DNA of 58,324 nucleotides, filler included, from Basidiobolus ranarum (taxonomy: Eukaryota): the NCBI GenBank assembly GCA_040143965.1. It is 7 parts of 7 records of this genome, joined end to end, with 100 filler letters (N's around TTAATTAATTAA, not from the genome) between each part and the next. Parts side by side here need not be neighbours in the genome. Positions count along the whole stretch, not along the records: positions 25,075 to 33,326 come from JASJQH010007870.1; 6 more parts are not named here. One strand, written 5' to 3'. How positions within the stretch are numbered: position 1 is the stretch's first letter; each line of letters opens with the position of its first letter. Below the pieces are notes generated by a model, which was given only the letters and a program-made list of their open reading frames with translations, did not search any database and was not told the origin of the DNA. This document shows, piece by piece, positions 1 to 58,324 of this stretch. Made by a program: the position numbers and the translations under genes.

Positions 1-2136
1 GTTGGGATTAACCTCGAAATTAATAATACCTCATTCTCTGATTTTAACCTAGTCAGGGGAGTACATGTCGTTGCAAGAGAGCGAGGAGCAGTGTGGGGAG
101 CATCCCAGATATTCACAAGACTGGTTCAGGCATCACGTAGTATGGGCTAACCAATCCAGCAATTGATGTGAGTTCCAATCAAGGTCAAGGATGGATATGC
201 GATGACTGATAAAGAATAACTGTGAGTATATGCCTAGGACTCCATGCACAAATGAGTTTCTGTTCATGATCCATACTCAGCTAATAGAACCTCTTAAAAC
301 TCGAATAATTGCTGTTTACCTCATTTGGTTACTAAAATCACGTCAAGTACTACAGGAAAAAGAATTAGAGACTGTAAGTGGCAGAGTCTTGAGTGAATAA
401 TGTTAGCTAAGAAAGTTATCGATTGAGAGCCCGATATGATCTCCTTAGCCCAATGGGGATCTTGCTGCTGTGATGATGACGTATGACTTCTGTGGCATCC
501 CTAATCAAAGTGAAGTATATCCTGCGCATATACAATTGGCTATATTTAACAGACAGAAATAACTCAAATTAGTCGGCGACTGATGTCACAGCCCCAGTTT
601 GATACCGAAAAATACAGCAATTCGAGCAATCTATCGAGAGCCTGCGCCTAAAAAGGAGATCCATTATGGACCTTTGAATTCATGGGTTAGATACAAGTTT
701 CATATATTTGTTAGTCATTCCAAAGGTCCTCGTACCATACCATGCGTGCTGGCCTTCGTCATGCCGCGTTTGAGCTTAGTATCACCAAGTGTGCTAAGAA
801 TACCACATATCTTATAAGCTTAGTTTGAAAGAGCTTAGTATTATGATTTCATACCATCAGGCTAAATGAGGCCATGGACTTTACGGGCTGATGTCAAGAT
901 GACAACGATCCACTGTCAGATACTTTATGCGGTAAAGAGCACATCCCCGTGGCCTTCGATCTTTGACAAGAATGCACGAGGAGAGTTCGTACTAAGCATC
1001 ATTTTCATACGTGGATGGGTGGATTTCAGGAGAAACTACAAGAGTGGTAATCATGTTTCATTATCTATGAACATAATCAACAATCAATTGGTATGAGTGA
1101 ATAATGTTCCGCGCTCTTGTGTGGCTCATCACTGGGCGATCTATGCTTCCATGAGATACTCCTGAAGATATACTTCCAATCGCGGCGTAGAAAAGGGTAT
1201 CTGTATATGTGTTGTGGAGGTCGAGCTTCGCACTTGACTCTGGGGTATGTTTGGGAACTCGGGGTGCAGTCAACAAATGACTTGAATTTAGCCTGTCACC
1301 GGAGAGTATTCGGAATATATCGTTTCATTGAACTCAGTTTTTGGAAGACTCCCATGGTTTTCTGAACCGAAATGGAAGTCTCAAATAATATTAAGGCAAG
1401 TTTACGTAACTGAAGCGCAGTGGCAGTTTCATCCTGCTTTTCCTGTATATATGAATGGTGGGGTAAACTAATTCGAATTTGATGATTGGTGTGATCAACG
1501 ATGATGCAGGGCTATGCTTATACAATGTTCTATAAAGTTTATAGCGGTTAATCAATATCCAAGACCTTATCGGTCTATAACTGAGTATGATTTGCAATTG
1601 GTGTGATTGGGCCCATACAAAATCTATGTTATTGTCTTAGTTCACTGTTGCGACACTTGGTGATCTGCGTTTTCATATATTGACATCCATAATTGGCACG
1701 CTGTAGCCAATTAAGGTACTGACATAAGAAAACCTATGGATAAGGATCCCACTCCAATTTCCTAAATATATAAGTCCAGTCTGGTGATGGGGGATGTCTA
1801 ATCTTGATTTACACCTTGGAATATAAGCCGTCTCTATCTGTCTGCTAGGGTTTTATGCTGAATTATTTACCTACAAGTTTACGGTTTACGTCAAGAGGAC
1901 CTCAATAGATACACCATTCTTCCTCTGGATCTCATCTCTCTTCAGCCTTGCTCTCCCTATATACACATGGTTCCTGGAGCTGTACTTTCTATTAATCTTC
2001 CTAATTAGTCCTGTCAGTTTGCAGCTTTCGCATCTATCTCCTTTGATTCACAAGTCCCATACTCCCGAACGTTTGTTTGTTATTCCTTAGATCACCAAAT
2101 TACTACCAAATTAAAACCATTATACAGTTCTCAATC

Positions 2137-3551
2137 ATGTTGCGCCACCTGTCCATACACCTCCCATCCTTTCATGGACTTTCTAACGTGCAGAGGCCAC
2201 CACTAGGTCGATCCAAGACTCTTTCTGAAGAAAAATTTACTGTAACTCATGAAAATCTCCATTCTCATTATATTTCCCCTAAAACCTCGCCAAAAAGCTC
2301 TCCTAAGAGGTTTTTCCGTAGTCTTCGCCATAAGCTTGCTCACTCTCATACTACCACGACAAACTCACGCACTTCCCCGGTGGTATCAGATCAAGAAGAT
2401 AACCCGAAGTTGGATGTCGATAAAAATGAGAGTGATGATGAATACGTGTACAAAGCACCATGTGAAAGGTTTCCATGTCGAGATCAAAAAAAATATCTAG
2501 TGAATGATAGCCTCAAGAAACTCTCCGTAAGTGATATATAGGCATGATCATCATTTTGTATTTACCTATAATACTCAACACAGATTACTTCTAGACGGAC
2601 TTATCACTGATTGAGTTTGGCGTACGCTTGGCCGATTGTGTCCCCGTTGCATTTAAAACAGTACCATCACGCAAACTGGCAGAAAAAGAAATCGAAATTC
2701 TCAAGCAAGTCAGCCATATTCCGCATGTAGTCCACATAGAAGATGACTATCTTGATGATGAAGGGCAGATTGTTATCGTACTTCCCAAACTCAAAGATTT
2801 AGTAATCGAAAGACGAAACTTGCGTGATATACAGTGCCTTATCCATGATTTATTGGAGGTATGTTATATCGGAAATATTCCAGAGGTAAGGTCTCACAAA
2901 TTCCACATTCGTACTTACCATTTAAATATTTAGGCCCTTGAAGGATTGCACAAAGATGGTATTGTACATATGGATCTTACACCTGCCAACCTCATGATAG
3001 ATCAAGAAGGTAGTTTAGTTGTTATCGACTTTGGACTATGTAGTCGCTGTTCTAGTCAACCACACGAACCTTGTGGCACACCAGGCTACATTGCTCCCGA
3101 AGTATATGAGGGAAATGCACAAGGAACGAAATCTGACATATATAGTGCTGGTATTCTCTTCGGAGAAATGCTTGAAGCGTACCTTCCGGAATGTCAGTTG
3201 AACTACCTTGGTAGCAACCTGGTTAGAGCGCAGATCACTGAAAAGATATGTGAATCACTAGCCGAGTTGCTCCTTAACCGTGAACAAATGCTATACCCGG
3301 AAATTGTGTACCAGGCAGCTGACCTCTTGAAATCCATGTTAGATACTGACCCAGAAAATCGACCCAATGCTACTGAAATACTGAAGCATCCGTTTATGAC
3401 CGCCTCTGAAGAAGAATTCGACGGTACCGAGTATGAAGAATACTGTGAACGACTTCGTATTATTGAATATAACCGCCGAATGTCCGATGCGGCCTCGGCC
3501 GATATCTCCGGCTCTTGTGACTCGTATTACGACTGTGCCTATTATTATTGA
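2137..3551 (+). CDS. Ser/Thr protein kinase, atypical (non-RD, no clear Gly-rich loop); 3 exons 2137-2526, 2595-2858, 2934-3551 (~423 aa)
   Basis: GT-AG introns 2527-2594 and 2859-2933 join three ORFs in frame. Motifs VAFK, HMDLTPAN, DFG, GTPGYIAPE, SDIYSAG, RPNA. Confidence 0.85.
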
Positions 3552-5207
3552 TGTGACTTAAGACAGGAAATATACTTGTCCAATTCATTAATTCATTGAT
3601 TCATTTTCCGTATCTGATGATGTTTTAAATTGAAGAACTATGAATGTAATCATTTTGTATAAAGAACCTGAACCATGCTTATTCATTTGATCGTATTTAA
3701 TTGATTGATCGGAGAAACCGGATGAGAAAGGCAGGGGAGGGAAAGTATCGAACTTCAGAATAAATAGCGGCATTATGATGGGTGTGACACAGTGTGATTT
3801 AGGACTCCATCTGTATTGGGAAGTAGTACACACAACACCTCTTTCGTATTGTTAATCATCTCATGATCTCCATATATCAAATGCAGCAATGGAACGATCG
3901 TGGAATTTCACTGATTCATCTTTTCCTCATAATCGTACCAAGGTCAAATGATGTCGAACATCCACAATGGCCCTCTGTATGTGGCCAAACTATAACCAAT
4001 GATACCAAGCTACGATGAACACATTTTAGAAAAGAGCAAATGAAGGAGCAAAGAGATTTTCACCCGCACCAAACTTGCATCGACACCGAGAATGCGATAA
4101 AATCTCCGATGCCAAATGTTTGCAGCAGAATCAACACATATGATTGCATCTAGTCTGGTAATTTTTTTTTGAACGCACTGTGCATTGCAGCCAATCCTCT
4201 TGAAGCCCGTACATTGAGTCAAGAGTCACCCTTCTCGATCTTCCTTAAGCAACCTCCAGACTCGTCTAAACAAGTCCAAGAGATGTTGGACGGAGATGGA
4301 CTTTAGCAGCTATCTGATCTGATGCGTCCATTGGTTACTCCACAGCAAGCAGTCCTGTGATCCGTTTAAGTAATTTGGCAATCTGGGTCGAGTGGTTCTG
4401 AATGGATAAGTAAGCGAGAGGAAAACAATGGTGGCGAGGATCAGATCGGATGCTCCATGTGTGCAGGTGAGGATGGCTTCTAACAAATGGTTGCTGCATC
4501 CATTCTACCCATTACATAGAAAAACGTTTGGATTATCAGCGCTTATCACACACCAAAATGGAAGTTTCGAAGCATTCAGGCTGTATTTGGAGCCATCGAC
4601 GGTGATTTGAAGCTCAGCTCGAATTTTACCACTTTGTTTGCATGAGGGTAACACAAAACCGATGGTGATCCGGCCACTACTGCTTGTGGTGCACCTGTCT
4701 CTGCTTTTGGCTAACCCTTAGTTAGAAAGAGTGGTTTTTGAGGAAATATCGATCTAGAACCGAAGACTCAGTCAGCGTACAGCCACCTTCACTAACACGA
4801 ATACACAGAATTGAAGATTTCCAAAACTGATTTGAATCCTTGACTGTTACCTTCAGTCAGCACAACACCAAAGCAGCAAATCATCGAGAGTAGGATCAAT
4901 GTAGCGATACTTAAAAGGGAAACCAGATCGACAACATTCAGGAAAATTCTCAGGCACAATAATTCCAATGTTGTTGATATGCATCGAGACACTACTGATG
5001 CCAAGAGTTGGGGCCTATCCATTTGCTAGGTTTTGTATCATCTCATCTATAGTTTGTTGAGTTAGATTAACCCACTGTGATAATCAGTAAGGCCGAACTG
5101 CTTATAACTGGGCTAATTGCTGATCGTATTACTACTGTATATTCCTCGAAGGTTCTCCCTCATCAAAAGTTCCTTCCCCTTTGATCAATATATACTTAAC
5201 GCTCAAC

Positions 5208-6454
5208 ATGCTCCCTACCATTAACAATCGCTCGCCCAACCGCAGAAATAAATGGTTCTCTTTCTCCACTGCTAGTCTTGCTCTAAATGTACTTTTAGGT
5301 GCTGGTCTTCTTTACGTGAGTGGCGTGTTTGACTCTACGACTGATTCGCACGAAAACACTCGCTTTTTAAAGCGTGATATGGAAGAGTTCGACCCATACG
5401 CCTATCAGAGCTCAAAACCCAGTTTCACCGTTGTGGTACTTGGCTCTGAAGGTGGTCCAGTTGAGAGTGACATTAGTGGATACCTTTTCAAGCCATATGC
5501 TGGGTCCTCATCTGATGGTTGGATGGCTGTCGAAGCAGGCACCTTGATGCACGGAATCCAAAAGGCCTACCAGAAAGGATCTTTTAGTCGTATCTCCAAC
5601 GTTCCAGAATGTACCTACGATGATAGAAAATGTATCGTAGCTGCTGGTACTTTAATGAGAGAACATATCAAGGGCTACATGTTCTCTCATGGTCACTTAG
5701 ACCATATGAGCGGGTTCGTGATCGGAACCGCTGGTGACAAGGGTGGAAAGACCATCTACGGAATCAATGATACTACATCCAGCATTATCAAGTAGGTTAA
5801 ACCCATTTCTCTTCATTCGAATCACCCACTAACCGGAGTTATTTTTCTAACAGCAACGTCTTCAACAACTACGCCTGGCCTAACATGGGTGACCAAGGCA
5901 ATTTCCCCATCAAGCAATACACTTACCAGACCATTGATAATACCAAATACTATCCCCTTCCTAATAACATGTCAACATCTGCCTTCCCTGTCACTCACGG
6001 AACAATTGGTCCTGCCCCTCTTAACTCCACAGCCTTTTTCATTCGTAATGATGCTAATGGCGATGAGGCCATCTATTTCGGTGATGTTGGACCTGATTCT
6101 ATCGAGCTCCTTCCTCGTATCATCGATGTCTGGAGACATGCAGCTCCTCTCGTGCGGGCTAACAAGTTACGCGCTATATTTATTGAGTCTTCATATACTT
6201 CTGCCCGCCCTGGTAAATCGCTATTCGGTCATTTAACTCCTGTCTATATTCGTGAAGAACTCCTTGTGTTAGCCAAATTGGTTGGTGGTAACAAACCATT
6301 AAGAGGATTGAACGTAGTGATCACCCATACCAAGCCAGATATCACCAATACCACCATTAATGTCCGTCATACCATTGCACAAGAATTGAGAGCTACCAAT
6401 GACCTGGGAGTTAATTATATTTTACCAGTTATTGGACAAAGATTGGACTTCTGA
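5208..6454 (+). CDS. Class II (metallo-beta-lactamase fold) 3',5'-cyclic nucleotide phosphodiesterase with N-terminal hydrophobic segment; exons 5208-5791, 5854-6454 (~394 aa)
   Basis: LGSEGGP, SHGHLDHMSG, FNNYAWPN (restored by removing intron 5792-5853), YFGDVGPD, FIESSY, LFGHLTP and VITHTKP are class II PDE (Pde1/CpdP/PdsA) motifs. Confidence 0.92.
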
Positions 6455-7479
6455 ACACATCGCTTCCCCACTCTCCTATTCCTTTCCCTTATTGCATTAC
6501 ATCGGTAGATCCCTCTCCATTCATAATCACCAACATTCCCTGCTCTGTTCACCAAAGAACCTTCGACGGAAAGATTCTTATCATTTTGACACCAAGAAGT
6601 TCTTATAGATTATGATAATTCTAATTCTTCCTTTTTGAGAAATAAATTATATACGAGTTATAATTTAAAGATACAATACAGCTATAACTGGTTATTTCAT
6701 ATCCAAATCTCCAACAGGTTCAATGTAGACATGTCTAAGATATATATGATGATGAGAATTCGCCAGATGAGGATTCTGACTTTGCCCTAACTGCCTGTCA
6801 CAAGCTTAACCATCGTGAAAGATGATTAGATAAGGTAGCCATTCAATCCATATTCTGCATGCTTTCAACATGGGTGCAGCAAATACAAGTATTCTTAACC
6901 CTTGACCTTTGTGAAGGTGACGTGTTGTTCCCAGATTCGGGATGTTGTATGGCGCTTCTCATGCGTAAGCCTCACTAATTCAATATTTTATTGGGCTATC
7001 ATTCCGAATAATGGGGTCGTCGAGATATTTGTTAGCCTACACTTGAAGTACTTTTTTAATAAAACCATTTAAAGAATGTCACTCTATGTTAGTTAATTCC
7101 GGAACAGACTAATACTCTATTTAGACCAAATGTAGTGATACACATGCCGTGTACATTTCTCAAATTTACCTTTTACCATACTTACTAAAGCTTAAACCAG
7201 CAGCAGTAATCTCCTTATTTGCCAAATTTCTAGAGAACTGTTCGTTTACTATACACCATGAGTGCATAAATAACAAAAATATCTTCAAAGTATCCCTCTT
7301 TCAGAATAATACCATATTCCTCAGTTCGAGCGGCGTATTTTGGTGTCACATGGTCACATTCATATATCATGAAAACTGAAATTACTTGGCAACTCTATAC
7401 CAGTTAACCGCAAAAATGATTGATGAAATCAATATTTTAAAGAGCTTCAGGCAAATTTCGTACCCCTGATGTTGTTCAT

Positions 7480-8262
7480 GAGTATATAGCATATTCTGTA
7501 ATGTGTTGAATTTGCAAAACATTTCAGCTGCTACTTCAGTTACTGCCCTTCCTGTAAATCTTCTAGGGGAGGGTTAAGAAAAATACATGGTGACATAGTC
7601 TCTGTTCAGGTAAATTTCAAATTTTGGTAGAGACATGCAAGACTAACTTCCCAAAATATTTCTTAATAAAGTTAGCTATATAGCCACTCTATATAGCTGT
7701 CAAAATTGTACTTAATGAGAAAGATAGTGTACATATTGGTGACATTGTGTCCAAAAAAAAGTGAAAAAAGTTTGCTACAGTATCATTGGCTCAGTAAAAG
7801 TTTAGGTAGAGAATTACAGAGTTTGGAAAGTAGGATATATCAGTAGAGCTATAGCAAAGATTAGTGAATGTATAGTATGATTGACATGTTGGGCAGGAGG
7901 GGATGATAAGTACCAAGCAGTTATAGCATTCTTTGTTGTTTGTATTTTCCGACTAGCAGAAAATTAAATATGAATTGATTCATCATAGAATAGAATCACA
8001 CATATTCTGGGTGTACTTTGAAATATAATAAATTTCTGAGATTGTGAGGATAGTGATGACTGGTAGAGCCTAAACTCACCGGCTCTTTTGCTTTTCCCTT
8101 GGGTTTACCAACTTCCTGCTCCTTCAGTATTTCTTTAGCTGCTTTTCTTTCTTTTCCAAGTCAATAATTGCATACATTTGTGAGATGTTTCACAAATAGG
8201 CCTATACTAGCCCAATTGCCATTTGCTTGCAAAAGCCCAGGATAAGCCACATGAAATAAGTC
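7480..8262. mobile_element. Probable degenerate repeat/retroelement relic at contig end
   Basis: AT-rich, nearly devoid of CpG like the TE relics of contig 5, no intact ORF. Family not identified. Confidence 0.3.
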
Positions 8263-8362
8263 NNNNNNNNNNNNNNNNNNNNNNNNNNNNNNNNNNNNNN
8301 NNNNNNTTAATTAATTAANNNNNNNNNNNNNNNNNNNNNNNNNNNNNNNNNNNNNNNNNNNN
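8263..8362. other. Artificial contig spacer
   Basis: 44 N + TTAATTAATTAA (stops in all six frames) + 44 N. Confidence 0.99.
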
Positions 8363-10114
8363 GTGAAAAAAAAAAACTCAACGCTAGCATGGTGGACTAG
8401 GGGGAGGTGAGAAGTGGTACTTGGGAAACTTATGGATGGCTAGAATGGAGGAGAAATCCTCAATGTGGGGGGTATATCGATTCTGAGCACAAGGGCTCCC
8501 AGTGCCATCTACCCCTCCCTCTCCTTGATCCCCCGACATAGACTTCGAAGAGTTCGCGGAATCGAATGTACCTCATTCCACCCAATAGTAGGACACCTCT
8601 GGTAGGTGTCGCGAAAACTCCAACGCAATGGTTAGATCTTGAGTTGTAAGTGGCGGGAGGAATTGGCGTTATGCCTTTCAACACGCAATCTGTTAATAAT
8701 CAATTGACTTGGGCCGCACCTAGCAAAGAGCCGTGTATCAACATGAGGGGGAATCTCGTGTATACATTCTATGAGAGAGCAAGTGATGATTTGTGAGTCT
8801 ATGACACCACGAGAATTCGAATCCTTAGCTTGACTCATAATCTCCCTTCTGTACTGATTAAAATCCAAAAACGCGTACATGTTTTTTATCCGAATGACCT
8901 CTGCTTCAACCCATCATCTAACCAATCAATCCTTTTGCAATTGGATTTTGATTGATAAAAATTAAAAAAATGGTGTTTACTCTCCCCCTATATCACGTGA
9001 TCGAGTGATGTTTGCTCCTAATATTTGATCTAGACCAGCCGTCAAAACCAATGAACATCATAACAGAGTGAAGCTACCACTAAACTTTGTTATTCGTGGT
9101 CTCATTGGCCTCTGTGCTTTAGCAAAGGAAATTCCATTTACAATCCGCGTTTTGATCGTCGTGTTGAACGATTTTGGTAGCCAAATAGTATTGGCGTTGA
9201 TTCGATATCATCAAGGAGTTTACAATACGCATAATTTCCCAAGCTCAGCTAAATGGGATAGAATCAAGATTTTGTTGGTTTTGTCAAACGCTTCACAAAA
9301 ATCATACTAAGCTGATTTCTATAGGAAAGCCACATATCTAATAAGTACCTGATAGAATTTTGGTCGAGGTATCTAAGAAGAAGGTGCCATTAATCAACAC
9401 CTCTGAAACCTAATTTATAATTGTATCATCACCCTAACAGTCTGGAGTACATTAGTAGCAAATTCCATCAATAACCGCTGAAAGACCGTGATCATGCTTT
9501 AGTTCGATAAAGTCTTATATTAATATAGAGCGCCTTTTAAATACCACTGCAGAGTGTCAAATCTACCATATTTGTTAAGGTAGATACGCATCATTTATTG
9601 TTGTACATACTATCGATGATTACCCTGCAGCAGTAGGTGACCATTGCTCACCCAACCCAGATGCTAGATGAATCCATAAACGGATCCCGTAGTAGTGTTA
9701 TTTCTATAAACTTCTTTCTGATAATATTTCCCAAGATCTTGTAGCATAACTGCTGCAAGAACATGTCCTCTGACTGGTAACATTCGATCGATAAGATACG
9801 ACCTGTGGAGTACATTTCAAGTGATTGTCAGCTACTAAAGTTCTCGATAATTGGCATGGATCTAATGATTGTAAATCCCGTTGTTGACAAATCCGATAGT
9901 TTTGTAGTTTTTGCTATGTTATAGGTGTTATGTTTATATGATAAAATGTAGAGTACAAGAATAGAGGAAAACAGTCGTGTGAAAATCTTAATACTTGAAT
10001 AGTATTTTGGATATTCTTCAAAATGAGATCAAGCAACTAGTTCTAGAAACAGGCAGAAAGGGAAAGTATATGATATACATAAAGAGAGTCGCCCTATGTT
10101 TTCGGGAAAAGTGA

Positions 10115-10602
10115 CTATTTAGGCTGAAAGCCAGGTGGAACCAAACCACCATATGGCATTTGTCCTGGACTGGCCTGGCCTCCAGAAAGTATCTAATAGC
10201 ACTTGAGTAAGTATTTATAATTATTGAATGGGTTAGTGTTTAACTTACTTGTTGTTGAGATTGCTGTTGCATTCTTGCTTCATTTTCGAATTGAAGCAAA
10301 GCCTGTTCTTTCTCTATCTCCAAAGCGAGAGGAAGTACAATCAGAAGAGCAGAGGTGGTAAGAACCCAGGCAGATTGACCGAAAAATGTGGTGATTTTCC
10401 AACCAGCACTATATACAGTGGAGGCAAAAGAGGAAACCGCTTTACGTTGCTTTTCGGGAATTACTTCTTTCAAGGCTTGGATACGTTCCAGGAGTGACTC
10501 TTCAGTACCTTCTTCATATTCGGAATCGCTCTCAAAATCACTGTATTCAGAATCAGAGACCTCTTCGACATGATCAATAGGAAGTTCTTCGATTTTACCC
10601 AT
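10115..10602 (-). CDS. TOM22: Mitochondrial import receptor Tom22; exons 10602-10249, 10192-10115
   Basis: Acidic N-terminus, ESLLERIQALKEVIP, TM segment AWVLTTSALLIVLPLALE. GT-AG intron 10248-10193 gives in-frame ending ...PPGFQPK*. Confidence 0.92.
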
Positions 10603-11289
10603 GTTGTAAAGCTATACACTTCTAATTAGTATAGAAGAATTATTAAGAATAAACCTCTAAAATATTGCTTATCAATATACTGTTTCTTGATCAAGATCAA
10701 ACTAAAGAATTTTTCAAGTGGCTGGAGATGATGTAATAGTATCTCCACATAAACTCTAGCGTATTTGAACCAATTGTGGTAAAGTGATAATGCTCTTTCA
10801 ACTTTAAGTAGAGCGAATGGTCAAGGTGGTTCTGTAAATTACGATATTTCAGTAGATTTTTACATAATATCTGACTGATTTGTGTGGTTTAAAAGACGCA
10901 ATTCAGCCAAGTTTCGTGATGTTGCCATGAAAAAGTAACTAGAGATATATGAATTTGATGTGAAGTCATCTATCATTCAGAATTATGAGGTAATCTATAG
11001 CTGGCGATGAAGTCATGCGTTTAACATGACATGGTGGTATACCCAGTACAACACAACGCTTTGACCCGAGAAAATTAATATATCGCGAGGCTACCAGATT
11101 ACCTGTTCTTTAGATTTCAAAACACTTTTATGTAAATATATTTTAGAGTATTTTTCGGACTGACATTCTTTTACAGCAAAAAAAATTATGTTTAAGAAAT
11201 ATTGCGCAGAAATTCTTTAACTTCTCTACAACCTCGAGAAAAGTTAATCCCTGAGGGGAGGTCGTTGGTGACAAGTAACCAGCCAGCTC

Positions 11290-11547
11290 TTACTTCTTCG
11301 GTAGTTTTTCGTTAATGATGTTCAACAGGTTGGTGGAAGCTTTGTGAACAAAAGTATCCTGATCCGCTCTTCCCATACTGACGTTAATCCCATTCTGCGT
11401 TTTAGATATACCATGTTTCTTCATCTTTACATCTAATGCCTGTTGTGAATTTAAATAGACCTGCCTAATAACGTAGGCGACCATTAGAGCTATCACAAGA
11501 GTGATCAAGATAGCAACTGCACTTCCGATCCAGGTGAGATTTGACAT
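11290..11547 (-). CDS. Small single-pass membrane protein (85 aa), uncharacterised
   Basis: ATG at 11547; N-terminal TM WIGSAVAILITLVIALMVAYVI followed by KMKKHGISKTQNGINV. Confidence 0.6.
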   Translation of the reverse strand: MSNLTWIGSAVAILITLVIALMVAYVIRQVYLNSQQALDVKMKKHGISKTQNGINVSMGRADQDTFVHKASTNLLNIINEKLPKK

Positions 11548-12313
11548 TGGAATAGGTTGACTTCCCAGCTTAGTCTCCTTTTTGTTGATACATACATCTT
11601 CAACCCTTGTCCTACCACCGTATCTGGTCCCTGTAGAATTGATGCATGTCTTCAAAGGCTACCATTTAGTGTGTAAAATTTAATTAAAATCAAGATTTAA
11701 TGAGTACATCTATGTTACATATCCCTTGGCATTCCAATAGTATTTATAATGCTAGATTAAAAATATAGAAGTCGATATTTACAATGGCTATATTTATCTT
11801 CTTGCACCATGTGGCTTGTCAGTGGTAGTGTTTTCGATAAGTTACCAATATAGGAGTCAGTGAGACATGAGTTTCTAATATTTGGTTTATTTATTAAACA
11901 ATGGAAGATATGCATATAATCACTATAGTTCATTATATAGAAATGCAGAATAGCAAGCGCTCAAGTGTGAATGCTTTATCTATCTAGCTTGTTTCTGGTG
12001 TATCAGTAGCGCCCAAGGACCAGGGGTACCGCAACGATGAAAACCAACTAAAACCAAATCAAAGGAAAATTGAGGGTACAACTTCAAAAGGGCTGGGTCA
12101 AAGAGAAGGAACAAATAAAAGTTGATAAGACGTTAACAGTAGGCATCATTAGGAATTTTACGTAACACGGGCACATAAGGTGTACCTATGAGTTCAACAG
12201 AATTAACTAGTGAAGCGATTTAGGGTGTAGTGAGGCAAAGGTAGGTGTGAATAATGTAGTGCGAATATGTAATGAGTATGTTGAAGAGAAATAAGCAAGA
12301 AGGGAGATCAAGC

Positions 12314-13372
12314 TTAGTAAGACCGGGCAACAATTTTGGAAACTAGCAAATAGATACAAACAAATAAAAACACCGTCAATTTTGACCATGAATCTCCAAA
12401 ACCGAGCCAATTTCGGTTGACATTCGGGTTGTGATTTGCATCATGCTGCTCTGTACCATTAAGCCCACTTGGTATATGGTTCGGGGCAGTTGGAGTTTGA
12501 CTTTGAGGGCTTGGTGTAGGAAGAACGCAAAGCTCTGGGAAAACATCTGCATGAATTGCATTAATGACTTGTGATACTGAGATATGTTTGAATATACTCT
12601 AAAACTAACTTACCCCTGAATTTTGCATTGTTGTAGTTGAATGCATGGGATTTCGTAGCAAGGAATTTCTTTGCTTCATCAGTGGTACGCACACCTCCAG
12701 TGGTTTCTTCATCGCCAACCTAAATATTTTTTCAGTTATCATATACATCGGTTATAACGAAGATGTAAGAACGAACTAACCATAAATGACAATAGTCCAT
12801 TGAGAATGGTAGATACAGACCACGCAGGATTCCACGTATTTGCTTTTAAAAATATGTAAGCCCATTGTCGTGCGAGAAGTAAAGAAAAAAGAAACTTACG
12901 ATGGAATTCGCTCATGCTCATACAAATACGGGCATCAGGCTTGAAACGACCACTAGGAGTGGTCATACGAATTGAAGGTGGCTTAAAAGGGTATTCACTT
13001 GGGAAAATCACCTTACCTACAATACTTTCATGTTATGAACGCTTCTATATGGTATTATAATTAAGTCAAAACTTACCATGATACTGACCGCCTATGAGAA
13101 GGTGAGGTAACATTGAAGTTAACATATGTCTGCAATAGAATATAGAGATTGTGGTGTACCTTGATAAGGAGTATCAGGAGGGCCGGTTAAAACATAGTGC
13201 CTAAAAAAAGGTTTAATAGTCAGTCCAGGGTACAATAGGGATGTTTAAGCAAGCATTGCTACCACTCGAGTATATTTTCTTCAAGGGGCTTGGTAGTAAT
13301 GTAAGGAATGGGACTCTTTTGGATTGCCATATATTCCTTGGTCAACCGTTTGTACGCAGCTTTACTGGCCAT
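12314..13372 (-). CDS. UBC6: Tail-anchored ER ubiquitin-conjugating enzyme Ubc6/UBE2J2, multi-exon (includes 15-nt exon 13091-13077)
   Basis: [56 protein letters not shown] (catalytic Cys), [19 protein letters not shown]-terminal [18 protein letters not shown]; stop at 12314. Confidence 0.93.
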
Positions 13373-14535
13373 CTTATTGGGATTAGGGAGTTGGGTGAAA
13401 AGGAAAAGAAACTAAGAACAGATCTTAAAATACAATTAGACTGCGGAGGTGACAGGACAGAGTGAAGAAACAAGATTACAACAAATTATTGAGTTGCCAA
13501 GGTCGTAAAGGTAATAAGGAAACCTAAACTGTAAGCAGTGCAATATACGAATAAGCAATAAAGGTGGCCTAAGTAAGCAAAAGAGGGAGAACTGTGATTT
13601 AGGAATTTAGAGATAAAAAGATTGTAAGTAAATGACCAAAATTAGCTACGTGGAAAAACCTGGCGGTACCGGGTACTTAAAAGATCTCCCTAAACAACAA
13701 AAAGTGATAAAATAGACATTTATCTAATTTGTACATAGTTCCACGAATCAACGATCTCCATTTTTAACGAGATTTGGACCGTTAACCAATGATGAGGCAC
13801 TGAAATTCCGGAACTTTCTCTATATCCATCACGCCAATGCAAAGCTACTAGGAATTTCTACTGGCTAGTGCAGGATGGCAGTCTACATCAATTACATATG
13901 TTAGGGGCGTCACCTGATATTCAAATTATAGAGAGCATCATGATGCTCTGAGATAAGCACATGTCGAATGGGGAAGGTCGAGTGCTATTATTGATGGGTC
14001 AGTTGCGCTGGCTGCGGCTAGCAAGAGATGCCTAGCAAGATTACTATTTGTTAGAAACACTCATGGTGCTTGACCAAGACTAGATTGTTGAATATTGTCT
14101 TGTTGGCAGTTTGAAAGTCGGTGGAACAAGCCGAGTATCACCCGAGCGAATCGCGAACCACAGGTACTTCAATAAGCATCCAAATGGTTCAGATGCAAGC
14201 TCCAGGAATGATTTGAAATATCCCAGGTGATATGAGCCCTGGATCAGTGATTAGCTTGTTCAAGTGTATTCATAATTTGTATTGAAAACATCACTTGTGT
14301 CTTTAGACAATTTCTGACTAAGCTGGCTAGTAGGTGGTGTTTATGCACAAACCAAGCGGTATCAAAATAAAGCTATTTATATTACACAATATTTAGATGT
14401 GGATAGATGATATAATCTGTGAATTATTAGCATTCAACTAGATTTGTTTGACCATAATTTTCACTATGACGGACGACTCGGTAATAATAGCTTGATTAGT
14501 ACTTCGACGATAGAGTTTTTGTTCCCAGTAGTATC

Positions 14536-16107
14536 ATGGAAACCACGAAAGATCTACCTGTTTGTGGGATGTATGTTATCATATTCTATATACCCATATA
14601 CAGCCTCATTGTCTTCTAGTTCTTGTATTAACTACAATTCCATTCCAACAAGATGTCACATACAATTCTCGAAATACATTTGTCCCAGATGTAATCTTCG
14701 TTATTGTTCATTAAATTGTTATAGGAATGAAGTAAGACTTCTTCATGCTTATATCACAGCCTTTATTCATTAACCTGGTCTTCACTATAGGCTCATCTTT
14801 CTTGTACAGAAAATTTTTATCGCGAGCAAATAGTTGAAGAGGTACAAAATCGCTCAGTTAGTACTTCGCAAAAGTTGCAAACTATGAAAATGTTAGCTGA
14901 ATTCGAGAAAAAAAATCTAGCTTCTGAAGAAGAATTAGGTAACGCATAAGGAATATTTTTATGGATTGAAGTTTCTGCTTTGTTCGACTTACACTAAAGG
15001 TTTCACCCTTTTAGAAACTGAGGATGTAGAGGAAGTTGGTTTGGAGGACAAGTTACTCTCTCGCTTTGAAGACATGAATATTGGTAGGTTTCTCATGGTG
15101 GAGCAAATCCCTCGCATATTTGATGTAAACATTTTCGTATCTAGAGACAGCAACTCCTGATGATTTGTGGGAACTGTTGACGGAGGAAGAGCGCGCAGAT
15201 TTCATCAATACTCTAGATGCGAACGAAGAATCAACTAATGCATTAATCGATATGGCGGAACCTTGGCGACCATGGTGGATACAGAGCAAACAATACGAGT
15301 TAGTTAGCGAGGTTGGGGAAGCGGATAATGAAGAAATGCCTCAAATACCCAAGGTTGTGGATAATATCGAGTCCATTTCTGTACTGTCACCAAAGCCCCC
15401 GCGAAAGGAAATGATCTATAACCTGGTTAATATTATGTACGCCTCGTAGTTCTTTTGTTGTTTGATTCATGACTTACATGGTATATCAGATTTGCGTATG
15501 TATACGCTGTAAGATATCTGGACGGAGACCTCAAGCACTCATCAGCAGATGCTGGTAGTTTGATTTGGAGCGTGAGTTCTTTGTTGGATTCCAAAGAACC
15601 TTTCGTATTTGAAAGCTTGGAGGATTCAATAGTTACATCTATGCAGCGCTCGATAAAGGTAATCTATTTTGTGCAGTGGTGTCAATAAGTGCTAATGTAG
15701 TCAATTTCTTTTAGAATACTCAACTCAAGCAGCCTATGGGATATCAAATATTAGTTCTACACGATATTGTGACTATATTCTCTAGAATTGATTTTGTTTT
15801 GGCTGCGCTTTCAGAACTATATGCACTATTCCAAGACATCCAACAATTGGACAAGAGTTTTGGCAAAACAATCATGCGAAAGGCGTTCATGTCGGAGAAA
15901 AAAACATACTTTTATTTAAGCTTCGCAAAGTCTCTCACCGAAAAGAAGTATACGCCTACACTAAACTCGTTAGCACAAGAGTTGAGTCTACACATCACTT
16001 TGATGAGAAAAGAGAACGAGCTTCACGAGAATGACAAAGAAAAAATCGAAAGCTACTTGGAAAAACAGAAGAAGACAAGTCAACTGATGATTGAGGAACT
16101 GGATTAG
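14536..16107 (+). CDS. ZNHIT2: zf-HIT domain protein, ZNHIT2-like, multi-exon (start uncertain)
   Basis: Spliced CGIC...KYICPRCNLRYCSLNCY...HLSCTENFY zinc finger; LWELLTEEERADF and WRPWW motifs; GT-AG introns between the ORF pieces. Confidence 0.75.
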
Positions 16108-16621
16108 CGAGTGAATATATCTGTTGATTGTACCAAGTTATAGATACAATTTCACCAGTGCTTGCAAGTGACTGGTTGTAGAAACCAATAGAATCTCCGA
16201 AATACAGTGCTTAATAAAAACGAGATGAATTAAAACAATCAATTAGACATTTCATAAAATAAATGGGACAATCGCAAAAAATTGGAGAAAAGCTCAGACA
16301 CATGGCAAAAGAAACTTACTCTGTATCAAATGTTTAGTGTAGCGATAACCACACAGGATTGTTTGCTTTTTGAGTTGGTCGACTGCTGCTAGCCGATACA
16401 CTTTCTTTTATACCCGATGGAGAGAGGTTCCTTCAATATGCAAACGTTCTGGTCTTTCCCCATTTGAGCGCAAGTTAAAAAGGATATGTCAAAGTAGCAG
16501 CCAGGTCACGATTCCAAAGACGAAGGGGTGAATCTTCAGTAGTATTGGCCACGACCTTTAAACACTGTTGGTTTTTGCACCTGAACAGAAATTAGGTTGG
16601 AATTTTTTACTTGCATATAAA

Positions 16622-16721
16622 NNNNNNNNNNNNNNNNNNNNNNNNNNNNNNNNNNNNNNNNNNNNTTAATTAATTAANNNNNNNNNNNNNNNNNNNNNNN
16701 NNNNNNNNNNNNNNNNNNNNN
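16622..16721. other. Artificial contig spacer
   Basis: N44-TTAATTAATTAA-N44. Confidence 0.99.
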
Positions 16722-17195
16722 CGGTCGATTCCAGCAATTGGAGAATGAGAACTCGTTTTTCCAACCTGTAGAGTCTCCATATAACTTTGACACCGGTGAT
16801 GTGGATCAGCACTGGAGAAGGAACCATGTCTTTGATATTTTAGCCAGCGTGAATAGGGATGGCCTTCAGGCCGATATTGTCTACAGTTCAGTTCTTCATT
16901 CGGAAGATATCGTGTCACAATGGCTTCACACCTGGCAAGAGGTTCTTAACACCATGATCACTCGATGCACTCAGATGGATATTGTTGAGCATACTCGAAG
17001 CGACTTCCCTCTACTCAAACTATCAGAAACTGCCTTTAATGCGCTATACAACGATATACTTCTTCAAACTGGGGTTGATTCCAGCAATATCGAGGATATT
17101 CTACCTTGTACTCACTTACAGGAAGGTCTTATAGCTGGTATGCTCAAGTCATCCGATTACTATCATGTTCAGCAAACTTTCGACATTGTTGGCGA
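16722..17195 (+). repeat. Near-identical NRPS inter-module segment, copy 1 (pairs with ~21409-21880)
   Basis: Directly readable DNA near-identity at offset 4687 (cggtcgattccagcaattggagaatgagaac...). Confidence 0.95.
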
Positions 17196-20100
17196 ATTTG
17201 ACTTGGGAAAATTCCAAAACGCATGGAATACCGTTATCCAAGACCACCCTATTCTACACTCGATATTTGTTCAAAATTCCACGCCAAATGAGAGTAGTAT
17301 CACCTTTTATCAGGTAGCTATTAAACATTTCACTCACCAATGGACACAGTTCAACTGCTCTGAGGCATCCCTGGAAGCAACCATCAACCAGTGTCTGGAC
17401 ACCGATAAAAGTAAATTCTTCAACTTTGGTGAGCCTAATATGAGATTAGCTCTAATTGAAACCGACACGAACAAACGTGTATTCATAGTCAGTTGGCACC
17501 ATGCAATTCTGGATGCGACCTCATGGAAAATTGTTCTACAAGATATCCATGCAGTTTATAATTACCACCCTCGTCCAAAAACGTATCCATTCAAGGACTT
17601 TGTATCAGATTTACTTGACCATACACAAAATTTTATTACGGAAGAGCAGGATTATTGGATGAGCAAGTTCTCGCAGCTTAATATTGAGCCGTTCCCGAAA
17701 CTTGAGGCCTCCGAACAATCGGAATCCGGGATGATTCGCATTTCTGACGCAATAGAACTATCCATCCAGACCATCGAGCAGTTTGCTCGACTTTCGAAGG
17801 TGACAATTTTCACTCTGATTAAAGCTGCATGGGCCATGCTTTTGAGGGAGTACACCCAGTGTGAGGATGTCGCCTTTGGTTACACGATTAGTGGAAGAAA
17901 TAGCGAGCTTGTAGGAATATCTTCCATAGTCGGTCCCTGCATTAACACATTACCATGTCATATACATTTTGAAGGCCAGGTCACTGTAGGTGAATGGCTT
18001 CAGAATGCCCATAGCGACTATATCTCATCTCTCTCCTATCAACAAAGCAGTTTACGTGATATCCAGGGTTGCGTAGGAATATCACCACTTATCGATACTC
18101 TACTCGACTACAAAAATGAACTCACGACCAAGAGTGAAAGTGATACTATAAAGCCACCTGGCATTAGAGCTGATACTTTGGTACTTATACCAATAGCTGG
18201 AGATGAGAAAACAGAGGTATTTAACAATTTAAATGTGACTAAAATGTTGGCTAAGAGCAAACTAAATGGTATTGCGAATATATTTTCGAATTGGTGATTA
18301 ATCGTTCACATAGTATCCACTAGGTATATTTATCGAATCTGATGATCATAATCTAACATACACTGTGACTATAAGTAGAAAGTTAGCTACAATACCTCAT
18401 GCCGAGAGGCTATCCCGTTGCTTCAAGATTCTATTTGAAAGTCTAGTAAGCTCGACATTGGATGCAAAACTTGAGACTATTAAGATCGGTCTGAACGAAG
18501 GACGTGAATCATTTAGTAATTCATCGAGCTCTATGGATGTAAATACAACATATCTTCATCATACATTTGAGAAGCAGGCGGATCTTCACCCAGACAATTT
18601 AGCAGTACAGTTTAAAAATTCTGAATACGTCACTTACGGTGAACTTAATCGCAGGGCAAATAAGTTAGCTCATCATCTGAATGAGCTTGGTGTTCGGCCC
18701 GAGTCGATGGTGCCACTCTGCCTCGAAAAGTCGGTTTCCATGATAGTTGCAATGCTCGCGGTCCTCAAAGCAGGAGGAGCCTATGTTCCGTTTGATCCAA
18801 ACTATCCAGTGGAACGAAACCTTTTCATCCTCAACGAGACGAAGGCCAAGATAGTAATCACACTCGAAAAATACAAGGAACGATTTGGTAACAACCATTT
18901 AGTGCTCCTAGATATTGATGAAGATGTTATTCAACAAAAGGCAGATGACAACCTTCAAACAAACGGGCTCACTCCCTTAAATTTATGTTACGTAATGTAT
19001 ACATCAGGCTCTACTGGTGCTCCAAAAGGTGTCATGTTGGAGCATACTGCATTAGTGAATTTTATATTCTCATTTCGTAAGATGTGGAATCTCACCAAAC
19101 ACGATTTAGTCTTACAATTCACCAACTATACCTTCGATGTATCCATTATGGATATATTTGGCACACTTGCATCTGGAGCTTGTGTTGCAATGGCTTCAGA
19201 GGAGGACTTGCGCACGAATCTAGAGGAAATTATCAACACGATGGATATAACCTCCCTAGTACTGACTCCAACAGTTGTTTCATTTATTGATCCGTCGAAA
19301 GTGCCATCTGTAAAAAGGTTATTACTGGCAGGTGAAATGATCACACCTACTGTTCGAAATGCATGGTTGCCGTATGTTGACTTTTTCAACGCCTACGGTC
19401 CAACTGAAGCCTCTGTTATAGTATCGGTGAACATCCTCCTGGACGAACAAAGCTCATGTAGTAATATTGGATTGCCAATAGGAAATAACGAGATGTGTAT
19501 CTTAGGCCTTGATATGTACCCAGTCCCAGTAGGAGTTGTAGGTGAACTGTGTATCAGTGGTCCTCAACTCGCCCGTGGCTATCTCAACCGTCCCGATCTT
19601 ACAGATAAAGCCTTCGTGTCGAATGATCAAGCTGGTGGTACACGCTTTTATCGCACTGGTGACTTAGCTCGCTTCAACTCTGACGGATCAGTGGAACTGA
19701 TTGGCCGGAAGGACAACCAGATCAAACTTAATGGTTTGCGAATTGAGTTGGATGAGATAGAGCATGCTCTTTGTGGTCACTCAAAAGTAACAAGAGCTTG
19801 TGTACTTCCTTTAATCACTGATCAATCTACAAACCGGAAGTCTTTGGTTGCGTTTCTAGGATTCTCTGATATCATGAATGACAATCACTCTCTGAGGCTA
19901 CTATCTGGATCATGTGCTGAAGTGGCAGTAGTACACATGGAAGAGTTGAAAAATCAGGTAAGGAAACGACTCCCATCATATATGGTACCAAATATATGGG
20001 TTCCCCTTGGTTCAATTCCAATCAACACAAGTGGAAAGATTGATCGTAAACGACTAGCTACTTTCTTCGAGTCTTTGAGCTTAGAGGATGTCATAGGCTT

Positions 20101-23100
20101 ATCAATTGGTTCAAGAGAGCAAGATACTACTTCCTTTACTCCTCTGGAAAAAATGTTGCAAAACATTTGGTCTGAAATTCTTAATATCTCCGCATCTAGT
20201 ATAAACATAGATGATTCATTCTATCAATTGGGCGGAGATTCTATCACGGCCATTCGAGTGTCTTCCTCAATTGGTCAACATGGATTTACGCTTTCTGTGA
20301 GGCAAATCATGCAGAATCCTACCATCCGTGCACAAGCCTCGGCTGCCATCCTAGTAGCAACAACTGCTTTGGAATCTCCCAAGATTGCCCTTGATGAAGT
20401 ATCGCTCACTCCTGTTCTGAAGCATTTCTTAGATACACCTCAGGATAACGTGCATCACTTCAATCAGTCCTGGCTGCTCAAACTGAGAGATTCAATAACA
20501 CAAGGCAGTTTGGAAGTGGCCATTTCATCCTTAATGCAACATCATGAATTACTACGCAGCCGCTTTGTCTATTCTGGAGATCAGTGGAAAATCAAAATAC
20601 TGTCAATCGAACAAGTACAATACAAGATTCATCACACCAAGATTGACTCTCTCGATGAAATGAAAGAACACATTCATAAACTCCAACAAAGCCTCAATCT
20701 AGTCTCAGGCCCCGTTTTCCAAGTATCGATGTATGACCTTAATGACGGAAATCAGTTGCTGTTCATGACCGGCCACCGTTTCGTCATTGATCTCGTGTCG
20801 TGGCGAATTATTTGGGAAGATCTTGAGCAACTTCTTCAAGGAAAAGAATATGGTTACAAGTCGATGTCTTTCATGCAATGGAGTTCCATGTTGGATGATT
20901 ATGCTCAAAGCTTAGATATGGAAGTGTGGCCAGTTCAGGAAGTGTCCCAACCACTAATCACGGATTTGTCACTCCTAGAGCAGAACACAATGCAATCAGC
21001 CAAATCCGTATCTTTCACTTTGACACCTCTGAAGACTGAGCAACTATTCAGTCAGGCTAACATTCCCTTCCAGACGGAAGCTACAGATCTGATGATCTCC
21101 TCACTCGTCATTGCTTATTGCTCAGTGTTCAACTCGAGTAGCATGACTATTGGCTTGGAAGGACATGGTCGAGAACCTTGGCGTGAAGACATTGATATTT
21201 CAAGAACGGTTGGTTGGTTTACCACTCTGTATCCAATGGTCGTGAATGTTCAGCAAACGGACGATCTTTTGACAATTTTGAAACGTGTCAAGGATATGAG
21301 GAAGCTTATCCCAGGCAATGGAATTGTTTACGGGCTCCTTCGTGATCTGAACAGAAGTCAAGAGAATCCTCTGAAAGATGATATTATCCAAATTGGATTT
21401 AACTATACCGGTCGATTCCAGCAATTGGAGAATGAGAACTCGTTTTTCCAACCTGTAGAGTCTCCATATAACTTTGACACCGGTGATGTGGATCAGCACT
21501 GGAGAAGGAACCATGTCTTCGACATTTTAACCAGAGTGAATCAGGATGGCCTTCAGGCCAATATTGTCTACAGTTCAGTTCTTCACTCGGAAGATATCGT
21601 GTCACAATGGCTTTACACCTGGCAAGAGGTTCTTAACACCATGATCACTCGATGCACTCAGATGGATATTGTTGAGCATACTCGAAGCGACTTCCCTCTA
21701 CTCAAACTCTCAGAATCTGCCTTTGATGTGCTATACAATGATATACTTCTTCAAACTGGGGTTGATTCCAGCAATATCGAGGATATTCTACCTTGTACTC
21801 ACCTGCAGGAAGGCCTTATAGCTGGTATGCTCAAGTCATCCGATTACTATCATGTTCAGCAAACATTCGATATTGTTGGTGATTTCGACTGGGTGAAATT
21901 CGAGAATGCTTGGCAAACTGTCGTCCAAGACCACCCTATTCTACACTCAGTTTTTGTTCAAAACTCTGTGATAGATGATAGTAGTATCACTTTCTTCCAA
22001 GTAGCTATTAGAGATTACATTCAACAATGGTCACGAATTACCTGCTCCGAAGAATCCATGGAAGACATGGTATGTAAATATTTCGCTGACGATAGTGAAA
22101 AGTATTTCAATCTAGGCCAACCGAATATGAGATTAGCATTGCTAGAAACGGAAACAGGTAAGCGTGTATTGTGTATCAGTTGGCATCATGCGATTCTTGA
22201 TGCCACTTCGTGGAAGATAGTTTTGGAAGATATCTGCACAGTTTACAGTCAACAACCGCGTCCAAAAACCTATCCGTTCAAAAATTTTGTAGCAAGTTTA
22301 CATAATCGCACATCCGCCTTTATTGTTGAAGAGAAAGCCTACTGGATGAAGAAGTTTTCACAGCTGGATATTACATCATTCCCCAAACTAGAGACTTTGA
22401 ATCAAGTGGACCTGGGAATGATTCTTCTTTCTGGAGTGATAGAATTGCCATTACAGCTAATAGCAGGATTTGCCCGACAATGGAAAGTGACCGTTTTCAC
22501 TATCATCAAGGCTGTTTGGGCTTTACTTCTAAGAGAGTATATCCAGAATGATGATGTTGTCTTTGGTTACACGATCAATGGAAGAAATGGTGAGCTAGAA
22601 GGCGTCTCCTCCATGATCGGACCCTGTATCAACACATTACCATGTTATATTCGTTATGAAAGCCAATCCACTATAGGTGAATGGCTTCAGAGCATTCATA
22701 GCGACTACAATACTTCGCTATCTTATCAACAAAGCAGTTTACGTGATATTCAGAGTTGGACTGGAATATCACCACTTTTTGATACTCTACTCGACTACAA
22801 GGTTAACTCTGAGACTGAGAAGAATACGCTCAATACTTTGGAAATTATTCCACTAAGCGGTGATGGAAGCGTAGAGGTATTTGAATGCTTATATATTCTA
22901 AATATGATTGCATTGCTTTAACCATGTATTTCAAACGTGTACTTAATCAATTTTCCAGTATCCACTAGGTTTAGCCGTTGAATCAAACAGCGATGAACTA
23001 TCTTACAGTATCATGATTGATAGAAATTTAGCTACCATGAAGCATGCGCAGAAACTATCGAGTAACTTCAAGAATCTATTCGAAAGTCTAGTGAGCTCCA

Positions 23101-24974
23101 CTACCGATGCAAGACTTGACACTCTAAATATTGGTTGGGATGAAGACCTTGAACTCTTTAGCCATTCATCGAGCTCGACTGACTTCCAGGGAGTAAATGA
23201 AATATGCCTTCATCGTATTTTGGAGGAGCAAGCAGACCTTCACCCAGACAATTTAGCAGTGAAGTTTAAAGATTCCGAATATGTCACTTACGGAGAACTT
23301 AATCGAAGGGCCAATCAATTGGCTCATCATTTGATCGAACTTGGCATTCGCCCCGAGTCCATGGTGCCACTCTGCCTTGAAAAGTCGGTTTCCATGATAG
23401 TTGCAATACTCGCTGTGCTTAAAGCTGGTGGCGCCTATGTTCCGCTTGATCCAAACAATCCCGTGGAACGAAACCTCTTTATTCTCAATGAGACGAAGGC
23501 CGAGGTCGTGGTGACATTTGACCAATACAAGCATAATTTCGATGGACAGCATTTGGTACTTCTTGATATTATCGGCGAAGTGATCGAACAACAGATGGAA
23601 GCTAATCCCATGGTGCAGGGCCTTACCCCCTCTAATTTATGCTATATCTTGTATACGTCAGGCTCAACAGGTACTCCCAAAGGTATCATGATGGAGCACT
23701 CTGGTGTCGTGAGCTATATGAAAGGATTGCGTAAAGTGTGGAATATAACCTCACATGACACAGTCTTACAATTCTCTAACTACACCTTTGACATGTCTGT
23801 GACGGAAATGTTTGGAACATTTGCAGTTGGGGGCTCAGTTGCTCTTGCTTCCAAGGAGGACTTACTCTCCAACCTAGAAGAAATGATCAACATGATGGGT
23901 GTGACGGCACTGGCAATTACTCCGACAATCGCTACTTTCATTGATCCGTTAAAGGTACCATCAGTAAACAGATTGGTGCTCGGAGGTGAAATGTTCACCA
24001 CCAATGTTCTGAACAAATGGCTACCATATGTTGAGCTATCCAACGGCTACGGTCCTACTGAAGCAGCTGTGGTTATATTGGTGAACTGTCCGATGAACAA
24101 ACAAACTTCATGCGACAATATAGGAAAACCAATTGGAAACAACAAAATATATATCTTAAACAATGACCTGCGTCCAGTACCCCTTGGGGTGGCTGGGGAA
24201 TTGTGCGTCAGCGGTCCTCAACTCGCCCGTGGTTATCTTAATCGACCAGACCTCACTGATAAGGCCTTTGTGTCGAGTCCTTTTGCAGCTGGTGAGCGTT
24301 TATATCGTACTGGAGATTTGGCTTATTTCAATTCCGATGGATCAGTAGAATTGATTGGACGTAAAGACAACCAGATCAAGCTTAATGGTTTGCGTATCGA
24401 GTTGGATGAGATTGAGCATGTTATTTGTGATCTGTCAAAAGTAGCAAGAGCTTGTGTACTTCCTTTAATCACTGACCAATCTACAAATCGTAAATCATTG
24501 GTTGCATTTTTAACGTTTTGTGATATCACCGATGACAACATTTCATTGGAGGTACTGTCTGGTTCTAGGGCAGAAGTTGCGGCAGTATACATAAAGGAGC
24601 TAAAGAAACAGGTTAAGGCACAACTCCCATCATATATGGTGCCAAATATATGGGTTCCCCTTGGTTCAATCCCAATCAACACAAGTGGGAAGATTGACCG
24701 TAAAAGACTGGCTACTTTCTTCGAGTCGTTGAGTCTAGAGGCAGTCATAGGTTTGAAAAATGGCGGTATGTCTGAACAAGACACCTCTTCTTTAACTGCA
24801 CCCGAACAAATGATACAAAGCATCTGGTCGCAGATTCTGAATATCTCCGCGTCTAGCATTAGTATCGACGATTCATTCTATCAGCTAGGTGGTGATTCGA
24901 TTTCAGCCATTCGTGTATCATCTTCAAGTCGCCAAAATGGATTTTCACTTTCTGTGAAGCAGATCATGCAGAAT
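16722..24974 (+). CDS. Nonribosomal peptide synthetase, internal fragment open at both ends: [E C-term]-C-A-T-E-C-A-T; introns 18217-18313 and 22877-22958
   Basis: C motif WHHAILD x2; A motifs YTSGSTGxPKG, YGPTE, YRTGDL, SGKIDRK x2; T motif LGGDSI x2; E motifs LEGHGRE, SRTVGWFT, FNYTG. Two phase-0 GT-AG introns join the three ORFs in frame (E|YPLG). Confidence 0.96.
21409..21880 (+). repeat. Near-identical NRPS inter-module segment, copy 2
   Basis: Matches 16722-17195 with few substitutions. Confidence 0.95.
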
Positions 24975-25074
24975 NNNNNNNNNNNNNNNNNNNNNNNNNN
25001 NNNNNNNNNNNNNNNNNNTTAATTAATTAANNNNNNNNNNNNNNNNNNNNNNNNNNNNNNNNNNNNNNNNNNNN
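24975..25074. other. Artificial contig spacer
   Basis: N44-TTAATTAATTAA-N44. Confidence 0.99.
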
Positions 25075-25428
25075 TCCTTGAATGAAATCTTCGAGAAGAA
25101 CCCCTTGAAGATCAAGACTTTCGGTATCTGGCTTCGTTATGACTCCCGTTCCGGTACTCACAATATGTACAAGGAATACCGTGAGTTGACCAGAAACGAT
25201 GCTGTTGAGGCTTGTTATCAAGATATGGCTGCTCGTCACCGTGCCCGCTTCAGATCCATCCAAATTATCCGTGTTGCTGAAGTCGCTAACGCTGATGTTC
25301 GTCGTCCTTACATCAAGCAGCTTATGGTTCCCAAGCTTCGTTTCCCTCTTCCTCACCGTGTTGCTCGCCCAGCCAACAAGGCCAACCGCAGCCTCTTCAT
25401 TGCCAAGCGTCCTTCCACTTTCTATTAA
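25075..25428 (+). CDS. RPL20: 60S ribosomal protein eL20 (L20/L18a), 3' part
   Basis: [43 protein letters not shown]; strong codon bias. Confidence 0.97.
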
Positions 25429-25990
25429 ATTGCTTAGATATGTTGTCATGGTGCTTGGTCGGTATTGTGACATTTTCAATAAACAGACTTGTCTTCTACC
25501 ATTTTCCCAACATAACAGTTTTACTACCAATATGATTTTATTGAAGATATCCATTTCTAGTTCCTTTTACATCAAACCAAGCTTTGTTCCAAGATCTGAG
25601 TGACACATACTCCTCATGGTTGTTAAAATCCATTTTTAGGGTTAGGTCTGGATTTCATTGTTCAAGCTATCACAGACATTGCGGTGAGGAATTCGCTAGC
25701 TTTGTCATATGAACGTCATTGCGGCAAGTGTGATTATAAATTGATTTCATTTGAATAGTAATAAGGTTAGTAAACAAGTTAAACGGGTTAGTTTTATCAG
25801 CTGAGCAACTTAGATATTTATTCGTCCGATAAATGAAAGAATCTACGGATCAGTGGTGGATTTGAAATAAATTCCAAATAATCACTGAACATCTATTATT
25901 AGCAAATCTGCAAGAAAATCCCACTTTTTCGCTTCAAGATGAAAGGAGAAATATGGACTTTTGGATTATTTTTAGCCCCAATAAGGAAAT

Positions 25991-26402
25991 ATCTGATTAC
26001 TTTTATCCGAGCAAATTATCTGATCAATTCTATATTCATTATTGATTTTATATCATCATTTCCTATTTAATCTATTTTGATCAAAATCTGATAAAAATTC
26101 TCGTCTGATTTATCTGATGGACATGATGTTACTAGAGAATTGTAATCAGATCCTAGTAATTCTTTCAAACATTTATTTGATGTTCATCTGTATTATGTGG
26201 TTGAGTTTGAATTATCAGATTTGGAGATTGCATAAATTTAGTACCACCATCATAAGTGGCAACTTATCAGATTCTTTAGATAGTAGAACTTGATTGGTGA
26301 TGAAAAAAAGAGAACCAGAGTCTGATTGTCTGTATGTAGCCATCGCATGGCTCCAAATAGAAATCTATTCCGTATTTCCAAACCTAGCAACTTCTATCAG
26401 AT
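25991..26402. promoter_or_regulatory. Cluster of ATCWGATAA (SreA/Urbs1/Fep1-type iron-responsive GATA) sites upstream of the PCS-like gene
   Basis: Perfect sites at 26016-26024, 26086-26094, 26110-26118, 26212-26220, 26264-26272; one-mismatch sites at 25991, 26143, 26394; TATATAA at 26448-26454. Confidence 0.8.
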
Positions 26403-26562
26403 TAAATTTATCAACACTAGTATTGGGGGCTAGATTGGGTCCTAAAGTATATAAGCAGGAGGGAATTCCTTTAGGCGATACATTCACATAGCTAGTTCTC
26501 TTATTCTTCATAGACATCACACCTCCCAGCATACATAGAAACTATCCGAAACTTACAATACG

Positions 26563-27742
26563 ATGCAGAGTGTTCAATTAACCATGGGAAATTTGGGACG
26601 TGTATCCCGAAATCATATTCTTTCGACCATCTCTCAACCAGCCAAAAAGCAGTTTCTTCGACATATGGTATCGAAAACTAATAACGTACATGCCACCGCC
26701 TTAAATCATATCCCTTTGGATGTTGAACAAACACCTAGTTCTTTTAAACTACCATGTCGTGGTGAATACAATGTTCTACTAAATACCTTCTATCGTCAAC
26801 AACTCCCCCCATGTTTGACTTCTTTCACATCCGAGGAAGGAAAAAGGATATTCAAAGAGAGTTTGTGTCAAGGATATGCTGAAGGTTACTTCAATTTGGT
26901 CGGAAACTTTACTACTCAATCGGAGCCTTCTTGTAAGTGAATTTTGGGTTTTAGTTAACCCGTCGATAGTCATATATTAATGATTTTGGATTTCTTAGAT
27001 TGTGGCCCTAGTTCACTGGCTATGGTTTTGAATGCCATGGAGATTGACCCAAAGAAATGTTGGAAAGGCAATTGGAGATGGTTAGTTGCTATATATTGAG
27101 ATTATTACTACATTGATGATTTACCTAGTTCGATATATTAGGTACAGTGAGGAGTTGTTGGAAGGGTTTGATCCCATCAGGCAGTATGGTGTTAATGATT
27201 TGGAGTTTCTAGGTAAATAGTGTTTTGAACTGCATACGTTCATGAACAGTTATTGATAATTTACTTCATATAGAATTGGCAAAAAGGCACTGTCATGTTG
27301 AGGCCAAGTCAACTAAGGACGTAACACTGCAGGAGTTCATTGAAGACCTCAAACGAGTGTGTTCTAGTGGCACTGAGCATATTGTCATTTCATTTTCCCG
27401 TCGAGGATTCGATCAAGCTGGAGAAGGTCATTTCTCACCAATTGGAGGATACAATGCTGATCGTCAGCAAGCTTTAGTGATGGATGTAGCTAGGTAAATA
27501 TTGTCAGTTCAGTTTCATGGTATTCACGAATGGTAATTGACATTTTATCGAATTCCTTTAGATCCAAATATCCTAGTTACTATACCTCTGCAGAACGTAT
27601 TTACAAATCAATGAGTGAGATTGACAAAAGTACAGGTCAACCTCGTGGCTATTTCATCTTAAAATCCAATAGAGATGCTTCTATAGGGAATCATTTGCAT
27701 CAAGAGATTCCTTATATTGCACCTGAAGCCCTCGTTATGTAA
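26563..27742 (+). CDS. PCS: Phytochelatin synthase-like protein, catalytic domain only; exons 26563-26932, 26999-27080, 27142-27212, 27274-27493, 27562-27742 (307 aa)
   Basis: [18 protein letters not shown] (Cys), [17 protein letters not shown] (His), MDVAR (Asp), KYP, PRGY. Four GT-AG introns give a 924-nt in-frame CDS. Confidence 0.93.
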
Positions 27743-27956
27743 ATCCTCCCACTTGTAAATTACCCCAAATGTAATATCTGCCTTGTTCCATAGCCTAATC
27801 ATAATCTTGTACATCGTTTGCACCAATAAATTCTAGTTTTAAGAAAGCAACGCTTATTTAATATTGTTTGAGTTACATGAAGAACTGCATCGGAATTAGA
27901 GGAAATAGACAGCAATACCAAAAATTCAAGCTAATCTTGAATAGAAACCTAGAAAT

Positions 27957-29503
27957 TTAATCCTTAGCATGCATATCAACAGAAGGGTAGTATTGTGCAT
28001 ATTTCCTCAGAATCTCTTCCAGTTCAGCTTTTTGTTCGATCAAATTGGGTGTTAGTTCATCGTAGACATCTTCAAACATTTCTTTAACTGCAGGTTTCTT
28101 GAGTTTTTCTGCACTGCCGAATGATTTCAATATTTTGGTGCGAATATTATGACGAAAGTTTTTCTCCCTTTCCTCGTCCCACCATCCTTTATGTTCAAGG
28201 TATTTACGCATACGAGTCAATGGATTATCCGTTCGTTGCCAATTCTCCACTTCTTTTTTCGACCGATAAGCAGAGGAATCATCGGAGGTACTATGATGTC
28301 CTATGCGATAGGTCATAGCTTCAATTAAAACTGGTTGATGTTCTTCAACTGCAAGTCTTCTAGCTTCTTTGGTAGCATTATAAACAGCCCAAACATCGTT
28401 ACCATCCACACGAATGGTGTGCATACCATAACCAATACCTCTACTAGCAATACCATCACCACGATACTGATCAGAAGTAGGAGTAGAGATAGCAAATCCA
28501 TTATTACGACAAAAGAAGATCACTGGACATTGCATAGTAGATGCCATATTCAAAGCGGCATGGAAATCACCCTCACTAGCAGCTCCGTCACCAAAATAGC
28601 ACATAACACAGTTCTTTTTACCCTCTATTTTAAGGGCGTAAGCAGCACCTGCGGCATGTGGGATTTGAGTGGCCAAGGGAGAGGATATAGTATGGAAATT
28701 ATGCTTAGTAGAACCATAATGTACGGGCATTTGACGACCTTTACCAAAATCCAGTTCATTACTATAACATTGATTCATAAATTCGTCAAAAGTGAAGCCA
28801 CGATAAAGTAGAACTCCGCTTTCACGATACTAATATAAATATATGTATATATATATTAGTGATTATGATGGATTGAATTCAGTTGATGATAGTCACTAAC
28901 CTGACCGAATACGACATCCTCTTTATCAAGACCAGCAGCACTACCAATGTATGCTTCTTCACCATAACTTGTCATATAAAAACTTATACGTCCTTGACGT
29001 TGAGCTTCATAAAGAATCAAATCCATGATATTTAATGAGATCATATCCTCATAAATCTTCACTGCAAACTCTTTGGAGACCTAAGATTTCACTGGATAAG
29101 AGTGAGAGTAATAATGGTAAAGTGGTTACTTTAACTAACCTTGGGATCTTGAGAAGGGTCAAGGATATTACCGTCAGCATCCATGACGTGATAGGTGGGT
29201 ATAGCTTCACCTTTACCAAGGAAGTTCATTTCTTGGGTAAAATAAGAATCAGAGGCTCCAGGGAAGGGAACCTTCTTACGAAGAGCCTGACTAATAGCAG
29301 AGCGAGTTGAATTCTATGAATAATTTAGAAATAGACGTCAAAAAACATGTCACCATCTCTAACGAGAAAGGTGGAATATTGAAGCTGTTGAAAAGAGTAT
29401 CTACCTGTCGAGTAATAACTGAACCAAATATTACTGGTGTATGCTTTTTTAGAGCAATCTTGGTGTTAGAAGGTATAAAGCGACGTGCGATAAGTCCAAG
29501 CAT
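27957..29503 (-). CDS. BCKDHA: 2-oxoisovalerate (branched-chain keto acid) dehydrogenase E1 alpha, mitochondrial, multi-exon
   Basis: [28 protein letters not shown] motif [23 protein letters not shown]; basic presequence [11 protein letters not shown]. Confidence 0.96.
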
Positions 29504-30275
29504 AGTGGTTGGATTCTAATGAGGTGATGTAGACAATGAAAAGTATAGACGAAAGGGGTTGTTGAAGAGAGGTTTGAAGGATATATGTGATTGAGTGACT
29601 TGGTTTGGGCTCTAGCTACAACTGGGTGTGGGAAGTGGTGCGTGACTATGTTTTACTAACCATGTGACCCTGGGAGCATTAACTTGTTCTCCCCTAGAAT
29701 TAAGCCATCACAGCATATTTACACGACAGATAAACAGGAGATCATTGACTTTATTGATAAATTTGAATGTGGATTGATTTCAACTGAATATTTCTACACA
29801 ACTTACTGCCATAAATGCCATCCATTTGAAGTTAACGTCACCAAGCTATCAACGATTGTATATATACAATTGGATGATGGATCAAGTAGAACAACACAAG
29901 TACCAGTTTACCGTGAGAAAAATCCAATGGTATCGAAATTCTCTTGACAACCGGTCAAACAATTTGTTAGGTGAATTTTATGTCATTAATGTTTTATAAA
30001 AGTAACATGATTCTTAAGGCGGATATTTCATGATATTGAATTCACTTTTAGTTTTTAGGCATGCACAATTGATTCGAATATTTCTATAACTTTGAAACAA
30101 CTCTCCAAGTCAATGGAATTTAAGAGTGTTAAGAAAAATAAGACGAAATAAAGCAGTCAAATGATATTCAAATAAAATGGAGAAAATGAATATAATATAT
30201 TGTAAAATAAGTGTGCTTCACAAAGCTACATTTCTAGATAAAAATAAAACAAAGTATATGCAGTATTAGAAAATA

Positions 30276-31391
30276 TCAAAGCAGAACTAAAAGTTTTTGC
30301 ATAAGCAATACTATGACAACAGCTACGGCGCCACCCATCATAGCACTGTCGAAGTTGAATTTGGAAGAATTCGTTGGATGAGCGTGTAAACCAAAAGAGT
30401 TGGGTACATCAGAGCCATCTTTAGCATAGTACTTAGCAAAGAAATCATTTTGTAACCAAAGAACCTTGTTAAAAGCCAAGATAACTCTTAATTCATGTTC
30501 TCTCTCGAGCTTCAGGGTAGTGACGGCCCAAATCAAAGTTGATTCGACGAAACCAAGAAGAGCAGAGATGTGAATGTATTCAACGTTGATTTTGGACTTC
30601 TTTCCGGGGATGTCGGTATGGATCTTAGCAACCCAGTCCAGATATTTGATCATACGTTCATCATAGGGGTTGTTCAATAGACGGCCAATATAGCGCGTCA
30701 ACATATCCTTACGATACTTGATCTGCGAGCTGTTTACATCAAGTTCACGAATATCCTCGACAACTTTTCCTGCGAAACCCTCGTGACGAGCAGCCATAGT
30801 CTGCCAAGTAATATCGAATGTTTTAAGTTTGTCATAAACAGCGTCGACTAAAACTGCACCAAGAGGAGCGAGTTGCTCGGAAACGGATTTGATAGCCTCG
30901 ACATCTTTCTCGGCGAAGTCCACGAATTTGGCGACATATTGATAACGATATACTGGATCCGTATGAACCAGTAAACGGTCTACGTGTTCTATAGTCAGCT
31001 CTTTATGTGCAGATTTTTCCTCTTTGCGACCAGCAGCATCATCGCAAGCAACCTTAGCCACTGTAATTACTTTGGCGACCATTTCTTCGGATACATTCAA
31101 ATCACGTAGAGCTTTACTAAGATCATCGACTACAGCGTCGAAATGCTCGTCTTTGAGGTTGAGATGGCGATGAGCAATGTTCATCTTCTCACCATTATTG
31201 GCTGGGCCACCGAGAGAAAAGGCCAAGGATTTTGTCAGTATGATACGTTGTTTTTCCATATCAACGCCAACAAAGAATTGTTTAATTCGGACATCATTCA
31301 AAACGTATTTGCTGTAGAATAGATCTATAACTTGGGAGATGGTTTCTTCACCACCAAGTGTTTGATAAAGGGATTTTTCAATGGTAGACAT
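30276..31391 (-). CDS. Intronless two-globin fusion: group I truncated (2/2) haemoglobin + protoglobin/sensor-type globin + C-terminal TM segment (371 aa)
   Basis: N-domain SLYQTLGG...FY...FF.GVDMEKQ...LGGP...AHRHL...EHFDAV. Second domain FVDF...LVDAVYDKL...YLDWVAKIH...VEYIH...AFNKVLWLQNDFF. Hydrophobic tail. Minus-strand TATATAA at 31442-31448 supports the ATG at 31391. Confidence 0.88.
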   Translation of the reverse strand: MSTIEKSLYQTLGGEETISQVIDLFYSKYVLNDVRIKQFFVGVDMEKQRIILTKSLAFSLGGPANNGEKMNIAHRHLNLKDEHFDAVVDDLSKALRDLNVSEEMVAKVITVAKVACDDAAGRKEEKSAHKELTIEHVDRLLVHTDPVYRYQYVAKFVDFAEKDVEAIKSVSEQLAPLGAVLVDAVYDKLKTFDITWQTMAARHEGFAGKVVEDIRELDVNSSQIKYRKDMLTRYIGRLLNNPYDERMIKYLDWVAKIHTDIPGKKSKINVEYIHISALLGFVESTLIWAVTTLKLEREHELRVILAFNKVLWLQNDFFAKYYAKDGSDVPNSFGLHAHPTNSSKFNFDSAMMGGAVAVVIVLLMQKLLVLL

Positions 31392-31615
31392 GTTGATTGA
31401 GGAGATTTTTGATAATGCTATTAAGCCTAGGCATCTCTTTATTATATACTCCACATTTCCCTAGTCTCTACGATAATAGCAAATATAACGTATCTGGAAA
31501 TGTTAACTCTATTTGGTATTAGAGCCAATCAATATAGGCCCGATGAATAATCAAGGGCAAATATGGTTCTTAGTTTGGACAAAAATGTTATTAACCAAGC
31601 GAATACTCATTAAAT

Positions 31616-31663
31616 TGGCAGTAATTCTGGCAGTAATTCTGGCAGTAATTCTGGCAGTAATTC
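31616..31663. repeat. Tandem repeat, 4 x 12 bp (TGGCAGTAATTC)
   Basis: Four exact copies. Confidence 0.97.
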
Positions 31664-31852
31664 GCATATTCAAATCAAGAACATTAGAGGAAATCGCAAT
31701 TACAAATGCTCGCTTGTCACATGACTGGACTACTGCTGTAAATCTGATAACACTCATGGTTGTTACCAAATATGTTCACGATTTGATATTACACTCCCGA
31801 TCTCCTACCAAACCCACTGTAGAACCCACTATAGCATTCATTTCTCAAATGT

Positions 31853-31938
31853 ATCTCACTATTTCTATGTTTAACGCATCTCACTATTTCTATGTTTAAC
31901 GCATCTCACTATTTCTATGTTTAACGCATCTCACTATT
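31853..31938. repeat. Tandem repeat, ~3.4 x 25 bp (ATCTCACTATTTCTATGTTTAACGC)
   Basis: Three exact copies plus a partial, no spacers. Confidence 0.97.
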
Positions 31939-32203
31939 ACAATATACAATAGTATGGATGTTGTCATCAATATGTGTTTATATACGTATTCTTTGTGACA
32001 TCACCACGAATCGTTTAATTGTATTCTTTCTTGTCATGCACTGAGTCAGAGAGACACCATTGACTCACGATAGTGATTTGAGCTATATAAGTCACCATCC
32101 TCAGCAAGAGCTCAGCCATCAAGCCAGAATGACTATTTTAATCCAATCCACCAGAGCAACCCTTCGCGCTTATAATAAGACACCTTTGATATGTCTAAAT
32201 AAA

Positions 32204-32455
32204 ATGACCACTACAGGGTATGGAAATCAAGACTCAGATTGCAAAAAGGAACAGGAGAAGAATGAAAAGCATTCCTCAAAAAAGGAACAAGAAAAGAATG
32301 AAAATCATTCCCCACCTACTGAAAGTCATCCCTCATCTACCAAAAGTTCCGTACAAACTCCTATCAGCTCCGATGTAGGTGGATCGAATAAACTTCCAAA
32401 ATCTACTGAAGATGTTGAGAATTCTGTTCGTAAGAATGTTGCCCATGAAGATTAA
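32204..32455 (+). CDS. Possible small hydrophilic/disordered protein (83 aa)
   Basis: AAAATG start, upstream TATATAA near 32084, duplicated KKEQEKNE peptide; no recognisable domain. Confidence 0.35.
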   Translation: MTTTGYGNQDSDCKKEQEKNEKHSSKKEQEKNENHSPPTESHPSSTKSSVQTPISSDVGGSNKLPKSTEDVENSVRKNVAHED

Positions 32456-32880
32456 TAAATGATGTCAATTCCAATCCCTGAATAATATCTAATGACGTTG
32501 AAGTTACGAATGATTTATGACTGTGGCTATGACCGTGATCGTGACTCCAAATTCAATTTCCTTCTTAAATATATAACTGAGGAACACTTCCACCACACCA
32601 ATGAGATCACTTTCCCTACTTACAATATGTCTCTTCATACTTTGTTTACTTCTCGTTCTTAAACTAAAAAGTCAGGGAAAACTACTTGAGCCCGAGTATA
32701 ATACGGGTTTAGTTAGGAAAACCCCGACTAAGCTCATACAGCATAGAAGCAATCACTGGATATTTAAAACATGAATTAAAATTATTTTATTTATATTCGA
32801 TAAATTACGTTGTTATATATCAATCAAACAGATTCATGTAGATGCCTTAGTAATTAATTAGAAACCTGGGGCCATGTCAT

Positions 32881-33326
32881 TTATACTTCCAATATCTGGC
32901 CTTCAATCAATTTCTTAAAAGGATGAGAAATCAACTTCTCATAAGTGTCCATTTCTGCGATTTGCCCATTCTCAAGACAGATCACAACGTCCGAATTCTT
33001 GAGCGTAGAAAGACGATGAGCAATGGTAATAACGGTACGATTACAAGTTAGTCGATCCAAAGCCTCTTGAACCAACTTTTCATTCTCACTATCCAAGGCA
33101 CTGGTAGCCTCATCCAGAATCAACAAGATCGGATCACACAGCAGTGCTCTAGCAATAGCGATTCTATCGCGGAATCAAGAAAATTTAATAAAAAACCAGA
33201 AAACTAATCACCATCATAATCTAACTACCTTTGTTTTTGACCGCCACTTAAAGCAACACCTCGTTCTCCAACGTAAGTATCTAAACCCTCTGGGAATTCT
33301 TCGATGAACCCACAATTGGCAATTTT
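32881..33326 (-). CDS. ABCB-family (Mdl1/ABCB10-like) transporter, 3' end of nucleotide-binding domain; intron 33228-33164
   Basis: [38 protein letters not shown]. Confidence 0.9.
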
Positions 33327-33426
33327 NNNNNNNNNNNNNNNNNNNNNNNNNNNNNNNNNNNNNNNNNNNNTTAATTAATTAANNNNNNNNNNNNNNNNNN
33401 NNNNNNNNNNNNNNNNNNNNNNNNNN
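33327..33426. other. Artificial contig spacer
   Basis: N44-TTAATTAATTAA-N44. Confidence 0.99.
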
Positions 33427-33541
33427 CTATTATTTAAAGCAATAAACACATGTTTTTGAATGGAGGAATTGTGTGCTAAATAATCAGAATATGAATAAGC
33501 TAACTACTAAAGAATGAGTTGCTATTTACCTAATTTCAACA
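33427..33541 (-). repeat. Copia-family LTR fragment (cut by contig end)
   Basis: Aligns by eye with 40376-40490; begins TGTTGAA on the minus strand. Confidence 0.75.
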
Positions 33542-33779
33542 CCTTTCATAGCCAAATTAGATGCTGTTGTTAAAGTGTAAAAAGACATTTCAGAACCCAG
33601 TAAGAATATGTGTAACAGCATATGCAGGAACTATGAAATTGATTAATAGGTAATGAGTAGCACATATGCACCAAAAATGCATACATAGTGTGACACAGAA
33701 GCCTTCAAATAAGGGGTACATGATCAGCCAACAATAATGGAGGATCTCCCAAATGCCATGCTTGAGCTGCCAAAACAGG

Positions 33780-35300
33780 CTGTTCCATCCCCCTATTCTC
33801 ATACTGGATTTCAATCAATTTTGCACCAAATATATCAAGATTGCTGCAACAATATTGCTGAGCAAAGTAGGTGTGCAACATTCAGCCTAGAAAAGGATTG
33901 GATGTTGCCCTGGCACATGGAAGTAGAAATCTCTCAGAGAAACCAGCAGACAAGATAATAACTAAGCAGTTGTTACTTGCATAGATGATGAATGGTTCAA
34001 AATATTGTGAACTCTTCAAAATCTTGAACAAAATCATCTCTGTTAAAGTTAACCCTAGAAGCACTAGAAGCAAGCTCTTATTTGGCAAGCTCTTGACTTC
34101 TTTTATGTTGTATAAACTGGCTTCTTACAAGCACATGGCAGTGAGTGATATATGTCATTTCACAAAATGCCTTAATTTGAGCATATAATTGACTTGGAAA
34201 AAACAGCTACAGCAGTATTTAAGGAGCAGGACAGATGTGAGCTCATGGGAACAAGGAAGGAGTTTTGGAGCCCTCAGGATACTAGCCCATGAGTACAATA
34301 CATTTCATAACCAATAATATCAAAAATGTTATAATTGAGACATTTGTAGAGATACCATCAAAAAGTTTGACCTTACCATATAACTAAGCACTCTAGCTGA
34401 ATAAGCTCAACTGTCAAACAATTGCTCAATGTCTATGAAATCTCAACAGTTTTAAACACAGAAACAGGATTTGCAGTCATCTAACCTTAATGGCAACTTT
34501 TTACAGAGTTGATGATAGTAACTAACAATAAAGCAACTAAAACACCCATAATCAAAAGGAGTGGGCTCTATCTAGAAATGTGTATGAAATTCAAAACCTT
34601 AACTGAAAACTACTTCAAAAAGCCTGAAGGGGAAAACCTGATGGAAATAACTTGCTTCTCAGATAAAACTTTGAACTTGATTTTTCATTTTGAGTTCACC
34701 AGGCCAATATCTTTGGAGAATTTAATGCAACAGGTTTCAACATATGCATCGGAAAACTGGAAGAATATTAGCAGCACAACAGTACTACAATGGTGCGTTT
34801 GATGGAGTGAGTGATCTATGGTTGCATTGCATATGGGCTAAACTTTGGTTATTAAGAACTTCATTATAGCTTTCAACACCATACGGTAAAGAAGCTGAAG
34901 ATTTGGAAGCTTAAAAATCAGTCAACAATTACTAAATAGCTAACTTAGAATGTTGTTTTTCAAAAAGTACTTAATCCCAAGTTTCTATTACTGGAGCCAT
35001 TAAATAAATAACATTTTGAAAGATCTGAAAATTTCAAATCTCTGAGCTAAAAGTTAAATAAATTTCACATCTTGCTTGCCAATACTATTGTGTGATTTGG
35101 CCAGCTTGACATACATCAAAAACTTGTGATATCCCCAGATTCCCTTGTAAGTTATTTTCTGTTATTGTTCAAGTGTTCCAATCAGTTGTCAATTCAACCA
35201 TGAGAAAAGTAGCTGTTAGTACCATATCTTGAACATATATGCATGCTGGTGGGTAACTAACAATTTCTGCCAGTGACCACCTCATATCTGATAAAAGTAT
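33780..35300 (+). mobile_element. Highly decayed retroelement pol relic, possibly Ty3/gypsy
   Basis: Only faint RNase H-like traces near 33790-34100; many stops; CpG-depleted. Confidence 0.3.
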
Positions 35301-35449
35301 ATACTTGACTGGGAAAAGATTAGGATTTGTGAATTAGATACTTTGGATTAATTTGCATTGATTAAGTGCTACTCATAGTTAACTATACAATAGGACTCAA
35401 TGAAAAGCTAAGATTGCAACTAACTTGCCTGATGATGAACACACATTCT

Positions 35450-35720
35450 TGCAAAAAGAGTTTGGTAGATTTGGTATTTTTTTGGACAAGATATGACATT
35501 GTGAATTAAGCACTTAAGCTTCATAGAATAAAGTTTGTCCTACTTACAGTTTATTAAGAATTGGACTAATGAATGAGCTATATTACAAAATATTTGCCTG
35601 TAAAGCATGGGTAAAAATTTGAGATGACTTAGAGAAGTTATGAAATAATAGTGAAAATTTGCAAACAGGAATTAATTGATGTATCAATGAATTGGAGCAA
35701 TAAAGACATTTTTTTGACTG
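35450..35720 (-). repeat. Diverged copy of the same copia LTR
   Basis: Colinear matches to 40150-40410 (tttggacaaga..ttgtgaatt, ggactaatgaatg, aagcatgggtaaaa, attggagcaataaa). Confidence 0.65.
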
Positions 35721-36149
35721 TTATAACTAAGGGACAAGTAAGCATCATATGAAAAGCCTAACAGCTAAATAGTGAGCTGCTAATTATCTATTTTCACTTT
35801 TACTACACAATAATTACTTTTTGTTTCTTTTTAACTGTTTTAATACCTTGAAAATTCAAATTGTGCCTTTGCTCAAGGTTAGGTAAAGATGTCAGCCATC
35901 ATTTTCTTAATAGAGCAATTAACAAGCTGAATTATGTTGTTCACCAAAGTTCCTCTCACAAAAGGATGCCTGATAAATAATTGTTTTGTTCTGGTATGAA
36001 ATATAGAGTTTTTACCCAATTAGATACAACTTTCATTGTTACAAATCCTAAGTTACTAAGAATTATGGGGGAGGTTGATTAGGCTAATATCATAGTTACC
36101 AAAACCTCACCAAAGATCATTGAGGGAGATACTCTTGCATTTGTACTTT

Positions 36150-37900
36150 AACAGATACATCAGAAGAGTAATGACTCAACTACTGATTACTATTCCAATT
36201 ACTATATCAGTATATAGGTATATCATAATGGGCTGCACAGCTCTTGTTCAAAACATCATGGGATTGCATTGCAACCAGTTGATGCAGGTTGGGTGGCACA
36301 GTCATGACAATCATGTAATCTACTCTGAGAGAAGGCAACTGATCCTAAGCCCTTCCACAAATATGATCATTAGACTAGCACATGGCCAATTATGACTATA
36401 TATTGGCATATCTTATGACTGCTTGCTTAAGCTGATTGATATCTGAATAACTGATAGTACAGGTAGTACTGATCTGAGATACTACAGATATACCAAAGTC
36501 TCAATATACCATTATAGCTGAAATTGGTATAACTTAACTAATAGTTGAATAGCTTTGATTAGAAAGTCATTGCATTCTCTCTCACTAAGAATGCAGAGAT
36601 GGTGATGAGTCTTTCTCTTTGTGGTATCTATAGTTTGTTGGTGTATCATTGTCTTGAATTGTAGCAGTTTTGAGTCTATCCAAATGGGCTCGGCACTAGT
36701 TGGTGACTCCTTGTTTATTCTGCAGCTGTTATATCTGGAATGGGCACTCTCTGATGACCTTTTAAGGTCCTGAATAAGGAGGATCCAACTCCTTCTTGGT
36801 GTTCTTTCAAAACAACACACAGGTTACTTGAGCAATTAGTATTCAGCTTACAGTGTTTGATGACTAAGACAAGTCTTGACTATTTCACCTTGTTGTTTTT
36901 CATCTTAGGCTACCAGTCTTTGATCTCCCATAGGCTGAGTGTTACTTCAGTGCCTCAAAGTCCATAATTATTCTGTAGCCTATGGACCAAAGCCAACTGG
37001 TTGGGATACAAACTGTAAGGTATTGGCTATTCTTGAAAAATAGAGTACAGTGATTCTTTTGTACTACATATTCTCCTGCTTCTTGACAAATTAATTTTGA
37101 ACTTACTATCCTACTGGTTCTCAGAGTGCATGGACCTCCAAAATCTGTGTTACTAGAACTGGCCAACTTGATTTGTTAATGACATTGATTTCCTTGGGCT
37201 TGGCAACTTAAGACAAAGCTTCTGCTACTACATTCACTTTTACAGGGCAATGTATGATATCCAAATTAAACTAGTTCATTTATTCATTTCTTCATATAAT
37301 ACTTCTTGACAACACCTTTTGGGTGGAAACATACTTTAGAGAGGCATTCTCAATCTTCATAGCATTCTTGGCTTCTTTGAAATAGCATATCCATATTTTG
37401 AGGCAATAGAAAATAGCAAGCATCTTCTTTTCATGAACTTGATAGTTCTGTTCAGCACTAGATTTGTTCAATTGGATTAGGTCTTATTGTTGAGCTCAAT
37501 CTTTCATCTAAACACACTATATGTCAAAATCCATTAGTTACCATGGCTAGGTCCTATGATGCACAATTGAGCACTATGAGAAACAGTATTGCACCATTGC
37601 ACCACCATCAGGCATATTGATATTTTTGAAAACATCATGCCAGCATGTCCTAAGTTGCCTTAAAAAGAAATGCCAAATTTGGATTTTGGATAACTAATAA
37701 TAAAAGTTCATCCCCTAGTCTGTAACTTTGTAATTCTTGATTGTACAACAATAATGGATTTATACTGTAACTTACCTAATCAAATGTATAGCCAAGAGAT
37801 TGGCATATTTCTTGGCCAATCATTTAATTTTTGTTCACACAATGTCTTGATCTTCAATTGGGCCCATAGTTTATATGTTGTAAATCTTTAGTACCTAAGT
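36150..37900 (-). mobile_element. Degenerate Ty3/gypsy pol relic (RT end, RNase H, integrase)
   Basis: Minus-strand SAEQNYQVHEKKMLAIFYCLKIW (~37380-37460) and IIHCPVKVNVVAEALS (~37210-37260); many stops and frameshifts. Confidence 0.75.
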
Positions 37901-38149
37901 AGTAAAAAGGGTTTGGTAAAATGTCATTGTATTTGCTTAAATTGGACTAAGTTTAACAAGGGAGATACCTCTGTGCTTACACTTAAACTGATGGTGCAGA
38001 TGAGTAATAACTCATGTATTGAATACTAATCTAATTACTAAAGCAGGATCTAGATTCTTCATAGTTGGGTGGCACAGTAGTGGGCTAAGACATCCTGGAA
38101 TGGCACAGCAATTAGTTGTTTCATGTTGGGGTGTTGCAGTCAATATGAT

Positions 38150-40490
38150 CCGATAAGCCACTGGTTGCTCCATATAGATCTCTTCTTTTAGATTTCCATT
38201 CAGAAAGGCTATTTTTACATCCATATGTTGGAAATTAAGTTGATGTGCAGCTGAGGGTGCCAGGATTGCTCTAGTAAAGCTAAACATGGCTACTGGAGCA
38301 AAAGTTTTATCAAAATCAATCCTAGAGTCTGCAATTCACATGTTGCAACAAATCTTGCTTTGTATCTTTCCATGGTTGCTTCAGCTTGGTTTTTGAATTT
38401 GCAGACCATTTGTAACCAATTGGCTTTCTCCCCAATAGTACCAGACTGAGAACCAATGCTTTACTTTCCTACAGTGATGAAAGCTCATTTGATGTTGCTT
38501 TTTCCCAAAATTATGAAACTGGACACTCCAGGGCTTGATCTAGAGTCTGTGGCCCATCACAGAATGTGGCATAAGCATAGACATTATCATTGGAAGTATC
38601 CCATCAGTTCCCTGGCTTATTCCTCTTTCAGAATGATATTCTAGGTCCTGAACAATCCACTGCTGTAATTAGGGTTTAAATTTTGGTTGAACATGGCTCA
38701 AATTCAGCTGGAATTTTGTCAGACATTTCATGAATAGTGCTGATTTTGTTTTCTGTATCAAGAACTGTGCTTTGAGGTGAAAATTGCTTTTTCAACAAAA
38801 ATCACATCTCTGCACTTAACTTACTTCTGATATTTAGTATCATACAGTCTGTAGGCTTTAGATCAATCACAGAAACCAAGAAATATACGTTTTCTGCTTT
38901 TGGGTTCCAATTGAGAGCTTTTATGAGGTGGAATTAGCCAATATGCCATACAACTGAAGAGTCTGTGATCACCCAGACTTAGATTTGATTCATATAGGGC
39001 TCTCAATGCAGTACAACTTTGTAGCAATCAGGTTGCACATCTGTTTTTGATATAGACTGCAGTGGAAGCAGATTCACCTCAGTATTGGTAATATAACATT
39101 ACATAAAGTAACATTGAATCTGCCATCTCCACTATGTGCCTATTAGTGCATTCTGCAACTCCATTTTGCTGTGGGGTACAAGGTACAGTTCTTTCTTGCA
39201 TAATTCCATGTTTAGAACAAAAACTAGTAAAATCTTTGGAGTGTCAATCTCCACCATTTTCACTTGTTAGTATTCATATTTTTTGTACTCATTATTTATC
39301 TACCATTGCTTTGTATTGCTTGAATGCAGCCAAGGCTTTAGATTTTCATTTGAGAAAGAATACCCAAGTGGATCTTGTTTAGTTTCTTTTCCAGCAATCT
39401 TGTAATAAATGGCCTGGTTTCTTATAATACTTTCAGATAATGCAATTCCTATAAGGGTTACCATTATTAAAGTCTGTTGGAAGTTTTACAGCTCCAAAGA
39501 CTGCCTGATCTGTATTATTTTGCCAAGAATCATATCTTGTTGCTTCCTTATTCAAAAACATAGCACCAACATACTCCAGTGATAATGGCTCTGATGTTGA
39601 TTCTAGGGCAATAATGAGGTTCCCAAGCTTGTCTGGCAGGCTCCCAAATAGTGCCATGACTAAGTAATCTTCATTTAGAGGTGCTCCAATGGATTAGAGC
39701 TGATCTGCCATAGTTTTTATGCAACTTTTATGATTAAGCATAAATTCATTTGAATTGATCTAAATTGAGAGTAATTTTTGCCCAAGCTATAGCCTATTAG
39801 CCAAACTTTCAGTTTCATATAGTCCCTCAAGTGTTTCCCAAGCAGTATGGGTGTTTTTACCATGGTGCATTTGCCTAATTGAGAGTCTCTGAGATGGAGA
39901 CAAAGCGTAGAGTGCTTTCCTCTGCTACTTGTGAAAGGTAAGGTAATCTTATGATGGTCCCTTGGTATCTATTTCTTCTCCTGTAACAAATCCCCAAAGT
40001 TCTCAGTCTTCTAGCACCATTTGCATCTTAAACTTCTAAAGATGGAAGTCATTGACATCAAACTTCTGTGTAGATGCAAAAACCTTGGTAAAAATACAAG
40101 TAGACATTTGTTTAACAGCTAGCTTGGGGATAATAACTTGATACAAGTGTTTAGGGTATATTTAAGTATTTTGGACAAGACTTGGATTTGTGAATTGGAC
40201 CCTTGAGTTTTGTTGAATTTAATATATCCTATGCATAGTTTATGACAAAATAGGACTATTGAATGTGCTCAGATCACAATAATCAAGCTTGTTAAGCATT
40301 GGTGAAACTTTGAAGTGAATTGGAGAAGTTTTGGGAAAAGCATGAAAATTGGTAAAGGTAATCAATTTGATATTTCTATCAATTGGAGCAATAAACACAC
40401 ATTTTTGAATGGCAGAATTGAGTGCTAAATAATTTGCATATGAATAAACCAACTTCTAAATAATGTGTTGCTACTTTCCTAATTTGAACA
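38150..40490 (-). mobile_element. Degenerate Ty1/copia element: LTR (~40139-40490), gag, zinc knuckle, integrase core, RT start
   Basis: KFKMQMVLED*ELWGFV, GSLPDKLGNLIIALES, CKY.KKPGH, TRSTWVFF, TPQQNGVAE, KYKARFVA, DFDKTFAPVA, HMDVKIAFLNGNLKEEIYMEQP; integrase-before-RT order. Confidence 0.9.
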
Positions 40491-40494
40491 CTAG

Positions 40495-41667
40495 TGATGC
40501 ATTTTTGGCAAGCCCACATAGGTCAGAATAATTCAGAGCAAAATCATGAGTGTATGTGTTCTCCAGAGCTAAAAAATGGCTGTCTGTGATGTTTTCCATA
40601 AATGCAACCTTTCACACATCCAATTTGGTGATATTTTCAACTACTGGGCCTGAAACAAGATGCTTTTCGATCTTTGGGTCCTTTTTGCTCCTTGATGTGT
40701 TGTAATCTTCTACGCCAAGTTTAACAACTTGTTTCAGTGGTTTTGGGTATGTTTGCATGCTTAGAATGAAATTTGTTAACTTCTAGTTGCATTTAGATCC
40801 CAGTAGCTAATTTGATGTTGATCTCAATTGTGATAGTGCATATAGCCTTGCTGAGCATGGAATTTGGCTCTTGAGCTGTTACATGTCTTACTGAAAGTAG
40901 ATTTGCCACTCTATTTGGTACATAGATTACATCATCCAATTTTGCAGATGGCATAGCCAATTTTTGAGCAAAATTGAGCACAACTGTGCACTTAACAACT
41001 GCATCTAGTGCATAGTCATCACCTAAGTAGACTTTCCTTGTTTAGATTGGCTTCAAGTTGCAAAACTAATCTTTCTTGTTTGACATATTTTGGGAAGCTC
41101 CTGAATCAATGAACCATGTTTGTCGGTATTCCTTAATGGCTACTAATGGAGCAGACACAACTACATGACTCCTATTGTTGCTTACTTGATTTGCTGTTTC
41201 AATTTTAGGTTTTGAGAAAAAAAAAGTTTCTGAAATCTTTGATTAAATGGCCAGGCTTCTTGCAATACTTTCAGATAATTCATTTCCTATTAGAGTCACT
41301 ATTATTAAAGCTAGTTGGTCATTTTTCAGCTCCAAGGACTGCCTCATATGCATTATTTTGCTAAGAAATAGATATCTTTGATTTCTCATTCAAAAGCCTA
41401 GCACCAACATACTCCATTGTTAAAGGCTCTGGACTTGATTATAGGGCAAATATGAGCTTACCAAACTTTCCTGGCAGGCTCCCACACAGTGTCATGACTA
41501 AGTCATCTTCTTTTGCAGGTGCTCCAATGGATAAGAGGTGATCTGCCATAGTTTTTATCCAATTTATAAAGTTAAGCATGGAATTGTTGGAATTCCGAAT
41601 AATTTTTACCAAAGATATAGCCTATGAGCCAGACTTTCAGTCTCATATAGTCTCTCAAGAGTCTCTG
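40495..41667 (-). mobile_element. Second degenerate copia copy of the same family (gag, zinc knuckle, protease, GAG-pre-integrase, integrase start)
   Basis: gag DNA similar to 39400-39840; CKYCKKPGH, WFIDSGASQNMS, LDDVIYVPN..ANLLSV, YSDLCG. Confidence 0.88.
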
Positions 41668-41767
41668 NNNNNNNNNNNNNNNNNNNNNNNNNNNNNNNNN
41701 NNNNNNNNNNNTTAATTAATTAANNNNNNNNNNNNNNNNNNNNNNNNNNNNNNNNNNNNNNNNNNNN
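41668..41767. other. Artificial contig spacer
   Basis: N44-TTAATTAATTAA-N44. Confidence 0.99.
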
Positions 41768-42887
41768 TCTGATCAGTCAAGTATGTGCTTATGTAGAGAC
41801 TAAACACAACAAGATTCTTGTATTTTTTGATTCTCATTATGGCTGGAATACAAAGCCTAAAATATCTAAATAAAGGCATGGGTATTAATTTGAATTCCTA
41901 CAGCAGTAAACACAGTAATTTGCCATTTGAAATTAGTTTCTTGCAAAAAGTGTTCAAAATTAAATAATGCATGCCAAATATGAGAATCAATATTTTACCA
42001 TGTATGAATACCATTGAAATACCATCCAGAAGCTGCCATCTCACCATCAAAATTGCTGGCAGAATGCAAGCCACCAACATTTTGATGGTTCTCTGATGGT
42101 TTTGCAATCCAGAACAAATTGTTTTTGTTTTTGTTAGGGATAATATACCAAATATGGAATATACTCTGGGAAGTTCAGGTGTTAGGGTGTTGGGGGCTAC
42201 AAAGACCAATACAAAGGGAGATGATGCAAGGACAATCAGGTGACATTCCATGGAAGGTCCTGGCAGAAATATACTATCTGTGGGATGATATGATTAGTCA
42301 GGTTTCATTGAATATTCTAAAGAACACAACTTCCATATAAGATAACATGGATGACCTAGCACAAGATTACCATGAAAGGATGGCACAGCAGATATGATGC
42401 AAGATCAAAATCATGACAGTAGGTGTCTTCCAAGGCTTTCCTTACCTACTTGGCTGTTTTGGCTGTTGAATATTGAATTAGCAATATGTCTTTACACTGA
42501 GACAATTATGTTAAATGCATTATGTTCTTTTCTAACCAGAATTAAAGCTTTGGTCTCACACAGTTTTGCATTGTTTTCTTTTCCTAAAACAGTGAACTAG
42601 AGTCCTTTTTCATGCAGCAGCATTTTGATTTTAACTTTCCCAACTTAACAATTGGTTCCATCCAGTTGTTGAGAAGCGGGAAAAGTTCTAAACATTTGAA
42701 AAGTAGACATTATAGAGAGTGCAAGTTTGGGGATCATAACCTGGTAAAGAATTTTGGGAGCCTGTTGGAAGTGGCTTGGAGAAATAGAGATATTGGTGGT
42801 CTTCACTGATTGATTTATAGAGTAGGAAGTTGACATTCATAGTTTTGTTAAGATGTAATCAAACCAGCTTGTAAGATGGGTTATGGA

Positions 42888-43169
42888 TATTGAAATTATT
42901 TATGGAGAAATATTGGTCTGGCCAGGATTTGAACCTGGGACCTCCTTCACTCCAGCAAGGTGCTCTAACCACTGAGCTACCAGTCCTTGTATGCTATGCC
43001 TATATTGCTAGGGAACCTTAACCTAGTCTGTCAATGTATGGTACTTTGGCATTTCAGCTATACAAGCAACTGATTAGCCTTAGACTTTGTGTTCAGATGC
43101 AGTCACCATACTCCATATTTTTCTCTTTGGGAGTTATTGCTTGTACCACAAGTCACCAGACTTTCAACA
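42888..43169. mobile_element. 282-bp solo LTR containing a tRNA-like sequence, with 5-bp TSD (Helenus-like TRIM LTR)
   Basis: Termini TATTGAAA...TTTCAACA; ATGGA duplicated at 42883-42887 and 43170-43174; absent from the mirror arm of the host repeat. Confidence 0.8.
42914..42986 (-). pseudogene. tRNA-like sequence (nominal anticodon GGA) inside the solo LTR
   Basis: GGACTGG-TA-GCTC AGTGGTTA GAGC-A-CCTTG CTGGAGT GAAGG-AGGTC-CCAGG TTCAAAT CCTGG-CCAGACC-A cloverleaf; A and B boxes intact; mismatches in the acceptor and anticodon stems. Confidence 0.75.
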
Positions 43170-44814
43170 ATGGAAGGCTTCAGGAACATGTGTGCAGAGT
43201 TTGGGGCTTCTAGGACAAGTTTGAAACATCTATATATCTGTAGACTTTGGAGTTGGTGTCAATACTCTGAGTAAATTTTAATTGAGAATAATGGGTGATA
43301 TCTTGGTGAAATATTGAATAACTAAATACTAATAAGACATACTGGTTATATACATATAGAGATATTTCTTATTAGAATATAGATGCTACTGATATGATGC
43401 TTTTGTTGAAATTAGCTTTGCCTAAACACCTATATAGTCATATATAGCTTAGTACTGAGTTATCTTATAATTCACTAAGATATTATCCAATATTCTCATT
43501 GGAATTTACTTGGAATATTTTTACCAACTTAGAAGTTCTCAGATATAAAGATTTTTCAAACTTGTGCTAGAAGCCTCAAACTTTGCACACATGTTCCTGA
43601 GACCCTCCTTAACACATTCTACATGTTAATTTGTTTACATCTTGACAAAACTATAAATGTCAACTTTCTACTCAATAAATGAATAAGTGAAAACCACCAA
43701 TTTCTCTAATTCTCCAAACCACTTCCAACAGGCTCCCAAATACTTCAACAGCTTTCTTATCTGTGATATATATATTATAGCTAAAGTTAACTAAGATGTT
43801 GATAAATATTAACTCAGCCTCCAGCTTTTGTTGAGATATTCTTTATGACATGATATATGCTACTATCACTGTTTTATGGTGTAGCAATTTGATGAAGTTT
43901 GGCCTTGTGTTAACACTCAATACATATACAAATGGATTCACACCTATTGCATGAACCTCAATTGATTCTAGTTTTGTTCATTGATTTCCAATCTATTGGA
44001 TAATAATTTGGGATTAAAAACTTTACATGATGGAAACTATATCTTCAACGATTTATTCAAGTACGAATTTTAGAAATTCACTCCATTTTTGAATTATGAA
44101 TATGTAAATTAATGAATGTGAGCGAACTATAAAATCCAAATTAGTCAAGCAATATTGGATGGGAATACTACACAATATTTGAGATTTAGTAATAATGTCT
44201 TGATTTCAAGGCGTTTCCACTCAATTATAACATGAATGAATAAATATTGTGAAAGTCAAGTGAAACGATTTACAAGATTAGTAGTTCTATTGTATTGGGG
44301 ATGTTCAAATTGTGGATTCAATGTAATAAAGAAAATCAACTTCTATATCTACTGAAATCAACCAATGAAAAGAATTTCAATAAAGCTGTGGGTTCACTTT
44401 GGTAAGCAATATCCAAGTCCAGATGCAACTTGATCAGAGTGATTTTTATCGAGGCAAAAATTGGTTGGAAATGGTGTTTTCAAAAATATACAGGAAATAA
44501 GTAAAATATTAGAAAAGCACATAAAAAAAAGCAAAAAGGAAAGGGGAATCCAAGATATCCAAAATTCTAAAAAGAAGGCTCTAAAGTGAAACTCTATAGG
44601 TATAAGAATGCTTTCAAGGGTATATGAGGATGTAAGGAGGGAACAATGCAAAAAGTGAGGTAAGATGGTGGCGAACTAGCCTTGAAGTTTAAAGCCATAG
44701 AATCCGAAGAAAATATAAAATTGTAAAATATTAAAGAAATCAGTGAAAAAGTACTACTCTATGTATTGAAATCGTGACGATATTAGAATTCCATCAACGT
44801 AAATCAGCAGACGC

Positions 44815-45734
44815 TCAATTAGATCTGACATCCCGATTACATCCCTGCCAACCCGAATTCAACTGCATTAGGGTCATGACTGCATCCATAGGATAGTCGG
44901 GCGCACAGGACGACGACTCGCTTTTGAGAGGGGTTGGACTTAGCATCTTGGCAGGATTGGACGTGCTGAGGGCTGAGTGGGCGTTGGTAGAGATGGCATA
45001 CTTGAAACTAGCCGCATTACTGGGAAGTGGTAATATTGGCCCCATCAAAGAAATCCCAATTAAAGTGCTGCTAGTGACACTTGGCAAGCTAGGACCATTG
45101 CTACTACCTATACTCCCATTCATGTTAACAAGGCTCATGGGATGAGAAACAGGTCCATGATAAGGCAATGGAACGGGAATAGACACTCCCATATTATTAT
45201 ATTGAGAAGAGTTCAAATATCCACTATTAGGAGGGCCATTCATATGAATTAACCCAGTGAGAGGAGCGGACGTGAGAGGTACTTGCCCGTTCATCATGAT
45301 ATGGTTACCATCAAGGGTAGACGTCCCAGATACCATAAGTTTACGTCGCTCTTTTTCCTTACGTTTTTGTTGACGTTTCTTAAACTCCTCCTCAGTCCAA
45401 CGGGTCTTATGATCACTAGGACCAGGGCCAAACAGCTTATTAGCGCGTTTATTAACACGACAACGAAGATCATTATCTTTATCTTCGAGGGAAAAAATAC
45501 GTCTCTCGTTAGTGCTTGAATATATATACGAAGTCGGCCTGTTAAGATGAAGGAGAACTTACTTCTTTCTTCGTTCTGCTGTCTCCATTTCTTCTTTCTT
45601 TCACGGTTTTCGGCTCTCATCTTTTCGAGCAAAGCCTCATCCATCACTTTCGATGATTTGCCACCATTGAGAGTACAATCGTCGGTGGGTACAGAGGGTA
45701 AGTTGTCTTCAACCTTGACCTGGGTAGGGGTCAT
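44815..45734 (-). CDS. DUF3020-like fungal nuclear protein; intron 45562-45483 (an upstream exon is possible)
   Basis: Spliced RAENRERKKKWRQQNEERNKDNDLRCRVNKRANKLFG...W.EEEF motif followed in frame by a low-complexity tail. Confidence 0.8.
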
Positions 45735-47622
45735 ATCCTAATCCTAAAAACCCTGTGACTGTCCCTCTCTAAAGAAAAGAGGAGAAGAAAAGGAAAAGAG
45801 ACGGTCCTATAGTGACTGTCGGGTAGTTTTGTTGTCGTACCCCGCGCACAACGAAAAAAAAATCCAAGCTTCATTGTGCTGGATCTCAGCTGATAGAACC
45901 CACTGACAATTGCTGCAAGCCTGGGTTATTGATTTCCAAAAGTAATGTCCTCTTATAATTTGTGATGCCGCTAATACAAACTTGCCAATTAACGATCGAG
46001 GAATATTTTTTTCATTATTCACTTATTCGATAAACTTCTATTTACCAAAGAAAACAATGAAAATTTTGAACACAAAATTACTAACTCAAGATTGGAGGGG
46101 AGAAAAATATAGTGTATTCCAATTCAGCCAATATATTGTATTCAAAATTGGTTTTGGCCAGATGAGAATCTCGATAGATAATTTTGGAAATAACCCATTT
46201 ATGATTGAGAATTGGGCGAATTGTGACTGACTGGATTTAGAATACCTTTTGGAGTGCATATTTTGTATGCCGAAATCCACTTAACCAATGACTGACTTCT
46301 CTTCATGGGAATTTTGGCTGATTGGGACGGGCTATTTTGCAAGATCAGATTATTCCATCTATGGTAACAGCACTCTGGCATCATATTTCATCGTATCCAC
46401 TCCATGTAGGCTGTGGCATATTGGTAACGGCAGTATCTCGTCACATTGCTTTGATGTTACCACCTTATAATGTGAGGTGTATTGCATACATCAACATGAA
46501 CAGTCATAGATAACTAAGGCATCCGATTTGGCGAGTGATAAAGAATCACCATACTGTGTAGTATCTGTGCTACATGACTGACAAATCAGCACAGTGTGGT
46601 TCATATTCACATAGTTAAGCCGGAAGCAAGTTTACTTAAGCCATAATTAAGTAGGTGATTTGGGTCACTGCGAGCTTGGTTTACAGAGGAGTGGGTATAC
46701 GCCATGAGGATTGAACCAATTGAGCATAGCTATGTTAGTATTCTTCCAACACTCAGATCCTTTGTTATTCTCATCGAATTCTTCTGAACATTGGTGACTG
46801 TCGTTGGCGATATTTGACCTCGAACATTCCGGTTTCAATTTTCGCTTTAGAGTTGCTTTCAGCATAATCATTGGTCTAGATAGTTATAGTTAAGTGAATA
46901 TTACAGGGAAATTGTATTCCTAGAACGCCGTACTATGCATGTGAGCTTTTAGGATAAATCAGATGCTAGTGACTACTCTATTCTGAGGTCCACTTCGGGA
47001 AGTGTGAGACCGTGTTGTTGTATATGGCTGGGACTCCTATCATTTCTCGATAGAATTGAGGGGGTGGATGAGGGAGCTATTGTAGACAGTACCTAAATGC
47101 AGGTTAGTTGGAAAAGGTCAGACAGGATTGGCACTCACTTCAGCGGCTCCCCTGCCTAGACATTTGTAACAAAGATTCAAGAGTGCCCCTTAGCAGAGCG
47201 ACTAGTCACCATTGAGCAAGTTCACCATATTCTAGATGAAATCAGCCTGCTTTGACAGCAGTAGTGAATCTATGAAACCAATGGATAGTGAGTTGGCAGC
47301 ACTCCAATGGCTCATAATACGACTAATCGTATGAAATAGCATGACGTGACATCCATCTTGCTGGCTTGATAGTCTTGTAAGCGGCATGCATCTGATTGGA
47401 TTTTCCGCTTGGTGAGCTGACTATCAGACATTACAACTGCAGTAGTCCACAGTGAAGCTACAATGAGCTGGGCAGATCCTCGAGTTGCTAATGATCCCGA
47501 TCATTGACCGCAAAAAACGAGCAAAACGTATCCCAAGTATAAACAATGAACAATCTCTGAATTATCTGTTGCTTTCATAACTTATCCTTCATCACATCTT
47601 CTCTTCTAACTTTACACTCAAT

Positions 47623-49002
47623 ATGAGAGAAATTGTCCACCTACAAACTGGTCAGTGCGGTAACCAAATTGGTAACAAATTCTGGGAAACCATCTCTTCC
47701 GAACATGGAATTGACAATAGTGGTACCTACCAAGGTGATAATGACCTCCAACTTGAAAGAATTAACGTCTATTACAATGAGGCTGGTTCAGGAAAATATG
47801 TCCCTCGTGCTGTCTTGATTGATTTAGAACCAGGTACTATGGACACTACCCGTTCAAGCGGTATCGGTGCCCTATTCCGCCCCGATAACTTTATCTATGG
47901 CCAAAACGGTGCTGGTAACAATTGGGCTAAAGGGCATTACACTGAGGGAGCTGAGCTTGTAGACAGTGTAATGGATGTTGTCAGAAAGGAGGCTGAGAAT
48001 TGTGACTGTCTTCAAGGTTTCCAAATCACCCATTCCCTTGGTGGTGGTACCGGCTCTGGTATGGGTACCCTTCTCATTTCAAAAATTCGTGAAGAATACC
48101 CCGATCGTATGATGTGTACTTTTTCTGTTATGCCATCTCCTAAAGTATCTGATACTGTTGTTGAGCCTTACAATTGCACACTCTCTGTCCATCAACTCGT
48201 TGAAAACTCTGACCTTACATTTTGTATCGATAATGAGGCACTTTATGATATTTGCTTCCGTACATTGAAGCTTTCCAACCCCACCTATGGTGATCTTAAT
48301 CATTTGGTTTCTCACGTCATGAGTGGTACCACCACTTCTCTTCGTTTCCCAGGTCAATTGAATTCTGATCTTCGCAAGCTTGCGGTGAACATGGTGCCCT
48401 TCCCCCGTTTACATTTCTTCATGGTCGGATACGCACCCTTGACTTCCCGTGATTCTCAATCCTTCCGCAATGCCAGTGTCGCTGAATTAACTCAACAAAT
48501 GTTTGATTCTAAAAATATGATGGCTGCATCCGATCCGCGTCATGGACGCTATTTGACTGTTTCTGCGATGTTCCGTGGTCGGATGTCTATGAAAGAAGTC
48601 GAGGATCAAATGTACCAAGTGCAAACCAAGAATTCTTCTCATTTTGTCGAATGGATTCCTAATAACATTCAAACCTCCGTATGTGACATTCCTCCCAAAG
48701 ATCTTAAAATGGCAGTCACCTTCGTTGGTAACAGTACAGCCATTCAAGAATTATTTAAGCGTGTTGAGGAACAATTCACAGCTATGTTCCGTCGTAAAGC
48801 TTTCTTACATTGGTACACTGGAGAGGGTATGGATGAAATGGAATTTACTGAAGCTGAATCCAATATGAACGATCTTGTCTCCGAATATCAACAGTATCAA
48901 GATGCCACTGTTGATGAAGAAGAATATGAAGAACAAGGATACGAACAAGAATACGACGAACAATACGAACAAGAAGAATATGAACAACAAGAGGAAAATT
49001 GA
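47623..49002 (+). CDS. TUB2: Beta-tubulin, intronless and divergent (459 aa)
   Basis: [41 protein letters not shown], acidic tail. Confidence 0.98.
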
Positions 49003-50001
49003 GTTTAAAATGATTTAGACCAATTTAATCTAACATCCTTTAGCTTCGTGTATTAGTATTTTAGCCTCTCAATATTCTTTCCGTCTTAATCATATTTACT
49101 AGTTCCTCTAGTCCCATTCTTAAATGTAACTTATATAATTTTGATTTTGTTGAGCAATTATTCCACTCGATAACTTCTATATATAAAGAAACCATTCATT
49201 TCTGCACAGGGCTGGTCCAGTCCAACCCGCACCCTTCTTGCCACTCATTCTTTGTAAGTCAATCTAACGGAATAATTATTATTACTGCTGCTGCTGTTGT
49301 AGAAGGCTGTGTTTGTCATAGTGAATGCAAGCTCTTGATCGTTCCCAATAGGAAGGATCACGGCAACGTTAATGATAATTGACCATCCACAATGAGGTGT
49401 CATACAAATTGACGAATCAAAGGCAAGTACTCCTGCAGGAAATCAAGAAAATCAATTGCTGAAACCAATTGATGTGGATCATTGTGCTCCCATACGAATC
49501 TAGTCTCTGTCTCAACAAATTGCAGTGATCTCAGCAAATAACCAGATGGATGGGGAAGAAAGCAGTTTCATCTCTCAAGTACTGTTCCATACGCTGTGTG
49601 ACCAATGAGTATGATCTAATGGGGCAGCAAATGTAGCACTAGTGAATTTTCAAATGGCGAGATGATAGTTTCATCAAGCCATATAACGGATCATCTGATG
49701 ATGTGATGGCAAAGTAATGGGGCCAGTGAGGCTTATCTGGAGGCAGGAAGAAAGCATGTCAGAACGAGCATTGTAAAGCTTTAAGCAAATCTCACTAATG
49801 GAATGGGAACTTGGCATGCAGCTATATCTCTATATGGGGTGCGATCCATTCAGCAGGTAACTTTACGAACAAGTTCTCCGGCACATAATTGGATGGTTGA
49901 CGTTGTATCTACGTGAGCATGTAACACAAGTACTAACTCTAGCTCTCCAAGATCGCTACAAACAGACTTAGCCCAGCAGCCCGGGATTTGTTTGTTTTCT
50001 A

Positions 50002-50101
50002 NNNNNNNNNNNNNNNNNNNNNNNNNNNNNNNNNNNNNNNNNNNNTTAATTAATTAANNNNNNNNNNNNNNNNNNNNNNNNNNNNNNNNNNNNNNNNNNN
50101 N
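50002..50101. other. Artificial contig spacer
   Basis: N44-TTAATTAATTAA-N44. Confidence 0.99.
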
Positions 50102-50292
50102 CACTATCAGGCGGTACAGGCCCCACTCCTGGTGTTGGATCCAGTGCTAGTGTCAGTCTATCGCCCTCAGTGGGTACCAGGGTGACCAACAATCTAGCAC
50201 CAACCATTATTCCCAGTCAAGCAAGCAATGTGCAAATTGGAGCTAGTTTACTGATCTCCCTGATGTTGACTATAAGTGCTTGTCAACTTTGA
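50102..50292 (+). CDS. 3' end of a probable GPI-anchored/cell-surface protein
   Basis: Open frame LSGGTGPTPGVGSSASVSLSPSVGT...PSQASNVQIGASLLISLMLTISACQL*: Ser/Thr/Pro stalk, omega-like site, hydrophobic tail. Confidence 0.6.
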
Positions 50293-53054
50293 TATTCTAA
50301 ACTACTAGAAATTACGTTTTCAATCACTCTTGCATTTATTTATTCCAGATGTATAGGAGCTCCAGTCCCTACTACCTTCATTCCAATTTCAAATAAACCC
50401 TTGCCGAGTATGGCTAAATCATATTTATTTCAAGTGAAACACGATGCACGAAATCTATGCCACCATTCTAGTGAACAATGAATATTGGCCAAAACGAGGC
50501 GAAGTATCAGAACCGATTACTATACTGATCCCTATTCTTCAATCCATGATCCTGAGGTATTTGATTGGATAGATTGTATATCTAGATTGTGAAATCGCTT
50601 TCGTGCTACATCTATTTATCAAGTGCATGTTGATGATAAAGGTTCATACTCAGCTATATGGTACACCAATCATCTACAATGTGTATGCACCTCCCCTATC
50701 ACTGCGGATGGCTAAGAGATATGTGAGCACTGAGATTTGTAGTAGCTGACTCAGTGCTCTAACCATTATATTCCTAATTGCCTTTGTAATATCCCTTACA
50801 CTAGCATAAATAGCGTTAATGGGGTCCTTCAAAAGCCATTCAAGCGAGAATATCAACACAATCTGGAACGGGATTTTAGTTAATAAGCGGTGAAATTATT
50901 CATTTTTGTATGGTTCGTTTGATGTTGTCGAACCTTATCAATCATCCGCTATTACATAAACGTTCACTTCTACCAAAGATGGTGTCGGCTATTCTGCCGG
51001 CAAAGAATAGTTAAAGCAGCTGTCGTTGCTCGAGCCCGTTTTAGCTGAGTCCAAGAGGATTTTAAGCTATAAAGAATCTGAGCCGGGGATTAATGCTATG
51101 TATTAATCGTGAGTCAACTGATCTGAAACAAGATCATAGCAGCTATTCAGCACACCACTTGGCACTTCACAGCATTCTCCTTCATATCTATTAAGATGCT
51201 ACTGGCAACTACGTAGCAATCAGTAGTTTTCTGATTCATCATGAGCAATGATTATGAGCAACGATTGTATTGAAAGTATCTCCAATTCGCATGTTTCATG
51301 GTGAATGCACTTACAACTGCTCATTAGTTAATGGTGGTAGATCTTAGAAAGTTGTAATAGTTGGGTTAGAAAAGAATCCTTAATGATGTCATGATAATAT
51401 TCAAATGTGTTCTGAATAGTTTAACAAAATATCCTGCCAAGAGATCACACAACAGCATTTCAAGTCCCCTCAACTTGTTGTCTAAAAGTAAGTCGAAGCC
51501 CCAGAATGAAACACATAAATGACTAATACTGACAACAAGATATATCTATCATCAGCAGCTCAACTTCCATCCTACACTAGCATCATGAATTTTGATCAAC
51601 ACGCAATACCAACAATCCCCCATTGCACTCTATACCTCTTAGACTTCATCCGAGCAACTCTACCTTTGGAGAGTCTCCAACCTCGAGTTGAGAAAACCAG
51701 TATTCTAGTGTGAGCCTTCCGAGGGTGGAAGTAAGTCTCAACCAACTTTACCATGCACTGCCTCCAGTATCACTAGAGTGCCAGAATCAAAAAGTATTCG
51801 CTTAGATGGCTTAAGTGACACCTCTGTATCTGGTTTATCTACAGGAAATATTTTCCCACCTATCTGAACATCAACTGTGGTCTCCCAAATCAGTGCCCAT
51901 AGTTCTTTGGGGACAGCACCCCTCCCAATATTAGTAGCAGCCCACCTCTGACTATGAACACAAGCACGCATGCCAGGCCGACTACCAGTGTTCGAGCGAA
52001 TAACGAGGGTGTGAAACTTAGATTACTAATCACAATGCATAGAATGTAATCATGAATAACACCAGTAATATTTAAATGGATGAAATATTCCAATACCAGA
52101 AGATGTACAATTACTCACTCTTTATCCAAGTGCCTTAAAGTAAAACACGTGCGCGAACTTGAAATAAGCACCTTCGTCGCAAATAACAATCCCGGTGTTC
52201 CCACTGCTTCAGTGAATAAGTATGACATGGCAAAACTGAGCCAATGATTCGTTTTGCTAGGAACCATAATCAGTACGAACACCTCTATTGACCATCAATG
52301 CCTGCTACTCTATCGTAATGCATGTATATCAATTCACCACAGTACGATCAATGTGTCACATGGAGCAGATGAATCAGAGGAACCGAAATTCTCATCGTGG
52401 GATTACTAACCGCTCTAAATGTTACTGTTACTCGGAGAGCCAGGAATCTTTCGTAGATCCAGCCAAAACAGTCAATGGTGTGAAGTTTCGCGGCCATATG
52501 ATGATTTTGTTGGCTATCCATATCAGGCCTTGCTTCCATACCTGGCGATTTTGGGGCTTTCCAGATCATATGGAAATGTTTTTGGAATGGATTTCCAAAC
52601 CCGTCTGCCATCTTTACGTATAACCCTTCCATAATTGCTCCCGTTCCTTTGATACGAGCTATATTTGGGTTTTCAGTCGTAGTTTGGTCAGTTGTTGAAT
52701 ATTTTGTTTATATGCTCCTTATTTGATTTATTATATAGCAATGAACAATCACCTGCCTAGGTTTGAACTTATTATTATTCTAAAATAGTCTTATCAATAC
52801 CCATATCTTCCTCTCATTTCTTCATATAAAAATCCTTCTGACTCAGACCCTTCCCCATTTTTTTCCAGTTGGAATTCTTTTCTGCCACGAACGACTCAAC
52901 CTCTTACTTTGTCTCTAGTGCAGCCTACCCTCACACATAATTGGAGCTTTACTTGGTTCCCGAAATTTTCTATACCATAATATTCGCGTAAAATCTACTT
53001 GCTGTTTATATTTTATCTTCAGATTATACATATTTCCACTTTCTCTTGTACACA

Positions 53055-54438
53055 ATGCCTCCACTTAATTTTTACAAGGACCAAGTCGATTATTCCTCTT
53101 ATTTTTCTTATGCTGGTAATAACACCTCTTCTCGTTTCGCTTCCCCTTTTGACGAGGACAATATCTCCGGACAAGCTTCAAAAAAATCTTCACAAATCAT
53201 CTCGGACCAACCACTATTTTTGAACTTTACTGCTGATCTTAGTCCACAAAATGGAGCGAAAAAACTGAAAACGAAGAAAAAAAATAGTTATAAAGTAAAC
53301 GGAGTGAATATTTTAAATAGGAAAAGTTTGGATAGTTCAACCGCCCTTGAAAGACTCCAAAAGAGGAGAGAGAACCATAATTCGGTTGAAAGGAAGAGGC
53401 GAGATAATATTAACTCTACTATCATGGAGATATCGGAACTTTTGCCCGGACCAGTCTCCACTTCTTCTAAACCTAACAAAGGAAATATCCTGAAACTTGC
53501 CTCAAAATACATCAAGGTAATACTTGGAGAAATGAATATACATCTGTCCTATTGATTACTAACGTTGTTTTTGTAACTCACAGGAACTGAAATACGAACT
53601 AAGGTCCTTGAAAAATGAAGTCAGAGTCTTAAAGGGAGAGGAACCCTTGGAGGAAGAGGTAGAAGAGACTAAGGATTTAAGGAAAAGAAAGAACCTTGAA
53701 CAAGAGAGCTCCGACGAATCTGAAGAGGATAATGAAAACGAGGAGAAGGAGGATCAGGAAGATATGGATAATGATGAGGATGCCTACTCTTCTGCTGAGG
53801 CATCTCGTCAAGTATCTCCTGAGCCATCACCAGAGGATGTGGTTCCCGAAGTTAGTAGGAAGCAATCAATAGACAGTGAGAAATCTTCCCCTGCAGTGGT
53901 TGAAGAAGTAAAGCAGCATTCCGAGCCCGAGGAATCTAAGCCATTGGAAAGTAATGATAAGCCTACCAACAGTGGTGCAACTACAGGACCTGTTCAGCCA
54001 AGCATTCAGCAACAAGCTGTATCATCGTTCAATATGGTATCATCTATCAACCATGAGATGTTTCCTAGCCCTGAAGCCACCAATTTTATTGACAGTGTAG
54101 ACAAACTACCAAGCTACCCTATACTTGGTGGAAGTAAACGCCAGCGTGCTGATAACTTTACCCTTCCAGGAATGGGGCAATTTACTCCTATGACCACAAC
54201 AACACTTTCTCATATGCACACATTCAACGCTGCACCACGCCATAGTGTACCTGCTAGTCCATTTGGATTCCAACTTCCTGGACCTTCTCATTCAGCACCA
54301 TCGACTCCCTCTACAAATAACCAATCACATTTTGTTAATCATATGGCGTCTCCACACAATTATCAGCCACATCCTCACGCCAGAGGGCCACCACATATGA
54401 TGTTCCGTGAGTATAATGGAAATGTGAATATGTATTGA
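53055..54438 (+). CDS. bHLH(-zipper) transcription factor; exons 53055-53516, 53584-54438
   Basis: RRENHNSVERKRRDNIN...ELLP...NKGNILKLASKYIKEL; H-E-R basic residues typical of CACGTG binders; in-frame GT-AG intron. Confidence 0.9.
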
Positions 54439-54752
54439 GTGTCGATGATCTATAACCTCCACAACTCTTAATGACCCAATTTTATGGTTAGATTCCATGC
54501 TTTTTCCACACCCAACAGCCTAGTTTATTTATCAACATTTTATTAGTTCCAACCAAATTTTGCATGTTTACCCAATCAATGACCTATAACTATAAACGCA
54601 TGTATCCGTATATTCAAGTATTTATATAAAAGGCTAGAATTCAATATTATTATTCCAGAGAACTTTTATGTGATGACAGAGGGACAAGTGAATGAGTGAT
54701 GAGGATAACAATTGGGTTGAATCTTTTCCTAACTCTCGAAGTTGACGCTGAT

Positions 54753-56167
54753 TTAGCATAGGCCTCCTTCCTCTTCGATTGGTTCGGGTTGAAATACGGT
54801 GGTTGTATTCGACGTGGTGTTTGGTTGATCAACAGGTACAGAAACGGGAATGGGTGCTGCAACGCTACCACCTCCGGGAACTCTGAGATTTCTTGCAATA
54901 CGAGCAACCTATGATAATAATGAATGTTAATTTCATTTTCGAGGAATTTCTTTAAATTAACTTGGAAAACCTCATTATCAAGGAAGTTTACAATGCGATT
55001 CGAAACCGCTTCACTCAATTTTTCTTGATCGAAATTCTGAAAGGCTTCGATGATTTCTTGGGCTACATAGGCTTCATCTCCCATACCAAAGCCACCTCTG
55101 TATCAAGTGAATGAAATATTAATTCAAGTCAATGATCGTTAATAAAAGTGGACTTTCTTACTGCATAAAGTTTGTGTACTGCTTGTTAGCCTCTACATCA
55201 TCACCCATTCCTAATAATACGATGATGATACTTAAATAAGTTTTATCCATATTTGCAGTAATTCCTAAACTTTTGTTCATATCCGCGAATTTCTGTAACA
55301 TCGCGACTGCTTTCTCAAAACTGTTGAAAAGTAGAAAACGATCAGTAAAAAGAGAAGATTTAAAATGATTGAATATATATCACTTCTTACTAACGATGTT
55401 TAAGGAGTAAAGTGATGGTTTTACGAAAAGTATCCACTCCAAAACGTCCTCTATCTTCGGTTTCGTATAAGTTACAAGAGGCAATGTAAAGTTCTAATGA
55501 TTGTTCAATATCGATGTTTTCAAGTGCTCTAGAGATTCCCTTTAATATTGATGGAAGAGTGACGTTTGAATGGGTGAGATTCACTTACTTTCCACCCTTT
55601 TCTAACATTTCGGCTGCGTTGTCAGCTGAACCATGAGCATTATACAAATCACTGGCTTTGCGATAGTATTGTGCTGCACGTTCAGGTTCCTTTGTTTGTA
55701 TATTCATACTTGCTGCTGATTCATAGGCTTTCGCTGCCATAAATAAACTATTCAAATAGCGTGAGAAATAGTTGAAAAATACCACCATAAAGAGATTACT
55801 CACGAATCAGCTTTAAACTGTGCCTCAGCAGCTTTTAAGAACGCTTCTGAAGCCTTTTCATATGACCTAGCGGCTTTGAAACAAGAGGCTACAAGTTGAC
55901 AAATAGATATTTCAGTAAAGTTTAGTTTCTTTTAAAACTTTAATATAACTAAAGTATAAAGTTTATCTTTACCAGCTTTATCATAATATTGACCTGCGAT
56001 GTCCCAATCAGGTTTACGGAACCAACTTTTGGTGGCACTTGGGGAAAAAGAGTAAATATCTTTTAACGGTCTCGAGTTGATATGATGTTTAAAGAATCCA
56101 ATTGAACATACGCTTTATCTCCCTCTTTTAGAAATTCTAAACCTTCGTTGATTCTTTGGGTTTCCAT
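54753..56167 (-). CDS. NAPG: Gamma-soluble NSF attachment protein (gamma-SNAP), multi-exon
   Basis: WFRKPDWDIAGQYYDKA, LFMAAKAYESAA, GSADNAAEMLEK, FLDNEVARIARNL, C-terminal EEEGGLC*. Confidence 0.85.
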
Positions 56168-56883
56168 GTTTGCTACTCAGATTTTAGTTCAAAATAAATA
56201 GGTGAACCAAAGCAGAAATGACTTTAGAGAATATTATTCGTAAAGTTGGGTAATATTCAGATTCAACAAGAATTATCTATATTAATGAATGATTAAATTA
56301 CTCTTTGAAGATTGGTTAGATTGAGGTGAATTTTCATCTATTGAATAAGTTGAGATGTAGGTGAATGATGGAATATATGGTCTAGGTTATTAATGGTTTG
56401 TATTGTTACTTTATCATGGACGAAGAATTAGTGGCGTTGTCTAAACTACGTGAACGAACTTTACTCTTCTGGTTAGCAACGAAGAAGTTACAACCAGAAA
56501 CGAAGTTTCATTTATTTGAAAGGTACAGTTTAAACTGACTTCTGTTTCTCACAATATACTTACTTTGCCATTAGAAATATTGCTACCGGACAGCTTCAAT
56601 GCACCGATGCTGAAGAAAGCCATTTTCACGTAAAGAATCTGCAGACTCCTCTGGGGATCTATCCAAACGTGTTGATTAGATCTTCGGATGTTGAATATTT
56701 GGAATTCGAAACTTGACATTATCAATGTCAACAGCGTGAAGAATAGACAGAATCTCGACAGTTAACAGCAAATATACCGTCGATTAAGAATATTTGAAGA
56801 GTTTATTTCATAGTTTACCGATGAAATATATAACAACACAAAAAATAAACAACTATATACAGTGAGGATATCTTATGGATGGT

Positions 56884-58324
56884 TCATTTGTTGGAAGTTG
56901 TCCTTCTATCACTGCTCAGCATTTGATCAAGTCTATCGGATTTAGTATTCTAAAAGTTCAGCGTAAGTAGCAGTTCTCTATAGTATTGTCCACTTGACTC
57001 ATAAAATTACTTACACTGGCGTTGATTTGCGCAACAAGTGCATTATTCTCCGTTTCAAGGCGTCTCAAGGTATTGCGCGTCTGGGTGATTTCGTTTGTAG
57101 CCCGAATTAGCTGTCGTTTAAGCTCGTCCTTGGACTTCTCAATGGTAATATGTAAATCTCGGAGGGTGGAGAGTTCGCGCAACAAGCTAGATTTGTCCAA
57201 CTAAGATTGTGTTAGTTACAAAATGGTCTTTTTAATTGAATGCCACTGACATTACCTCAGTGGAGCGAAGTTGCTTCTCGACGGTGGCTAAGGATGTCAT
57301 TAACTCTATGATGAGATAAGTTAGCAGTCTGTGATAGGTAATTGGAAGTAAAGGCATTTACGTTCAGATTGTCGCTTATATGCTTTCAAGTCTACTTGAT
57401 GCTGCTTATAATCAACCGAATGCTCGTCCAACTGTTTCTGTAAGGCTTGCAGTTGATTGTCACAATCGGATAGCTCCGATCTATAGTCCCAAGAATTAGT
57501 GAGTGAACGCAGATTAGTGAGTGAACGCGTGTACTATTCATATGCCACACTTTGAAATAATTTACCGAAGCTTTCGATTTTCATTGATGGATTGTTTCAA
57601 CGCGCGATCAAGCTTTTCGTAATCGATGGTCAACCTTCTGTAGGCTTCGTTGAGTCTATTCTGGTCGATATTTTGAGTATGAACTAGATCGCTGAGTGAC
57701 ATGTTTTGATGATCCTTCTCCTTGAGTTCTGAGGTGATCCGAGACTTCTCTTTCTCGAGCTGAATCATGGAATTAGAATATAATTGGAAAGGAAGGTGGC
57801 TACAAGAGAATATACCACTGATATCTTATGAAGAAGCTCCTGATTTTTTTGTTGAAGATCTGATGCTTTGTCGTTGATTTCTTTCATGGAATCAGAATGC
57901 TCCTGTATTAAAGATTGCGTTAGCTATGAGAGAGTCAGCTAGAGGTTATCGACCAAATCTTGAAACCTTAAAACTTGTCTGTTCTATGTGAAGCTGAGCG
58001 GAGAGTTCGTTGATGTTCTTTTGTAATGATTCAATCTTATCTTTTAATTTTCGTGACTCTTCAAGAGATTGAACCTGCTCTGAATGGAAAACAAATGTTT
58101 ACATTGTAGAATGATTTAAGTCAAATTGTTGAAAATAGGAACCTTCGAGAGCGTTTTGTTTACTTTTTTCAACTTGTCCTTTCTTCAATTCTTGATTGGC
58201 CCTATTCTATAAAGTGCAATTAGTATACACATTTGACGCTTGGCACGATAGAGCAACATACCAAAGATGAGTTCTCTCGTTTCATTTGATTGATTTCAGT
58301 CAGTAGCCGCTCAATATGTTGATT
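56884..58324 (-). CDS. CEP135: Coiled-coil protein, CEP135/Bld10-like, 3' part (5' end outside window)
   Basis: Spliced ...RLNEAYRRL...Q...E....RSEL...D.....L...HQVDLKAYKRQSEQLMTSLATVEKQLRSTELDKSSLLRELSTLRDLHITIEKSKDELKRQL... matches, without gaps, my recollection of the CEP135 C-terminal coiled coil. Last exon 56949-56884. Confidence 0.65.

Follow-up and report, generated by a model that had tools for sequence, protein, structure and literature searches.

Our analysis identified a dense array of sites matching ATCWGATAA, the consensus of fungal iron-sensing GATA repressors, in front of a phytochelatin synthase (PCS)-like gene of Basidiobolus ranarum (K7432_012011). The array suggests, without proving it, that this gene is turned on under iron scarcity. 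We regard it as an even call that the array is the operator of a Basidiobolus repressor of the SreA/Fep1/Urbs1 type, which would give iron-starvation induction of K7432_012011. As a prediction of a cis-element the array is strong, and it is a promoter-motif prediction made in a draft genome. The novelty is modest, i.e. a new candidate within a known iron regulon.

The window, that is the whole stretch of 58,324 bases that was analysed, is made up of seven unlinked contigs that were sorted by length and joined by linkers with stops in all six frames (N44-TTAATTAATTAA-N44). The contig with the PCS-like gene and the site array spans positions 25075-33326. The genes on either side of the array and the putative promoter element are the following, with the PCS-like gene consisting of five exons that encode 307 aa:

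25075..25428, plus strand: 3′ part of the gene for ribosomal protein L20/L18A (RPL20), cut by the contig start (Pfam PF01775, Ribosomal_L18A, E 2.5e-20; ORF listing)
26449..26456, plus strand: TATATAAG, likely TATA box by sequence reading, 114 bp 5′ of the PCS-like ATG
26563..26932, plus strand: exon 1, N-terminal extension and start of the PCS domain (splice model, Pfam PF05023)
26999..27080, plus strand: exon 2, with the catalytic Cys125 (YCG) (splice model, Pfam, alignment to Alr0975)
27142..27212, plus strand: exon 3 (splice model)
27274..27493, plus strand: exon 4, with His227 (GHFSPIGGY) and Asp245 (MDVAR) (splice model, Pfam, alignment to Alr0975)
27562..27742, plus strand: exon 5 and stop codon, with no Cys-rich C-terminal domain after it (splice model, Pfam, alignment)

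Between the stop codon of RPL20 (25426-25428) and the ATG of the PCS-like gene (26563) lies a spacer of ~1134 bp, and the array is located 167-572 bp 5′ of this ATG. The initial annotation had stated that only the PCS-like gene faces the region, and this was borne out, with RPL20 on the plus strand stopping at 25428 and neither a tRNA nor an Rfam RNA found in contig 25075-33326. We consider it very unlikely that the array is functional for a different transcript, be it a non-coding RNA or a small gene of the spacer that is not annotated, or that it acts on RPL20. While the length of the spacer (1134 bp) would favor such a transcript, the lack of tRNA and Rfam families on the contig speaks against it, as do the ORFs of the spacer, which according to the ORF listing are all short and without start-to-stop credibility. 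Furthermore, 588 bp separate the end of RPL20 from the first perfect site, this gene is oriented away from its own promoter, and immediately downstream of the array come the TATA box and the ATG of the PCS-like gene.

An NRPS at 16722-24974 was considered as an adjoining siderophore cluster and rejected, because it lies on a separate contig, both ends of which fall within the gene; since the window consists of seven unlinked contigs, this NRPS is not linked to the PCS-like gene. An ABC transporter fragment at 32884-33174 (minus strand) was considered as an HMT1/ATM1-type exporter of phytochelatin or Fe-S and was rejected by its solved relatives, the best of which are full-length ABCB1/ABCB4/STE6-type pumps (E 4e-49), with mitochondrial half-transporters scoring far lower. 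Among the other genes on the seven contigs there was no recognisable iron-uptake gene with a promoter for comparison with the array.

Motif, mismatch and core scans placed the following sites in the array:

25991..25999, plus strand: near-site ATCTGATTA, one mismatch, ATCWGAT core intact, overlapping ATCAGATAT on the minus strand (mismatch and core scans)
26016..26024, minus strand: perfect site ATCAGATAA, 547 bp 5′ of the ATG (motif scan)
26086..26094, plus strand: perfect site ATCTGATAA (motif scan)
26110..26118, minus strand: perfect site ATCAGATAA (motif scan)
26143..26151, minus strand: near-site ATCTGATTA, one mismatch, core intact (mismatch and core scans)
26212..26220, minus strand: perfect site ATCTGATAA (motif scan)
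26264..26272, minus strand: perfect site ATCTGATAA, 291-299 bp 5′ of the ATG (motif scan)
26394..26402, minus strand: near-site ATCTGATAG, a GATAG variant with intact core, 47 bp 5′ of the TATA box (mismatch and core scans)

Perfect ATCWGATAA sites occur exactly seven times in the 58,324-base window, and five of them fall within 257 bp (26016-26272), in agreement with the count given in the initial annotation. The isolated copies that it had noted at 31742 and 35286 (both plus strand) were also recovered and account for the remaining two; as the window joins unlinked contigs, the site at 35286 sits on another contig than the array. Where it had listed three one-mismatch sites, we found a close match: 12 of the 63 matches with at most one mismatch in the window lie in 25989-26404, and they come down to three independent ATCWGAT cores in addition to the perfect sites (25991, 26145 and 26396) plus one degenerate site (26173).

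Across the window the seven perfect sites compare with a shuffle mean of 2.67, a count of seven being reached in 3 of 100 shuffles, and matches with at most one mismatch are not enriched (63 versus 60 expected; 39 of 100 shuffles reach 63). The real signal is the clustering of sites. To obtain the null for clustering, 57,724 bases were simulated 1000 times with a second-order Markov model, and the maximum number of sites per 300 bp was zero in 128 runs, one in 769, two in 102 and three in one run, compared with five observed. A Poisson estimate for five perfect sites amounts to ~8e-13 per 257-bp window, over ~225 such windows. The window has 26 palindromic ATCWGAT cores, of which eight fall in 25991-26402; the simulations gave at most four such cores in 420 bp, a value reached by 8 of the 1000 runs. 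When all 7-mers of the whole window were scanned without bias, only ATCAGAT/ATCTGAT had at least six non-overlapping copies in 300 bp.

A dispersed repeat containing the motifs had been named beforehand as refuting the iron reading, and no repeat unit longer than the sites themselves was found. A dispersed or tandem repeat as origin of the sites was rejected by repeat search, TRF and the 7-mer scan, and the conserved unit is exactly the 9-mer. We likewise find it hard to credit that the cluster is without function, either as a chance product or as what decay has left of a small local duplication. The longest direct repeat in the array (25987/26014, 20 nt at 80% identity), together with several short inverted repeats that contain the motif, might be taken as remains of such an event, but four sites in 300 bp were reached in none of the 1000 simulations, no shared sequence was found in the flanks of the five perfect sites, and TRF returned only a 21-bp stretch and no tandem array.

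The motif was described as the de novo consensus for the SreA regulon in A. fumigatus, and it also fits in vivo sites at U. maydis sid1 (Urbs1) and at S. pombe str1 and fio1-fip1 (Fep1) (PMC2610380), so that the earlier assignment of ATCWGATAA as consensus of the fungal iron-GATA repressors is supported. In Table S3 of that study, 49 SreA genes average 1.96 matches per upstream region versus 0.36 genome-wide, and the variants ATCTGATTA, ATCTGATAG, ATCAGATAT and ATCTGATCA of the array are among those listed 5′ of SreA-regulated genes in its Table S2 (PMC2610380). SreA homologues (GATA Znf4/Znf8) have been reported in the early-diverging fungus Rhizopus microsporus (PMC12638772), and in silico the motif has been noted 5′ of rfs, a siderophore gene of Mucor (PMC9226013). 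The investment of Basidiobolus in capturing iron is heavy, as expanded siderophore NRPS genes and siderophore activity on CAS plates have been described for the genus (PMC7466969).

It is possible, if unlikely, that the array is bound by a nitrogen- or sulfur/amino-acid-type factor (AreA/Nit2/Gln3-like), in which case the gene would encode a glutathione-degrading peptidase induced by nitrogen or sulfur scarcity and not by iron scarcity. The spacer has 11 HGATAR cores in 1133 bp, or 9.7 per kb, which is 2.5 times the density in the window (3.8 per kb). The predicted substrate, glutathione, is a nitrogen and sulfur store, and the yeast gamma-glutamyl transpeptidase CIS2 is controlled by the GATA factors Gln3 and Gat1. 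In Rhizopus, the enrichment among targets of GATA factors was for amino-acid biosynthesis and sulfate assimilation and not for iron, and all GATA factors in the DAP-seq data bound similar regions at 20-kb resolution (PMC12638772), which together make the assignment of motifs to factors in early-diverging fungi uncertain. On the other hand, single-finger nitrogen GATA factors need HGATAR only, whereas here the full ATCW prefix is present on 6 of the 11 HGATAR cores, and therefore site selection would appear to read more than the plain GATA core. Two further sites retain ATCWGAT but lose GATAA, which together with the ATCW extension points to selection on the iron-class palindromic 9-mer.

The same palindrome might be the site of some other, perhaps lineage-specific factor, for example a dimer reading ATC/GAT half-sites, with the likeness to SreA sites being coincidental. 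This appears distinctly improbable to us. It would fit with ATCWGAT being a perfect palindrome in all eight sites while the GATAA end is missing in three of them, and with no Basidiobolus regulator having been characterised. In the source data for Rhizopus, moreover, the motifs of SreA-like factors matched the yeast Gln3 and Gzf3 matrices poorly (PMC12638772), so motifs in early-diverging fungi may deviate from expectation. However, the full 9-mer, AA included, is present at five of the eight sites, an extension for which a factor reading just the palindrome would have no need, and the one-mismatch variants equal those of proven SreA targets (PMC2610380). We retain binding by an iron-sensing GATA repressor as the preferred reading, the evidence for which consists of the identity and the density of the motif.

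The product of K7432_012011 is a true member of the PCS family, in keeping with the initial annotation, which had called the gene PCS-like. The protein of our splice model is identical to P0001. Four of the five exons matched Pfam PF05023 above the cut-off of 24.9 bits (40.3, 33.4, 69.5 and 26.7 bits) and together span profile positions 1-210, and the 23-aa exon 3 gave no match to this profile. Cys125, His227 (GHFSP) and Asp245 (MDVAR) align with the corresponding motifs of Alr0975, and the Cys/His/Asp triad is invariant in all 13 aligned fungal sequences. In the AF2 model the core has a pLDDT of mostly 75-97, with a whole-chain mean of only 64.4, and the top nine Foldseek matches in the PDB are all Alr0975 (E 5e-18 to 3e-16, TM 0.82-0.89 on target). 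The Cys-rich C-terminal metal-sensing domain (PF09328) is absent: the precomputed domains for P0001 are PF13529 and PF05023 only, the protein ends at residue 307, ~25 residues past the catalytic domain, and the alignment shows no C domain. At the other end there is a conserved, basic and acid-free extension of 55-75 aa, which looks like an organelle-targeting peptide.

Seven Basidiobolus PCS paralogues were seen (256-315 aa), all of them without the C-terminal domain. A bacterial horizontal origin of this half-size PCS was rejected, because the nearest relatives are from early-diverging fungi; outside Basidiobolus these are proteins of Mortierellaceae, Kickxellales and Mucorales with 50-55% identity. 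Judged by these sequences, the protein descends from a eukaryotic full-length PCS. B. meristosporus carries an orthologue of the gene (P0002, on a 177-kb contig). Relatives were sought by a metagenome scan with an alignment of four Basidiobolus proteins; tblastn confirmed none of its 192 pattern matches, and a scan with a degenerate DNA pattern of a 17-residue clade-specific stretch gave 0 matches.

In the preferred reading, the eight ATCWGAT-core sites of the spacer, five of them perfect, would form a candidate operator of an iron-sensing GATA repressor, SreA-type regulators being factors in which two GATA fingers flank a Cys-rich region. With ample iron, the repressor would be loaded with it, bind the array and keep the TATA-driven promoter off; with iron scarce, it would leave the array and the PCS-like gene would be transcribed. 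The 307-aa product would be a 'half' PCS that lacks the metal-sensing Cys-rich C domain, and is predicted to be a gamma-glutamylcysteine dipeptidyl transpeptidase of papain-like type with a Cys-His-Asp triad. If it acts like Alr0975 of Nostoc, the enzyme would remove glycine from glutathione or its conjugates, and it may form short gamma-Glu-Cys peptides. The most economical purpose would be the buffering of non-iron metals that enter via low-specificity iron uptake during starvation, or a remodelling of the glutathione pool. An 'undescribed thiol-peptide arm of iron homeostasis', as had been suggested for this gene, is speculation, and the gene may have a plainer role. It would be a long shot to assume that one of four truncated Basidiobolus PCS paralogues has been recruited as a working part of iron homeostasis, beyond collateral metal protection, by converting glutathione to gamma-Glu-Cys species that alter the build or sensing of glutathione-ligated Fe-S clusters, or by providing cysteine-derived building blocks for the acquired bacterial-type cysteine-using siderophore synthetases of the genus.

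Canonical PCSs are described as constitutively expressed and metal-activated, and form (gamma-Glu-Cys)n-Gly from glutathione upon this activation. PCSs are treated as detoxification enzymes of this kind, and an iron-repressed paralogue would, if true, be the first link of the family to the fungal iron regulon. It would also offer a concrete gene for testing the role of glutathione-derived peptides in iron starvation, and would carry the ATCWGATAA/SreA logic, which to date has been shown in Dikarya only, over to Zoopagomycota, in a genus known for its unusual siderophore-gene expansion. Our literature search found no paper linking phytochelatin synthase to SreA, Fep1 or iron starvation in fungi, and a search on phytochelatin synthase and Basidiobolus returned nothing relevant. 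In the iron/copper arrays of S. pombe the PCS transcript was not measurable (PMC1929147).

Among known systems, the target promoters of SreA, Fep1 and Urbs1 carry a 9-bp consensus identical to that of the Basidiobolus array and have the tolerated variants ATCTGATTA, ATCAGATAG, ATCAGATCA and ATCTGATAT in common with it, and in both cases the sites lie on both strands a few hundred bp 5′ of the ATG (PMC2610380). The Basidiobolus array is denser, with five perfect and three near-sites in ~410 bp compared to the SreA average of 1.96 matches per upstream region (PMC2610380). The A. fumigatus SreA regulon comprises siderophore and reductive iron-uptake genes, and a PCS-family enzyme is not a known member. 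Basidiobolus is a zoopagomycete, for which the regulator and the regulon are both putative.

On the protein side, the closest parallel is the 'primitive' half-size PCS Alr0975 of Nostoc sp. PCC 7120 (NsPCS; PDB 2BTW, 2BU3, 6TH5, 6THO), which like the K7432_012011 protein has a single catalytic domain and no Cys-rich C domain. The triads align (phmmer E 4e-19) and the predicted fold matches (Foldseek E 5e-18), but identity is only 24-26% and the fungal protein adds the N-terminal extension of 55-75 aa. Canonical eukaryotic PCSs (PF05023 plus PF09328), such as the ~460-540-aa proteins of Rhizopus, Mortierella and Spizellomyces, share the N-terminal catalytic domain, in which 57 columns, the triad included, are invariant across the 13 aligned sequences. 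They differ by the C-terminal domain, which none of the seven Basidiobolus paralogues seen has. Iron regulons with non-iron members are found in yeast, where COT1 is controlled by Aft1 and the glutathione exchanger GEX1 by Aft2. The concept is the same, in that an iron-starvation regulon also turns on metal-buffering or glutathione-handling functions, although the regulators belong to the Aft and not the GATA family and the proteins are different.

Our analysis confirmed a dense array of ATCWGATAA sites in the spacer between RPL20 and a gene resembling phytochelatin synthase (PCS). The window holds seven perfect sites, and a motif search bore out the initial annotation that five of them lie within 26016-26272 and that isolated copies occur at 31742 and 35286. 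The three extra one-mismatch sites proposed at the same time were recovered as cores at 25991, 26143 and 26394.

ATCWGATAA-type sites in the window
26016 (-), perfect site of the array
26086 (+), perfect site of the array
26110 (-), perfect site of the array
26212 (-), perfect site of the array
26264 (-), perfect site of the array
25991 and 26143, near-site ATCTGATTA
26394, near-site ATCTGATAG
26173, degenerate site
31742, isolated perfect site on the contig of the array
35286, isolated perfect site on another contig

The total of seven is only mildly above shuffle expectation (mean 2.67; seven or more in 3 of 100 shuffles), and what stands out as extreme is the clustering of the sites rather than their number. 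Across 1000 simulations with a second-order Markov model (57,724 bases each), the maximum per 300 bp was 0 sites in 128 runs, 1 in 769, 2 in 102 and 3 in a single run, against five observed. Eight of the 26 copies of the palindromic core ATCWGAT fall within 25991-26402; no simulation exceeded four per 420 bp, and only 8 of the 1000 runs had as many. Among all 7-mers scanned in the window, ATCAGAT/ATCTGAT alone had at least six non-overlapping copies per 300 bp. Matches with at most one mismatch are at chance level window-wide (63 vs 60 expected), and the 12 of these 63 located at 25989-26404 resolve to three extra independent cores and one degenerate site. A repeat origin of the sites, which the initial annotation had itself raised as an objection, was rejected: the sequences flanking the perfect sites have nothing in common, no direct repeat in the array region exceeds 20 nt (80% identity), and a 21-base stretch is all that TRF reported there. 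Each site is thus a separate copy of a 9-bp word and no fragment of a repeat. The array observation is statistically very strong, and we regard an array without function as very improbable.

The ATCW extension is present in six of the 11 HGATAR cores in the spacer, and two other sites have kept ATCWGAT and lost GATAA, which speaks for selection on the extended palindrome rather than on the plain GATA core. This extended word presumably reflects a two-finger GATA protein, and the two-finger GATA proteins known in fungi are the iron class. That an unknown reader recognizes the ATCWGAT palindrome instead appears rather improbable.

As initially annotated, RPL20 ends upstream of the array (+ strand, truncated by the contig start, stop at 25428; Pfam Ribosomal_L18A, E 2.5e-20), 588 bp before the first perfect site. 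The next gene is the PCS-like one, with TATATAAG at 26449 preceding its ATG at 26563 and the array sites 167-572 bp upstream of this ATG. Neither a tRNA nor an Rfam family was detected in the spacer, whose ORFs are all short; that the array serves another transcript is very unlikely.

Exons of the PCS-like gene (splice model)
26563-26932, exon 1
26999-27080, exon 2
27142-27212, exon 3
27274-27493, exon 4
27562-27742, exon 5

The introns are GT-AG (61-68 bp), and the five-exon model yields a 307-aa protein (P0001) identical to the hypothetical protein K7432_012011 of Basidiobolus ranarum. The assignment to PCS held, since four of five exons each scored above the Phytochelatin synthase cut-off of Pfam (PF05023) on their own, the Cys/His/Asp motifs are kept and the predicted fold is that of Alr0975, the half-size PCS of Nostoc. 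Alr0975 was the sole phmmer match among solved structures (E 4e-19). YC125G, GH227FSP and MD245VAR of P0001 pair with its active-site motifs in the alignment, and Cys125, His227 and Asp245 do not vary across the 13 fungal homologues aligned. The AlphaFold model has a mean pLDDT of 64.4 (core mostly 75-97, residues 1-75 and 287-307 below 50), and its nine best Foldseek matches were all Alr0975 (E 5e-18 to 3e-16, TM 0.82-0.89 on target). In contrast to canonical eukaryotic PCS, P0001 has no Cys-rich C-terminal domain; K7432_012011 is a genuine but truncated PCS-family enzyme. Residues 1-75 (26563-26787) form an N-terminal extension rich in R/K/S/T, with the first acidic residue not before position 53 (47 in P0002 and 41 in P0003). 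It is kept among paralogues with an RHMVSKTN motif (P0001, P0002, P0003, P0012, P0100) and looks like an organelle (mitochondrial) targeting peptide.

Of 569 candidates in a homologue search with P0001, 290 proteins reached E <=0.001; 120 are listed. Among these matches, the nearest relatives outside Basidiobolus were PCS of Mortierellaceae, Kickxellales and Mucorales (~50-55% identity), and a bacterial import of the gene was rejected on this basis. The PCS family of Basidiobolus is expanded, the listed matches comprising four paralogues in B. ranarum (P0001, P0003, P0010, P0012) and at least three in B. meristosporus (P0002, P0004, P0011), of 256-315 aa and in two clades. All of them are devoid of a long Cys-rich C domain, and one clade has a short C-terminal SCGxxCGSxGSCH tail. 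A short PCS-domain paralogue of Lichtheimia hyalospora (P0006, 264 aa) has lost the catalytic Cys, with MLGG in place of YCG, and its activity is probably lost or altered.

The window of 58,324 bases consists of seven pieces (8262, 8259, 8253, 8252, 8241, 8234 and 8223 bases), which are draft-assembly contigs in decreasing size order and no single chromosome stretch. Between them lie six linkers, each N44-TTAATTAATTAA-N44, with stops in all six frames.

Linkers
8263-8362
16622-16721
24975-25074
33327-33426
41668-41767
50002-50101

Adjacency across linkers is therefore not genomic and is uninformative on linkage. The array and the PCS-like gene lie on the fourth piece (25075-33326), where Pfam matches further downstream mark a 2-oxoacid dehydrogenase E1 gene in convergent orientation, a gene fusing Bac_globin and Protoglobin, and an ABC transporter 3′ end. 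The globin ORF (30279-31391, -) is free of introns; in it a truncated globin of bacterial-like type (PF01152) is joined to a protoglobin domain (PF11563). Its first ATG has the isolated ATCTGATAA at 31742 about 350 bp upstream; one ATCWGATAA site per contig is within chance (~0.3 expected). Two tandem repeats, both 100% matching, occupy the upstream spacer of the globin gene (31616-31663, 12-bp unit x4.0; 31853-31938, 25-bp unit x3.4). The ABC fragment (32884-33326, -) is cut by the contig end, and an ATM1/HMT1 type was rejected, as the nucleotide-binding domain most resembles that of full-length exporters of the ABCB1/ABCB4/STE6 type. Most of the contig that carries the isolated site at 35286 is copia-type retroelement-like sequence, with stop-interrupted RVT_2, gag and Pol beta-barrel fragments at 38015-41041 (-). 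NRPS reading frames (16723-24974, +) fill an entire separate contig, the gene being cut at both ends, with Condensation, AMP-binding and PP-binding domains (Pfam) in the order C, then A-T-C, then A-T; two modules are near-identical. The gene possibly belongs to the siderophore-type synthetases known from Basidiobolus, for which a siderophore NRPS expansion and CAS-plate activity are reported in the excerpt of PMC7466969. Linkage to the PCS-like gene was rejected, since the NRPS is on another contig. None of the seven contigs carries an iron-uptake gene with its promoter.

The initial reading of ATCWGATAA as an iron-GATA consensus agrees with excerpts of PMC2610380, where it is the consensus of the Aspergillus fumigatus SreA regulon and is reported to fit the sites that Urbs1 (sid1) and Fep1 (str1, fio1-fip1) use in vivo. 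According to the same excerpts, 49 SreA-regulated genes have 1.96 motif matches per upstream region compared with 0.36 genome-wide (Table S3), and accepted variants include ATCTGATTA, ATCAGATAG, ATCAGATCA and ATCTGATAT (Table S2). These variants recur in the Basidiobolus array; with five perfect sites and shared variants against 1.96, the Basidiobolus promoter is thus denser than the average proven SreA target in this source. For early-diverging fungi the excerpted literature gives only hints of iron GATA control, namely the SreA homologues GATA Znf4 and Znf8 of Rhizopus microsporus (PMC12638772), an ATCWGATAA found in silico in front of the Mucor gene rfs (PMC9226013), and siderophore-type GATA factors reported as well conserved in a fungal tree including B. 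meristosporus (PMC5311114). Alternatively, a nitrogen- or sulfur-type GATA factor might induce a glutathione-degrading enzyme, in line with the general GATA density of the spacer, the predicted substrate, and Rhizopus GATA targets enriched for amino-acid biosynthesis and sulfate assimilation in the excerpt of PMC12638772; the extended word, however, weakens this explanation, which we consider unlikely. According to the same excerpt, the regions bound were similar for every Rhizopus GATA factor at 20-kb resolution. Our literature searches on phytochelatin synthase with SreA, fungal iron starvation, Fep1 or Basidiobolus found no precedent, the Rhizopus target tables holding gene numbers only, and on the metal arrays of S. 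pombe no measurable signal is reported for the transcript of PCS (excerpt of PMC1929147).

Iron-dependent, SreA-type repression of the half-size PCS via the array, with derepression in starvation, would be the most likely mechanism, and we give it about an even chance. A putative SreA-type repressor would sit on the array under iron sufficiency and leave it upon iron starvation, and the half-size PCS would then be produced only under iron scarcity. The biochemistry of Alr0975 is the basis for expecting that the enzyme would split glycine off glutathione or glutathione conjugates, and by the same analogy it may form short gamma-Glu-Cys peptides. Beyond the presence and non-randomness of the sites, we infer every step of this iron reading, and the wiring of the PCS-like gene into an iron regulon is a prediction only, if a well-founded one. 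If true, it would mechanistically be an ordinary SreA-type promoter on an unexpected gene, and thus a new candidate member of the iron-GATA regulon. The simplest purpose of the enzyme might be protection against other metals entering via poorly selective iron-uptake routes, a logic similar to that of Aft1-controlled COT1 in yeast and of iron-deficiency-induced metal sequestration in plants.

What the first reader, a model, noticed from the sequence alone, without database searches (positions are those of the whole stretch)
56884..58324. Centriole cartwheel gene CEP135/Bld10, C-terminally shortened, in a probably non-flagellated fungus
Seen: spliced exons encode L..AY..L....E.......Q...E....R.EL...D.....L.............H.....AY..Q...L...L...E..LR..E.DK..LL.ELS.LRDL...IE..KD....QL. 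From memory this aligns gaplessly over more than 130 residues with human CEP135 (...HINAHHAYESQISSMAKAMSRLEEELRHQEDEKATVLNDLSSLRELCIKLDSGKD...). The ORF then stops (RLDQMLSSDRRTTSNK*) roughly 100+ residues before the animal C-terminus. Known: CEP135/Bld10 links the SAS-6 cartwheel to centriolar microtubules, is generally lost with flagella in fungi, binds SAS-6 through its C-terminal region, and Bld10 truncation alters centriole symmetry in Chlamydomonas. Basidiobolus has a centriole-like nucleus-associated organelle with 11-12 singlet microtubules. Inference: a relic, remodelled centriole-assembly system that could explain a non-ninefold organelle and represent a centriole-to-SPB intermediate.
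Basis: partly seen in the sequence, partly recalled or inferred. Interest (0 to 1): 0.82.

Follow-up and report, generated by a model that had tools for sequence, protein, structure and literature searches.

The report
Possible CEP135-like gene in Basidiobolus
The end of a small contig from a Basidiobolus-type fungus, which has no flagella, carries the intact tail of a gene for a long rod-shaped protein that may be the centriole protein CEP135, but that family assignment could not be tested here.

Summary
On the minus strand, nine GT-AG exons (58324 to 56884) give an open 313-codon frame. The product is an unbroken heptad coiled coil with 0 Pro and 1 Gly.

The gene is cut at its 5' end. The window is seven separate contigs joined by N44-TTAATTAATTAA-N44 spacers, and this is the last one. 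More 3' exons are unlikely, because a convergent Gemin7 gene starts 168 nt beyond the stop.

An enzyme on another contig is 88% and 85% identical to Basidiobolus meristosporus and at most 76% to other listed fungi. The two contigs have matching composition.

The CEP135/Bld10 assignment stays untested. Spliced protein could not be sent to the databases, and single exons retrieved no named CEP135. They matched no Pfam family and no solved structure. One true homologue turned up: an unnamed 89-aa metagenome fragment with 39% identity and apparently the same intron position.

I put true CEP135 orthology at about 0.5. "C-terminally shortened" rests on recalled sequence only.

The parts
58262..58324 (-). 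Exon 1 of the visible part (21 codons). It is open at the contig and window end; the gene continues beyond it.
   Evidence: contig end
58143..58206 (-). Exon 2 (64 nt)
   Evidence: flanking AG and GT
57967..58079 (-). Exon 3 (113 nt)
57816..57902 (-). Exon 4 (87 nt)
57566..57759 (-). Exon 5 (194 nt, the longest).
   Evidence: No Pfam, PDB or metagenome relative.
57362..57480 (-). Exon 6 (119 nt)
   Evidence: PDB search negative
57256..57305 (-). Exon 7 (50 nt). It aligns to the N-terminal part of P0004 although it was not part of the query that found P0004.
57015..57200 (-). Exon 8 (186 nt, 62 codons). This is the best-conserved block and was the query for the database searches.
56884..56949 (-). 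Last exon (21 codons plus the TGA stop at 56886-56884)
56802..56807 (-). AATAAA on the minus strand, 77 nt downstream of the stop. A possible poly(A) signal.
   Evidence: sequence match only
56416..56716 (+). Convergent two-exon Gemin7 gene (82 aa; intron 56523-56574). It leaves only 167 nt between the two stop codons.
   Evidence: PF11095, E 2.3e-11, 43.9 bits, cut-off 25; model
50002..50101 (.). Contig spacer N44-TTAATTAATTAA-N44. The contig that carries the finding is 50102-58324 (8223 bp).

Best explanation
This is the 3' part of an intact, spliced gene of a Basidiobolus-type fungus. It encodes the last 313 residues of a long protein that forms one uninterrupted heptad coiled coil, followed by a short non-helical tail.

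Most likely it is the C-terminal end, carrying conserved region 2, of a divergent CEP135/Bld10-family protein. Such a protein would work as a parallel dimeric rod. In the known family the N-terminal region, which lies beyond the contig end here, binds microtubules. [quoted passage not shown] In Basidiobolus the rod would tie the microtubules of the nucleus-associated organelle to its core, or simply stabilise them.

Shown: the gene structure, the stop codon, the coiled-coil character, conservation in one other eukaryote, and the type of organism.
Inferred: family membership, dimerisation, partners, and location in the cell.
For: - Nine in-frame GT-AG exons, 313 codons.
- 6 of 8 introns carry a CTRAY motif at 15-21 nt from the 3' end. 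The product has 0 Pro and 1 Gly. The 3.5-residue periodicity is reached by 0 of 2000 shuffles.
- Of 1,835,955,588 representative proteins searched with exon 8, 4 reached E <= 0.001. One of them, P0004 (E 3e-4), is a collinear homologue.
- Against the spliced fragment, P0004 gives a gapless 72-aa alignment with 28 identities. The raw score is 129, against 36.3 +/- 5.8 in shuffles; 0 of 2000 shuffles reach it. The alignment runs on across the exon 7/8 junction, which was not in the query.
- In tblastn both sequences read a GTx codon directly after the same alignment column, which suggests a shared intron position.
- Organism: E1-alpha is 88% and 85% identical to B. meristosporus, and at most 76% to all other listed hits. 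Tetranucleotide correlation between that contig and this one is 0.95.
- Bld10-family proteins are extensive coiled coils with two conserved regions, CR1 and CR2 (PMC3521689, passage).
- Human Cep135 residues 416-1140 bind SAS-6, and the N-terminal region binds microtubules (PMC4113102, passages).
- Basidiobolus has a centriole-like nuclear-associated body with a different microtubule arrangement (PMC3281927, passage).
My own recollection agrees with it, but that is not an independent check.
Against: - No tool result names CEP135.
- The exon 8 search of 1.84 billion representatives returned no animal, chytrid or algal protein at E <= 0.001. Its top hit, P0003 (E 3.7e-11, 9 stretches), is an internally repetitive generic coiled coil.
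- Word-index searches found nothing: 82 candidates and 7999 candidates, none at E <= 0.01.
- B. meristosporus proteins are in that collection, yet none matched exon 8.
- 0 of 4 exons and 0 of 3 further pieces reached a Pfam cut-off.
- PDB searches gave only chance-level hits, best E 0.31.
- The two Atlas look-ups gave unrelated coiled-coil families.
- Reviews report SAS-6, CPAP and CEP135 as not found in non-chytrid fungal genomes, including Coemansia reversa (PMC6070874, passage; PMC3144413, passage).
- The N-terminal CR1 region is not in the window.
- The taxonomic assignment comes from a different contig.
Confidence: 0.5

Rival explanations
1. A real gene for a long coiled-coil protein that is not a CEP135/Bld10 orthologue. 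Examples would be another spindle-pole, nuclear-envelope, golgin or motor-adaptor rod restricted to some early-diverging fungi. Its resemblance to CEP135 would then be heptad-driven.
For: - No named CEP135 was retrieved.
- The best-scoring database hit is a generic repetitive coiled coil.
- The Atlas gives 10 different coiled-coil families for P0004, none shared among them.
- By my own recollection only (no call), the recalled similarity is strong over about 55 residues and near background elsewhere.
Against: - P0004 shows position-specific conservation (z = 16) and apparently a shared intron. This is a conserved family rather than low-complexity noise.
- Only 3 chance coiled-coil hits reached E <= 0.001 among 1.84 billion proteins, so heptad similarity alone rarely scores this high.
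- The conserved block sits near the C-terminus of an all-coiled-coil protein. I recall, but did not check in a call, that CR2 of CEP135 sits in that position.
Confidence: 0.38
2. The contig is a contaminant from a flagellated eukaryote in the assembly. A CEP135 gene would then be expected and ordinary.
For: - The window is seven unlinked contigs.
- The Basidiobolus assignment was made on contig 4, not on this contig.
- No gene of contig 7 could be placed taxonomically with the searches left.
Against: - The tetranucleotide profile of contig 7 correlates at 0.95 with contig 4 and at a mean of 0.904 with the other six. It is not the outlier; the NRPS contig is, at 0.827.
- GC content is in the same range, and the introns are of similar length: 55-85 nt here, against the one intron gap measured in the E1-alpha gene, about 74 nt between 28826 and 28901.
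Confidence: 0.05
3. A decaying relic (pseudogene or unexpressed remnant) of an ancestral centriole gene.
For: - No annotated protein containing exon 8 was found, although other proteins of the window are in NCBI/UniRef.
Against: - All nine exons are open, and all 8 introns have canonical ends.
- The heptad phase is kept over 313 residues.
- Truncation by a contig end is enough to explain a missing annotation.
Confidence: 0.07

Closest known systems
CEP135/Bld10 family (human CEP135, Chlamydomonas Bld10p, Tetrahymena Bld10)
   Same: - An almost entirely coiled-coil protein.
- A conserved block close to the C-terminus, where I recall CR2 lies. PMC3521689 names CR1 and CR2 but the passage I saw does not give their positions.
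   Different: - Identity with the family was not shown by any tool.
- The N-terminal microtubule-binding region (CR1) is not visible.
- By recollection only, the protein ends roughly 100 residues earlier after the conserved block than the human protein does.
- The host is a non-flagellated fungus, where the family is reported absent (PMC6070874, PMC3144413, passages).
P0004, an unnamed 89-aa ORF fragment from ENA metagenome assemblies (2-member cluster, longest contig 1105 bp)
   Same: - 28 of 72 residues identical, with no gaps.
- Collinear over two exons of the window.
- Apparently the same phase-0 intron position at the end of exon 8.
   Different: - It has no intron where the window has the exon 7/8 intron.
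- Its organism and the rest of its protein are unknown.
Coemansia reversa spindle pole body with a ring of nine microtubules
   Same: A non-flagellated zygomycete with a centriole-like microtubule cylinder at the spindle pole (PMC6070874, passage).
   Different: No orthologues of SAS-6, CPAP or CEP135 were detected in its genome (PMC6070874, passage). Here a candidate exists.

Membership tests
CEP135/Bld10 | Extensive, nearly continuous coiled coil | tested here: met
   For the visible 313 aa only: 0 Pro, 1 Gly, and a 3.5-residue periodicity with power 2.84 against 0.21 in shuffles (0 of 2000 shuffles reach it).
CEP135/Bld10 | Conserved region 2 (C-terminal) recognisable by sequence against known members | tested here: inconclusive
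   Exon 8 alone retrieved no named member at E <= 0.001 among 1.84 billion representatives, nor through the word index. A 62-aa query may be too short. The spliced product could not be submitted, and no known CEP135 sequence was available for a direct comparison.
CEP135/Bld10 | Conserved region 1, the N-terminal microtubule-binding domain | not testable with these tools
   The gene runs off the contig end at 58324. No genome is held. No candidate 5' part was seen on the other six contigs.
CEP135/Bld10 | Reciprocal best hit with a known orthologue | not testable with these tools
   No genome to search.
CEP135/Bld10 | Co-occurrence with SAS-6 and SAS-4/CPAP in the same genome | not testable with these tools
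   No genome held. Nothing of this kind was seen among the ORFs of the window.
CEP135/Bld10 | Localisation to the cartwheel spoke tip or centriole wall | not testable with these tools
   Needs microscopy.
Named coiled-coil families in Pfam (for example LRRFIP, Tup_N, Rootletin, HOOK, TACC) | Score at or above the family's curated cut-off | tested here: not met
   0 of 4 exons and 0 of 3 further pieces reached a cut-off. The best was 18.4 bits against a cut-off of 25.6. Exons were scanned singly, which lowers scores.

The most novel reading that the evidence does not exclude
Basidiobolus, a fungus with no flagellated stage, has kept a working CEP135/Bld10 orthologue that helps build its microtubule-bearing nucleus-associated organelle. 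That organelle would then be a remodelled centriole, a molecular intermediate between the centriole and the spindle pole body.
Probability: 0.4. Interest if true: 0.85.

Novelty: new member of a known kind. Interest (0 to 1): 0.6.

Why it matters
Reviews of centrosome evolution state that the core centriole-assembly proteins (SAS-6, CPAP, CEP135) are absent from all fungi except the flagellated chytrids. They also state that the molecular make-up of the centriole-like cylinders seen in some zygomycete spindle poles is unknown (PMC6070874 and PMC3144413, passages).

Basidiobolus has such an organelle (PMC3281927 and PMC6492006, passages). A retained CEP135 would give the first molecular handle on it. 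It would also make the question of how the centriole turned into the spindle pole body testable by localisation and knock-out.

In the held library, no paper contains both 'CEP135' and 'Basidiobolus', or both 'SAS-6' and 'Basidiobolus'. If the protein is just another coiled coil, the locus is ordinary.

Tried and rejected
- Whole-genome access: none held.
- Earlier notes of this scan: nothing on this genome, on CEP135/Bld10, on Basidiobolus, or by sequence.
- Word-index protein search, 'longer' proteins, with exon 8: 82 candidates, none at E <= 0.01.
- The same search with the alignment of P0004 and exon 8: 7999 candidates scored, none at E <= 0.01.
- HMMER over 1.84 billion representatives with exon 8: 4 hits. 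Three (P0003, P0005, P0006) I rejected as internally repetitive coiled coils after reading them.
- JGI metagenome scans: 596 pattern matches and 315 pattern matches, none confirmed by tblastn.
- PDB by sequence with the alignment, exon 5 and exon 6: only chance-level hits, best E 0.31. One was a 'Centriole protein' chain, 6yrl, at E 0.4. I take it as chance and recall it to be a SAS-6 coiled coil.
- Pfam: nothing above a cut-off.
- ESM Atlas, twice: short unnamed helical proteins, then ten unrelated coiled-coil families. Not informative.
- Cluster look-up of P0004: unnamed, ENA only.
- Search of the other six contigs for the missing 5' part: my first composition filter printed nothing. A ranked list showed no comparable coiled-coil ORF.
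- Papers not held: PMC2858018, PMC3630357, doi 10.1098/rstb.2013.0453. I therefore did not see the original descriptions of CR1/CR2 (Carvalho-Santos 2010, Hodges 2010) or of the SAS-6 binding region (Lin 2013); I cite them through reviews.
- Structure and complex prediction were not run. A single long helix carries no family information.

Full report
**What is in the sequence**

The finding lies on the minus strand. Translating the reverse complement of 56701-58324 shows coding segments that move between frames. Joining nine segments at GT..AG borders gives a 942-nt open frame of 313 codons plus TGA. My first attempt misplaced two acceptors by one base and broke the frame.

The eight introns are 55-85 nt long. 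All are GT..AG, and 6 of 8 carry a CTRAY branch-like motif 15-21 nt from the acceptor. In the E1-alpha gene of the same window, tblastn with B. meristosporus proteins leaves an intron-sized gap of about 74 nt (28826 to 28901), so the intron size is typical of this genome.

The product has 0 Pro and 1 Gly among 313 residues. Its hydrophobic positions repeat every 3.5 residues, with power 2.84 against a mean of 0.21 in shuffles; 0 of 2000 shuffles reach it. It is therefore one unbroken heptad coiled coil with a short polar tail.

**The window is not one stretch of genome**

N runs come in pairs of 44 around the twelve bases TTAATTAATTAA. They split the window into seven pieces of 8262, 8259, 8253, 8252, 8241, 8234 and 8223 bp. 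The lengths 8234 and 8252 are also the contig lengths on record for the beta-tubulin and the globin-like protein of pieces 6 and 4.

So the window is seven separate contigs, sorted by size. The finding sits on the last one (50102-58324), and the gene is cut by the contig end. Nothing can be said about the N-terminal two thirds or more of the protein. Genes on other pieces are not its neighbours.

**The 3' end**

The stop is at 56886-56884. An AATAAA lies 77 nt downstream on the same strand.

A two-exon gene on the opposite strand (56416-56716, 82 aa) matches Pfam Gemin7 at E 2.3e-11 and 43.9 bits, against a cut-off of 25. It ends 167 nt from the stop. A SNAP-like gene follows on the minus strand; one of its exons scores 21.6 bits, below the cut-off of 25.

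**Organism**

I searched with the 290-aa open frame of branched-chain keto-acid dehydrogenase E1-alpha on contig 4. 7982 of 8000 scored candidates reached E <= 1e-30, and the best 120 were listed. The top two are both from Basidiobolus meristosporus CBS 931.73, at 88% and 85% identity. The third is 76% (Linnemannia), and all other listed fungi, chytrids included, are at 76% or below. The two B. meristosporus proteins are 87% identical to each other. The source is therefore a Basidiobolus or a very close relative, though I cannot say which.

Other contigs carry fungal-type genes: class II cAMP phosphodiesterase, an SPP41/DUF3020 domain and a bHLH domain.

The finding is on another contig, so I compared tetranucleotide profiles. 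Contig 7 correlates at 0.95 with contig 4 and at a mean of 0.904 with the other six. The means across contigs range from 0.827 to 0.918, and the low one is the NRPS contig. This supports one genome but does not prove it.

Basidiobolus has no flagellated stage. [quoted passage not shown] The figure of 11-12 singlet microtubules is recalled from McKerracher and Heath 1985; I did not see it in any call.

**Is it CEP135/Bld10?**

This could not be tested. The rules do not let a joined sequence be typed into a tool, so only single exons (64 aa at most) could be sent.

- Exon 8 (62 aa), word-index search for longer proteins: 82 candidates, none at E <= 0.01.
- Exon 8, HMMER over 1,835,955,588 representatives: 4 proteins at E <= 0.001.
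- Three of those four (P0003, P0005, P0006) are internally repetitive coiled coils. P0003 scores highest only by adding up nine repeats.
- The fourth, P0004 (89 aa, E 3e-4), is a genuine relative.

Evidence that P0004 is a relative:

- Against the spliced fragment it aligns without gaps over 72 residues, with 28 identities.
- The raw score is 129, against 36.3 +/- 5.8 for 2000 shuffles, with a maximum of 66.
- The alignment continues into exon 7, which was not in the query.
- In tblastn both sequences read a GTx codon directly after the same column. P0004 then runs into eleven Phe/Ile/Asn-rich codons. I read this as the same intron position.

P0004 comes from ENA metagenome assemblies and has no name.

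Further searches found nothing:

- The alignment of P0004 with exon 8 found no longer relative.
- It found no PDB relative; the best E was 0.31.
- It found no JGI metagenome locus.
- Exon 5 found no metagenome locus.
- Exons 5 and 6 found nothing in the PDB.
- No Pfam family reached its cut-off for 4 exons or 3 further pieces.
- The Atlas gave only generic helical or coiled-coil clusters.

**What these negatives mean**

They are weak. A 62-residue coiled-coil query needs about 35 bits to reach E 0.001 in a library of this size, and a distant orthologue need not reach that.

They are still negatives, and three points count against the assignment:

- No animal, algal or chytrid CEP135 came up.
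- No B. meristosporus protein came up, although that proteome is in the collection.

In favour of the assignment there are only these:

My own recollection agrees with it, but it comes from the same kind of source and is not a test.
- The position of the conserved block near the C-terminus of an all-coiled-coil protein.
- The fact that Bld10-family proteins are described as extensive coiled coils with two conserved regions, CR1 and CR2 (PMC3521689, passage).
- The biology of the host.

I put true orthology at about 0.5.

**'C-terminally shortened'**

The window shows about 52 residues between the end of the conserved block and the stop. That this is about 100 residues fewer than in human CEP135 is recollection.

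Even if correct, family members are of very different sizes: Bld10p is numbered to residue 1640 and human Cep135 to 1140 (PMC4113102, passages).

The Chlamydomonas experiment that gave short spokes and eight triplets removed the C-terminal 35% (residues 1070-1640) or the N-terminal 54%. That is far more than the difference claimed here (PMC4113102, passages). The same review notes that in Drosophila the protein behaves more like a microtubule-associated stabiliser than a spoke component.

The step from a shorter tail to a non-ninefold organelle is therefore speculation.

**Prior knowledge**

[quoted passage not shown] PMC3144413 links loss of centrioles in some fungi to loss of SAS6, SAS4/CPAP and BLD10/CEP135.

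Galindo et al. (PMC8371127, passages) and a 2026 survey of 184 fungal proteomes (PMC13358043, passages) analyse flagellar proteins. The text I searched mentions neither CEP135 nor Basidiobolus.

Full-text searches for CEP135 with Basidiobolus and for SAS-6 with Basidiobolus found 0 papers each. This covers the held open-access library only.

**Verdict**

This is a real, intact, conserved coiled-coil gene tail in a Basidiobolus-type fungus. The CEP135 identity is plausible but untested, and the 'shortened' and 'relic centriole' readings are unsupported so far.

Noticed in passing
window 8263-8362, 16622-16721, 24975-25074, 33327-33426, 41668-41767, 50002-50101: The window is seven separate contigs (8262 down to 8223 bp, sorted by length) joined by N44-TTAATTAATTAA-N44 spacers. 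Adjacency across these points is artificial. For example, an NRPS thiolation-domain frame ends at one spacer and the middle of ribosomal protein L18A/L20 begins right after it.
   Followed up: yes
window 16722-24974 (+): A whole contig is filled by a multi-module non-ribosomal peptide synthetase, open at both ends. Near-identical segments are repeated between modules. Its tetranucleotide profile is the least like the other contigs (mean r 0.827). Whether this reflects foreign origin was not tested.
   Followed up: partly
window 47623-48999 (+): An intronless beta-tubulin (459 aa) with an unusual Glu/Tyr/Gln-rich C-terminal tail. It stands alone in its 90%-identity cluster among about 15 billion proteins.
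   Followed up: partly
window 30279-31391 (-): An intronless 371-aa protein that joins a bacterial-like globin domain (PF01152, E 1.3e-11) to a protoglobin domain (PF11563, E 9.4e-35). It is also a singleton at 90% identity.
   Followed up: partly
window 56416-56716 (+): A small two-exon Gemin7 gene (82 aa; SMN-complex component) converges on the finding's 3' end. The two stop codons are 167 nt apart, so the 3' UTRs may overlap.
   Followed up: partly
window 27957-29280 (-): The window's E1-alpha is about as far from each of the two B. meristosporus paralogues (88% and 85%) as they are from each other (87%). No identical protein appeared among the 120 listed hits, although other proteins of the window are in the collection.
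   Followed up: partly
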